A DNA stretch of 64,000 bases from Eukaryota sp. GEM-RC1 (taxonomy: Eukaryota), in contig JAUFOQ010000001.1 of the NCBI GenBank assembly GCA_040285855.1, positions 1,240,001-1,304,000 of the forward strand, written 5' to 3'. A program made the translations under genes and the position numbers. Under the pieces are notes generated by a model. That model did no database searches. It was not told the DNA's origin and saw only the letters and a program-made list of their open reading frames with translations. Every line of letters begins with the position of its first letter. Position 1 is the first letter of the stretch. Below are positions 1 to 64,000 of this stretch, in pieces.

Positions 1-1
1 C

Positions 2-460
2 CAATCCACATACATAGACTGTATCAATGTTCTTGCTTTTCAACAGATCGTTTAGTGAAGTATGATACTGCTTTTCTTGGTCAAAGAAAGCGCTGTAAGA
101 GTCAACATGTTGGTGGATTCCTTTTCTAATGATGGGAGTTTCTGGGTGAACTTCGAGTTGAGGATGGAGTTTTGCTCCCTCGGTGCCCTGAATGCAATGA
201 TCGGGCCACAGCATCTGCACCACTCCAGATGGAAGAGTGATCTGTTCCAGAGGTTGTTTGTTGTGAGTGGAAGCAAAGGAACAATGACCAGCTGGATGCC
301 AGTCCTGTGTTATTACGATTTGCTTAAAAGGGAGCTTCTGGAGTCTGTTTATGGTTTTGACCACGTCATTTGTTCCAGGAAGCCCCATGCTTCCGCCTTC
401 ACAGAAATCGTTTTGAACGTCGACGATCAAAAGAGCAGCAGTGGAAAATGCAGCAGACAT
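2..460 (-). CDS. pncA: Nicotinamidase/pyrazinamidase (isochorismatase-family cysteine hydrolase), 3' end runs off the window
   Basis: Not in the ORF track. My translation from ATG 460: MSAAFSTAALLIVDVQNDFCEGG...TQDWHPAGHCSFAS...LWPDHCIQGTEGA...RKGIHQHVDSYSAFFD...VYVCGL, which are the PncA/Pnc1 motifs. Confidence 0.93.
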   Translation of the reverse strand, partial: MSAAFSTAALLIVDVQNDFCEGGSMGLPGTNDVVKTINRLQKLPFKQIVITQDWHPAGHCSFASTHNKQPLEQITLPSGVVQMLWPDHCIQGTEGAKLHPQLEVHPETPIIRKGIHQHVDSYSAFFDQEKQYHTSLNDLLKSKNIDTVYVCGL

Positions 461-1164
461 TGAGTCAAGAAGATGAGGGGAATTTTAATATTTTTCGTGA
501 TCTAACATTTGAGTCGATAAGATATTTCCCTTCATTGATTCATTTCTCATTGCTGAAAGTGTAAAAATGGCTTTCTTAAAGAAATAAAAGCTTCAATATT
601 TGACTTGTTGTACATGTATATATGGTAGTGTTTGTTTTAGGTGTAGAATTGGTATTTTTTCTGCAATTGTTTGCACATCTTCCCATAACTCTATATCCTG
701 TTAGATTCAACAATTGAACAGCTCAGTTCGGACTATCATTCCTAGAAACTAACTGACCCTTTTAATGCTTCCCGTAAAACATGTAGTGAAGATTGGTCGC
801 TAACTGGATGATGGCACTGGCAATGATGACTCCTGCTCATCTCAAAGTAACGTAACAATATACTAGCTGATCCGTGCTCATAATGTCAACCTTCGTGCAG
901 AAGCTTATGCCGAGAATAGTCCTTATTGATTCCGATCAATGTTAACCTACTCAAACTTCTCCTCAATTCTTCTCTTGAAGTGAACTATGAAGTACATAGT
1001 AGTTCTTCATCGACCATCGTCTTTTATTTCTCTCTTTGAAGCGGAGCTTGAGTCTGTTTTCTTATACGTGAACTAATCTTTGAAAAGTGAACAATTTCTT
1101 AGTAGTTTACCTCCTGTAATTACATTGCTCTAAAACGACAAACATCAATCTCAGTTTGAAACAT

Positions 1165-1295
1165 ATTTGGAGCTAAAAGAACTAGAGCATTGGCGACGCG
1201 CTAAAATCTAATTCCTTACTGACAAACATACCTTTATTAGGCAATAATGGGGGTGATAATTCAGTCGAAGATGAAGGCGCACAGGAATTGGTGAT
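1165..1295 (+). pseudogene. RNI-like LRR gene remnant
   Basis: Degenerate, frame-broken translation resembling ARALADALKSNSLLTNI...DNSVEDEGAQEL; no intact ORF. Confidence 0.45.
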
Positions 1296-1900
1296 TATTT
1301 CAAACTCAACAATTTAATTGAAATAGAGAAGTACGGAAGCTATACTGTAGTTATGATACCGATTTTCGTACAATTTATTTAAAATGAGCCCAAAATGGGG
1401 TATGTTCTATTTCTTGTAGCTTGTATATTTGTTCATGTTACGTTGTCATTTTCTCATCACTTTCAACAGTCATCTCGAGCAGTTCCCTTTACATATGTAG
1501 TATGCTGTTAATGTTAGACTGATTGTTTCAATGATTTCCAGAAGTTGCTATTTGTCAAGTCGTATTTGTATACTTCTCTTTTTGTCTTGTTGGTCAAGTT
1601 TTTGTTAGTTATACTACTTAATTTTATTCTTTTGGGCTTATTGCATCTTCGTATTGTTTTCTAGAAGCATGTAGCGATACTCTTTTAGTTCTCCGTCACT
1701 GAAATTATCATTGATTTCAGAACATTTTAAAAAATGACAGTGAAGATGGTATGGATAGCAACCCAAAGACATAGAATCAAAATCTCTGATCATGAGTATC
1801 ATCAATCAGTTTGATAAAAGGAGCAACTTAGAACAAGAAGCGTTGTTCCAAATTTCAACACACAATCGAAACATCACCTGATTCTCATTCAATCAATCAA

Positions 1901-4727
1901 TCAATCAATAGGTTGATACTGAAAACCTCTTCTAGACAAATGATCCCAAGATAAATTACCTTTCTCAGTTTCCAAATAACGGGCTTCATTTAGATCAGGT
2001 TCACATCCTATTCCATTCCTGTAAAAGTGAATAAGTATCTTCAATTCCAACCGCATTTCTCAATTCTGCTGATTGTTTTATCAGTTCAAAAGCTCTTTGA
2101 TTGTTGCTCTCTACTCCTCTTCCTAACCTATACATTTCTCCCAGGTAAACCATTCCAAGGGAACACCCAGCATCAACAGCCATTTGGTAGTACTTCACAG
2201 CTTCAGTAATGTTCTTTTCAACTCCTTTTCCAGTTTCATAAGACCTACCTAGGACAGTCATTGCAGTAGCATTTCCCAATTCTACAGCAAGCCTCAACAA
2301 TCTGATACTTTCTTCAAGATCCTGTTCAACTCCATGACCGTCTCTATAACAAACTGCCAACATATAGAGACCTTCAGAGTTGTTTAAATCTGCAGCCTTT
2401 TTGAACCAATTAAAGGCTTCTTCATAGGACTTGGTGACACCTTCACCTAGGTAATGGGAGTAACCTACATTAACTATAGCAAAAACATGTCCCTTGTCAG
2501 CAGCTTTTTTAAAATATTCGACAGCTTTTTCATAACTCTTTTCAAATGCTAGACCCGAATAATAACAACTTCCTAACATGAAAATTGATTCAAGATGATT
2601 CACATTAGCTGCTTTTTGAAAAAGAGCACATGCTCTCTCATAGTTTTGAATTTCATTAAAAGGTACAACCCAGTTCTAAACATTTCATCACATGCTTCAT
2701 CCATTGGTTGAACAAGAGACTTGAACTCATTGAGCTCTTGTTCACGTGATGGCCAGAAGTGAAGAAAGTTCTTCGAAACAAAAGAGTTGACAAATGGTTT
2801 CAGAGAGTCGTCACTATTTAATTCCCCAATAACATGTAGAAATTCAAATCTGTTTTCATCCTTGACAGTAATAGATTCTACGCAGTTAGCAAAAGAATCA
2901 ACTGTCCAAGAAGTATGTAATTTTTGAGAATTCTTCCAGGAATTCACAAGGCTTCTTGATAGCCATACGCTGTTATCACATTTACCAGGCAGTTTTGAAC
3001 AAAGAAGTTCAAGACAAGTAGGTGAGAAACAAAGACCAGTTGTAAATGGCAAAGAATCAGACAAGTCAACCATAGAAAAGATTTCTCACAGAAAATTCAA
3101 CTGTTTAAAAAAATGTTGGTATCGATCAACTTTTAGCAATATTCCAAGGAACCAACAAGGTGGAATATTACCAAAATGATCATTCCCTTTGAAGAGCTCC
3201 AAGGACCACTCTAGAAAAGTTGCCGTGAAATCTGAATCATTAAATAGACGTTCCAAGATTTGAAATACGTCATCAAAATCATACTCAGAAGTTGTGGAAG
3301 AATTTAATACTAAGGAAAAGTCCGTAGCAGACAATCCTTGGGTATCATACAGTTCCATTAAACAGTGAAGTAACCAGTTTAAATCAATAAATGGAAATAA
3401 AAAAACGATAAAGGAAATCCTTAAGGGAATTGGATTTTCAGAAAGATCATAGAGAACTTTGAATATTTGAATATTCTCATCAACAAAATTCAGCTGGTTC
3501 CTTTCGTTCGAAATTTTTAATAAATAAACCAAATCTGCTTCTCGTAGAGAATTAGTTTCAAGGAAATGTTTAGAAGCGAATTTGAGATCATCGACTAGGA
3601 AATAAACTGACAGCTGAAAGAAATCGAGAATATTTGAAATATTAAATTCAATTGATTGACATTGAAATAATTCGAAAAAACGATTGAAAGAATGTTCAGA
3701 GACGCCAGGAAATTGATCAGCAAATTCAAAATTACGAACATTTGAATCTGCAAATTCACAAGTAAAAGAATTAAAGAAAAACATTAAAAATAATGATAAT
3801 AAAACAGAATTCATAGTAATAGACGTGTTTCCGTAAGACACACGTACATCTCGAGAACACGACGTCATCATTTTTGAAGCTAGAGTGGTTAAATCCAATT
3901 GAAAAGTGTTATCCTCAAAGTTGCCCAATCCTTTTGTCATTCCCTCAGTAACAAACTTACTTAACTCCTGGAACTTTAGAAGAGAAGCAATGATAGAAAA
4001 AGAGGAAGAGACTGGGTGGTAATAGTAAGAGAATTACCATAGAAAGTGGATATAACCAAAAAGAAGAGGTCAGCATCTGTAAAAGGAAGTAGAGATAATT
4101 CTATTGAAGAAGATCGTAGAAGCATCTCTTGGAAATAAGGACTGAAGGAACTGATCACAAAAGAATGACAATGGAAGGGAACACAGTCATAGAGAATGAC
4201 AGTGTCGGTAAGAAGATTGTCTTTTGAAAGGAGTGAAGCTTGTTACAGAAAGCAGTAGAACTGAAGGAGAAAGTGTTTGATTGAACAGCCGTAGATTCTT
4301 CATCAAGTACACACTTAAAGAAATCAGACGAAGTATGAGGTACCACACCACCAACAGGAATCCTAATAAGAGCCAATGTTTCCCTAAGTTCTTCATCATT
4401 CCGAAAAGCTGTGATGATGTGATCAGGAGTAATACGAGACTTCCTTTTGTCTCTAGCAACGTTACCAGACAATTCCAAAGCTTCAGCTGCTAGATATTCA
4501 AGAACAGTGGTAAGATAAACAGCCGCTTCGACCCGAATATGTTCATGATAGTGACCTTTGCGAAGGTAACGACGAACACGGCCCACAGGGAAAGAGAGAC
4601 CGGCTCTTTGGCTGGTTTGTTCATCGTCCTCCATTAACTCTCCCATGACGTCACTCTCATCATCATCTTCCATAACAGCATGTGTTCGGAGATCTTCTGG
4701 ACCTGGGGAGTCAAAACCGGAGATCAT
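1901..4727 (-). CDS. Histone H2A-fold / BTB / BTB / helical / Sel1-repeat fusion protein, copy 1 (several frameshifts)
   Basis: Joined ORFs 4155..4883, 3976..4158, 3086..3940, 2600..3073 and 2001..2603. H2[70 protein letters not shown] motifs follow, then Sel1 repeats ([18 protein letters not shown]). Breaks near 4222 and 4000 are 1-nt homopolymer differences versus copy 2. Confidence 0.85.
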
Positions 4728-5177
4728 TACTACTGTAGAATTTTTGTAAGAATGACCTAATTGATGGGGCGTTACGATTCTGCAGTGGCGCAACACTCTT
4801 CTTAGCTTAACAACAGTGTTGTACCATAACCAAACATAATGTATTTGACATGTACGCTGCTGTTTGGCTTGCATGACCATCAAGCCTTCTTCATATACAA
4901 CTGGACTTATGGGTTCCCCTACGTGCAGGGACTATGTGTTAGCAATTTCTACTGTTAAGTATATTTGTTTTTGTTTAAACAAATTTTTGAAGTATCTTTT
5001 TGAACTTGTAATAAAATTAAACAAGTGTGTACAAAGCAATTGTAGGGTTCGTATGTTATGATATGATGTGTAGTAGTAGTTATAAAAGTATAGTACGAAA
5101 TTTTAGGGTATAAACAACTTAACAATTGTGAAAAAAGAAGGCCATGACCTAAATGAAAGTTAAAGGGGGGATGTTGT

Positions 5178-5526
5178 CAGTGAACGCTAACACGTTCAAA
5201 AATCGAATCTAACACGTGTTAACCCGTGTTAACACGTGTGAACACGCGTGTTACGTGTTACGTGTTTGCGTTACAAGAATTTTTCCTGGTTTCTGGTTCA
5301 ACGATAAATAGCTCGTTTCTTCTACACATTCGCCCCTACGATGCTCTACATCACTGTAGCAAACTTCTAAAACGGCGTCTTTCATTCTTTTAGTAGCAAA
5401 ATGCACTTTCACATCCTTCAGATCGAAAATAGTAACCGTTATTTACGTGTATGAAATCAGCCAAATTCTAACACGTGTTAACACGCGTGTTACGTGTCAG
5501 GCCGTGTTACGTGTTAGCGTTCACTG
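5178..5526. mobile_element. hAT-type MITE
   Basis: TIR CAGTGAACGCTAACACG...CGTGTTAGCGTTCACTG, 8-bp TSD GATGTTGT (5170-5177 and 5527-5534), subterminal AACACG/CGTGTT repeats. Confidence 0.92.
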
Positions 5527-5721
5527 GATGTTGTTGTTGATTCAGAAACTCCGAGAATTCCTTTATCACAGAATTTGCTGATACTCTGAGGATAACTACA
5601 TGTTGTCGGTATTTATGTAGTATTCCAGAGATCTTTACAATGACCAGCAATTGCCAGAGGGAGTCTGTGAATGTACGAAGATTCAATTTTTAAAGTCATC
5701 CATATTATTCGTATGATTGGG

Positions 5722-6111
5722 TGTTACCACTAAGCTAATAGCGCTATTAGCTTAGTGGTAACAAGTTGCTAGTGCCCTTCGTCGGGTCTTTCTTACGCTA
5801 CCAGCTTAGCAGTACCTCCAGGAAATAGCACACCTCTGTGTGGTCCATGTTTTAGGACATACTATTACTGTTCGACCTCACCCGGACTCGAACCTTCGAC
5901 CTTCGAAGAGCAGCAGAAGAAGACCTTCTAATCGAAGGTCGAAGGTTCGAGTCCGGGTGAGGTCGAACAGTAATAGTATGTCCTAAAACATGGACCACAC
6001 AGAGGTGTGCTATTTCCTGGAGGTACTGCTAAGCTGGTAGCGTAAGAAAGACCCGACGAAGGGCACCAGTGTTACCACTAAGCTAATAGCGCTATTAGCT
6101 TAGTGGTAACA
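5722..6111. repeat. Nested palindrome/foldback: two 42-bp perfect palindromes flanking a 135-bp inverted repeat
   Basis: TGTTACCACTAAGCTAATAGCGCTATTAGCTTAGTGGTAACA at 5722-5763 and 6070-6111. Arms 5772-5906 and 5932-6066 are reverse complements with a 25-nt loop. The arms contain GGTTCGAGTCC (B-box-like). Confidence 0.95.
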
Positions 6112-6764
6112 GGAGCAAGTAAAGTGCCATAAAGTGGGTTAATTTTTTGTGATATGTCTATCTTAAATACATACCTACAAATGTAATCCAATCTCTCGAT
6201 ATCATTGGTTAAAATTGTGTAGTACTGTAGCTACGAACTGGGCTGGTTAGAACAAGACAATTGATTATGAACAAATGTAAATTGATGATATTTTTCTCAA
6301 AAAACTTGGATTTATCAATAAATATCGTGTTTTGATGTTGAATAAAAGTGAAGTACAATTCGTGTTGGGTTGATACATATATTATAATAACACTTTAAAA
6401 ACACGCCAGACAGGCCATCAGCCATACGTCCATACGCGTATGGTGAGTATGGCAGTCGAAAAATTGCATTATGGCATAACGCTGGAATATAGTGTTTGTT
6501 TTGGATGTAGATTTAGTATTTTCTCCACAATTGTTTGCACATCTTCCCATTTCTCTACATCCTGTTTGATTCAAAGATCGGAAAACACAGTTACACCGGC
6601 AGCAGTAATTAGTCTCACTATAAAATTAGTCTCAGTGAGACTAATTGTGTCCTGAAATTTCAAGCATACCAACTTTTTCATGTTTCTCTATTCAATGTAG
6701 TGGTCGACTAAACATCGTAAACAACTGTGTTCACACTGATTCTAAATATACACACTGTTTTTAC

Positions 6765-8051
6765 TAGGGCTGTCAAATGACGAGTCACAACGCGTCACGA
6801 CTTGAAAAATTGACGTCGACGTGACGCGACTTCCCAGAAATTCAAGTCGACTTGAAGTCACGTCACGTCACGTCACGTTGTGACGAGTCATGACGATTTA
6901 CAAAATATACCATTTGTTTATCTTTCTCTAGTGCTACTACAAACGACTTTAACTCTTCCTCTAAAACGATCTAATGGATCCGATTGTGTCGTGGAACACG
7001 ACAGTTACAACGCCGCCTCTTCTCAGGGCGAAATTGCTAGAAGCTATTTCTGTATTCCAGCCACTGCAGTGCCAGCAGAACAGCTATTCTCGCAAGTATT
7101 GCAATAAATATATCATAATAATATATTGTTGGCAAATCGCCGTATCAGTATTTATTGCAATTATTTCTGATAATATATTCCCTCTGTTTTCTGACGTGAT
7201 TCCATCAAATAAGGACATTTCAGTGTTCTTTGCAAACATTAATGTATCTCTTCTGTTGAAAACGATCTTTCTCCTGACAGCTTCTATTACTGTGACGAAA
7301 AAAAAACATATTTCAAAGCTTTCATCGATCAATCATCTGATTGTGTTGATCTTTTGTATACCAGCTACTTCGAACCCCGTTGTAGGTCTGTTCTCAAAGT
7401 TGACTTCGGCTGACAAATCGCAGATCCGAGCTCCACCCTTCTGCCCTTGGTGGTGAGGTCTTTTTGAACGTGAACAGTATTGTATTGAATTTCGACCCTG
7501 TGAGAGCTATTCTTCTTTGGAGTGTCTGCCTATTTAATTAAAATAAAGTTCTTTCTTCTTTTCCTATCAATTACTTATCATTGATAAATACTGATACATC
7601 ACAATAATGTATTTTCAGCAATTTATGACAGAAAATATATTGCAATATAGTTTTGGACATCACTGGTTCAGACAGCAAAACGACCATCTTTGAATGATGA
7701 TATCGTTCAAGCACTTCTATGTTGGCAGTCATGGTACAAATTAGATATTTAGATACATAGTCTTAAATTTGGTTCTTTTATGTTAATAAAGAATGTATTG
7801 GATTGTTCTATGGTATCAATGTCAATACTACTTACCCAATAATATCCCGAAATTCAACAGAAAGTAGCATCAAGTCGTGACTCGTCATTACGTGGTTTCT
7901 CGTTGCTCTAAGTCACGACTCGTCATGACGAGTCACGACTTAGAGAATGTAAGTTGACGTAACGTGACTTGAAATAAGTACACGTCGACGTGACGAAAAG
8001 TTGCGTCACGTTATGACGCGTCATGACTCGTCACGTTATTTGACAGCTCTA
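6765..8051 (+). mobile_element. Non-autonomous hAT element with transposase C-terminal (dimerisation domain) remnant
   Basis: TIR TAGGGCTGTCAAAT/ATTTGACAGCTCTA, 8-bp TSD GTTTTTAC (6757-6764 and 8052-8059), GTCACG subterminal repeats. IARSYFCIPATAVPAEQLFS at ~7030-7090 resumes as LVQTAKRPSLNDDIVQALLCWQSW at ~7663. Confidence 0.9.
7095..7665. mobile_element. Nested hAT-like element fragment inside the 6765-8051 element
   Basis: It interrupts the hAT dimerisation motif. The right end ...ATATATTGCAATATAGTTTTGGACATCACTG resembles the TIR of the 13718 element, and there is an internal FCIPATSNPVVGLFS hAT motif. The left TIR was not found. Confidence 0.6.
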
Positions 8052-8688
8052 GTTTTTACATTACAAAAACATCCAAGCTAGTATTGAACAACCGTTTGGA
8101 TGACTATTTTTGGACACGAAAGTTCATTTTGATATAACAAATATTGAAATAAAATCGGGTTCCAAGAGATCAGAATCCTCTGACCACATTAATTGCTTTT
8201 CCCTTCTTTAATCCGTTAAGCTCGACTCACACTCGCCACATGGAATGCACATTTAGAGTAGAATATATTTCTCAGCACATTGTATCATTGTATAGATGAT
8301 ATATGTCAATCCATTGACATAACCATGAGCATTCTGACAACAATGCTCATCGACAATAAACTCAATGACTCCAACAGTAGGACTACCACTATTGCCCTGA
8401 TATCTCAACTTCTAAGCATACTCAGTAACTTCCAGACAGGGAACTTGTACAACACAACTTCATCAGAATGACGCCTGATGACTTTTACGTTTATTCGTGA
8501 ACAACAATAGTAATATCAAATGTTGACTATACCGCCAATGGATAAACTACATGAAGTATAAGAGCTATGTGAAAAAGATGTATTGAACGGAAATAAGTGA
8601 GATTAAAACTATAATAAGCATAATTAATCAAAAGAAAACTGAAAGTGTGAACTCAATTGATGTTAATTCGTAGTTGAAATAAATATGA

Positions 8689-11469
8689 TTACATAAGAGC
8701 TCTTCTGATCAAATAATCACGAGTGACATTACCTTTCGTGTTTTCGCAAAAACATGTTTGCTTTAAATCACGTTCACACCCGAGCCCATTCTTGTAACAA
8801 TTAATTAGTTTTTCAATTCCAGTATCATTCTTCAATTCTGCTGACTGATATATCAGTTCAAAAGCTCTTTGATTGTTGCTCTCTACTCCTCTTCCCTAAC
8901 CTATACATTTCTTCCAGGTAAACCATTCCTTGTGAACACCCACCGTCAACAGCCATTTGGTAGAACTTGACTGCTTCAGCAATGTTCTTGTCAACTCCTT
9001 TTCCAGTTTCATGAGCCATAGCTAAGCTGGTCATTGCTCGAGCATTTCCTAATTCAACAGCAAGCATCAACAATCTGATACTTTCTTCAAGATTCTGTTG
9101 AATTCCAAGACCATCTCTATGACAAACTGCCAACATATAGAGACCTTCAGAGTTGTTTAAATCTGCAGCCTTTTTGAACCAATTAAAGGCTTGTCGATAG
9201 GATCTAAAGACACCTTCCCCTAGGTAGTGGGAGTAACCTACATTAACCATGGCAAAAACATGTCCTCCGTCAGCAGCCTTTTTAAAATATTCAGCAGCTT
9301 TTTCAAAACTCTTACCAACTCCTAGATTCAAATAGTAACAACTTCCTACTTTGAAAATCGATTCAACATGATTTAAAGAAGCTGCTTGTTGAAAAAGATT
9401 AAAAGCTTTCTCATAGTTTTGCTCAACATCAGTTTCATTAATGAAATACAATCCAGTTGCAAATATTTGATAACATACTTCATTCAACTCATTGAGCTCT
9501 TTTTCACGTGATGGCCAGAAGTGAAGAAAGTTCTTGGAAACAAAAGAGTTGATGAATGGTTCCAGAGAGTCGTGACTAATTAATTCCCCAATGATATGTA
9601 AAAACTCACATATGTCATCATTATTGACATTAATAGATTCAACACATTTGATAAGAGAATCAACTGTCCAATGAATACCGAATTCTTGAGAATTCTTCCA
9701 GGAATTCACAAGTTTTCTTGCAAGCCATAAACAAAAATGACAAGGAAGTTTTGAACAAAGAAGTTCAAGACAATCAGAAGAGAAACAGAAATCAGATGTA
9801 AAGTCCAAGGCATCAGAAATATCGACCAATGCAAGAATTTCAGAGAGAAAATTTAAATGTTTACAAAACTGTTGGTTTCTGTCAACTTCACGTAACATTG
9901 AGAGCAGCCAGAAAGGGGGAATATTATAAATATGTTGATCCTGTTTGAGAAGTCCCAATGACCAATCTACTAAAGTTGACACGAAATCTGAATGCCGAAA
10001 CAGTGGTTTCAAAATTTCGAAAACACAATCAAATTTAAATTGAAGAGAAGTTGTGGAAGCATTCAGCATTGATGCAAGTTCAGTTCTAGAAAACCCTTGA
10101 GAATCATAAAGTTCCATTAAACAGTGAAGTAACCAGTTTAAATCAATGTAAGGAAATAGAGAAACGATGAAAGAAACCCTTAAGGGAATAGGTTTTTCAG
10201 AAACGTCCCAGAGAATCTTGAAAATCTGAACATTCTCATCAACGAAATTGAGCTGGTTCCTTTCATTTGAAATTTTTAACAAATTTACCAAATCTATTTC
10301 TGACAGGGAATTGTTTGCAAGAAACTCTTTACAAGCCACATTGAGCTCATCCACTTGAAAATAGACTGACAACTGGAAAAAATCGAGGATATTTGAAATA
10401 ATGAATTCAATTGATTGACAGTGAAATAATTCAAAAACAAAGAGAATGATTCTTCACTGACACCTGGAAATTGATCAGAAAATTCAAAATTGCGAACATT
10501 TGAATCTGCAAACTCACATGAAAAGAATTAAAGAAAAACATTGAAAATAATGATAATAAGACAGAATTCATATCGTACATCTCGAGAACATGACGTCATC
10601 ATTTTTGAAACTAGAGTGGTTAAACCCAATTGAAAAGTGTTATCCTCAAAGTTTCCCAGTCCTTTTGTCATTCTCTCAGTAACAAAGTCACTTAACTCCT
10701 CAAACTGAAGAAGAGAAGCAATGATAGAAAAAAGAGGAAGAGACTGGGTGGTAATAGTAAGAGAATTACCATAAAAAGTTGATAGAACCAAAAAGAAGAG
10801 GTCAGCATCTGTAAAAGGGAAGTAGAGACAATTCTATTGAAGAAGATCGTAGAAGCTTCTCTTGGAGATAAGAACTGAAGGAACTGACCACCGAAGAATG
10901 ACAGTGGAAGGGAACACCGTCATAGAGAATGACAGTGTCGGTAAGAAGATTGTATTTTTGAAAGGAGTGAAACTTGTGACAGAAAGCAGTAGAACTGAAG
11001 GAGAAAGTGTTTGATTGAACAGCCGTGGATCCTTCATCAAGTACACACTTAAAGAAATCAGACGAAGTATGAGGTACCACACCACCAACAGGAATCCTAA
11101 TAAGAGCCAATGTCTCCCTAAGTTCTTTATCATTGCGAAAAGCTGTAATGATGTGATCAGGAGTAATACTGCACTTCCTTTTGTCTCCAGCAACGTTACC
11201 AGACAGTTCCAAAGCTTCAGTAGCTAGATATTCAAGGACAGATGTAAGGTAAACTACCGCTGGAGCTCCAACACGCTCATAATGATGTGGTTTTCGGAAA
11301 TGACTACGGACATGACCAACAGAGAACATAAGACCGGTCCTTTGTTCTGATTGCTCATCATCCTCCATTAACTCTTCATCTAGCTCATTCTCATCAACAT
11401 CTTCCATAACAATGCAGGTCGGGGGTCTTCAAGACCTGGGTACTCAGCCTCAACAATAGTGGAGGTCAT
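8689..11469 (-). CDS. Histone H2A-fold / BTB / BTB / helical / Sel1-repeat fusion protein, copy 2 (frameshifts; possible pseudogene)
   Basis: Joined ORFs 10802..11407, 10528..10791 and 8858..10372 plus a frameshifted tail to TAA 8689. Colinear with copy 1; has a ~26-nt deletion near 10572 relative to copy 1. Confidence 0.82.
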
Positions 11470-13717
11470 CACTCAGTTTGAATAATTTCATCTGGAAGAT
11501 AAAAGAAAATTGTGTTTCAAAAACCTCTGTTATTTACAATTAAAGAATACCATTAATATGGTATTAACAAGGGAGATACAGTACAAAATTCTCGCACCAT
11601 ACCAAATTCATGTTTCAATTCCATCAGAAGGTTTAAAATCGAATCAAACCAACTAAACAAGGCTTTAAAAATGAAAAATAACATTCTTTCTCTTCACTTG
11701 TGTTTTTACAAGTGATGTCGAAAACACTTCAACATGAGCAAATCATTACAGAAACTTTTATTAAAATTGTTCCAATGCTGTTTACACAATTTTATGAACG
11801 ACGTTAAAAGAAGTTGCCCAAAAAAACCAAACTTTCTGTTAAATGAAGTACGAATTGTGTGGACGAAAATTCAGCATGGTAACTTCAATACCGAGTGAAG
11901 TTTTCTATTTCAGCAGTTTCAACTTTGTACAGGCTATGTCAAAATTATATACATGAAAAGTCAAAAATGAATTTTGTTAACAGAAGTTGAGTTAGAATTT
12001 AGTCATTGTTGTATTGTTGTCAAATGCGTCCATTTCTGCGCACTGTGATAAATAGAACTATTTATCAAACTGATGTCTCTTTCCTGTGACATTTTTCGGG
12101 CTTCCAAACACCGGAAGCATGTTTGATACGGCATATCAAATAAATTTGGGGTAAATCTTCAAATCAAAATGCGTTGGTAGAAAAGATCCACAATGCGTTA
12201 AATTCACGAAAAATGGGCAGAATATGCGTTCTGGATATTTTGTAAAACTAGTAACACTGATCAAATCTGTTTTTCAAAATTGAAGCAATGTTCAGATATG
12301 TTTTTGAACAAAAATGTTTTTTATGAGATAAAGTCTGAAGTTCGGACTTTTGAATAGCTATAAAAGAATCATTGTATTGACATGTGAAGCAGCGTTATCC
12401 TAAGATACTCGCACATCACAAATTAATGATCTACAGCTGCTTCAAATTTAAAGGTCATTATTCGTCTCATTAAAGAAACACAATGGAAATCGGACAAAAT
12501 CGGAACACAATGAGCACATAGTAACCCTACAACCAAACGAACGTTTTCATTGAACAAAATGTAAATATATTAATATCACTTCCACTAATCAAAAACCGAG
12601 TGCAAATAATACATACAGATACCACCAATACCTTCGCAAACATTTCAAACACCTTATTGAAAATCCATTGAATTATTATTCTTACGAAGCGGTTTAGTGT
12701 CATAAACTAGTCTCTTTATAGACACATAATTTTCTAAAATTGTACATCAAATATTTTTAACAAGTAAACCTATGCAGCTTCGGTGAAATAGATTCATTCC
12801 GTTTCTTTAGTTTTCATCAGCTAAAAGAATATTGGTTCATGAGAAGATACTAATGTTTGATTTCACAGCAATTGTTACACTTAAAAACAGTTCCAAATGG
12901 AGAAATTCGTCAGTAAGCCATGTCTTCGCAATCTTAATCTTAAGGAACATTTAGATAAATCAATTAATCGTTAACATACTTATGTTCCTAGTCAATTTCC
13001 GAAAGATTGATTCTGATGACGTCGAAGTAGTGATGTCGATAACAGAAAAGAAAGCCAAACAACGTGTTCTTTGTTCTGTTGGTAGCGTCATGTTATTGCA
13101 ACTTGCAAGCAAGTTATGTAAGTGATTTTGAGAAAAGATTTCATTTATGAATCGTAGTCTATGAAATTGGTAACAAACAGTTGTTGTTCACATAGACGTC
13201 TTCAAAACTAGATTAATGGCTTTTAAGACTTCAAGAGTTGATCTGCACCTTATTCAGATCAAACAAATTAGACCCATAACTGGTTAATTGGTCAATTAAT
13301 TGATTGGGTCCAATGATCATCCAATAAGTATTGCAATTAATTGATTGACAATACTTGAGATTGGCAATTCAATTTGGATTACCCCTGTGAATATAATAAT
13401 GTAGTATTCCAGATGTGGACTTGACTAGTAAGCACAAATTCAATTAACAGAACAGAAAGAAAGTATCTTAATTTCAAATTCTTGTACATCAAAATGGCAA
13501 CATTCGCTAGGTGTAATGTCATGAATTACAAAGATGTATTTGAAACGGTCTCAATAAACATGAGTTCTCATTCACTGAAGGTTGAACAGTACTAACACAA
13601 ATAGAGTCGAAACAGCTCTCTCATCATCACGTTTACAACGAATGTAAACGTGATGGTACTTCATTGAGTTTCGAGGGGTACAATACTGAAATACATAAAC
13701 CGAATCCGCATTGTACC

Positions 13718-14569
13718 CAGGGACTGTCAAAAATATATTGCAATATATTGCACGACCAAAATGATTTGCAATACAGTATTGCAATACTGCAATATATTGC
13801 AATAATTGGTAGCAATATAAATATTGTTGACGAGAGTATTTATTGTCTAAATTCCACTGATAAACCATAAGAACATCATTAAGTGATATCTAATTTGAGC
13901 AGTTTCTGATTCACCGTCTTGTGAACCAATCTAATGTCCTAATACTCTCTAGTTACAGAGAGAAATAGTTGATTGGCAAAATTCCGTTTAGATAAGCAGT
14001 GTTTTGACAACACTTGCGCCATTCGAGCTCCACTGAAAAGTCGTTTTGCAACATTTATATGTTTCTGGAAAGAAATTTAATTCAATTTTTTTATTCGAGT
14101 TAAGACATCTTTAAACAGAGGAAACAGGTCCAGGACGTTCAGCAATTTCTTCAACTTCATCATCATCACTACTCACGTCATTTACTATCACAGAATTACA
14201 TTGATGGAGTTGAGTTCCGGGAGATAGTTGAATAGTAGGCTTTTGCCTTCTGTTTTCGAACGGGACTAGAATGATGCGTCATGTAAGATGATGTGAAGAA
14301 TGACATTAGGTTTACATTTGTTAGTCAGATCTGACAGATACTACTTACTTGTAGTATGGACTTTCAATTGTACACAGAATAATCACTGGTGTATTATGTT
14401 GCTAAAGAAGTCTCAAGTAACAGAAAAACATTGGTCAAAAAATATTGTTCAAAATTGAAATTATTGCAATATATTGCAATACCAAATGAGGCTGCAATAC
14501 AGTATTGCAATACACAATACACAATATTGCAATTATTGCAAAAGTGCAATATATTTTTGACAGTCCCTG
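13718..14569. mobile_element. hAT-type MITE
   Basis: 25-bp TIR CAGGGACTGTCAAAAATATATTGCA, 8-bp TSD ATTGTACC (13710-13717 and 14570-14577), ATTGCAATA subterminal repeats. Confidence 0.93.
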
Positions 14570-15210
14570 ATTGTACCATAACTGTAAAAAATGATTAGTC
14601 AAGTTGGAATGGGTCATTGACTGTAACAAACAACAACAACGGTCAATGTGATATCATGGGAGGTCTATCAACTGTGGAAAAATCAAACAGAAGTTTGTAT
14701 ATATACTCTCTAAGAACACTGTATAATTGATATTATATATTTAGATACAATCTAAATAAACAAAACTGACTAACTATACAAAAGACAAACACGACAATTA
14801 TTGTCGCGCGACACAACTATAACGAAAGGTCATAATTCTATGGTTGCTGAAGTTCAATCACTAGGAAACCCACATGCCGGAAGATAATGATCTGAGGGAA
14901 TTTTTTCTTCATAAATACTTTGGATGACTTTTTGGACTTTTCGAATAATCTTGCTAACATTGCCGTTCAATGGTTTCAATACATTATCATCACTGAATTG
15001 TAGTTAGTTCAAAGTTTCCTGAAAAGAGATACAGATGTTTCGGTATATTGATATGGGGGATCCACTGCTTGTTAATATACTTTACGATAGAGTGGTCCAT
15101 AAAGAGCTTACCGACTATTTCGCTCCAATTTCTGTATCAAAAGCTTTTTGACTCTCAGCATGGGCCAAACAATGGAGAATAGAGTTGAATTCTTCCATGT
15201 CTTCAAATAA

Positions 15211-15400
15211 TCAAAGCTGTCTGGCTTTACATTCTACATTTTTAAAAATGTGCCATAAACATAAGAGATGACAACTTCTTGGAAGTTCGATTTCTATGGC
15301 ATTGCATAACGCTAAGGCGCGTTCGGTAAGATAAACAGGACTGTCATTCTCAAGATTGAAAACTGACTTTAGCACATTCAGAACCCATCGGAAAAATGCC
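15211..15400 (-). pseudogene. MULE/Mutator transposase fragment
   Basis: VYLTERALALCNAIEIELPRSCHLLCLWHIFKNV matches the MULE core pattern (TDR..AL.NA....FP...H.LC.WH..KN). Confidence 0.75.
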
Positions 15401-15657
15401 CACTGTTGAAGACAGTCAACAAGCTCGTCTTTAGTATCAAACACAAACAAGGGAGGAACAATTGCTAAGGGGGGAACTGGGGCAGACATAAGAAAGACCA
15501 ATTACAGAAGAAACAGAATTAAAGAACGGGATGAAACTTCAAACATCATCAATAATTGCCGTGTTTGTGTTTTGTGCATTTAGTCAGTTTTGTGAATTTA
15601 TGTATATTTAGTTGTATATTTAGAGTACCCCTATTTTTAAATGGTTTATTGTTCAGA

Positions 15658-17927
15658 TTATTCTGGTTTATGCACCTGCTTATGCTGTTCATGTTGTAAC
15701 GCTACGAATACATCCTGAGTGGCATTGGTTACGTGATCCTTTACTAATTCTTCCAACTTAACTTCTCCCCCAATTTCTGGTTGTGTGGAAGAGCAGTTCA
15801 ACACTCTAATGACTACTTCCTGTAAAGTAGGGTCTTCAGGATTCATCTTGACGAAAGCCAGAGATTCAGACAGCAATTGTCCAAATGTAGTTTCAGGAGT
15901 AGCAAATACATAACAAGGATGTGAAAAGTATTGCACCCATCCCTTTGTAGCATGATGGTAAACTGTTGGAGCAATCATATGACGAATAAGAATAGGCGTA
16001 AAAAAGTTGGGACAGGTGCTGTGAGGAATTGTACATAAAGATTAGCCAAATTACTAGGGATATTAGAGCTATCATCTAGCAACTCGAACTTCTGTCCAAC
16101 AGACACCTGACGAGCAACATAGGGCTCAGTGTACTCATGGAACATAATCATTTTTGATGGACGAACGTCATCCGATTGTAAGCCAAAGGCAGTTCTGACA
16201 CTTTCTCTTAGATTGACGACTAAACATTCCTTAGGGACCCAAAGTGATTGACCTTCAGCTTGATAATAGGAAACTTGCCTTTTAGTGAAATCACCAACTC
16301 TGATTACTGTAATGTTCTTCATATGATCTTCCATATCACGTGCAAAAGGTAAAGCTTTCACATAAAGGTGAGTTCCAATAGTATCTGAAAATTTGGATTT
16401 TAAAATTGATCGAAGATCTGGAGTTTCAGAAGGAGAAGTCGACATTACAGAAGGACAGTGATATTGACGGGATGAGTAATTAGCTGGAGAATGGAAAATC
16501 AAATTCTCAGCAGGATGACGTTTCAAATCATCAAAAGAGCTCACCAAGGTTTCAGCAACTTCTTGATAAGTCAAGGTTAAATCCAAACAAATAGTCCCAA
16601 GCTTTGTTTCTTTTCTACTATAAACAGAAGGTCCTGTGGAGTGTAACAAAATAACTTGTAGGTTGTGTTGTTGACATTTAGCAGTATAGAACTGTTCTAG
16701 AGTTGGGGATTCGTTACCTTTTTGACAGAGTGAAGAGGGCAAAATAGGAAGTCTGACAACCTTTGTTTGAACTGAATTTGACAATCTAGTTCACATCTCC
16801 ACAGCTTCTACTTCCAATTGTTCAACCTTTTGTTGTAGATCTACCACCTCTTTTGATAACGAGTCATTACTGCTCTTCAAACGGTCAATTTCAAAGTCCT
16901 GTGATTTAGAATGATCTTTAAACCACGAAAGTTCTTCAAAACACTGAGAAATATCTATCTGAGGATGCGCAGGAAATTCCAAATTATTTAGAATACTTAA
17001 AATTTCTACTACTTGAGGACGATTTGAAGGAGTGACAGCCATACACTTAGTAATGATATTCTTCACAGTCATTGGTATAGAATCATCAAAAACAAAAGGG
17101 ACCTCCTTGATCTTAGCTCCGACCAATCAGACTAAGGACAAACCCTTAAAGGCAAGTTGATTGGAAAAGAGTTCATACAGCACGATTCCAAGGGCATAAA
17201 CGTCACTCATGGGGGAAAACTCGCCATCGAACTGTTCCGGCGCAGCGTATTTGTGAGTAATGGCAGAGCTACGGGTGAAAGTACAGGTTGCAGAAATGTT
17301 TCTAGATGTACCAAAATCAGCGATTCTAACTTTACCATCTACCAATAGAATGTTTGCTGGCTTAAGATCTCCATGTACAACGGATTTAGAGTGGAGGAAC
17401 TTGACAGCTTGGCATAGTTGTATAGCATATTGAACAGTTTCATAAGAGATAACATTTGGAGTGGGAAGCGAGGAAGAGGCTTTCTCCATAACAATGCCAA
17501 TCTTGTCATTGAAGAAGGTAAGTCCAAAGACACGTAGTATACCGGGATGGTTAAGTTGTAGGAGAAAATTGAGTTCTTTTTGGAGCTTGAGACGTCCTTC
17601 TTCAGTCAGTGATATCATTTTAACGGCTATGGGTAGCTGGAACCATTCGGCAGCATAGACTTCAGCAAATCCACCTTTGGCGATCTCTTCACCGAGAACA
17701 ATTTCAGATTCATCGATTTTAGGGCATAGGTCTCCCTGTCTAGTCGCTTCAACGATCCCTCTCAGTGCAAAATTGATTTGTCTTCCCTCTAGACAAGGGA
17801 TACGACATAGAGGACAGTTGTTCAAAAGTTCAGAACACGAGGAGCAAACAGTGTGACCGTTATTACAGATCAGTAAAGGGAGATGTTCAGCAAGATCGAA
17901 AGGTTCACAGCAAGATAAGCATTCCAT
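15658..17927 (-). CDS. RING finger - TKL-like protein kinase - coiled coil - USP7-like C-terminal UBL region (2 in-frame TGA and 1 frameshift; possible pseudogene)
   Basis: RING C..C...CNNGHTVC..C......CPLC. Kinase GGFAEVY, IAVK, HGDLKPAN, DFG, YAAPE, DVYALG. ORFs 17127.., 16791.. and 15975.. are in one frame separated by TGA. The tail (LTYQEVAETL; YHH..FSHP..ETTFGQL..VALQH) resembles the USP7 C-terminal UBLs by eye. Confidence 0.75.
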
Positions 17928-18242
17928 TAAGACGAAGGGAGATTTGGACTTGACAATTTCAATTTCTTGTGCAACTCTTTTTATAGAAGCATTAGGATAA
18001 CCAACCTAAATCAGTTATTATGTATGGTATGACTTTGTATAACGTAACATCTTAGATTAATAAATTCCAAGCGTTTGTGTACTTAAGTTGTGTTGGCCAC
18101 AGGTGTTATGATGTGGCAGTGTTGAAGTATGGTGTTGCCATTTATAAAATATATTATCCTTTCCCCTTGCATGTCTACCTATTCAGGTATCAATAATTAT
18201 TGTCCTTCTCGTGGTAGAAGCGACGAAGATTCGACAGCTCGT

Positions 18243-21200
18243 ATGAGTCCTCGAACTGAAGATCCCTCGACAGCTTCTAGAAGCCCTCGAGATGAAGGAG
18301 AAGCGACAACCATGTTTGGTCCTCGCATTCGAAGTCCTTCTGGTTCCCCACCTGGTTCCAGAGGAGATGAAGCTCCATTGAAAGATTCCCAGACAACCAA
18401 TCCTGGTCCTCTGGATGATTCCCAGACAACCTCTCAAGGTCCTCTGGATGGTTATATTTCCCAAACAACCCCTCAAGGTGCTTTGGACGAATCAACTCCC
18501 AAACAACCCCTCAAGGTGCTTTGGATGTCGCTGCAAACCAGACAACCTCTCACGGTCCTCTGGCTGGTTCCTCTGTCGTATCCCCCTGACGTCGTTCAAA
18601 TTGAAGATTTGTCACGGGAGGAAGAACGTGAGTTCCATAAACTACGTCTCGAAGCAACGCAGAAAGAACTAAAAGCTGCAGCCGACAAGGTCAACACGTT
18701 GTTATATGCCAAACCTACTCATGGTTGGGCTATTCAGTCCCATAAACATATGATCGACGAGGAGCGCAGGAGATATAACAATGCAGAGAAGGCAAAGCTA
18801 GTCCAACGCCAGTTCCCCGAGTCATCTCGAAACCCGCAAAATTGGCACAGAGCAGCGATACCGAATGAGCTCATTCCGTTCGCCAGTAGCCAGGACTCGC
18901 TCATTGGAATTGACGATCGCCAACTGTGGCAAATGGCCAAGTTCGATCCCTTCAATGTGCTCCTTCGTCAAAGATTGAAGGAATCCAAGCACTTCCTAAT
19001 CAGAAATGTACCTCCTATGACTCCCCCAGAAGTAATCACTCGTTACCTTGCAGGTAAGTTTGACCCACGTCGCGGGGACACATATAGATTTCCCGTTAGT
19101 GAATCCTGGGATCCAGCTCATGGAATCTCAGTCGAACCACTGATGGAAACGGTTCATCCATCCGGACAGAGTTTGGTATATGAGTACCCAGCATGGTACC
19201 AATACAGCTTGTCCACTAAGAAAGCTGCATGCAAAGATGTTGCAATAAGCACAGCGTGGCTTCCCGAAACCCCCGTATACGACAACTTACCTCCTGGCAA
19301 ATCGTCGGAGCAAGTTTATAGTATTATGCCCCCACTAGATATGGAACAATCGTCCCTTTCGGAATGAGAGGTGACCAATTGATCGATCCTACTGAGGGTT
19401 CTAATAAAAGGGAACGGCAAATCCATGCTGCCCTGCATGATGACCGCGAACTTCTTGATTCAACGAAACTTCCGTCTCAAGAAGAATATCCAGGTCAAAG
19501 CAAACGCCCTGAAACAGTGATCGTTTACAAAATTCTGGACCGAACCTTGGGTACAACTGAGGAAATCAAGAAGTCCGAATTCGACGAACTCACTCGTCAG
19601 GAAAGTAGTGCTTCTTCGAGAGATCCCTTGACAACAAGTCAACTGGAGAAAACTCCAAGAGTGAAACAGAAGAAAAGAACTACTGTTCTACGTTCACCGT
19701 CACTATCACCGACACCACCCGGATACAGACCTCCAGTGTATAGTCCTAGTCCTGCTTCAGCACGAAAAGAATTCGAACGCCAACAAGAAGAATGGAAACG
19801 CCGAGAAGAGAGTCGTCGAGAGCCATCCCCATCTGAACCCGAGGAACCAAGCTCCTCCGAAGAAGACCAAGGAACATCTCATCTGACCTCCTCTGCTATC
19901 TCTGGTCGTGGTCACCCCAAAACGTCTAAATCGACTTTAAAATCTAAAAACAAATTCCGTCCAAAAACTCTAGACAGTGAGGACCCGAAGAAAATTTTAA
20001 ATTTTATCTTAGATTTCACGTACTGGTCAAAAGAAATTCGTGGTCAAGGTGATGGCCCCTATTCTACTGAGTTAGGTGAACCTGTACATGGCTTCGACCT
20101 AGTACGCACTTCTCTCAAGGAAGTAGACCCATCTGAATGTTCTAAGTTTATTAGCACAGAACTGGTTTACTCCTGGAGAATGCTGAATGAATTGGAGATG
20201 GAAGGTACGAGTGATGAGAAACTTTGGTTATACATCCTTCTACTGACTCAATTTCCATCCTCTTCGACGGCTATCCAGGCCCTCAAGAGAGTTCAGTGCA
20301 CTCTTAGCCAAGAGCCCACTCAAGCAATCAATGCCTATTTGAAAGGTGTGATTACAATCATTCAACGGTCAACTGCTGTTCCCACAGTCCACCAACACGA
20401 ACGCAAACATGTCCCCGCAAACCTAATTGCCGACGTCATGTTAAAGAAGTTAGATCCCCAAGGTGAATCATCCCTATTAACGGATCTGAAAATTCATTGG
20501 GTTGATCGTCTCACTTCTAGAGACAATCAGTACGAATTGCCTCAGTTCATTAATGAACTCAAGGCCGCGTACATTGATTGGAAACGCTCTTCCGCTACTG
20601 TTAGCACGTCTCGCCCAACTGAAAAGCCCGCCGAAAGACGACAACACAGAGGCTCCAAGAAAAGAGATCAATCTCAGGACCAAAGAAGAGGTCCCAGAGA
20701 CGAAGTCGTTTGATACAATTGTAACAAGAAGGGTCATCTTGCCAAAGACTGCCGCTCAAAGAAAGCAGAGCAACCCCAACGACAACACAAACGTAGAGCT
20801 GGTGACGATAGAAGTTCAAAAAAATCAAATAAAGATAGTAACTACATTTTTCAACTTAACAAAATCGACAACACCCCTCTAGAATATTCAAACCCCATAG
20901 CGTCCTTAGACTCACTGGGTAGTGGTAACAAAATAAACAGCTTACAGAACCTAGGGGTCGATGATAGTGGAAAAGGGTCCCTATCTTTTCGACTGTTGAT
21001 CAACAATGTGCCAGTAACCGGCGAATTTGACACAGCTGCAACATGCTCTGTCATTACACAAGATTTAGCCCGTCTCTGTGAGAATGGATATGATCGATGA
21101 CAGCATCGATTACCTTTCAGCGAATAATATTCGTGCAACATCCCTGGGGAGTGCAATTGGTACACTGACGTTCAACGTCGGGAGTCTGGCCAACAACGTT

Positions 21201-24200
21201 CACATGAAGCACTGTCTTCCTATAATTCCTGGTACCGGAATATTTTTAATAGGACGTGACCTGCTTAACGAACTTGGACTCCTGACGGATGATGGTTTAG
21301 TCATTCAACTAGACAAAGAGCACCGCACTATCCTGAACGCAGAGAGTGAATTTGACGCAAGGATGATAACTCCTCCAAATTCCATCGGGAATCAATCAAT
21401 TTTGAATGTTTCTAACGATGTGAACGGCGACTCTCAATCAAATCCAAACTCAGGTTCCGATTTTGAACGATTCATAGATGATTCTGGCTGTATCATTCGT
21501 CTTGACGACACCACTCGAAGAGAGACATTGCTGAAAACACTAAGTGAGTACGCAGACGTTTTTTCAGAAGACATTGACCCCGATGGCATAGACTGCTCTC
21601 CGATGTCAATCCCCTTCTATGACGAAAACGTCACTGTCTTTCGTCCTCCCCGGAAGCTAAATCCCACAAAACAACGGGTAGCCGAGGAGATTTTTAATGA
21701 ATTAATACGTAAAGGATGGGCCGTACCATCAAACGGAAAGTTCAGCAGTCCCATAGTCTTGGTCGTCTACAATGACCACCGCAAGCCTCGTTTAACTGGA
21801 GATTTCAGTGGACTTGATGGGATCAATGCTAATACCAAACCTGTGAAGCCGAACCTTCCAAGGATTTGCGATACCCTGGAGTTCCTATCGAAAGCAAATT
21901 TCATAGGAACACTCGACCTCCCAAAAGCCTTCTGGCAGCTAAAAGTAGCTGACGAGGACGTCAATAAGACCACTCTGTCTATTCCAGGTATGTCAATTAG
22001 CTTCAAACGAGCATGTTTTGGTTTAAAGAATGTACCTGCAATCTTCCAAAACATCATGATGGAAATCTTCAGTTGTGAAGGTGTGTTCATTTATATCGAC
22101 GATATAATTGTCATTGGCAACACCTTCGAAGAGTTTCTTTCAAGAATCGCAAACGTACTTGAACGCGCCAGACGTTACCGAGTACGGTTTGGCTTAAAGA
22201 AGTGTCATTTCACGACTTCAAGTCATAAAATAAAGATTCTAGGCAGCGACTTTGTGAACAAAACCCGTCACATTGACGAGAGTAGGGTCTCGGCTTTAAA
22301 GAGTCTACCGTCCCCCAAGACACTTCCTGAGGTTCGAAGTCTCATTGGCGCGTTGAATTACATCCGTGATTGGATTCCGAATTTCTCGGACCTGATGTCA
22401 CCGATTATTAAACTAACCAGAGACAAACCAAAGAAGATTTACTGGACAGACGAACATGAAAACTTATTAAACGAAATAAAACGGTTGATAATCAATAACA
22501 TGGCTCTAGACTTACCTGACGAAGATAAGAACATTATCATATCGACAGACGCATCGGACATCGCCGTAGGAGGAGTCATCTGGCAGGAAGAAAACCCCCA
22601 GCTCCACCCGGCACTCCACTGAAGGATCGCAAGGTAAAACCGGTATCCTTCTATAGCCGACTCCTTAACGACAGTCAGCAAAATTGGTCAGCTATCCAGA
22701 AAGAGCTGTACGCAATCTTGTTGATTCTGACTGAATCAAACCTAGAAAGCTTCCTCATAAGTAGACACTTGGTGATCTTCACTGATCACAGGAACCTTTC
22801 CTTTCTCATATCCGCTCCAGAAAAGAATAGGATCGTAAAACGTTGGATCCCCATCTTATCCGAGTTTAGTTTTGAGATTGAACACGTTGCAGGAGAAGAC
22901 AACCACTGGGCTGACATGCTCTCTCGCGTTATTGACCGCAATCCAGTGGAAACAATCAAATCAGTAAATCTGATTGAACGCCACACCGAGGATCACATCA
23001 CACTCAATCGTAATGATTTGAGATATGATGAAGCCAACTACATCGAGTCTCAACCACATGACAACTCAGTTTATGTAATTAGCAACCTCCGTGAACTTTC
23101 AACAGATGGCAAGTTGCCCCTGTTCAACTCATGGCTATCAACCATCAGAGCTGAGCAGCTAACGGCAATAAAAGCAAAAGACACTTTATTCACAAAAGCT
23201 AACCTTTGTCCTAAGAGCAAGACTTACGTTAACAGCAAGAATAAGATACTGATACCGTCGAGCTTACGTAAGAAAGTCCTCTACATGCTCCACGGACTCG
23301 TCCAGTCTGGTCACCCTAACTTGAAAAATAGTTTGGAAAAGCTGTTCAATAGTGGCTACTTTTGGCCTAGCATGAAGGTTGACATGATCAACCACGTGAA
23401 TCGATGTCCATCCTGTCAGAAAACGGCACCTGTCCGTAAACTGGCAATTGAGCCGACGGGTTCTCTATGGGCTAATCGACCTTTTGCAAGACTTAACGTC
23501 GACACAATAGGACCTCTGCCAAAAGATCAAAATGGAAACCAGTTTCTACTGGTATTTGTTGACTCGTTCAGCAGATACACCATTTTAAGCCCCCTCGAGG
23601 ATCTGAATAGCACTGAAGTAGCATATCGCCTGGTTTGGGATGTAATAGCTATTTTTGGTATACCGTTCTGTATCCATAGTGATAACGGCAAGGAGTTTGC
23701 TAACGCTACATTCGAGGCAGTTTGCAACCTACTGGCCATTGAAGTCAGTCGATCGATTCCTCATTTCTCTCAGAGTAATGGTCTGGTGGAACGACGACAT
23801 AGAGACGTGCTGCAAAGTCTACGCCGTCTTCTTGTCGATTTCAATGATTACGACAATTGGTCAACATACATTCCTTCGGTTCAGCTCCAAATCAATTCAA
23901 CTAAGAGTAGTGTAACGGGACATTCCCCCCTACGAGTTGATGTTTGGTAGCGACATAAGCCCAGGTGCAGACCCCGGTACTATGTTAAAAGCGATCGAAT
24001 GTTCCACTTCGGAAATTTCGTTCATCGACGACATGGCTCTGAAACTGAAACGCCTTAAAGAAAAGAGAGAAAAGGCAGGGGCTCGACAATCGAGTAAGGC
24101 TCCTTCTAAGAAATCTCAACCTAATCCCTTTAAGGCAGGGGACCTTGTGCTCAAGGCAACTAAGTCATCCAAGCTACATGGTAGTTATTGTGGACCATTC

Positions 24201-24629
24201 TTAGTAATGTCAATTGATTCCAATACTTCCATGTCTATCAAGAATTTGATCACTGGTCACGTTGGTAAAGCAAGCATCCATCAATGCAAGATCTATCAGA
24301 CAGATTTACCCAATGATGATGAGCTTCACAAGGCTGTTGCTTCGGGTGATACTGAAGAACATATCTTGGTCAAAGTCCTTGATCGATATGATACCCCTGA
24401 AGGCGAGTATTGCACAGTAGTCTGGTTTGGTGGCGAACACTCAGTAGTTCCCCTAAAAGACATCACGAATACGAAAGCATACTCAGAGTTTATTAAATTA
24501 AATAGTAATAGTAGTAATGACTCCACTGTCCACAGGCCTAAGAAGAAAAGAGTATCCAGCGAGCAATCTCAGAAAGCTAAGTCACCTGTAGCCAAGAGAA
24601 CAAGGAACTCGAAAAGAGAGAAGAGGTAG
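18243..24629 (+). CDS. Gag-Pol polyprotein of element 1 (broken by homopolymer indels and one TGA)
   Basis: Zinc knuckle *YNCNKKGHLAKDC, protease GEFDTAATCSVI, RT LDLPKAFWQ/FGLKN/YIDD, RNase H TDAS..TDH, integrase H..C..C, VDTIGP, SDNGKEF, NGLVERRH, and a chromo-like C-terminus. Start codon uncertain. Confidence 0.9.
18385..18565 (+). repeat. Degenerate 33-39 bp tandem repeat in gag N-terminus (SQTTxQGPLD)
   Basis: About 5 copies of CCCAGACAACCTCTCAAGGTCCTCTGGA-like units. Confidence 0.8.
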
Positions 24630-25229
24630 TGTTGGCCACAGGTGTTATGATGTGGCAGTGTTGAAGTATGGTGTTGCCATTTATAAAATATATTATCCTT
24701 TCCCCTTGCATGTCTACCTATTCAGGTATCAGTTGTCAGAAAAGCATCCACAATTTCCGATTTCTTCTTATATTTATTTCTACAAGTACTATGGTTTTCT
24801 AACATTTAACGGAAGTACTCATTGTTGTCAGTACATGTATTTCGTGTTGGAAAGATTTGATGTGAAGCTAAGAATCTTGAAGCCATGTGTAATGCATCAT
24901 GACAGCAATTGTAGTTTCAATTCTCGAAAGAACGTCACGCCCAGGTAAACTTCAAATGCTACAACTACATTAATTATACTGTACAAATATGATATTGAAA
25001 TATCAGATACGACAGAAAACAACAATTTTAAATTTTTGTCCTTTCAGTATAGAATAAACGTCAGATTCATTTTATAGACCGGTTACACACCATAACAAAC
25101 AAAGTTAAGAACAATCAAAAGAATTAAATCATACCCAACAACAACAAAAAGAATCTAGACTGAAACAAACTAGATAAATAACAATAACAATAAAACAATG
25201 TACACAAAACTCCTCTTATCAGTACATAA

Positions 25230-26210
25230 TCATCCTTTAAACAAGATTTCTCCTTGAATAGAGTTCATATTGATTGAACCATGACCATTATCCCCAACCT
25301 TCGCAATCACATGACGATTTTGATTGGTCATATACTCTATCCTATTCGTCACATTCGTCACCAAAATCCTTCCAAAAGTCGTACTCAAATCAGCAATCCC
25401 AGTCCAATTCTCATCTACAGTTACATTCACTGCACCAGTAGCAGAAGACATATCCAGACTTCCCCCAAGCAAACTTGAGATTATCTGAGATTCACCAACG
25501 GATCGACCCTCGAGGACAAGTTTAGAAAGACCAGAGAGAGGAAGAAGGCGAAGGCTATCGAGGACCATCCCAGCGTTAACACGGACGTAAGAAGCAGTGA
25601 GAGCGGGCGAAGTGACGTATCCATTACGAGAGTAGACTTCTAGACGGGCAATGGTAACGGCTGGGAGAGAAACAGAAGTAAGAGAGCGGGGAGAGGCAAT
25701 GGAGATATCTAGGAGATGAAGCTTGTGGAGTTCTGGGATGAAGATGTCTACTTCCGTTTGCTCACAGTTGACGATGCTTCTGAGAAAGCCCGCTTCATGT
25801 ATGATAGACAGGACAGGGAAAGGAGGGATGGATGGCCAGACACGTTTAGTTTCTAGAAATGCGTCCACATTGGAAACAGAAGGTAGATTATTAAAATGAG
25901 TGACGTTTATGTAGACAACATCAGTCAAAGAGTGGTGATGAACACGAACAGATGCTCTTTGAAGGTCTAGTACGATTCCATGGACTTGTTCAGGAGGATA
26001 AGAAAAGAACTCAACTTTACGTTGACTGGGATCATGGCAGATAAATGAGCGGAAGACAATAGTTGCGAAAGTCAAACAGAGTGCAATTAGGAGAAGAAAG
26101 AAAAGGAAACAACAACATCCACGTTTTGATTTAGATCTCGCATTGATCCGTTGAAAGTAGGACTCATCATCGTAGTTGATTATAAGAGAGTCATTGTCAA
26201 AGGCTAACAT
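25230..26210 (-). CDS. Type II membrane protein with a probable DUF4097/adhesin-like beta-solenoid domain
   Basis: Intact 326-aa ORF. A basic stretch and CCC precede one TM helix (FLFFLLLIALCLTFATIVF); the C-terminus has repeats such as LDMSSATGAVNV, ADLSTTFGRI and INMNSIQGEI. Confidence 0.6.
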   Translation of the reverse strand: MLAFDNDSLIINYDDESYFQRINARSKSKRGCCCFLFFLLLIALCLTFATIVFRSFICHDPSQRKVEFFSYPPEQVHGIVLDLQRASVRVHHHSLTDVVYINVTHFNNLPSVSNVDAFLETKRVWPSIPPFPVLSIIHEAGFLRSIVNCEQTEVDIFIPELHKLHLLDISIASPRSLTSVSLPAVTIARLEVYSRNGYVTSPALTASYVRVNAGMVLDSLRLLPLSGLSKLVLEGRSVGESQIISSLLGGSLDMSSATGAVNVTVDENWTGIADLSTTFGRILVTNVTNRIEYMTNQNRHVIAKVGDNGHGSINMNSIQGEILFKG

Positions 26211-26345
26211 TTTAGGTGGTATTGGAGAAGTAGAAATGATGATTCATTCAAGATCAGCAATTGTTGGTGAATCATCTGTAGATCCTTTTGGTATCTCTTT
26301 TCATCATTACAGTATGTCTCTCTTCCAGATGTAACCAACTAGAGA

Positions 26346-28824
26346 ATGGCCACTGATTCTAAACCGATCCCTGACGCACAATATCTGGTTGACAATCACT
26401 CTCCCAAATCCGTACATGTTCAACAGTCTCTATTAGTGCATATCAACTCCCACTTGCTACGAGTCCTTTTTAAGTACTCCCTGTGTGTGGATTACGATAT
26501 CCCTGATCGTCCCTTCCGTCGTTTAAGAGAAGAACTGCCCGTCTTCTTTGAAAAGATTGCTTACGTTAGCCAACGTTTCTTTGAATCTGCTCTTTATTCA
26601 GTAAAGCACTTCTTCCAAAGCAATACCTTCCCAATAGCATCCACTGATCTTCCTCTACTTACTCTCTTCACTTCTCACTTCAAAGCTGACACGTCATCAA
26701 TTTTCCTCCACATTACCGATTCCACTGAAGTTGAGGACATTATCGTTCATTCTCAAATATTGTCTGGATTGAACTTCATCGTCTCCAATGATGACCATGT
26801 CTTGACCAAGTTCACGTGTTGCTTCTCTATTCTTCGAGTAATCTCTGTTACTGTTGTGTCTGGTTCTTCTCTATCGCTTCTCCTTGACTTCTTTATTAGA
26901 AATCCATCTATCAAGCACTTAGACATTAGATTCACTCGGTTGACGTCATCTTTGGTTCATCAACTGACAACGGTGTTTTCATTGAAAAACACCTTGACCT
27001 CAGCTTCGATTTCTAATGTCACGTATGGTGACGTGCTTTTAGAGAGTGAACTAGTGGATTTGTTTAATGCAATTGCTGACAATATTGACCTTGTTATCTT
27101 GAATTTGTCTGACTTTGATGTAAGAGATTCGAGTATGTTATTACCACTATTTACAAGATCTGAGCTTAAACATCTCAAACTTCCTCGAGTTAAGAATATT
27201 GCTTATAGTGTTTTTTCTGCTCTGAAAAACAATCGTCGTCTCATGGATATTAACTTTACTAATTGGTCAAATTTGATTGATTCCGACTCTCTTTCAGAAG
27301 TTTTAAACTTCAATACTTTTTTGAAAAAAGCAGTGATTGTACATTCGTCTGATTTATCTCCTACAGTATTTAAATCTCTCAGCTCAAACACCTCTTTAAT
27401 TGAACTAGTTTTAATTAGTTCTGCTGAGTCCGTCCCTTTCACTAACCCTGAAGCATTGTCTTTAAAGCAAATGTTACAGGAGAATTCTAGTCTAATTGCA
27501 TTAACCATTGACGGTTCTCTTATTAATTCAAAGCAGTTTAAACACATTCTTGACGGACTACAAGGTAATTGTCATTTGAAAGGTGTTTCATTTCCTTCTT
27601 TGGATTTAAGTTGTTTAGTTACTCTTATGGATGCCCTTTCAACTACAAATTTACAATTGCACCTCAATATTTTTCCTCATTTTGTTGATGTTGAAAAGGT
27701 ATACTTTGTTATTCCCCAAAACGATTAACAGCGCTTGCTCCTCGCCACCTTACCTCCCTACACGCCTTTATGAATGGTAGGACAACCAGAAAGAAAATCA
27801 AGGAGCTAACTGTTAGTAAGTGCATTTTTGCAGAAGAATCAATGGTCCTTTTGTATGATTTAATTGGGATCAACACTTCCTTGACTTCTATTGACTTCAG
27901 TAAATGCGGACTACTGGACGATAATCTATTGAGAATTATTTCTGCTTCTCAGAATCATCCTAGTCTAAAAATGATTAACATCAGTTCTAACGACAGTGGA
28001 ATTAAAACTATTCTGTATATTTTTAAACAATTTTCAGACGGAAACTTAATTCCAAATATTGATAATTCTCCTGATTCCGTAGATTTCTCTCTTGGTGTCA
28101 TTCATTATGATAATCAACTTGGTAACTCTGATTTAATATCCATTTTAAATTTCCTGATGTCAGGTGTTTCCATTAAACGTATTGATTGTCTGGGTTTCAG
28201 TACTCTAAGTCTTCAAGGACTTATTGATTTATTTAAAATTTGTACCATTAACAAGACAATATTGAATTATGATGTTTGTCCACATGCTATTGATGTTGAA
28301 AATTCAATTTTTAAATTTTCACCCAAAAGATCCACCAACATTTCAGTTGATGACGTTGATTCTCTACAATGTTTCCTACAGTCATTTAATGTCAAAGTTC
28401 TTACACTTAAAAACTGTTGTTTATCTTTTGAAACCAGAGCTGCCATTTTCAAATTGTTACTAATCAATTCCACCTTGAGTTCTATTGAGTTTACTGACTG
28501 TGATTTAAATGATGACGATATAACAGAGCTCATCAGGTCAATTGGACTCAATTCTTCTACCAACATTCGAAACATTCATCTTCATTCCCTTTCTTTTAGT
28601 AATCAAGTTCTATCTGATTTGGCAAGTACTTTGAGAAAGAACAATACTCTTGCAGAAGTTAACATTGGAGTCAATTCTATCACTGTAAAAGGAGTTTTGG
28701 AATTACCTGAAAGTGATGGAGACAGTTTCTCAAGTACATTACGTGATGGGAGAAAATCTTGTATTTTACAATAATTATCTGAAATCTTATTGTTATTTTC
28801 AGGGAACACTGGTTCACCTAATTA
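26346..28824 (+). CDS. RNI-like leucine-rich repeat protein (frameshifts near 27710 and at the 3' end)
   Basis: ORFs 26346..27728 and 27770..28774 with repeats such as LKxNxSLxxL, NTSLTSIDFSKCGL and NSTLSSIEFTDCDL. The 3' end adjoins a transposon. Confidence 0.8.
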
Positions 28825-29896
28825 CAGTCAACACTGTTTATAGCGGGACTATATGTACCTACGCTATATAGAGTTTCACGCTATATAGAATAAACGCACT
28901 GTGCAGCTCCATCCTCAACAATAAGTGTTTATTTCAAGCAGATCTAGAAAGAGCAAAGTGTGCACCATCCAAATATCCATATCGTGGGCATAACTACATG
29001 GGATGGAGAAGGAAGATTGGACACGACCAGAATCTGGGTGGTAAATATTTTGAACGGAATTCAAGAAATGATCCAGATACGGAAGTTCCAGTGGAGTAAC
29101 TTCATTCTGACCCTATTTGGACATGAAAGAGGGAAGAAAAGACATGATCATCTCGCTTAAACCTATGATGACACGATTCATCTTCCAAGCAACCTGTTGT
29201 ATCCCTTGTATCACCCTCCTCTCTGAGTAGATGAGTGATGAATCTCCAGAGATTATGAGAACGGATCTACCTCTTCCATCACCCCTTCTATTTCCCTATC
29301 AATTTGGGTTTGTTCTTTGGCTTCATGGTAGTTCTGTATAGTTTCTTGTTGGTTCTTCCCATAAACACGATTCAATAAGGTTGTTTATCATAAATATATC
29401 TTCCGTCTACGTCTACGTTATAGCGTTGGTTTAGACCATGTGTTATGCTCTTTTAGGGAACTCTTTTGGAGAGTATGGAGGGTTGCTAGATAAAAAAGTT
29501 CTTGTGGTACGGCAATCAACATCCGACAGGGTTTTGATGGAGGAGTTACATTTGTTAGAAGCTGTAACACCAAAGATAATCTGAGATGAGCAAGATGTGA
29601 AAGGGATGATGTTGACGAGGCAGCTAAGACGGGGATGTCAGGGGTATCAAAGGAAATATGTCCGGTATATGTGAAGTCAAGAAAGAAGGTAATACAACTT
29701 CAAGTTGATGATCAAAAGATGTTATCAGAATGAACGCCAGCAATACGACAGTTTATTACCAAAGAGAACTACTGATAGAGGCGACAGACAGGATGTCATA
29801 TGGGAAAAAGGAGAGGAAAATGTCGGACCGTGAAAAGTGCACGCTATATAGAGTTTTACGCTATATAGAGTTTCACGCTATAGACAGTTTTTACTG
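28825..29896. mobile_element. Non-autonomous Tc1/mariner (pogo-like) element
   Basis: Imperfect TIR CAGTCAACACTGTTTATAGCG / CGCTATAGACAGTTTTTACTG, TA on both sides, subterminal CGCTATATAGAGTTTCA repeats at both ends. Confidence 0.8.
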
Positions 29897-30289
29897 TACT
29901 ATGATTTCTCTAAGAGTTCTTGGTAATTTCGTTCTAATTAAATATTTTTCTAATTCAAAAACAGATTGGACTCACTGTTTTTATTTTATACTTCAGAAGT
30001 TTTATCTTGTTACTAATCGTTCTTTGTTGAGTTGCACTCATTATTTCAGATTTCTATATGGACTTTTGTTTTGAACATATCGTATGTGTAGTTCTATTCG
30101 ATGGAGAAAGGAATTTTTCACCATTCAAAGTTTCACTCGTTTACTTTTGTACGAAATTTACATATAATTTGAAATTTTGGGACGCTTTCACGTTACAATC
30201 ATAACTTCGAATCGTGTGTCAATCTTTTGGTCTATTATTATTATGATCACATTTAAACAAGACTTAAAATATTGATTATTTAAGTATTG

Positions 30290-31750
30290 TTGGAGTTTTG
30301 ATATACGGGCCAGAATTCGTGCCAGATTGGACTATTCCTAAGTTCGACAGTTTAGAGGTGGTCTTGCGTTGGTCTAGAGGAAGTTCACTACGTCTACATT
30401 CAGAGTCACGGAATTGGAGCATACAATGGCCCTTTTCGGCACTAATTCTACAGGCGTCAGGGTCTTTGTCCTCGGAACGGGTCTTCTCATGGTTTTGACA
30501 AATCATTCATTAGAAGAGGCTCGTCAGGGTTTTCCAGGTTCTGATTGAACCGGCATGAGAGGTCGGGAAGTTCAGGATTGGGAGAGGTCCTCCCAAGTTG
30601 CCGTATCTCTAAGGTTAGCGATTTCAGCGATTCGTTGTTCGTTCTGGACATTGGCTGGAGCAGATTGCCATCTATCGCACCAAGTGTCATAACGATCTTT
30701 GACTTCGAAGATCAATCCTTGGATGTCCTGAGAATCTTGGTAGAGAGGCCAACATTCGATCCAGATGGATACGATGCCTAAGTTTGATAGAATAGCTTTG
30801 ATAATAGCTTTGTCTGGAAAAGCAGTCATTGGCTTGTTCTTCGGCTTTATGGCTTGGGTTCTTTGAAGAACGCGATGTAATCTGCTGATGAAATCGCCCC
30901 ATCGTTCCTCAGGGTCGTTGATTGACCATTTCCCTTTGATTTTGTTCAGCTCATTGAGCGCAACAGTAACATCTGTATACTGCGTACGTCTGAGCAACGC
31001 AATCCAAAGTTGTAGTGGAGTGGTTCCGTTCCATTCGCGTGACATCGACAGTTGTGTCTGGATGTTGAACTTAACGAAACTTTGCACGTCCGTTAGGGGA
31101 TCTTCCCTGTGTTTGGTAGTTCGACTCTGTTTTAAATGATAGTTCAGATAATTATGAGTTTGTGCTGGAATACATCACCTATATCTATAGTAAAGCGCAA
31201 CTCAAAGTGACATTCAAGTTACAATATTGCCTTTTGAGGGGTCAGCTGTCTGGGAAATGAGTCTGAGTCAAAGAAATGACGAGGCCAACCGAAAGGGGCT
31301 CCAATAGGTGCCTTATGGTTAGGGTCGATAATACTCCATTGGAGGTAATCAGTGACGAAATCAACTATTGCCTCTGGTTTCCAAGCTCTCTAGCATTGTC
31401 GGTTGCAGTTTAGAGTTCTTTAACAAATCAACAGGAAACTTCTGCTGAAACGTCACCACTGGAGTGAGATAATGGTTAGGAGGGTTCCTCTACCAGATAG
31501 GAGGCTGACATGGTCATGGGTGACGGAGTGCCAGATGAATTCGATATTGATGATGAACTTTGAATCTCAGTGAGATCTGTCATGGATAAAACATCATGTT
31601 GAGGGTTGGGAATTCGATTGGCATGAAGTGAGGATTTGGAAACTTCCTTCACTTTAGGAATGAGAGTTGATTGTGCTCTGCGAGCGAGTTCTTCTTCGTA
31701 TTCAACTCGAGCTCTGTGCTTAAGAGCGGTGGGCTAGATAACCAAGTCAA
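30290..31750 (-). pseudogene. Gypsy gag remnant
   Basis: ORF 30572..31087 (LWIALLRRTQYTDVTVALNELNKI..DPEERWGDFISRL..KAIIKAIL) aligns by eye with the capsid-like region of elements 1 and 3; a degenerate knuckle lies downstream. Confidence 0.65.
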
Positions 31751-32395
31751 ACTATTCTTATGTATTCAAAGTCATTGGAATTAGAGGGTGCTGTAATGTA
31801 TTAGCACTTACCTTTAATAATGGTACTACAGCGATGGCTATCACCTGATCCTTTCTTAGGTGAAAAAATTTCTTGATATTAAAGGTAAAATGGATCGATG
31901 CTATTATTAGATATGGGGCACTCATCTGCCAGGCCGGAAACTCTAATTTATGGGTTTTAATGACCATCCAGATGCCGTTTAAAAGGCAAGAGATGGCTTT
32001 AATGTTTTGGAGCTACACCATACAGTGAATAATAATGAGCTTCAGGCCAACTGTCGAAAACTCTATGTCATGCTCCAAAGACATTACCGAGCAATGATTC
32101 AACACAGAGTTAGATTTTTAGTAACGGAAGGATATTTGGTTTGCAGGTTGATATGAGTCTTTTCGAATATCAGAGTGACAGAAGTTTGCCGTATAACAGA
32201 AATTGACAAGATTACAATTAGTTCCAATCACTGTAACAGTTAACAGAAGTCAAAAATTAAATACTTCTTATAAATTCCATAATTCTCCTGGTTTAGACTT
32301 TTTTCGTGATGGTATAAATTGGCATGGTTTTTAACTTTTCTCTAGGTTTTACCAACATTCCAAATTAAGAACATAACCTGCTGCTGTCACCACCT

Positions 32396-35300
32396 TGATG
32401 CAAAAACCTATAATAAATAGATAGATTTTAGATGCGTCATGTTGGTCTTAGTCATATGAATAGAGAAAAGTGAATTTATTTTACAAATAGGTCCTGATGA
32501 GTCATGACACTAACATTACTTCTTCCCCCTTTTCGAGGACCTAGTCCTCTTAGCAGGTGGTGTAGTGAGAATGACGGAATTAGGAGTGTTACTAGGGATC
32601 GCTTTTCTATTACGCGTACTTCTAGATTTAGTATTGGGTTTAGATTTGGGTTTGGCGTGAGGATTTAGTTTAATAAAACTTGAGTAAGCCTTAGTGTTCT
32701 TAACCAGACTTAGCGGTTCCTCAGTAGTATCGCCGTCAAACCATACGACGGAACATATGGGACCTGTAGGTGAATCACGTTGATCAAGGATCTCCATGAT
32801 GACCATCTCTTCAGAGTCACAAGAGGCTACAGCTTTGTGGAACTCATCAGAGGAGGGTTTGTCGGAAAGGTACTTGGTGCATAGATGAATGCTAGAGCGG
32901 AAGCGATGTCCGGTGACAAAGTTCTGCAGTTCAAGTGAGCTTTTGGAAGGTATATCAATGACGAGGTACGGTCCCTCTTGTTTGCCATGAAGCTTCTTAG
33001 CAGCTTTGTTACTTCGTAGTACTAGGTCACCGATAGCGAATAGCGAGGGTGTATCAACCGTAGTAATGGAAGATTTGATAGATGATTGGGTGGTTTCTGC
33101 TTCTTCCCGTTTTTTCCAAAATTCTTGTTAATTTTGATTGGTAATCAGCTAGAAACGAATCTTCTGATATCTTGTTCTGAGTGAGACAAGAGATGATTTT
33201 ACTTGGATCACTACCAGGGTTGGTGTTAGATCCAAACATCAATTCGTACGGTGTAAAGCCGGTTACTCTACTCTTCGTAGTGTTTACCAGCAGTTGTACT
33301 AGTGGAATGTATTTACTCCAGTTGTCATAGTCATTGAAGTCTATGAGCATCTTTCGTAAAGCTTGTAGGATGTCTCTGTGTCGACGTTCAACTAAACCGT
33401 TGCTAGGGGAGAAACTAGGTATGGATTTATTCGTTGTGATGTCAAATTGATTGCAGACGTCATTGAAAACGTGATTAGCAAATTCTTTGCCATTATCACT
33501 GTGAATGAGATCTGGAATGCCGAAGATAGCGCAAACGTTACACACTAACGAATATGCTGTCTCATGAGCATTCAGTTCCTTTAGTGGACATAGGATTGTG
33601 AATCTGGTGAAGGAATCTATGAACACTAGTAAGTAAGTGTTTCCCGATGTGTCAGTGGGGAGTGGTCCTATAGTGTCGACGTTCATCTTTGCAAATGGTT
33701 TGTCGGACCATAAGTTACCTGAAGATTTGATAGTTGTTTTGGCAAGGGGAGCTGTCTTTTGACAAGCTGGACATTGCCTGCAGTGAGTTTTCATGTCGTT
33801 GATCATGCTGGGCCAGAAGTAGTCACTAGATTTTAGCCGATCAATGCTATCTTTAGTACTGGGGTGACCTGCATGTGGAAAACCGTGTAAGTGGTTCAAA
33901 GTGGTTTTCACCAAGGCACTTGGTATCAAGATCTTGTTGTTGCTATTCATGTATAGCTGGAACTCTTCATTGAACCAAGTAGACGTGTGTTGGAACAATG
34001 GGTCGTTATTTTTTATGGCTTCTACTTGTGTAGAGCGTGCTTTCGAGAGCCGAGCGTCGAATAACTTCAATTTGTTGATCAGAGCATCGTCAATCATGTT
34101 GATCGACTCTGTTGATAAAGTTTGATATTCTGTATCCTCATCAGTAGGACATAGGCTATCGGTTATAGAGAACAAATGCTCTGGGCAGTTTGTGACTATG
34201 TTGTTTATAGACCCTGTTGGTACGTCTTTGATAACGTAGCGTGACATCATGTCAGCCCAATGGTTGTCTTCGCCACTGGTGTGGACTATAGTGAATAGGT
34301 ATTCGCTGAGAATAGGGATCCATCTTTTGACCATCCTATTCTTTTCGGGTGCTGAGATTAAGTAAGCTAGGTTCTTGTGATCTGTGAAGATCGTTAGTTC
34401 CCTGCTGATAAGGTACGACGACAGTTGGGATTCGGTTAGAATCAGGAGAATGGCGTACAATTCCTTTTGGATCGTGGCCCAGTTCTGTTGAGAGTTAGTG
34501 AGTAGTTTGCTGTAGAATGCTAGTGGTTCTACTTTGCGTTCGTTCAGTGGAGTTCCCTCAGGTGCATGAGGAGTGCATTCCAACCAGACGACACCACCTA
34601 CGGCGATATCGCTGGCATCTGCGCTAATCAGTATGCGTCTGTCTTTGTCTGGTAGACATAGGGGCATGTGATTGATTATCCTCTTTTGATCTCGTCAAAA
34701 TTTGATTGGAGTCGAGGTGTCCAGTGAACTGTTCGTGCTTTGTTCTTTACTAGGGCTATAATGGGAGCTAGTAAGTCAGATGCATCTGCTATAAAATCTT
34801 TGATGTAGTTGATAGAACCGACGAAACTTCGAACTTCTTTGATGGTGGTCGGTGTTGGTATGTTTACCAGAGCTTCTACACGTTTTGAATCGATTCGACG
34901 AGTGTTGTCGATGTATTCGCAACCTAAGATAGTTATAGGATGATTCTTTGTTATGAACTTGCACTTGTGTAAGCCAAGGTTGACTCTATAAAGTTGAGCT
35001 CTTTCAAGAACGAATTTTATTTAAGATATATATTCATCAAAAGTCTTAGCGACTATGATGATGTCATTGATGTAAATGAATATACCTTCGTGGTCGAAAA
35101 TATCCATCATCAAGTTTTGAAAGATTGCAGGCACGTTCTTTAGACCAAAACAAGCTCGTTTAAATCGAATGGCTAGGCCATGGATAACTAGGGTTGTTTT
35201 GTCGCGTTCGTGATCTGCGAGATTCAGTTGCCAAAATGCTTTTGGCAGGTCGAGAGTGGCTATGTAGTTAGCTTTACTCAAGAATTCCTGTATGTCTGCG

Positions 35301-36500
35301 ATTCTCGGTAGATGCGGTTGGACAGGTTTAGTAAGTTCGTTGACTTCTCCAGTACCACTGAAGTCACCCGTAACTCTAGGCTTACGATGATCGAGGTATA
35401 CCACAAGTACTACCGGGGAGCTGAATTTTCCGTTGGGTGTAGTATACTCAGCGTATCCCAAACGTACTAGTTCATGAAAAGTTTCTTCGGCTATGCTTTG
35501 TTTGACAGGATTAAGCCTCCGAGGTTTTCGTTTCACCGTGGACTCTTCGTCGTAGAAGTCAATTGTCATCGGTGGACAATTGATGCCATCTTTGTGAGGA
35601 ACGGAATCGAAGATAGTTGAGAACTCGCTAAGGAGGTTCAGTAAACGATTGGTTCTATCATCGTCATCTAATTTGATTGAACAGCCGGAATCATAAACAA
35701 ATTTATTGACATCTATATTGTCTATAATAGAAAGGCTATTGGGCATAGATATGTTTGAGTCGAACTCTGACTCGTCGTTGCTATGAGCTAACATAGTCTG
35801 TTGAACCGGGATGATTAGCCCCTCTTCAGTCAGTAAACCTAACTGCTTCATGAGATCAATACCTAACAAACATTTGTTGGATCCAGGGATGATAGGTAAA
35901 GTCTTCGTCACAGATGTTAGGTGTGTCACCTTACTGAACTTGAAGGTCAAGATCCCTTGGGCGCTACCCAGTGAGTGAGATCTGACGTTGTTTGCAGATG
36001 TGAATGGTACGTTCTTGTTAATGAACTTCATTGAACATCTATCGACCAGGTCTCGTGTGATTACGGACATTGATGCTCCACTGTCCCAAAGACCCTGAAT
36101 CGAAACACCATTGATGGTCAGACTGCAGCTGAGGAATGGTGGTGGATCCTGGTGATCGATTATGCTGAATATTGAATTCAGGCTTAATGAGTTCGTACCA
36201 CTCGAATTACTGATGTTGTGGAGTGGGTTTATGTATGGATTATGTGAATCCGACGATGATGTGTTATCATTGTGAACAGTGTTTATCGATTGCACGAAAT
36301 ACTTACTATGTTTATTTTGTTTACGCGAACTATGACTATTACTACGAGTGGGAGGTTTCTTTGCCTCAGATCGTGGAAGGCGTTCATCCGCGGGGAGCTC
36401 GCTTTTACGACAGTCATTCGCCTCTGCTGACGTGGCCGTCAGTCTTAAGCAGTTTGTCTCTTATCTATAAAGTTCTTTCTTCTTTCTTATCAACGTTGAC
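32396..36500 (-). mobile_element. 5'-truncated, decayed Ty3/Gypsy LTR retrotransposon (element 2)
   Basis: Protease WDSGAS, RT with YIND instead of YIDD and an in-frame TAA at 35021, RNase H, integrase, chromo-like tail. PPT GAAAAGGGGGAAGAAG then a putative 3' LTR 32515-32396 (TGTTAG...CATCA). No 5' LTR found. Confidence 0.9.
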
Positions 36501-36902
36501 CTTACGGCAACAAATGGCTGGAATTCTAGTTCAAAATGAATGGGATAATGTTCCGTTTATCTATAAGTTTATTAGAAATTTTTGGCTGTGTCCTGATCAT
36601 TCTAGAATTGATAGTTGTTCAACAGGAAAAACGGAGTCCAAAATCAACTCTAATCAACTCCGATCTTGCAATGAAATTATTGATTTCTGATGTTGTGGAT
36701 CATGACTATGCTTTGTTACAGTCTTCCCCTAGTATAATACCACATCTGGTTTAGCGCTGATAGTTCATAAAACCAAACTGATGTCTATCGATCCTTCCAT
36801 CCTTCGACAGACATCTCCTTTCTTTCTACATTTACATTAAACACGTCACACGCCTTAGTCCTGAAATTCAGATAATGAGCTCAACACCAAGGTCATCCTG
36901 AA

Positions 36903-37553
36903 AATGTTTCAAATCATACCTGAAAAATACAGTTACATGTACTTTGATCTTATACAATACAAAAAATACAATACAACAAACAATACAAAGAAATACAGAT
37001 ACAATGACGTGGCAATTTCGAATAAAAATGAAGACAATGCTACTGGGAAGTATAGTAATGTACACACAACATTCTTCTCCTTCTTTGACACAACATTTGA
37101 CACCAACCTCTCCACTTCTTGATATTATAAAACTCCAGGAAACTCCTGGAAATAAAGGAAAAAACTTCAAAAAGTAAGAAATCAAGTGTTGATATGGAGT
37201 TTCCTGGTTGTAGAGAAACTTGAGGGTACAGGTTTGCATCCTTTTGTATTGTAGATTTACAATTTGGATAAATTGGTTAAATTTCACTTTATTTGCAAAC
37301 AATAGATTATATTTGTTTATTCGTTTAATGTTTCCGTCATTGCTAGTTAGAGTACTTATAATTGTAGCATATTGAAAGTAAAAAATGCAACATTGATACT
37401 GTAGATAGCAGTCTTTCAGTTGCAGTACCAAAAGTGGACAACTTACAGACGATACAATACAGGATACGATTTGATACAATACAAAAAATACAATAAATAC
37501 AAAATACAACAAATACAATAAGACTGTATTTTTCAGGTATGATTTGAAACATT
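36903..37553. mobile_element. MITE-like element with 31-bp inverted repeats
   Basis: AATGTTTCAAATCATACCTGAAAAATACAGT at 36903-36933 and its reverse complement at 37523-37553; ATACA micro-repeats inside; TSD not clear. Confidence 0.65.
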
Positions 37554-38192
37554 CATTAAACAAAATTGGAAATGCGGCATTATTTTCATTGGGCATATCA
37601 AGTCGAATATTATAATTCAAGCTTTCTAAACCAATTGTTAGTTTCTGTGGTAAATTTGTTAGACAAAACTGAAGACTTGTCAAACATCTTTCAGGTTGTT
37701 TAGACACAGATTCTGGAAAACATTGGTAATTTGATCAATGCTTCGTTTAAGTCCAATAAATATTTACACTAATTGGGGTTAGTAAGTGAACTATCATTAG
37801 GAAATCGATTAACTAATTCAAAAATGAGGTTCTTTCCGGCCCCCTAAAAAAGTAGATTTGCAAAGAATTGTCCATTGAGTAAAACCAATATCACCAAAGT
37901 GAGCCATAGTAAACAAGTGACTTCAGCAGTAGTTAAATATACTTTGGCGATCGCTGTTGTTGTTTATGATACAAGATCGCAGAGTCATCGAGGCTTATAC
38001 CAGTTAATTGATGAAGCAGCGAGGTCACAGTGCATTCAGGCAAGTACAACAAAGTAATTCGTTAGAGATGTTGACAAAGCTTAAGATTGGGGTTGATCTT
38101 GAGTGGAAACATTTTCATGTCAGACATGTGACAGTAATTTGTATTGTATTATTACAAAATCCTCGGTTTCCACGGTTGTTGGCCAGTTGAAT

Positions 38193-38290
38193 GCTGACGT
38201 TATGGCAATCACTACTGAAAGCCTGACAATTCTTTCTAAATACTGTACATCGACTCAATCACATTCATTCATGGTTCATAAAATCGATGG
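38193..38290 (+). pseudogene. Fragment of a BTB-SPRY family paralog
   Basis: DVMAITTESLTILSKYCTSTQSHSF versus DVMAITTEGLKTLSKYCTSTQSQSW in gene 53447..54943. Confidence 0.75.
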
Positions 38291-38338
38291 CAGAATCAAT
38301 TTTCGTTTTCCAAAACCGCACTTTCCAAGTTTACCCTG

Positions 38339-41300
38339 TGATACCGTTTGGCTACAAAGGGTAGGGAAAAGATGTTTATAAATAAAATAATATGATCTTG
38401 TAACACTTCACTAACACCTGTGGCTAACATTACCTCTTCTCTTCTTTCGAGCTCCTAGTTCTCTTTGCTACAGGTGTCTTAACTTTGGAAGACGTCTTAG
38501 GAGTACTCTTACTACCGGAGGTACGTTTAAGCTTAGTGTTGTTATTACTAGACCTGTTTCTATTGTTACGAAATAAATCTAAATTGTCTAATTTTACAAA
38601 GTCACTATACGCTTTGGTGTTCTTGATGTCCTTGATGGGAACTGACGAAGTATCACCACCAAACCAAAGTACAGTGCAGAATTCACCATCGGGTGTATCA
38701 AACCTATCTAGGATCTTAACCACGATGTGTTCTTCAGAATCCCCAGAAGCAATTGCTCTGTGGAGATCATGATCAGCAGGCAGATCTGATTGAAAGATCT
38801 TACATTGATGAATGCTAGTCTTACTAACATATCCAGTGATCAGATTCTTTAATGAAACAGAAGATTTTGAATCAACTGAGACAACTAGAAAAGGTCCAGT
38901 GTAGTTTCCATGGAGCTTACTAGTTTTGGCGACCTTTAACACAAGATCTCCAATCTTAAATGATTGACTAGTGTTAAACTTCTTCTTAGGCTTGAGTACT
39001 GATTGACGATCCTCTGCCTCTTCTCTTTTTTTCGTTAAACGTTCTAGTTTCATTTTAATGTCGTCAATAAACGAAACATTCTTTGTTGATTTCTCAACAG
39101 CATCTAGTAAACCACTAGGATCTGCACCAGGACTTATGTCACTACCAAACATCAGTTCGTAAGGAGTATGCCCAGTTATTGAACTCTTTGTTGCGTTGAT
39201 CTGCAACTGTACAGTTGGAATGTACGTTGACCAATTGTCATAATCATTGAAGTCCACAAGGAGACGACGTAGGCTTTGCAGAACGTCTCTGTGACGTCGT
39301 TCCACCAGTCCATTACTCTGGGAGAAATGAGGAATCGAACGACTTACTTCAATCGCCAGTAGGTTACATATTGCCTCGAAAATAGCATTGGCAAACTCCG
39401 TACCATTATCACTATGGATACAAAACGGTATTCCAAAGATAGCAATCACATCCCACACAAGACGATATGCTACTTCTCTACTGTTAAGTTCTTCGCGGGG
39501 GCTCAAAATGGTGTATCTGGCGAAAGAATCTACAAACACCAATAGGAATGGGTTTCCATTTTGATCTTTTGGAAGTGGACCGATTGTGTCGACATTAAGT
39601 CTAGCAAAAGGTCTATCAGCCCATAGAGAACCCGTCGATTCAATTATCTTTTTAGGGATAGGTGCCGTTTTCTGACACGCAGGGCATTGCTGAACATGTT
39701 TTATCATGTCAGCTTTCATACTCTGGCCAAAAGTAACCACTATTGAACAACATTTCCAAACTTCGTTTCTTGTTTGGGTGTCCTGACTGGACTAAGCCAT
39801 GTAGCATGTAAAGAACTTTCTTTATTAAGCTAGATGGAATCAAAATCTTGTTCTTTGAGTTCATGTATACATTACTCATTGTACACAAAGTTGAACCATT
39901 AAACAGTTGATCTCCTTGTTCTATCGCTTTAGATTGTTCTGACCTAATGGTGGATAACCAAGAGTCAAATAAAGGAAGTTTGTTGTCTGTTGAGAGATTA
40001 CGAAGACACTTGATAGCTAATACGTTGGAGTCACGTGGAAGCATCTCAACATAGTCTGCATCATCATAAAGTAAGCCTTCATGAGAAAGGGTTAAATCTT
40101 TTTGATGGAAAGATTTGAGATCGTTAAAGATTTGATTGTTTCAACTGGGCGTCGGTCAATAACACGTGACAACATGTCAGCCCATTGATTGTTTGTACCA
40201 GCTACATGTACTATCTCAAAATCGAACTCTGAGAAAATTGGAATCCATCGTTTGACAATACGATTCTTTTCTGGAGCAGATATAAGATAAGCAAGGTTCC
40301 TATGATCAGTAAAGATCGTCAAGTGCCAACTTAACAGAAAACCTTCTAAACTAGATTCTGTCAGAATCAAAAGAATGGCATACAGCTCTTTCTGGATAGC
40401 TGCCCAATTCTGTTGACTATCATTGAGTAAACGGCTATAAAAAGATACAGGTCTAACTCTACGTTCTTCTAACGGAGTTCCTGGAGGAGCTGGAGGATTT
40501 TCTTCCTGCCAGATCACACCACCAACAGCAATGTCGGATGCATCTGTGGATATGATAATGTTCTTATCAGTATCAGGTAAATCTAAAGCCATATGGTTTA
40601 TAATCTCAGACTTTAGTTGAGTTAATAGAGCATCATGGTCTTTTGTCCAAACAATTTTCTTGGGTTTACCACGAGTCAGTTTATTGATTGATGCAGTCAA
40701 GTTCGAATAATTCGGAATCCATTCACGAACATAATTTAAAGCACCAAGTAAACTTCTAACTTCAGGTAAAGTTGAAGGAGCAGGTAACTCAATCAACGCC
40801 GAAACTCTTTTATCATCTATGCAACGGGTTTTATTACAAAAGTTGCTGCCCAGAATCTTATTAGGATGTCTAGAAGTGGTGAACCTACACTTCTTCAATC
40901 CAATCCGTACTCTAAAACGTTCTGCTCGTTCCAGTACTAGATTTATTCTTGAAATAAACTCTTCAAAGGTATTGCCTACAACAATTATATCATCAATATA
41001 AATGAAAACACCTTCGACATTGAAAATTTCCATCATGATGTTTTGAAAAATTGCTGGTACGTTTTTCAATCCAAAACATGCTCGTTTAAAGCTAATAGAC
41101 ATTCCAGGTATAGACACACTGGTCTTCTCGACATCTTCTTCAGCTACATTTAGCTGCCAGAATGCTTTAGGAAGGTCAAGTGTTCCAATGAAATTAGCTT
41201 TCGAAAGAAACTCTAGAACATCACAGATCCGTGGTAAATTTGGTTTCACCGGTCTGGTATTAGCATTAATCCCATCAAGTCCACTGAAATCTCCAGTTAA

Positions 41301-44300
41301 ACGAGGCTTACGGTGATCATTATAAACCACCAAGACTATGGGACTGCTGAACTTACCAGTTGATGGTACGGCCCATCCTTGTCGTATAAGTTCATTAAAA
41401 ATTTCTTCGGCTATACGCTGTTTTTCAGGGTTAAGCCTTCTAGGAGGACGAAATACAGTGACACTTTCATCATAGAATGGAATTGTCATGGGTGGACAAT
41501 CAATACCATCAGGATGTATATCTTCTGAAAAGACTTGTTTGTATTTACTGAGTAGGCTCAGAAGCTCCGTTCTTCTTGTATAATCATCCAATTCTATCGT
41601 GCAACCAGAGTTGTCAATGGTTTCTTCAAACAGATCTATATCTAATTGAGTGTTACCGTACTGATCAATAGTAAAATGTGTTGAATTTGGTTTTATTGAA
41701 CATTTTGATTGAACTCTATTAATCGAAATTGATGGAGACCTCATTCTCTCATCAAATTCACTCTCTGCATTGAGAATAGTGCTATGTTCTTTATCTAATC
41801 TAATGACTAGACCATCATCCGAAAGCAACCCCAGTTCTTCTTGCAAATCTCTACCAATGAGGAGAATTTTTGTTCCTGGAACTACTGGTAGAGTATGCTT
41901 AACATGAATCTGGTTGGCCAAGCTGCCAACGTTGAACGTCAGAACACCTATTGCACTACCTAAGGAAGTAGCACGAATATTATTCGCTGAGATGTATTCA
42001 ATACAACTATCAGTAGTTGTCATCTCACAGTAGCGTATCAAATCTTGAGAAATGACTGAACATGATGCTGCTGAGTCAAATTCTCCTACTACTGGTACAT
42101 TGTTGATTAACAATCGAATACATAAAGGACCCTTACCTTTAGAATCGAACCCTAGGTTCTGGTTGAGACTACGAATTGTTTCAACAGATGATGTACTTCT
42201 ACCCTTGCTTGAATGTGTGTTCAAAGCAGCCAATGGGTTCATGTACTTATGAGGTGTAGTGTGATTATCTCTAGATGTGTTATTTGTTGCAAGTCTGAAA
42301 ATATAGTTATTCTGTTGTTTATTGGAACTAAAACGACGACTAAAAGATTGACTACGACTGTCACCTGATCTACGTTTGTTGGACTTCTTATCACTGTCAG
42401 ATTGAGGTTTTGATCTACAATCAGTGGAGTAATGGCCCATTTTTCCACAGTTAAAACATTTAACCGTAGACTTAACATCTCCAGGTGTACCATGAGAAGA
42501 TTGAGAATGGGGCTTGTTTGCGGTATTTGGTCGATTTCTTCTATTTCTAGAAGGAAAACGACTGGAAGGAGTGGATAAGGACTTCACAGCTGTGGAACGC
42601 TTGTAGGTAGTCCAGATCGATCTAACTTCTTGGAAGAATTGAGGTAGCTTATCATCCTCAGTTTTGAGACGATGATCCCATCTAAGAACAAGTTCATTCA
42701 AAGCAATAATTCCTTTGTCAGGATTCAGTGTTTCTAACACCAAACTCGGCTACTGTGGAAGCAGGGACCTTTGTTCGGACAGTTTCATCACTCGACGTAG
42801 CTATTATCGCCATGGAACATTTGAGAACACTAATTACGCCACGGAGGTATCGGTCAAAGCACTCAGCAGGGTCTTTGGAGCTACCCAATCTTATTTCTTT
42901 AATTGCATCAATGGCTGTTGTAGTTGATGAGTATTGACTCTTGTTAATCAATAAACGCCAGATGTTTTGTTCAAGTACCTGACTACTGTTGTTATTACCA
43001 ATCAGATCTAACATTTTCCAATCATTCAAAGTCGTTTGATCTATGAAATGACTAATGCCAGCTGGATCAATCTCACACAATGCTGTCCTAGCAAGGTCGA
43101 ATTTGTTCAAAGGAGTACCAATCCAGAGGTCATAATCGAAACGTTCAGTTTGTTTTCTGACATGAATGGCCCAATGAAAGAAGTCATGAATAAACTTCAC
43201 AACCTCATAACGAGTGTCGTTTTTCAAGAACGGCTCTCTGTCTTTTTTCTTCTTGATCTTCTTGGGAGGAGTCACACCAGATGAGAGAATAACAGAATCA
43301 TGAAGGACATTGTCAGGACGTTCATCTTCAGAGGATTGACTAAGATCGATGTGATTTTCAATCGATGGAGACAAATCAGGAAACTTGTTTGATTGTCTAT
43401 CTCTTTCTGCTTTGGTTTTGTTGGCTTTAGCAATCAACTCGTTTCTATGTCGAATTTTCGGTTCTTCGAGTTCTTTTTTTGACATGACTGTTGATTCTTG
43501 GTTCAAATCACGAGTGAAGTTCTCGGTCACACGGTAAACGTTTTCATGTTCTTCACTGGCAACAAACCGATCAACGTCTCCAAATTCTCCATCAAACTTT
43601 CTAGTTGAGAGAATATCACGTGAACCATCAGTGAAGCGGTCAACAGATTCTGGACGGAAAGGTTCACCAGGAACGTGAGCAGAAAGGCGAGCAGTTTGAC
43701 GTAGCTCTTCAGGCTTGGGAAGAAGTGTACCAACTTCTCGTAAAGCACCATGAGCAACAGGAAGGACCTTTTGAGATCCGCCAATGCCACTAAACTGTTG
43801 GACAACCACAGAACCTTCATCAGGAACAGCTAAGGTCGTGTTTGATGCTTCAAAGGTTGACTGTGGAAGGTTTTCATATCTATGACCAACGGGAAGGTGT
43901 CTAGAACTAACAGCAACGTTGTGATACGTCTTGACTTGATTGCTCAAGCTTTGACAATACCACGCTGAGTAAGCATACGTAACGTATCTACCATCGGCAT
44001 CGAAACTAGGTTCCAATGGTTCAATCAAGATACCATGACGAGGATCCCATGAGTAATCCGAGGGATAACGATACGTATCCCCAGCATCTCCATCATACAA
44101 ATCACCCAGAAAGCGTTCAATAACTTGAGGGGAAATACCTGGAGGAACGTTCCTCAACAGATAGTGCCGTCTTTTAGGCATACGGTTGCGGATGACAGGA
44201 TGCCAAGGAGCGAACTTCGCCAAGTGCCACATGTCGTAATCAGAGATACCAACGCTGTTGTCTTGTGGACTTACCCAGGGTATGAGTCTATTTGGGATAG

Positions 44301-45173
44301 CATCCTTATGGAAGTGCTGTTCCTCAATAGACCCAACTAGCTCTTCGACTTTGTTGCCTCGATCTTCTGGAGAGAGACTCATCTTACGAGCTAGAAGTTC
44401 CTTTTCAACAAGAAGCTTCTGTTCTGCTTCGAGTCTTCTAGACTGCTCTTTGGCGAGAGATTCCTGTAACTTGCGAATCTCTTCAACCACTTCAGTTGAC
44501 CTCTTTTGAGGAACTGGAACAACATCGGGAATGCTTTCTTTATTAAAACTATTTCTACGAGGAAGAATAGGGAGAGGAGACGCTGTTACAACAACATCAT
44601 GACTCTCGGAATGCGGAGTACTGCTACTGTCAGCATCGCTTACTCTATACTTCTCTAACAAGCTTGGGATACGGTCTGAAATTACAGAGGGAGTATCCAA
44701 ACCCACTTCGCCATCCTTGCGGGAAGACGAAGTCCTTCCATCCTCAGATGGGCATCCACCTTCAGGTTGAACATCTACAACTCTACGAGAAGTAGATTCA
44801 CCACCCTCAGGTGAGATTTCCGTCACCTCCTTGTGGGAAGTGGGGCTTCTATCCTCAGATAGGCATCCGTCCTCAGACAGGCATCCATCCTCAGATGGGT
44901 CACTTTCAAATTCCGACGAGTCAACTGACTCTTCTGTCTCAGGAACCAATGGCTCCATTCGACGGGAAGACACTTTGGAGCTAGACTTAGATCTAGTCAA
45001 AGGTTTGTTTCTACGATTAGTTTTGTTTCCCGCTTTTGGGGGGTTAGTAGTCCTTTTCTTCACCATCTTGGACAATAATTATTGATACCGTTTGGCTACA
45101 AAGGGTAGGGAAAAGATGTTTATAAATAAAATAATATGATCTTGTAACACTTCACTAACACCTGTGGCTAACA
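38339..45173 (-). mobile_element. Full-length Ty3/Gypsy LTR retrotransposon (element 3)
   Basis: Identical 91-bp LTRs at 45083-45173 and 38339-38429, 4-bp TSD CCTG (38335-38338 and 45174-45177), PPT GAAAGAAGAGAAGAGG. Confidence 0.97.
38430..45066 (-). CDS. Gag-Pol polyprotein of element 3 (about 3 frameshifts)
   Basis: ORFs 42718..45075, 40092..42743, 39709..40044 and 38430..39740. CFNCGKMGHYSTDC knuckle, GEFDSAA protease, YIDD RT, RNase H, DDE integrase, chromo-like tail. Confidence 0.92.
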
Positions 45174-45539
45174 CCTGGGTTATATGGTTACTATAGAGTA
45201 TGTGTTGGGGTTATAAGTTCGGTTTTGTTGTACATTGTTTAATAATCACTACTTTAGAACTTCAGTGTTACACTCGATGAAACCAATAGTAAAGTCCTAA
45301 CCTTCGAAGCTTCCTCATTATTGGTAATTGTTAATTTGAATCAATAGTTATGATCATGTGGATGTATCAGTTGTGATTTGGAAATCTTCGATATCAATAA
45401 TTTGATATCACGAAAGCTTGGGCTTTCAAAATCGAATTTGCTCAGCTAAAATTGATCGTTCCGCTTTTTGTGCTTTTTAAAAAAAACATTTTAAGTGCTG
45501 CTGCGTTTTCTTTAGTGATGCGCTATCCTCAACGCTTTC

Positions 45540-46200
45540 ATTTTAGTTTGACGGATCAAGAATGGGCAATTAACATGCGTTTGAGATTGGAGCTATGGCC
45601 CAATGGCCTACTTTAACAGTCTGAGTCCATCTGTAGTGCGTCAAAGCCTGCTTCATTTCATCACAATGTAAATTGTCCTAAATGTATTCATATGAGATCT
45701 GTTCTTCACAATAGTATTCGTGAGAATATACTATTATTTTGTGATCAATGTCTTTCTTTATTTAAATCAAAGGAATTTCATGCTAAAACTGAACCTCCAT
45801 TATCTGCATTTTCTGATTCTTTAATTCGTGATAAGAGTCGTGGTGATTTAAGTGGTCCATGGTTAAATTGTAAAGAAGGTGTTTTGGATTTGATCACTGT
45901 GGATCCTTGTAACGATACTGTTAGTAGTAAAATATTGGATGATCAATTTACACCTTTGGATAAAGTCTTCGTTATGTGATTATAAATCTAAATTGAATTC
46001 ACAAAGGCATAATGCTTTGGTGTTTCAAGTTGACACCTTCAACCATTTGGTATTTCAATTTATGGGGACTTAGGTTTTGCAGCTCAATCATTTTTGTCAT
46101 CTTTTAATCAATTGTGTTGCTATTTTGGCTAGAAGTTTAGCATTAGTTTTTGGAGGGATCGTCTTATTTTTTCAAGATTCCGTTCAATGTTTCAATAATT
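45540..46200 (+). pseudogene. Non-LTR retrotransposon remnant (CCHC plus restriction-like endonuclease, CRE/R2-type)
   Basis: C...HHNVNCPKC..LHNSIR...RGDL...LDLITVDP...QPFGISIYG.LGFAAQSFL follows the RLE pattern H..C..(R)HN, (R)PD/GD, D.TV, PF..S..G.LG. Confidence 0.65.
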
Positions 46201-46578
46201 CGACGGAATTTTGAAGAACCTCTTTGGGGTTCAAGACCGTATGATGAAATAGTATCACGGATAGTATTGTTAAGTTTGTTTGCGTCTTTAGATTTCATTT
46301 ATCTTTAAGAGATACACACTGAATCAAAATCAGCTCTATCATCATAACTGCTTTCAGAAGTAATACTCGAGTATTACTCAGGATTTATTACTCATTACTC
46401 TGCCTGAGTAATGACTCAGTAGTACTCGAGTAAAGTATGTTACCACCTCTAGATGTGACAGCAACAGGTCTTAGTGTGGTTCAAGTACTATATATGTATA
46501 TATTTTGTAGTGTACAGTACATTGAAGGGTGTAGTGAAATGTTGAGACTAATTCTTAGGTGTTCTCTGCTAGTGGTCT

Positions 46579-49079
46579 ATGAACAACCTCCCAACTCCAA
46601 CGGCTCTGTGTCAAAAACTTGATCAGTTCCGTGAATCTTCATCCTTAACAGACATCATTATCACATATGACGATCAAGAATTCCCTGTCCACAGAGCGAT
46701 CGTCTCCCTTCACAGCTCCTTCCTTGATTCCTTACCCAGTCGTAGTAGAGGCAGTGCTGTTCACGAAATCCCCAAAATCCCCACTGTCACTGACTCTTTG
46801 GTCAATTCAGTTCTTCACACTTTCTATGGCAAACCTCTCTCAATCAACACCTCCAACTTCAGTGCCGTCATCATCCTCGCTTCTCAACTCAACTACCCCG
46901 ACTTATCCACAGCCTGTCAGTCTTGCCTTGTCAGTGGTTTGGCGAATGACTTTGTCTTCAAGCTGAAACCTTCCGATATTGTCCATAAGTTGAAGGAGAG
47001 TAACACTGCTGACGTCATCATTAAGTTCAAAGGCACTAAGATTAAGGTTCACTCAATGTTGCTCTGTTGTTGGTCTAAGTTCTTTGAGAATAGAATCATT
47101 GGACCATTGGCTGAAGACAACGACGATGATTACGATTTTACTCAGAAGTTTGGTTTCCCCGTTGAAGTTTTTAAAAAGTTCTTCGACCTCTTCTATTGTC
47201 AGAATATCGACCTTAATGTGAACAACATATTTGAATTTTTCCATCTCGCTGTATATTTCCAAGTCGAGTGTCTGCAGAACTTTTGTATCGCTTTTATATC
47301 CAATTCTTCATTGTCCATTGATAACGTGATCAATCTAATCAAAAAGCTGGTGACGCGAATGACTTTTACTTTGTCAATGAGTTCAAATCCATTCTTAGTA
47401 AAGTTTCTATTACCACTGATTCAACTCCAATTAAATTACCACTCAGTTTCATTGTCAATCTGTTGGAACTAGAGGTTTTTAATAATCTTTATCTTTTGAA
47501 ATGTGCAGTGATTTCATGTGACTCAGAATCCTCTGCAAATGAAGAACTTTTTTTCAATTTTAAGGTTTTTTCTATCAGTGTTCCACTTGATCAAATATTT
47601 GAAATTTTGACTGACTTATTTGATAATTCAGAGTGTACACAAACCCTCTACGACTGGAGCTTAGAGATCTTGAACTCAGATAAAACCACTAAATTACCAT
47701 GTAAATGGTTCTTCTTCTTGATAAAAACTGCAGATCTACTTCAAGATTCTGAAACAATGACAATTCTTTCCACTTTGTTTCCCAAGTTCTTACAGTCCAC
47801 TCTAATTGAGAGTTTACCAGAACTTGTTTGTTCTCCAAAAACTTTTTGTAAATTATCCACCAATATTCTTCCTTCACATGTATTGTGGTTTACTTCAAAT
47901 TTAGTTAGTTCTTACAAGAATTCTAATTGGAATGTTGAAGAATTTGAAAGTTGCTTCTATTCTTCAGATTTTAGTTCTACTCCAATTAACCAACTGGTAC
48001 AAGTATTAGGTCCCTTGAAATCAGAAAAAGAATTAAAACGTTTTCTTTTGGAGTTTAACTCACTTGTAATTGTTCCAAAATTAATTCAAATTTCTGAAGA
48101 GCAACGAGTTGAAAATTTGAATTTGAGATCAAATATTAGTGATTTGTGTCGTTCACATTCCTCTGAAGTCAAGAACTTGCGTGAATCATTTGAATCTCGA
48201 ATATCTGCATTGTCTAATAGAGTTTCGTCACTTCAATCAGAAAAAGAACTTGAATTATCCCAATCTCAAGAATTATTCCAAAATTTAAAAAATGGTATTT
48301 CCAAATTAGAGGTGGAATTGAAATCAAGGGTATGTCAATCTGTATTTTATTCTGTCAAAAATGATTTAGCTTCTACAAAACAGAAATGCACTGTGATGGC
48401 TTCCAGAACACTCACTATCTAAGAAAAGGATCTCTGATTTATCTATGAAGGTTAATAATTTGACAACTGATATTCAGAATTTAACTACTACAAATTCTAA
48501 TTCACTCACAAAAATTACTAAACTACAACAAGAACTTGAACAACAAAAACGACAGTTAAAGAAACTCAACCGGTGTCTCAATCAATTCCTCAATCAAAAA
48601 TGATTAGATTCTCTCAAACTAATAAACATTCTCAGTCACAAGTTAGTGGGGATAGAAAGAGAGTTGTTTTTGGAAGTGGCTGTGACAGTGAAGATAGAAA
48701 TTTCTTGGCAGAAGATCCACTTCTTCCAGGTAATGTGTATACTTGGAAGTTGAGGTACCAGGGGGATAGTATTAATCTTTTTGTTGGAGTCATTGACGAG
48801 TCAAAGTTTGTAGTTGATGGTGGGTCGGATAGAAATGCTCACTGTTTTTCAAATGATGGTGGTACCGTGTATGGTTGTCTCCCAAGAAACTATAGTAGGT
48901 GGAATCCTGGTGAATTACTCGAAATCAATGTAAATCTAGTTAATTACACTTTAAAAATTATGTCCGTGAGTAATTCTTCAATTAATCTTACTGGAACTCT
49001 TCCCAGACTAAGTAGCGGTAATTATTATCCATTTGCTTCATTTTATTATAGTGATCATGGACTTGAAATCGTTGAATAA
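46579..49079 (+). CDS. BTB-BTB-helical-coiled coil-SPRY protein (frameshifts near 47345, 48420, 48545)
   Basis: TDIIITYDDQEFPVHRAIVSLHSSF and ADVIIKFKGTKIKVHSMLLCCWSKFF BTB motifs; C-terminal SPRY-like domain (YTWKL..LFVGV..YYPF) nearly colinear with the genes at 53-61 kb. Confidence 0.82.
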
Positions 49080-49443
49080 AGTTGATGACATTGTCATTGT
49101 GTGCAAGTTTCCTCATTTAAAGCAGTGATTCAAATTATGTCATGAATTCTGAAGCTAATTACAGTAGAAGACATCAATTACTGAAAGTTGACGTTTGTAC
49201 ATTTATAATGACTTTAAATCTAACTTTTAAACACGCAATGTGCATCGACAAACAATTAACCCAACAAGTAGCATCATATTCTAGACTTCTGCAATCTTTT
49301 GCTCTTCCATAACAGTCTTAAAATTACAACTCATTATAACATTAGAAAGGAATTAAGTTCAATTATTATTACTGAAAAATATCCAACATCAACTCAATGC
49401 AAACACAACATTTGAAATAACTTGTACAATTTATTTAACAAAT

Positions 49444-50250
49444 CTACGACACTTGACGATTCAACAACATACTTCGAAGATCAGCAATCATTGCATCTCT
49501 CTTAATCTCAGGAGAATCTCTATGCATTCCAGTAATGATGTCTTTAGTTCGATCAAAGTAAACCCCTTCTAACTCATCTCTAAGCCTATTTTCCATGGTC
49601 TCAACCATTGACCCCATGTTAGAAACATGAGTGTTGATAGCAGAGGTCATGAGAGTCGATATCTGAGCTCTTTTCAACGTACCTTCTAAATCCAGTTTAC
49701 CAGTCTCTGATCCCTTAGTCTTCATTGAGATTAAAATGACTGAGCTAAGGTTGTACTCAAACTGTTTAGGAGTACCAGTCGGAGTGATGGTGAATACGTG
49801 GATGGAGTCCCAAGCTCCTAGAACAACAGGGCCACTGGGGTCTACTTCCTTCTTGATTAAGACAGCAGCACCGAGGGCACCAGTGGTTTCAGGGATATCC
49901 CATAGGTAGACGGACGAATAGCCAGAATCGTAGTAGAGCTGACAGTATGTCTCGAAAGCGTCATTAGCAGCTTCTTCTATCTTTCTTACTTCGTCGGATG
50001 GTAAAACTCCGTCCTCGAGTGGTGGAAAGTATTTGTTGGAGAATGGAGATCTGAATGAGTCAACATCACGATTAAAGTCAGAACAAAGGAACTGTTTGTT
50101 TGCTTCAGGATCGTTCGCCAGTTTTAGCGGCTGATCTACAAGTGGAAGTAATTCCTCTGCAACTTCTGGTGCGAGTTCCAAAACATTATCCAAGTGTGTA
50201 TCAACCTCAGAGGGAGGAAGATGTTGTAAAAGAGTGAGGGCTGACTGCAT
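49444..50250 (-). CDS. CAPZB: F-actin capping protein subunit beta
   Basis: LPP..LLPLVDQPLK..FLCSDFNRDVDSFRSPFSNKYFPPLEDG..PS..YYDSGYSSVYLWD..WDSIHV..HVSNMGSMVETMENRLR..VYFDRTKDI. Confidence 0.96.
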   Translation of the reverse strand: MQSALTLLQHLPPSEVDTHLDNVLELAPEVAEELLPLVDQPLKLANDPEANKQFLCSDFNRDVDSFRSPFSNKYFPPLEDGVLPSDEVRKIEEAANDAFETYCQLYYDSGYSSVYLWDIPETTGALGAAVLIKKEVDPSGPVVLGAWDSIHVFTITPTGTPKQFEYNLSSVILISMKTKGSETGKLDLEGTLKRAQISTLMTSAINTHVSNMGSMVETMENRLRDELEGVYFDRTKDIITGMHRDSPEIKRDAMIADLRSMLLNRQVS

Positions 50251-50283
50251 ATTGAAGTGAAAGTATTTGAGTTCTACAACATC

Positions 50284-52554
50284 ATGTCTCGATCTCGTAA
50301 GTGTGATGTCTCTTCACTTTATAAACATGCCGAAGAACTCTACAACCAGTTTGTAGAAGAACATGCCCAAAACCAGAAAAAATCCGTGCTCTCGGACCTT
50401 TCTACTGCTGGTACTCTTGAAGATAGAATCTCTAGTCTGTCCCTTCAGATCTCAGCATCTCCAGTCCACAATCTCACATCAATTCTCGCACTTCATGACA
50501 TCCTTAACAATGCCAGAAAATCAGTCCGTACCTCAGTCATATCTGCTCTAGTCGACCTCTACACAAACACCCTAATCCCCCCGAACTCGACCCTCACCTC
50601 TTTCTCAGAAAGACCTCTCTCTCCTTCTACTCCCGAATCAGATCTCATCCAATGGTACTTTGAAGACAAGGTCAAGTTCTCCTTCTCCAACTTCCTCTCC
50701 TCCCTACGCGCCTTCTCTCTTGACACAATCTACTACCATCGCCAGATCCTCATCACTGCTTCCTTCAACCTAATCAAGGGAACTCTAGAACAACAAGGGG
50801 AAGTTCTGTCAGTAATGGCTAGTAGATTAACTGATCCTGACAAGAGACTTGCCTCTCAAGCTGCAGACAAGATGCTTAAGCTAGTCATGGTTCCATCCAA
50901 TCCTAAACCTAAGAAATTAGAAAGGATTGCAGAGTTAAAGCATAACTTAGTTAATGCTGTTGTTGAAGTACTTACGATTCAAAAGGGAAAGTCCACGAGT
51001 TATCACGGTCGACTGTTTGGACTTCACTTTCTTGCCTCTTTGGTTCTTGATGAGGAACGTGATCTCAAGCTCTGTCGTAGGTTAATGACTGTCTATGGAA
51101 AGATGTTGAACGTTATTCTGGAAGCTATTCAGAAGGACGTTGATGAAGCTGCGAAGCCTGTAGTGGCAAAGAAAAGATCAAAGAGAAGAAAGAAGGGTAA
51201 GAAGGCAAGTAAGGAGGATGACAGTCAATCAAATGTGATTGGAGTTGATCCGGGGTCAAGAACTAGATTGTTGATGTTGATTTTGAAAGGTCTTTCTACT
51301 TGTATTCAGGTATTTGGACAATCTATTGATTTTTTTGATTCATTAAAGGATCATTTTGATCCATTATTTAGACTTTTGCACTTTGCTCCATTGTCTACAG
51401 TTTCAAAAATTCTAGAAATTTTAAAATCTGCACTTCCTCATGCAATCGACTCGTCATCATCAATGAATATTGACCGTTTCTATCGATCTCTGTACAATTC
51501 TCTAATGCATGAAGATATTAACAAAGATTCTGCTAGACTAGGTCCCTATTTTGACCTAATCTATCAAACAATACGTGATGATCCCCATCCAATCAGACCA
51601 CTTTCCTTCTGTCATCGACTGTTATCACTAGCAATCAACAATTGGACATGTTTAGCTGTTGGAATTCTGTTAATTATTTCTGAGGTAGGAAAAGGAAAAC
51701 CAGAAGTTCTGCATTTACTTGATGAATCCGAATCAGATATTCTATCAGTGTTACGTGATCGTCTTGATGACGATATCAAATCAATCAAAAAAGATGATTG
51801 TCTGTCGTATGATTGCAATGCACGTGATCCGAGATCTTGTGGATGGGGAGCTCTTTGGGGATTTGATCTTTTGCGTTCACATTTCCATCCAACTGTAGTA
51901 ATGTACTCTAAAAATTTAAGTAGCAAAAATTCCCGCAAATTTTTAAATTATGATGGAGACCCATTTGCTGATTTCTCTGTCAACTCTTTCCTCGACAAAT
52001 TCAGTGTCAGAAATCCAAAACAAATCACGTCATCATTCCAATCATCTCATAAGATTGATTTAGTACTCGGTGATGCTGGTAAAGTCCTTCGAACTTACTT
52101 TGCTGATCAACTAGCTAAACATCCTCAAAGTCAAGGAGAAGTAGACCTAGAAAAGGTAGCTTTTGACGACCATGAGGATCCTGACGATGGCTTTGATTCA
52201 GAGGTAGAAGCACAGTTGTTGAAGGCTGTGGAGCAAGAAGAAGCCAAGATACAGTCTGGGGTAAGTAAAGTGTTTGATTACTCTGATATGGATGAGAGCG
52301 AACTTGAGGAAGATATGCTTGATGAAACTGGTGCTGTGATGGGATTTAGTGACGTGGAAGAAGATGATTTGATTGATTTTTCAAAAATGGCAGGTGATGA
52401 AGTGAATGTCAGTCAGGTTTCCGCCTTTGCTGATGCTGATGATTATGAGCAGTATATCAATAGCGATGAAGAAGAGAAAGTGGTAGTAGAGAAGGAAAGT
52501 ACCAGGAAAAGAAAGAAGGGAAGACGGGGATCTTCGAAAAAAGGAAGGAAGTAG
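50284..52554 (+). CDS. MAK21: CEBPZ/Mak21/Noc1-family ribosome biogenesis protein
   Basis: GTLEDRISSL..SPVHNL, WYFED, DRFYRSLY, YDCNARDP, HFHPTV, YDGDPFADFS..FLDKFS.RNPK, FADADDYE, acidic then basic C-terminus. Confidence 0.9.
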   Translation: MSRSRKCDVSSLYKHAEELYNQFVEEHAQNQKKSVLSDLSTAGTLEDRISSLSLQISASPVHNLTSILALHDILNNARKSVRTSVISALVDLYTNTLIPPNSTLTSFSERPLSPSTPESDLIQWYFEDKVKFSFSNFLSSLRAFSLDTIYYHRQILITASFNLIKGTLEQQGEVLSVMASRLTDPDKRLASQAADKMLKLVMVPSNPKPKKLERIAELKHNLVNAVVEVLTIQKGKSTSYHGRLFGLHFLASLVLDEERDLKLCRRLMTVYGKMLNVILEAIQKDVDEAAKPVVAKKRSKRRKKGKKASKEDDSQSNVIGVDPGSRTRLLMLILKGLSTCIQVFGQSIDFFDSLKDHFDPLFRLLHFAPLSTVSKILEILKSALPHAIDSSSSMNIDRFYRSLYNSLMHEDINKDSARLGPYFDLIYQTIRDDPHPIRPLSFCHRLLSLAINNWTCLAVGILLIISEVGKGKPEVLHLLDESESDILSVLRDRLDDDIKSIKKDDCLSYDCNARDPRSCGWGALWGFDLLRSHFHPTVVMYSKNLSSKNSRKFLNYDGDPFADFSVNSFLDKFSVRNPKQITSSFQSSHKIDLVLGDAGKVLRTYFADQLAKHPQSQGEVDLEKVAFDDHEDPDDGFDSEVEAQLLKAVEQEEAKIQSGVSKVFDYSDMDESELEEDMLDETGAVMGFSDVEEDDLIDFSKMAGDEVNVSQVSAFADADDYEQYINSDEEEKVVVEKESTRKRKKGRRGSSKKGRK

Positions 52555-53446
52555 TTTAGTTTTTTAGTTTTTCTTATTGAAATTTATTTAATATTCTTGA
52601 TTTTTTTGATTGATACAGATTCATTTGTCTTTTTGTATTGTCTTTTCATTTGTTAAATCAGTTCTTGTTGTGGACAGTTTGGTTCTAGTTCCAACCTGAG
52701 TTTTCCGAATGAATTGAGTTGTAGAGGCACTGATGCTGTCTCTAGAATCACAATCGTATCACGTGATGGTAATCATTACATATCTTCAAACAGTTCTACA
52801 CTCATTTGTGATGACTTTACCTTAACTTCATACAGAATTAAATACAGATGATACTTACAGTATGAGTTCAGTGTTTGAATTGTAAATTTTGTAAATTTTA
52901 TCTACAATTACTGACATTTATTGAATGACACTTTCAAAGTATTTACTATGTTTGCTGAGAGTTCATGTGCATGTTACACAGTTCTCTGAGGAATGATAAG
53001 AAACGTACTATTTTAGCGTTGTTTTTTATAATAAATTGTATTGTCCAGAAGCAAATTGATAATCATCTGGGTCTATATTTGAAACTATTTGCAGTGTTGT
53101 TAAGGTGGAACTACAAATCTCTAATAAGAACATTTATTTCAAATAGTAAAATTATAATGTTGTAACATAATTCCCATTGTTTACAAGCAACTCTTTTGAA
53201 ACTCAAATCGAGACTCGCACAAGAGTTCAAGAACTTCATTAAGCAAAACTTTCATTTTTAATTTCCATGTCGGTTGTAAGTGTTCTTAAATCTGTTTTAC
53301 TTAAATGAACATGATGATTTCAGCTACACAAAGTTGAACTGTCTCTACATGTAGACTTATACTCGAATTAGCTTCAGAATTCATAAATTAATTTGACTAA
53401 CCGCTTTAAACGAGGAGACTTACCCACAATGACAATGTTATCAACT

Positions 53447-54943
53447 TTATTCAACGATTTCCAGTTCATGATCACTATAATATAATGAAGTAAATGGATA
53501 ATGATTACCACTACTTAATCTGGGAAGAGTTCCAGTAAGATTAATTGAAGAATTACTCACGGATTTGATTGTTAAAGTGTTGTTGATTAGATTTACATTG
53601 ATTTCGAGTATTTCACCACGGTTCCACTGAGTAGTACTTCCCGAGAGACAACCACGAACTTCATCATGATTGAAAGTACCGTGAGCATTCTGATAACAAC
53701 CACGATCAACACTAAACTTTGACTGGTCAATAACTCCAACAAAAAGCATAGTAGTAGTCCCCTGGTTCCTCAACTTCCATGTATAATCATTACCTGGAAG
53801 AAGTGGATCTTCTCCCAAGATATTTCTCCAATTACCATCACTAGTTCCAAAAACAACTCTCGTTCTATCCCCACTAACTTGTAACTCAGAATGTTTCCTA
53901 GTTTGAGAGAATCTAATCACTTTTGATTGAGGAACTGATTGAGACACTTGTTGAGTTTCTACAACTGTCTTTTTTAGTTGTTCAATTTCATGTTGTAGTT
54001 TGGTAATTTCGTTAAGTGAGTTAGAATTTGTGGTATTTAAATTCTGAATTTCAGTATTTGAAGTAGAAAGTCGTATTGATAAACCACAAATTTCTGTCTT
54101 TAAGACTTGAACTTCCCTTGTTAAATCAGTCGTAAGAGAGTTTAATTCAGAATTTTCTTCCTTCAAATCAGAAACTTCCTTCACCAACGAGTCAAAATAA
54201 AGAGTCTTAACTCTTGTAAACAAAAACTTCATCAAATCGGCTTCCAATTCTTCAACGTCTTTTAAAGGAACAAACAGAAATTCATCCCATTGTTGAAAGG
54301 AAAAGGCTTCAATTGAACAAGAATTTAAGACGTTTAAAAATTCATTCAAATCGAAACTTTGATTCAAAATTGATTCCACCATTGATTTAATGAACCACGA
54401 CTGTGATTGAGTGGAAGTGCAGTATTTTGAAAGTGTTTTTAACCCTTCAGTAGTGATTGCCATCACGTCATCAATCAAAAGATCATCAATCTTGGAGAAG
54501 AAAGGGCCAACGAAATCCAAAGCTCTCAAGTCATTTCTTTCATTTGCTTCTTTAATGAATGGTTTTAACCAAGCCCAGGTCATGAGATGAGTGTTTAGGT
54601 GGTTTTCCACGTGGTCAATGAGTTTGTCCACTTGGAAGTAGTGGACGAGGTAAAAGAAGTTGTAGGCGTTGCTCTCGTTGAGAGTGAAAGATCGTTCATA
54701 GAAGGACTTGATGAAAGCGAAGAAGTTGTCGGAATCGACAGGAAGATGTGAGAAGTCAATGGGGTTTTCAAGCTTGTCACCAAACTCCAAGAACCAGAGG
54801 GATCGGAAGTACGTGGAATGAGCTGCTAGTACGAACTTATTAACTTCAATAGATTCTTCCCCAAATGAAATGGTTTGGTTAGAAAGGAAGGGTTCATCAA
54901 GAATGATGGAAAGTGTTTCAATTGAGGGTAGAGAGAATGACAT
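53447..54943 (-). CDS. BTB-coiled coil-SPRY protein (paralog B)
   Basis: Intact ORF from ATG 54943 (MSFSLPS); VNKFVLAAHSTYFRSL BTB, heptad region, SPRY-like C-terminus. Confidence 0.88.
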   Translation of the reverse strand: MSFSLPSIETLSIILDEPFLSNQTISFGEESIEVNKFVLAAHSTYFRSLWFLEFGDKLENPIDFSHLPVDSDNFFAFIKSFYERSFTLNESNAYNFFYLVHYFQVDKLIDHVENHLNTHLMTWAWLKPFIKEANERNDLRALDFVGPFFSKIDDLLIDDVMAITTEGLKTLSKYCTSTQSQSWFIKSMVESILNQSFDLNEFLNVLNSCSIEAFSFQQWDEFLFVPLKDVEELEADLMKFLFTRVKTLYFDSLVKEVSDLKEENSELNSLTTDLTREVQVLKTEICGLSIRLSTSNTEIQNLNTTNSNSLNEITKLQHEIEQLKKTVVETQQVSQSVPQSKVIRFSQTRKHSELQVSGDRTRVVFGTSDGNWRNILGEDPLLPGNDYTWKLRNQGTTTMLFVGVIDQSKFSVDRGCYQNAHGTFNHDEVRGCLSGSTTQWNRGEILEINVNLINNTLTIKSVSNSSINLTGTLPRLSSGNHYPFTSLYYSDHELEIVE

Positions 54944-56645
54944 TAGAAGCAATAGAGAAGGAGATAAGTAAATGAGACCAAAACTGGAGACCAATGTTCT
55001 TGTGGCCTTTTAACAAAACTACATGTCTAATCCTGAACCTCATGAATGAACATGAAGAAATGTTTTTGGAACCACTTTTATATTTTAAAGCGAGATCCTA
55101 ACGAAGCAAAAGGCATAGACTAAAATCATGCCCAAAAAGAAAAGAAAACAATGAAGGATAGACTAGTTAGACGAAGGTATAGATCGAACTAAGTTTACAA
55201 AAGACGACGAAATGTCTTAGACAAAAGAATTACTACTACCGACATCCACTGAACAGTGTGATATATCTAAAGACGGAGTCAGTTCTTGGAAGATGTATGT
55301 GTATCCGAGAGAGTGGTGTGGATGAATTAAGGATGAATTGAAATTAATTGAAACATTTGAATGAAAGACACGAAATGGTTTCTGGACAATCAATTTTTTT
55401 GAAACAAAAATAAAGTTGGTAAGTATAATAAATTATTTTTTTCAATGAACTTCTCATACTTAAAAAATTTAAAATGATTAATGGGGAAAACCACTGTTTC
55501 TATCAGAAGCGTATTTTTGATCATCACTTTTGTTACATTTTTGGGGCTCCAGAAATTATATTTGTAACGTAGGAAAAGCTGTCTTTCCAATTGTTCTACT
55601 AAGATCAAGACGGTATTCTCAAATAAGTTATACAGTCAGGTTCCTATAATTTCAACCCTATTCGAACCTGGAAATTACCGGAACCTGGACATTTCAGGAT
55701 TTTTCTCACCTACTTTCGTTTGTTGTTCACTCTGTAGTTTCTGTGTAACGTAATAAAACACCAATTCTTTATTGTACAGCTTATTCCTGCACAGGGATCG
55801 CACTGATTTGATAAGTGTTGATTTCTTGTGGATCTCGTCGTATGCAAGGATGTCAGTGATTTCCTCCTCCGTGGACTTCATCAACGTAACGTGTAGAGCT
55901 GAGTTTTTCATGTTTGAGACCACGTTTATCATGATTTGCGGAAATGAGTAACCTACACTACTACCACAACAACGAAGAAGACGTTCGTGTTGTATAGTTA
56001 TGGTTTTTGGAATGTAAGTGAGTGGAAAATTCAACAAGTTGAAACGCAGGCAAACGGGAAACCGATGGTACTTACAGCATGAGTTCATTGTCTGGATTTT
56101 AAGTTTTGTTACTTTTAACTGCAACTATTTACAGAATGACACTTTCAAAGTGTTTGATATGTTTGTTGAGAGTTCATGTTGATGTTACACAAATGTTTGC
56201 AATATGATGAGTAACATATCATTTTAGCATTTATTATTATAATAAATTGCCCAGAAGTAGACCAAATTGATACTCATGTGAGTTTAAACTTGAACCAATA
56301 ATTGCAGTGTTGTCAAGGAACTACAAATCTCTGGTAACATCTGTAATATGAAAAAGTAAATAAAAATGTTGTAACATAATTTTGATTGTTTTCAAGCAAA
56401 TCTTTTGGAACTCAAATTGAGACTCAAACAAGAGTTCAAGAACGTCAAAAAGCAAAACTTCCACATTGAATTTCCTCGTCAGTTGTAAGAGTTTTTCTTA
56501 AATGTACATGATGATTTCAGCTACACAAAGGTTGAACAGTCTCTACATGTAGACTTCTACTCGAATTATGTTCACAGTTACATAACTTAATTTGAAACAT
56601 TGCTTTAAATGAGGAGATTTACCCACAATGACAATGTTATCAACT

Positions 56646-58169
56646 TTATTCAACGATTTCAAGCTCATGATTACTATAAAGTAATAAAGCAAATGGATAA
56701 TAATTACCACTACTTAATCTGGGAAGAGTTCCAGTAAGATTAATTGATGAATTACTGACGGATTTGATTGTTAAAGTGTAATTAATTAGATTTGCATTAA
56801 TTTCGAGTAATTCACCAGGATTCCCTTGAGTAGTTGTTCCTGAGAGACAACCACGAATGGTATTACCACTATTTGAACGACAGTGAGCATTATCGAAACA
56901 ATCACCATCAACCACAAACTTTGACTCGTCAATGACTCCAACAAAAAGACCATCAGTACCGCCCTGGTACCACAACTTCCAAGTATACTCATTACCAGGA
57001 AGAAGTGGATCTTCTCCCAAGATACTTCTAGACACCCAATCACCACCACTTCCAGCAACAACTCTCTTTCTATCCCCACTAACTTGTAACTCAGAATGTT
57101 TCTTAGTTTGAGAGAATCTAATCATTTTTGATTGAGGAACTGATTGAGACACCAGTTGAGTTTCTACAACTGTCTTTTTTAGTTGTTCAATTTCTTGTTG
57201 CAATTGAATGTTATCAGCCACAATTTTAGAGTTTTCGGCTTTACAAATCTGATTATCATTAGTTAAACTAGAGATTTGCCCGGATAACTGAGAATTGTTA
57301 GTTTTCAAATGGGAGTTTTCCGTTACTAAATCAGAATTGTCGATTTCTACATCGGTAATTTTGGTCGTTAATTCAGATATTTCTTCCTTCAAATCAGAAA
57401 CTTCCTTTACCAACGAATCAAAATAAAGATTCTTAACTCTTGTAAACAAAAACTTCATCAAATCGGCTTCCAATTTTTCTACATCTTTTAAAGGAACAAA
57501 CAAAAACTCATCCCATTGTTGAAAAGAAAAGGCTTCAATTGAACAACAGTTAAGAATGTTTAAAAATTGATTCAAATCGAAATTTGGATTCAAAATCGAT
57601 TCCACCATTGATTTGATGAACCACGATTGCGATTGAGTGGAAGTACAATATTTGACAAGAGTTTTAAACCCTTCAGTAGTGATTGCCAACACATCATCAA
57701 TCAACAGGTCATCAATCTTAGAAAAGAAAGGACCAACGAATTCCAGGGCTCTCAAGTCATTTCTTTCATCTGCTTCTTTAATGAATGGCTTTAACCAAGC
57801 CCATGTTACGAGATGAGTGTTTAGATGGTTTTCCACATGGTGAAGGAGTTTGTCCACTTGGAAGTAATTGACGAGGTAAAAGAAGTCGTAGGCGTTGCTC
57901 TCGTTGAGTCTGAATGATTTTCCAAAGAAAGACTTGAGGAAAGCCAAGAAGTTGTCAGAATCGACGGGAAGATGGGAGAAGTCAATGGGGTTCTCAAGCT
58001 TGTCCCCAAACTCCAAGAACCAGAGGGATCGGAAGTACGTTGAGTGAGCAGCGAGTACAGATTTGTTTACCTCCATAGATTCCTCGCCGAATGAAATGGT
58101 TTGGTTACACAGGGAGGCTTCATCAAGGATAATTGCAAGAGTTTCTACTGGGGGAAGAGAGAATGACAT
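56646..58169 (-). CDS. BTB-coiled coil-SPRY protein (paralog C)
   Basis: Intact ORF with the same architecture as 53447..54943. Confidence 0.88.
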   Translation of the reverse strand: MSFSLPPVETLAIILDEASLCNQTISFGEESMEVNKSVLAAHSTYFRSLWFLEFGDKLENPIDFSHLPVDSDNFLAFLKSFFGKSFRLNESNAYDFFYLVNYFQVDKLLHHVENHLNTHLVTWAWLKPFIKEADERNDLRALEFVGPFFSKIDDLLIDDVLAITTEGFKTLVKYCTSTQSQSWFIKSMVESILNPNFDLNQFLNILNCCSIEAFSFQQWDEFLFVPLKDVEKLEADLMKFLFTRVKNLYFDSLVKEVSDLKEEISELTTKITDVEIDNSDLVTENSHLKTNNSQLSGQISSLTNDNQICKAENSKIVADNIQLQQEIEQLKKTVVETQLVSQSVPQSKMIRFSQTKKHSELQVSGDRKRVVAGSGGDWVSRSILGEDPLLPGNEYTWKLWYQGGTDGLFVGVIDESKFVVDGDCFDNAHCRSNSGNTIRGCLSGTTTQGNPGELLEINANLINYTLTIKSVSNSSINLTGTLPRLSSGNYYPFALLLYSNHELEIVE

Positions 58170-59870
58170 TAGAAGCAATAGAAAAGGAGATAAGTAAATG
58201 AGACCAAAATGGGAGACCAATGTTCTTGTGGCCTTTTAACAAAACTACATGTCTAATCATGAACCTCATGAATGAACATGAAGAAATGTTTTTGGAACCA
58301 CTTTTATATTTTAAAGCGAGATCCTAACGAAGCAAAAGGCATAGACTAAAATCATGCCCAAAAAGAAAAGAAAACAATGAAGGATAGACTAGTTAGACGA
58401 AGGTATAGATCGAACTAAGTTTACAAAAGACGACGAAATGTCTTAGACAAAAGAATTACTACTACCGACATCCACTGAACAGTGTGATATATCTAAAGAC
58501 GGAGTCAGTTCTTGGAAGATGTATGTGTATCCGAGAGAGTGGTGTGGATGAATTAAGGATGAATTGAAATTAATTGAAACATTTGAATGAAAGACACGAA
58601 ATGGTTTCTGGACAATCAATTTTTTTGAAACAAAAATAAAGTTGGTAAGTATAATAAATTATTTTTTCAATGAACTTCTCATACTTAAAAAATTTAAAAT
58701 GATTAATGGGGAAAACCACTGTTTCTATCAGAAGCGTATTTTTGATCATCACTTTTGTTACATTTTTGGGGCTCCAGAAATTATATTTGTAACGTAGGAA
58801 AAGCTGTCTTTCCAATTGTTCTACTAAGATCAAGACGGTATTCTCAAATAAGTTATACAGTCAGGTTCCTATAATTTCAACCCTATTCGAACCTGGAAAT
58901 TACCGGAACCTGGACATTTCAGGATTTTTCTCACCTACTTTCGTTTGTTGTTCACTCTGTAGTTTCTGTGTAACGTAATAAAACACCAATTCTTTATTGT
59001 ACAGCTTATTCCTGCACAGGGATCGCACTGATTTGATAAGTGTTGATTTCTTGTGGATCTCGTCGTATGCAAGGATGTCAGTGATTTCCTCCTCCGTGGA
59101 CTTCATCAACGTAACGTGTAGAGCTGAGTTTTTCATGTTTGAGACCACGTTTATCATGATTTGCGGAAATGAGTAACCTACACTACTACCACAACAACGA
59201 AGAAGACGTTCGTGTTGTATAGTTATGGTTTTTGGAATGTAAGTGAGTGGAAAATTCAACAAGTTGAAACGCAGGCAAACGGGAAACCGATGGTACTTAC
59301 AGCATGAGTTCATTGTCTGGATTTTAAGTTTTGTTACTTTTAATTGCAACTATTTACAGAATGACACTTTCAAAGTGTTTGATATGTTTGTTGAGAGTTC
59401 ATGTTGATGTTACACAAATGTTTGCAATATGATGAGTAACATATCATTTTAGCATTTATTATTATAATAAATTGCCCAGAAGTAGACCAAATTGATACTC
59501 ATGTGAGTTTAAACTTGAACCAATAATTGCAGTGTTGTCAAGGAACTACAAATCTCTGGTAACATCTGTAATATGAAAAAGTAAATAAAAATGTTGTAAC
59601 ATAATTTTGATTGTTTTCAAGCAAATCTTTTGGAACTCAAATTGAGACTCAAACAAGAGTTCAAGAACGTCAAAAAGCAAAACTTCCACATTGAATTTCC
59701 TCGTCAGTTGTAAGAGTTTTTCTTAAATGTACATGATGATTTCAGCTACACAAAGGTTGAACAGTCTCTACATGTAGACTTCTACTCGAATTATGTTCAC
59801 AGTTACATAACTTAATTTGAAACATTGCTTTAAATGAGGAGATTTACCCACAATGACAATGTTATCAACT

Positions 59871-61394
59871 TTATTCAACGATTTCAAGCTCATGATTACT
59901 ATAAAGTAATAAAGCAAATGGATAATAATTACCACTACTTAATCTGGGAAGAGTTCCAGTAAGATTAATTGATGAATTACTGACGGATTTGATTGTTAAA
60001 GTGTAATTAATTAGATTTGCATTAATTTCGAGTAATTCACCAGGATTCCCTTGAGTAGTTGTTCCTGAGAGACAACCACGAATGGTATTACCACTATTTG
60101 AACGACAGTGAGCATTATCGAAACAATCACCATCAACCACAAACTTTGACTCGTCAATGACTCCAACAAAAAGACCATCAGTACCGCCCTGGTACCACAA
60201 CTTCCAAGTATACTCATTACCAGGAAGAAGTGGATCTTCTCCCAAGATACTTCTAGACACCCAATCACCACCACTTCCAGCAACAACTCTCTTTCTATCC
60301 CCACTAACTTGTAACTCAGAATGTTTCTTAGTTTGAGAGAATCTAATCATTTTTGATTGAGGAACTGATTGAGACACCAGTTGAGTTTCTACAACTGTCT
60401 TTTTTAGTTGTTCAATTTCTTGTTGCAATTGAATGTTATCAGCCACAATTTTAGAGTTTTCGGCTTTACAAATCTGATTATCATTAGTTAAACTAGAGAT
60501 TTGCCCGGATAACTGAGAATTGTTAGTTTTCAAATGGGAGTTTTCCGTTACTAAATCAGAATTGTCGATTTCTACATCGGTAATTTTGGTCGTTAATTCA
60601 GATATTTCTTCCTTCAAATCAGAAACTTCCTTTACCAACGAATCAAAATAAAGATTCTTAACTCTTGTAAACAAAAACTTCATCAAATCGGCTTCCAATT
60701 TTTCTACATCTTTTAAAGGAACAAACAAAAACTCATCCCATTGTTGAAAAGAAAAGGCTTCAATTGAACAACAGTTAAGAATGTTTAAAAATTGATTCAA
60801 ATCGAAATTTGGATTCAAAATCGATTCCACCATTGATTTGATGAACCACGATTGCGATTGAGTGGAAGTACAATATTTGACAAGAGTTTTAAACCCTTCA
60901 GTAGTGATTGCCAACACATCATCAATCAACAGGTCATCAATCTTAGAAAAGAAAGGACCAACGAATTCCAGGGCTCTCAAGTCATTTCTTTCATCTGCTT
61001 CTTTAATGAATGGCTTTAACCAAGCCCATGTTACGAGATGAGTGTTTAGATGGTTTTCCACATGGTGAAGGAGTTTGTCCACTTGGAAGTAATTGACGAG
61101 GTAAAAGAAGTCGTAGGCGTTGCTCTCGTTGAGTCTGAATGATTTTCCAAAGAAAGACTTGAGGAAAGCCAAGAAGTTGTCAGAATCGACGGGAAGATGG
61201 GAGAAGTCAATGGGGTTCTCAAGCTTGTCCCCAAACTCCAAGAACCAGAGGGATCGGAAGTACGTTGAGTGAGCAGCGAGTACAGATTTGTTTACCTCCA
61301 TAGATTCCTCGCCGAATGAAATGGTTTGGTTACACAGGGAGGCTTCATCAAGGATAATTGCAAGAGTTTCTACTGGGGGAAGAGAGAATGACAT
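59871..61394 (-). CDS. BTB-coiled coil-SPRY protein (paralog D, identical protein to C)
   Basis: Translation identical to 56646..58169. Confidence 0.88.
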   Translation of the reverse strand: MSFSLPPVETLAIILDEASLCNQTISFGEESMEVNKSVLAAHSTYFRSLWFLEFGDKLENPIDFSHLPVDSDNFLAFLKSFFGKSFRLNESNAYDFFYLVNYFQVDKLLHHVENHLNTHLVTWAWLKPFIKEADERNDLRALEFVGPFFSKIDDLLIDDVLAITTEGFKTLVKYCTSTQSQSWFIKSMVESILNPNFDLNQFLNILNCCSIEAFSFQQWDEFLFVPLKDVEKLEADLMKFLFTRVKNLYFDSLVKEVSDLKEEISELTTKITDVEIDNSDLVTENSHLKTNNSQLSGQISSLTNDNQICKAENSKIVADNIQLQQEIEQLKKTVVETQLVSQSVPQSKMIRFSQTKKHSELQVSGDRKRVVAGSGGDWVSRSILGEDPLLPGNEYTWKLWYQGGTDGLFVGVIDESKFVVDGDCFDNAHCRSNSGNTIRGCLSGTTTQGNPGELLEINANLINYTLTIKSVSNSSINLTGTLPRLSSGNYYPFALLLYSNHELEIVE

Positions 61395-62159
61395 TAGAAG
61401 CAATAGAAAAGGAGATAAGTAAATGAGACCAAAATGGGAGACCAATGTTCTTGTGGCCTTTTAACAAAACTACATGTCTAATCATGAACCTCCACTGAAG
61501 TGTAGTCATTCATTTGATGATAATGTAACACTTACTAGCAGTTAAGTGTTCAATGTTTGCTCCTTTTCTAGTATCTACGCCCCGCAATCTAACTCTGATA
61601 CACTGTCTGCTTCGTTCTCATTACTTACTTCTTCCTCCAAGTACTTACGTCAGTCTTTGTTAGTCCTGATTAATCTTCACTTGCTTGAATTTTAAAGTCC
61701 TCTCAACGTCAATCATGGAGACTGTCGTCTTGCTTTCCGTCATTTGAAGTAAGAATTGTCTTCGTTTTTCAAATAGTTGGCTATGTGAGCCATCGTTTCT
61801 TTGAATCTCCTTGTCGATCGGTGGACGTGTTTTTTCAATCAGACACGTTTTATGTGGGTTATAAAACTTTCCTCAACTCCTTTCATTTGCTCATCTCTTT
61901 GAAGCAGATGTACAGTCTGTTTTCTAGCACATGATTGGCAAATATAGGGTTGACTAATTTATGTAATTTTTGACATTATGAGAAGTTTTGAGTTCTTGAA
62001 CAAATCTTTTAGTTTTTTTGCCAAATCTATTTGCTATTAGGAACGTTTTCATTTTTTTTGTTGTAGTTTTGATAGCTGACCATAATAATGAGAGAAATTT
62101 TCATTATTTACCACGAAGTTTCCCGAAAATACATAGATAAATTTCAAAACGGATGTCAG

Positions 62160-62555
62160 TAAGAACCAATGAAAAATACAAATAAATAACAAACATAATC
62201 AAAAAATCAAGATTACGACTACTAACAAAAGCGGTTTTTATAAAACAAGTGAATCAATTAACTAACATTGAATACTAAAACAAATTGAAACCATACGTGA
62301 ATTTTTTCACTATCAACTCTCACAACAATATGACCATAAGAACCAGTGAAAAGTGAAAAATTGAAAAACTAAACATAATCAATGAATGAAGATTACGACT
62401 ACTAACAAATCCAAAAGGCATTTTAAAAGTTAAAATAGTCATACGTGCATGAATCATCAAGAACATAAAAAAGCGGCTTTTATACAACAAATGGATCAAA
62501 TAACTCATTGGGAATGCAAATACAAATTAAAACCATACATGAGCTCTTTTACTTT
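62160..62555. repeat. Degenerate direct duplication (~170-210 bp units)
   Basis: AAGAACCA.TGAAAA...AAACATAATCAA...AGATTACGACTACTAACAAA...AAGCGG.TTTTATA...AAACCATAC.TGA occurs twice. Confidence 0.7.
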
Positions 62556-63193
62556 AAGATCCTATAATGTTGTTAAACCCAAAAACTACTACGAACACTA
62601 CCTTTAACCATCAAACAATTGATTGTAGAAATGAAGTCATTTAATTTTAAAGTTTGGAAAAAAAATCAATGGTCTTGTCAAACAATCCACCGTGAACAGA
62701 AAAAACCAAAGGAACAATTTGCGAAACCAAATTCATTTCAATCCAAGGGGTGTTCTTCAAAATTCTCTTATTGAAAGCAAAATTGAAAGCTTCCTTTGGA
62801 CAATGGTTACATCAAATGTAATTTGAACGCTCTCTCATACAGTTCTTCTTATTGATAGCTTTGTTGTTACAAGTGCACAAGAAACGTATAAGAGAACTTT
62901 ATCAAGCTATGAATACAACAAAGGTATTGCCACGTGGCAACACTACCCTTTCGTTACAAGATATCCTGCAGCTATCTTATATTGGCTAATCATCAAAATG
63001 ACTTACAGCAGGAATATGACAGAATAACAAGACCTGGCTAATCGTTTCGATGCTTTCACACCGAACTTCTAAGAGCTTGACAGCACAGTCTTTTGCCAGA
63101 GACACTTCTTTGGTTATGGCTTGGAATTGTTACCTAAAGTCAAGGAAATAATATTTATTAAGAAAACAAATTCTAGTCTACACACCTACAACA

Positions 63194-63756
63194 CTACTTC
63201 TCCTCATTTGAGTGAGTCAAGAGGTTTCTAAAATAAGTTGTTTGTTCATTATCAGTAGTCTGAACCAGATTAGGTTCATGTTTGGGTTTTAAAGGACAAT
63301 TGGTGGCGATATGTCCTGGTTGCTGAAATTTGAAACATAAACGCTTTGACGATCGTCGACTAGAACGGAAAGGCAAATCTTGACATGAGGTGGAAACAGG
63401 TTCAATTGATGAAGATAGTCTGGATCGTGACTTCCAAGAGTCAGACCTCTCTAGATGAGTTAACTCATCTAGGACTATCGTTAGTTGGACGTCGTGATTA
63501 TAGAATTATCTTGGTGAACCTTGAGAGGACACTTTCTCGCAAAATGACCGGGTTTTTTACACTTAAAGCAAGTACCTTCTTGTAGCCTTGAAGAACGTGT
63601 GTGAGCCCTACTACGTGTCACGTCACTGCTCGGACTGGGAATGTCAGGGTCAAAAGGTCCAGTTATGTTGTCTCTTTTTCTCCATAATGAGACTCGGCGA
63701 GATCTACTAGATCTACTAGTTCGTCGGACAGGGTAGATACTAGCAACTACTACCAA
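63194..63756 (-). pseudogene. Gag-like remnant with two CCHC zinc knuckles
   Basis: CFKCKKPGHFARKC and CFKFQQPGHIATNC in Arg/Ser-rich context, separated by stops. Confidence 0.6.
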
Positions 63757-64000
63757 GCATATGATCCGTTATCTCCAGATTCCATAACAGTGGCAGTAAT
63801 TTGCATTTTTTTCTTCAAACGACGAAACTACTGAGGTAACACCATTGCTTTGAACTACAAAATTGTGGTGGGCAGCTCCCTTTGAGGAGTATCAGTCAAT
63901 AAATACTGCATAAGAATACTTTGCCACACTGGGACAGACCGAGTTAGTGACCTATTTTTTGATATCATCAGCTGCTTTGGCCAAGTGAACATTCATAGCT

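Follow-up and report, generated by a model that had tools for sequence, protein, structure and literature searches.

The analyzed window was a stretch of 64,000 nucleotides from a contig of Eukaryota sp. GEM-RC1, and its content was eukaryotic, with genes for capping protein beta, CBF/Mak21, a kinase and LTR elements. On its minus strand we found two copies of one gene, spaced by approximately 4 kb as a tandem duplication. Each copy encoded, in this order, an acidic tail, an H2A histone fold, a short linker, a first BTB domain (BTB1), a second BTB domain (BTB2), a helical region and five Pfam stretches of Sel1 repeats. Copy 1 extended from an ATG at 4673 to a stop codon at 1903-1901 and copy 2 from an ATG at 11407 to 8689, and the two showed 81% nucleotide identity over 2806 columns. 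An earlier, sequence-only reading had announced the second copy, which was present, and had given the first the span 1901..4727; the gene was found there, but its start codon was located at 4673 and not at 4727. The similarity between the copies stopped about 40 bases upstream of the ATG, which supports this codon as the start in both. The features were as follows:

1901..4673, minus strand: first copy (copy 1) of the gene for H2A-BTB-BTB-helical-Sel1, some 920 codons long and not intact in the assembly
4614..4673, minus strand: acidic N-terminal tail of copy 1, net charge -11 over 22 residues
4317..4613, minus strand: H2A histone fold and docking domain of copy 1, 62% identical to Skoliomonas H2A
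3960..4316, minus strand: linker and BTB1 of copy 1 (long form, without the phi-x-E loop), with frame breaks near 4221 and 4002
3560..3959, minus strand: BTB2 of copy 1, with F-A-D at the site of the Cullin-3-binding phi-x-E motif
2700..3559, minus strand: all-helical region of copy 1, modeled with confidence as helices in paralog P0002
3086..3088, minus strand: in-frame TGA of copy 1, within a stretch 70% identical to copy 2
2040..2650, minus strand: Sel1 repeats of copy 1 in five Pfam stretches, flanked by frame breaks near 2660 and 2038
3980..4379, minus strand: tract of near identity between the copies, spanning the H2A-BTB1 junction, with 17 mismatches in 400 columns where 66 were expected
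8689..11407, minus strand: copy 2 of the gene, with four one-base frameshifts and a 26-nt deletion
10805..11407, minus strand: open frame of copy 2 holding the acidic tail, H2A, the linker and most of BTB1, 201 amino acids in a single frame

The H2A-BTB fusion is real. As the earlier reading had stated, the H2A of copy 2 was directly in frame with the first BTB, in the 201-residue frame at 11407-10805, and the H2A of copy 1 shared its frame with the linker and approximately the first 20 residues of BTB1. The fusion is thus independent of the frame breaks described below.

The remainder of the window was occupied by mobile elements and a small number of other genes. Three Ty3-like LTR retroelements were located at 18087-24731 (plus strand), about 29800-36900 (minus strand) and 38339-45173 (minus strand); two of the elements had very short LTRs of 106 and 91 bases, identical at 105/106 and 91/91 positions, and their genes were split over several frames. 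MITE-like elements whose terminal inverted repeats were 18, 20 and 25 bases long lay between and beside the two copies (5178-5526, 6763-8053 and 13718-14569), as did a nested palindrome of 390 bases at 5722-6111, whose 145-base arms were 97% complementary and which was flanked by two identical, perfect 42-base palindromes. Related BTB genes at 46573-49076 (plus strand) and at 53450-55009, 56649-58235 and 59874-61460 (minus strand) encoded a coiled coil and, at the C-terminus, a common beta-rich domain without a name in Pfam. The gene at 46573-49076 contained two BTBs and was broken, and those at 56649-58235 and 59874-61460 had arisen as an exact tandem duplication (about 3.2 kb). The genes for capping protein beta (49447-50313, minus strand) and CBF/Mak21 (50245-52551, plus strand) stood head to head with almost no gap and were apparently intronless. 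A RING and protein kinase gene at 15658-18005 (minus strand) was accompanied by further open stretches in the same frame, split by stops, and an isochorismatase/nicotinamidase-like gene at 2-484 (minus strand) was cut by the window edge.

The H2A fold that the earlier reading placed on the minus strand was recovered by independent searches. The Pfam Histone family (PF00125) matched with E-values of 1.2e-7 in copy 1 (above the cut-off) and 5.5e-5 in copy 2, H2A chains in the PDB matched the fused H2A at E about 1e-30, and all 97 of the 97 core columns aligned to H2As without gaps. In a profile search over proteins of 94-352 residues, which gave 1021 matches among 7990 candidates, the best single H2As among the best 120 listed were three from Skoliomonas species, ranking after the two pieces from the window itself and one tandem H2A. 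In a tree of the 97-column core, in which 25 of the 84 other H2As were drawn at random and no other metamonad was present, the fusions and Skoliomonas H2A lay on one side of a branch with an SH-aLRT of 94, unstarred; an earlier tree that kept the tails placed the fusions on a long branch, ungrouped. The fusions carried 5 of the 13 residues typical of Skoliomonas H2A. From these sequence comparisons, the fused H2A is likely a near-complete copy that originated from a host histone gene.

The two ends of the fused H2A differed from the host protein. The fused H2A ended at about the K118 position, without the C-tail of the host (Skoliomonas) H2A, which terminates in SQEI. The N-tails of the fusions were longer than the short N-tail of the host and had net charges of -11 (copy 1) and -13 (copy 2). 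The acidic N-terminus reported previously was therefore present, but the idea that it had replaced a basic tail did not stand, as the ordinary Skoliomonas H2A tail already has a net charge of -1. Among the Skoliomonas H2As, P0274, P0389-P0391, P0275 and P0276 all had no basic N-tail (net charge -1), and most copies ended in SQEI, a motif like that of H2A.X.

Sel1 repeats (PF08238) were detected in five stretches per copy with E-values of 2.7e-50 and 5.7e-39, fold matches agreed, and this part of the earlier reading was borne out. The tandem BTBs it described were recovered through paralogs, tblastn and a fold model, but not by Pfam on the window itself, where the best E-value was 0.017, below the cut-off, and no BTB was detected in 4033-3089; paralogs P0002, P0005 and P0008 each contained two Pfam BTB stretches with E-values of 1e-13 to 1e-15. 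The tandem-BTB model of P0005 had a mean pLDDT of 67, with BTB1 at 70-90 and BTB2 partly under 50, including the surroundings of its phi-x-D motif. This model best matched tethered BTB heterodimers, at an rmsd of 9-12 Å that was too loose to set the BTB1-BTB2 arrangement, and then BCL6-type BTBs and KBTBD2-CUL3. Most of the top fold matches were BCL6/ZBTB-type BTBs and not Cul3 adaptors; KBTBD2-CUL3 and KLHL3-Cul3 were also among the matches. The model of P0002 (mean pLDDT 68) revealed a helical solenoid leading into the Sel1 repeats and matched only Sel1/TPR proteins.

BTB1 was devoid of the loop that bears the phi-x-E motif, while BTB2 had F-A-D at this site. The register was set from the spacing given in the available text of PMC3616122 and not from a computed alignment. 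F180 and D182 of BTB2 were nearly invariant in 11 family rows, and the distant paralog at 46573 had L-A-E. According to the same portion of PMC3616122, loss of the phi-x-E glutamate abolishes Cul3 binding in KLHL3; BTB2 has an aspartate here. Helical hairpins followed BTB2 in both the P0002 and the P0005 models, no Pfam match to a BACK domain was found in the gene frames or the paralogs, and the word "cullin" did not occur in the readable supplements of PMC11316075. We read the BTB2-helical part as a probable Cullin-3 adaptor; the conservation of phi-x-D/E over divergent family members speaks for this, and the aspartate in place of glutamate, the low pLDDT at the motif and the prevalence of BCL6/ZBTB-type fold matches speak against it.

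Neither copy was a single open reading frame as assembled. In copy 1, the frame was shifted by single bases near 4221, 4002, 2660 and 2038 and interrupted by a TGA at 3088-3086, and copy 2 was broken near 10820 (+1), 10574 (-26), 10521 (-1), 10440 (-1) and 8897 (+1). The earlier statement that the frame runs without a stop to the Sel1 repeats was thus incorrect for both copies, with four frameshifts and a TGA in copy 1 and five frameshifts, including the 26-nt deletion, in copy 2. No intact H2A-BTB-Sel1 copy was found in any search made. Six of the eight one-base breaks, as judged by eye, fell in base runs, a sequence context that suits long-read errors and, equally, real slippage. The published assemblies of Skoliomonas, the genus of the nearest named relatives, are described in the accessible part of PMC11316075 as Nanopore R9 with Illumina correction. 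The TGA in copy 1 and the 26-nt deletion in copy 2 do not look like long-read errors. To examine whether failed polishing had caused the one-base breaks, we compared their positions with local identity and found no significant clustering where the copies were near identical (mean local identity 0.88 vs 0.84, p 0.086). Short introns were also considered; GT..AG spans crossed all five copy 1 breaks (1 to 12 spans each), but introns were rejected because the paralog proteins align through the break sites. Two LTR elements in the window were likewise split over several frames, and the capping protein and CBF genes were whole. Copy 2 has likely become a pseudogene recently. Copy 1 has either done so as well or, if its one-base breaks are sequencing errors, would encode an H2A-BTB-BTB-helical protein cut short at the TGA.

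A codon comparison of gap-free blocks between the two copies, with one 12-column block left out, gave a dN/dS of 0.39 over 884 codons (CI 0.31-0.49). The value for H2A was 0.33 over 96 codons (CI 0.18-0.61), and those for BTB1, BTB2, the helical region and Sel1 were 0.45, 0.26, 0.35 and 0.52, respectively. Outside the near-identical tract, H2A had a dN/dS of 0.29 (p 0.0008). Stops were found at 1 of 871 codons in copy 1 and at 0 of 872 in copy 2, compared with neutral expectations of 22 and 23 for drift over half the synonymous distance at assumed equal rates. From so few stops it follows that both frames remained open through most of their history after the duplication and that pseudogenization, if any, is recent. 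The codon comparison indicates that both frames were under purifying selection for most of that time. None of 2000 permutations was as low in mismatches as the junction tract at 3980..4379, whose near identity reflects either gene conversion or polishing cross-talk. Relative to the host H2A, 31 of 101 positions had changed in each of the two copies, 3 had changed in copy 1 alone and 15 in copy 2 alone, and 6 positions differed in all three proteins; the H2As of two Skoliomonas species differ at only 5 positions, as against the 31 changes shared by the fusion copies. The H2A of copy 2 was further decayed, with P26S, R29H, R32S, Y39H, R77S and E91K.

We then compared the fused H2As with the host protein at positions that were near-invariant over 237 H2As. 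Copy 1 was identical to the host at 47 of the 58 near-invariant positions and at 14 of the 43 variable ones (p 1e-6), and copy 2 at 37 of the 58 near-invariant positions (p 0.003), a pattern indicating that the H2A fold was kept as a fold. The motifs quoted earlier for the retained acidic patch were found, and patch and floor residues, including E61, D90 and E92, were kept at 9 of 9 positions in copy 1 and 8 of 9 in copy 2. The patch retention (P 0.008 against all positions, 0.13 among near-invariant ones) was indistinguishable from general fold conservation. LANA, IE1 and foamy virus Gag all make use of the E61/D90/E92 pocket, and viral arginine anchors bind this triad, according to the available part of PMC9040877. 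The H2B-facing core of copy 1 was identical to that of the host H2A at 22 of 33 positions. The near-invariant residues lost in copy 1 numbered 11, namely R42H, G44R, G46E, A53T, A69V, N73K, K74R, R81D, L85T, L96T and I111T, and we take eight of these 11 to lie in the DNA loops L1/L2 (five) or at docking positions facing H3/H4 (three). DNA contacts matched the host H2A at 8 of 15 positions in copy 1 and 6 of 15 in copy 2, and docking positions at 10 of 20; neither the DNA-contact nor the docking set was significantly depleted (P 0.19 and 0.21). R29, R32, R35 and R77 were kept in copy 1, and R29, R32 and R77 were absent from copy 2. Pfam scans of the gene's frames revealed no macro domain. As judged from these residues, a kept patch together with decayed DNA-loop and docking residues disfavors a giant nucleosomal variant, although the contrasts are statistically non-significant.

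A family search with the helical-Sel1 frame of copy 2 gave 496 matches among 7644 candidates of 292-930 residues. Among the best 120 listed, 11 paralogs other than the window's own covered at least 60% of the query, all from Eukaryota sp. GEM-RC1, and 0 of the 120 carried a Histone Pfam mark. The BTB-BTB-helical-Sel1 core thus appears, by sequence, to be an expanded family, whose only named source among the matches listed was one Skoliomonas species. Only 3 of the 11 paralogs reached the family C-terminus, and the distant BTB-BTB-helical gene at 46573-49076 (plus strand) had another C-terminus. The N-termini differed on this common scaffold: H2A in the two copies, nucleoporin FG repeats in P0005 and a TM2 domain in P0004, the last two being predicted proteins only. 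In P0005, the FG repeats (Pfam E 6.7e-25, 10 GLFG) were joined at the same linker as H2A, and, measured by path, no other row lay closer to the two copies than this paralog, the branch being unsupported. In P0004, TM2 took the place of most of BTB1, and this fusion may be a gene-model join. A GLEBS-like motif suspected in the N-terminus of P0003 was dropped, as the PDB gave a single chance match (E 6.7) and Pfam gave no support.

Further H2A-BTB proteins were sought in several collections. Among the best 150 of 5416 matches in 1.84 billion representatives, only the window's two pieces matched through both H2A and BTB1; the representatives are 50% clusters, whose members may hide further fusions. 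A search for the long fused form with the copy 2 open frame scored none of 1442 candidates and was weak, as it also missed P0005. Scans of metagenome and viral contigs yielded 593, 104 and 153 pattern matches, none of them a relative. The ESM Atlas gave no usable feature match, and its structure neighbors were H2A-fold clusters at a TM of 0.44, with macroH2A listed among the H2A-fold neighbors. No paper on an H2A-BTB fusion was found in the open-licence literature, outside which most subscription papers fall. The earlier claim that no H2A-BTB-Sel1 architecture was known agrees with these results. The architecture is apparently undescribed; it is real, comes from one genome, was once under selection and is broken as assembled.

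We tentatively propose, with somewhat less than even confidence, that the H2A fusion was an off-chromatin bait on a probable Cullin-3 adaptor, in a manner resembling TRIMCyp. In this mechanism, pairing of the H2A fold with H2B would take place away from chromatin, and the protein would be excluded from nucleosomes; the acidic tail would shield the face that binds DNA, and the acidic patch would stay exposed for docking proteins. BTB1 and BTB2 would form an intramolecular pair, and Cullin-3 would be engaged by BTB2 together with the helices after it, so that docked proteins, possibly of retroelement or viral origin, would be passed to a Cullin-3 ubiquitin ligase. The GLFG paralog P0005 suggests a bait theme, since Ty3 Gag3 binds the FG region of Nup116 in vitro (PMC5918913, available part), and the three LTR elements in the window were counted toward the same reading. 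The sequence-only reading had offered either such a decoy or a giant variant in chromatin; the decoy idea gained from P0005, while the chromatin variant lost ground through R81D, L85T, I111T and the L1/L2 changes, which are non-significant. By extension, a family of ligase adaptors in a free-living metamonad, bearing docking surfaces (the H2A patch, GLFG) could provide integrated-decoy immunity against retroelements or viruses, which we consider unlikely.

The same data can be read as a product of birth and death, in which H2A was swept in by recombination and kept for folding inside a useful BTB-Sel1 protein, both copies now being dead. Both copies are broken, of the 11 paralogs only 3 extend to the C-terminus of the family, the region is rich in mobile elements, and the fused H2As have accumulated 31 shared changes from the host, against 5 between two Skoliomonas species, with 15 unique changes in copy 2 against 3 in copy 1. 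We nevertheless judge this reading somewhat unlikely, as the protein could simply shed or skip an N-terminal domain that it did not need; instead, the H2A dN/dS of 0.33 equals that of the core (0.26-0.52) and H2A-invariant positions were preferentially kept. Distinctly unlikely is a histone sink or quality-control adaptor with an endogenous target, whose H2A fold would catch free H2B or H2A-H2B chaperones, to hold or degrade them, with the acidic tail standing in for DNA. The largely kept H2B-facing core (22 of 33 in copy 1), the tail charge of -11 to -13 and the decayed DNA loops would suit this role, but a housekeeping function would be expected in sister species, the matches listed gave no H2A-BTB protein other than the window's own two, and the GLFG paralog would be left unexplained.

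A giant macroH2A-like variant, which would sit in nucleosomes and tether the BTB-Sel1 module or an E3 ligase to chromatin, could explain the complete fold with its docking domain, the retention of R29, R32, R35 and R77 in copy 1 and the presence of macroH2A among the H2A-fold neighbors in the Atlas structure search; the fusion point at about K118, which we take to be as in macroH2A, was also counted in its favor. R81D, L85T, I111T and R42H/G44R/G46E in copy 1, the loss of R29, R32 and R77 in copy 2 and the strongly acidic tail make it quite improbable. That an H2A gene and a BTB gene were joined by mis-assembly or annotation is extremely improbable. One-base errors or lesions do occur elsewhere, as in the young LTR elements split over frames, and the junction lies in the near-identical tract; however, the frame continues across it in both copies, which differ widely from each other on either side of the tract, and the fused H2A has diverged by about 40% from real H2A genes and is without their C-tail.

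Core histones are rarely fused to large foreign modules, and here selection maintained the fusion as it diverged from nucleosome function. Were the bait reading true, a histone would have served as a decoy, integrated decoys in the style of TRIMCyp and NLRs would exist in an anaerobic protist, and the N-termini of the family could list what parasites target. If it is false, the locus would still illustrate cleanly how a histone gene was captured in a genome rich in mobile elements.

Several known systems can be compared with this architecture. MacroH2A is conserved and nucleosomal and has a basic linker; it likewise joins an H2A fold to a large C-terminal non-histone domain, whereas the present fusion, found in one genome, carries an acidic tail, and its docking domain is eroded. 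ABTB2/BTBD11 combine a histone fold, ankyrin repeats and a BTB in one chain, but in another order and with other repeats, while the H2A here is a recent, 62%-identical copy; no paper using the term "histone-fold" for ABTB2/BTBD11 was found in the open-licence literature. Plant NLRs with integrated domains carry swapped-in copies of host targets on a common scaffold, and decoy function is proven for several of them, but they are signaling receptors and not ligase adaptors. The Cullin-3 BTB adaptors (BTB-BACK-Kelch and MATH-BTB) share with this gene a BTB, helices and a repeat domain, as well as an expanded family with variable partner domains; in contrast, the present gene has two tandem BTBs, phi-x-D instead of phi-x-E and Sel1 instead of Kelch, and it bears a captured histone N-terminally. 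BTB adaptor families with fast birth and death in nematodes have been proposed to degrade foreign proteins (PMC4334554, available text, citing its ref. 41). In TRIMCyp, which joins TRIM5 to cyclophilin A, a host protein that is bound by parasites was copied onto a ubiquitin-ligase scaffold and acts as the recognition part (PMC4378998, PMC4936896 and PMC3159411, available parts). The proposal for the H2A fusion is similar in placing a copy of a host protein on a ligase scaffold, but TRIMCyp is a RING E3 with a C-terminal bait and a proven function, whereas here the Cullin adaptor is presumed, the bait is N-terminal and the function is inferred. Should the bait reading be right, the H2A fusion would act in the manner of TRIMCyp or of an integrated decoy; it belongs to neither family, and it is not a macroH2A.
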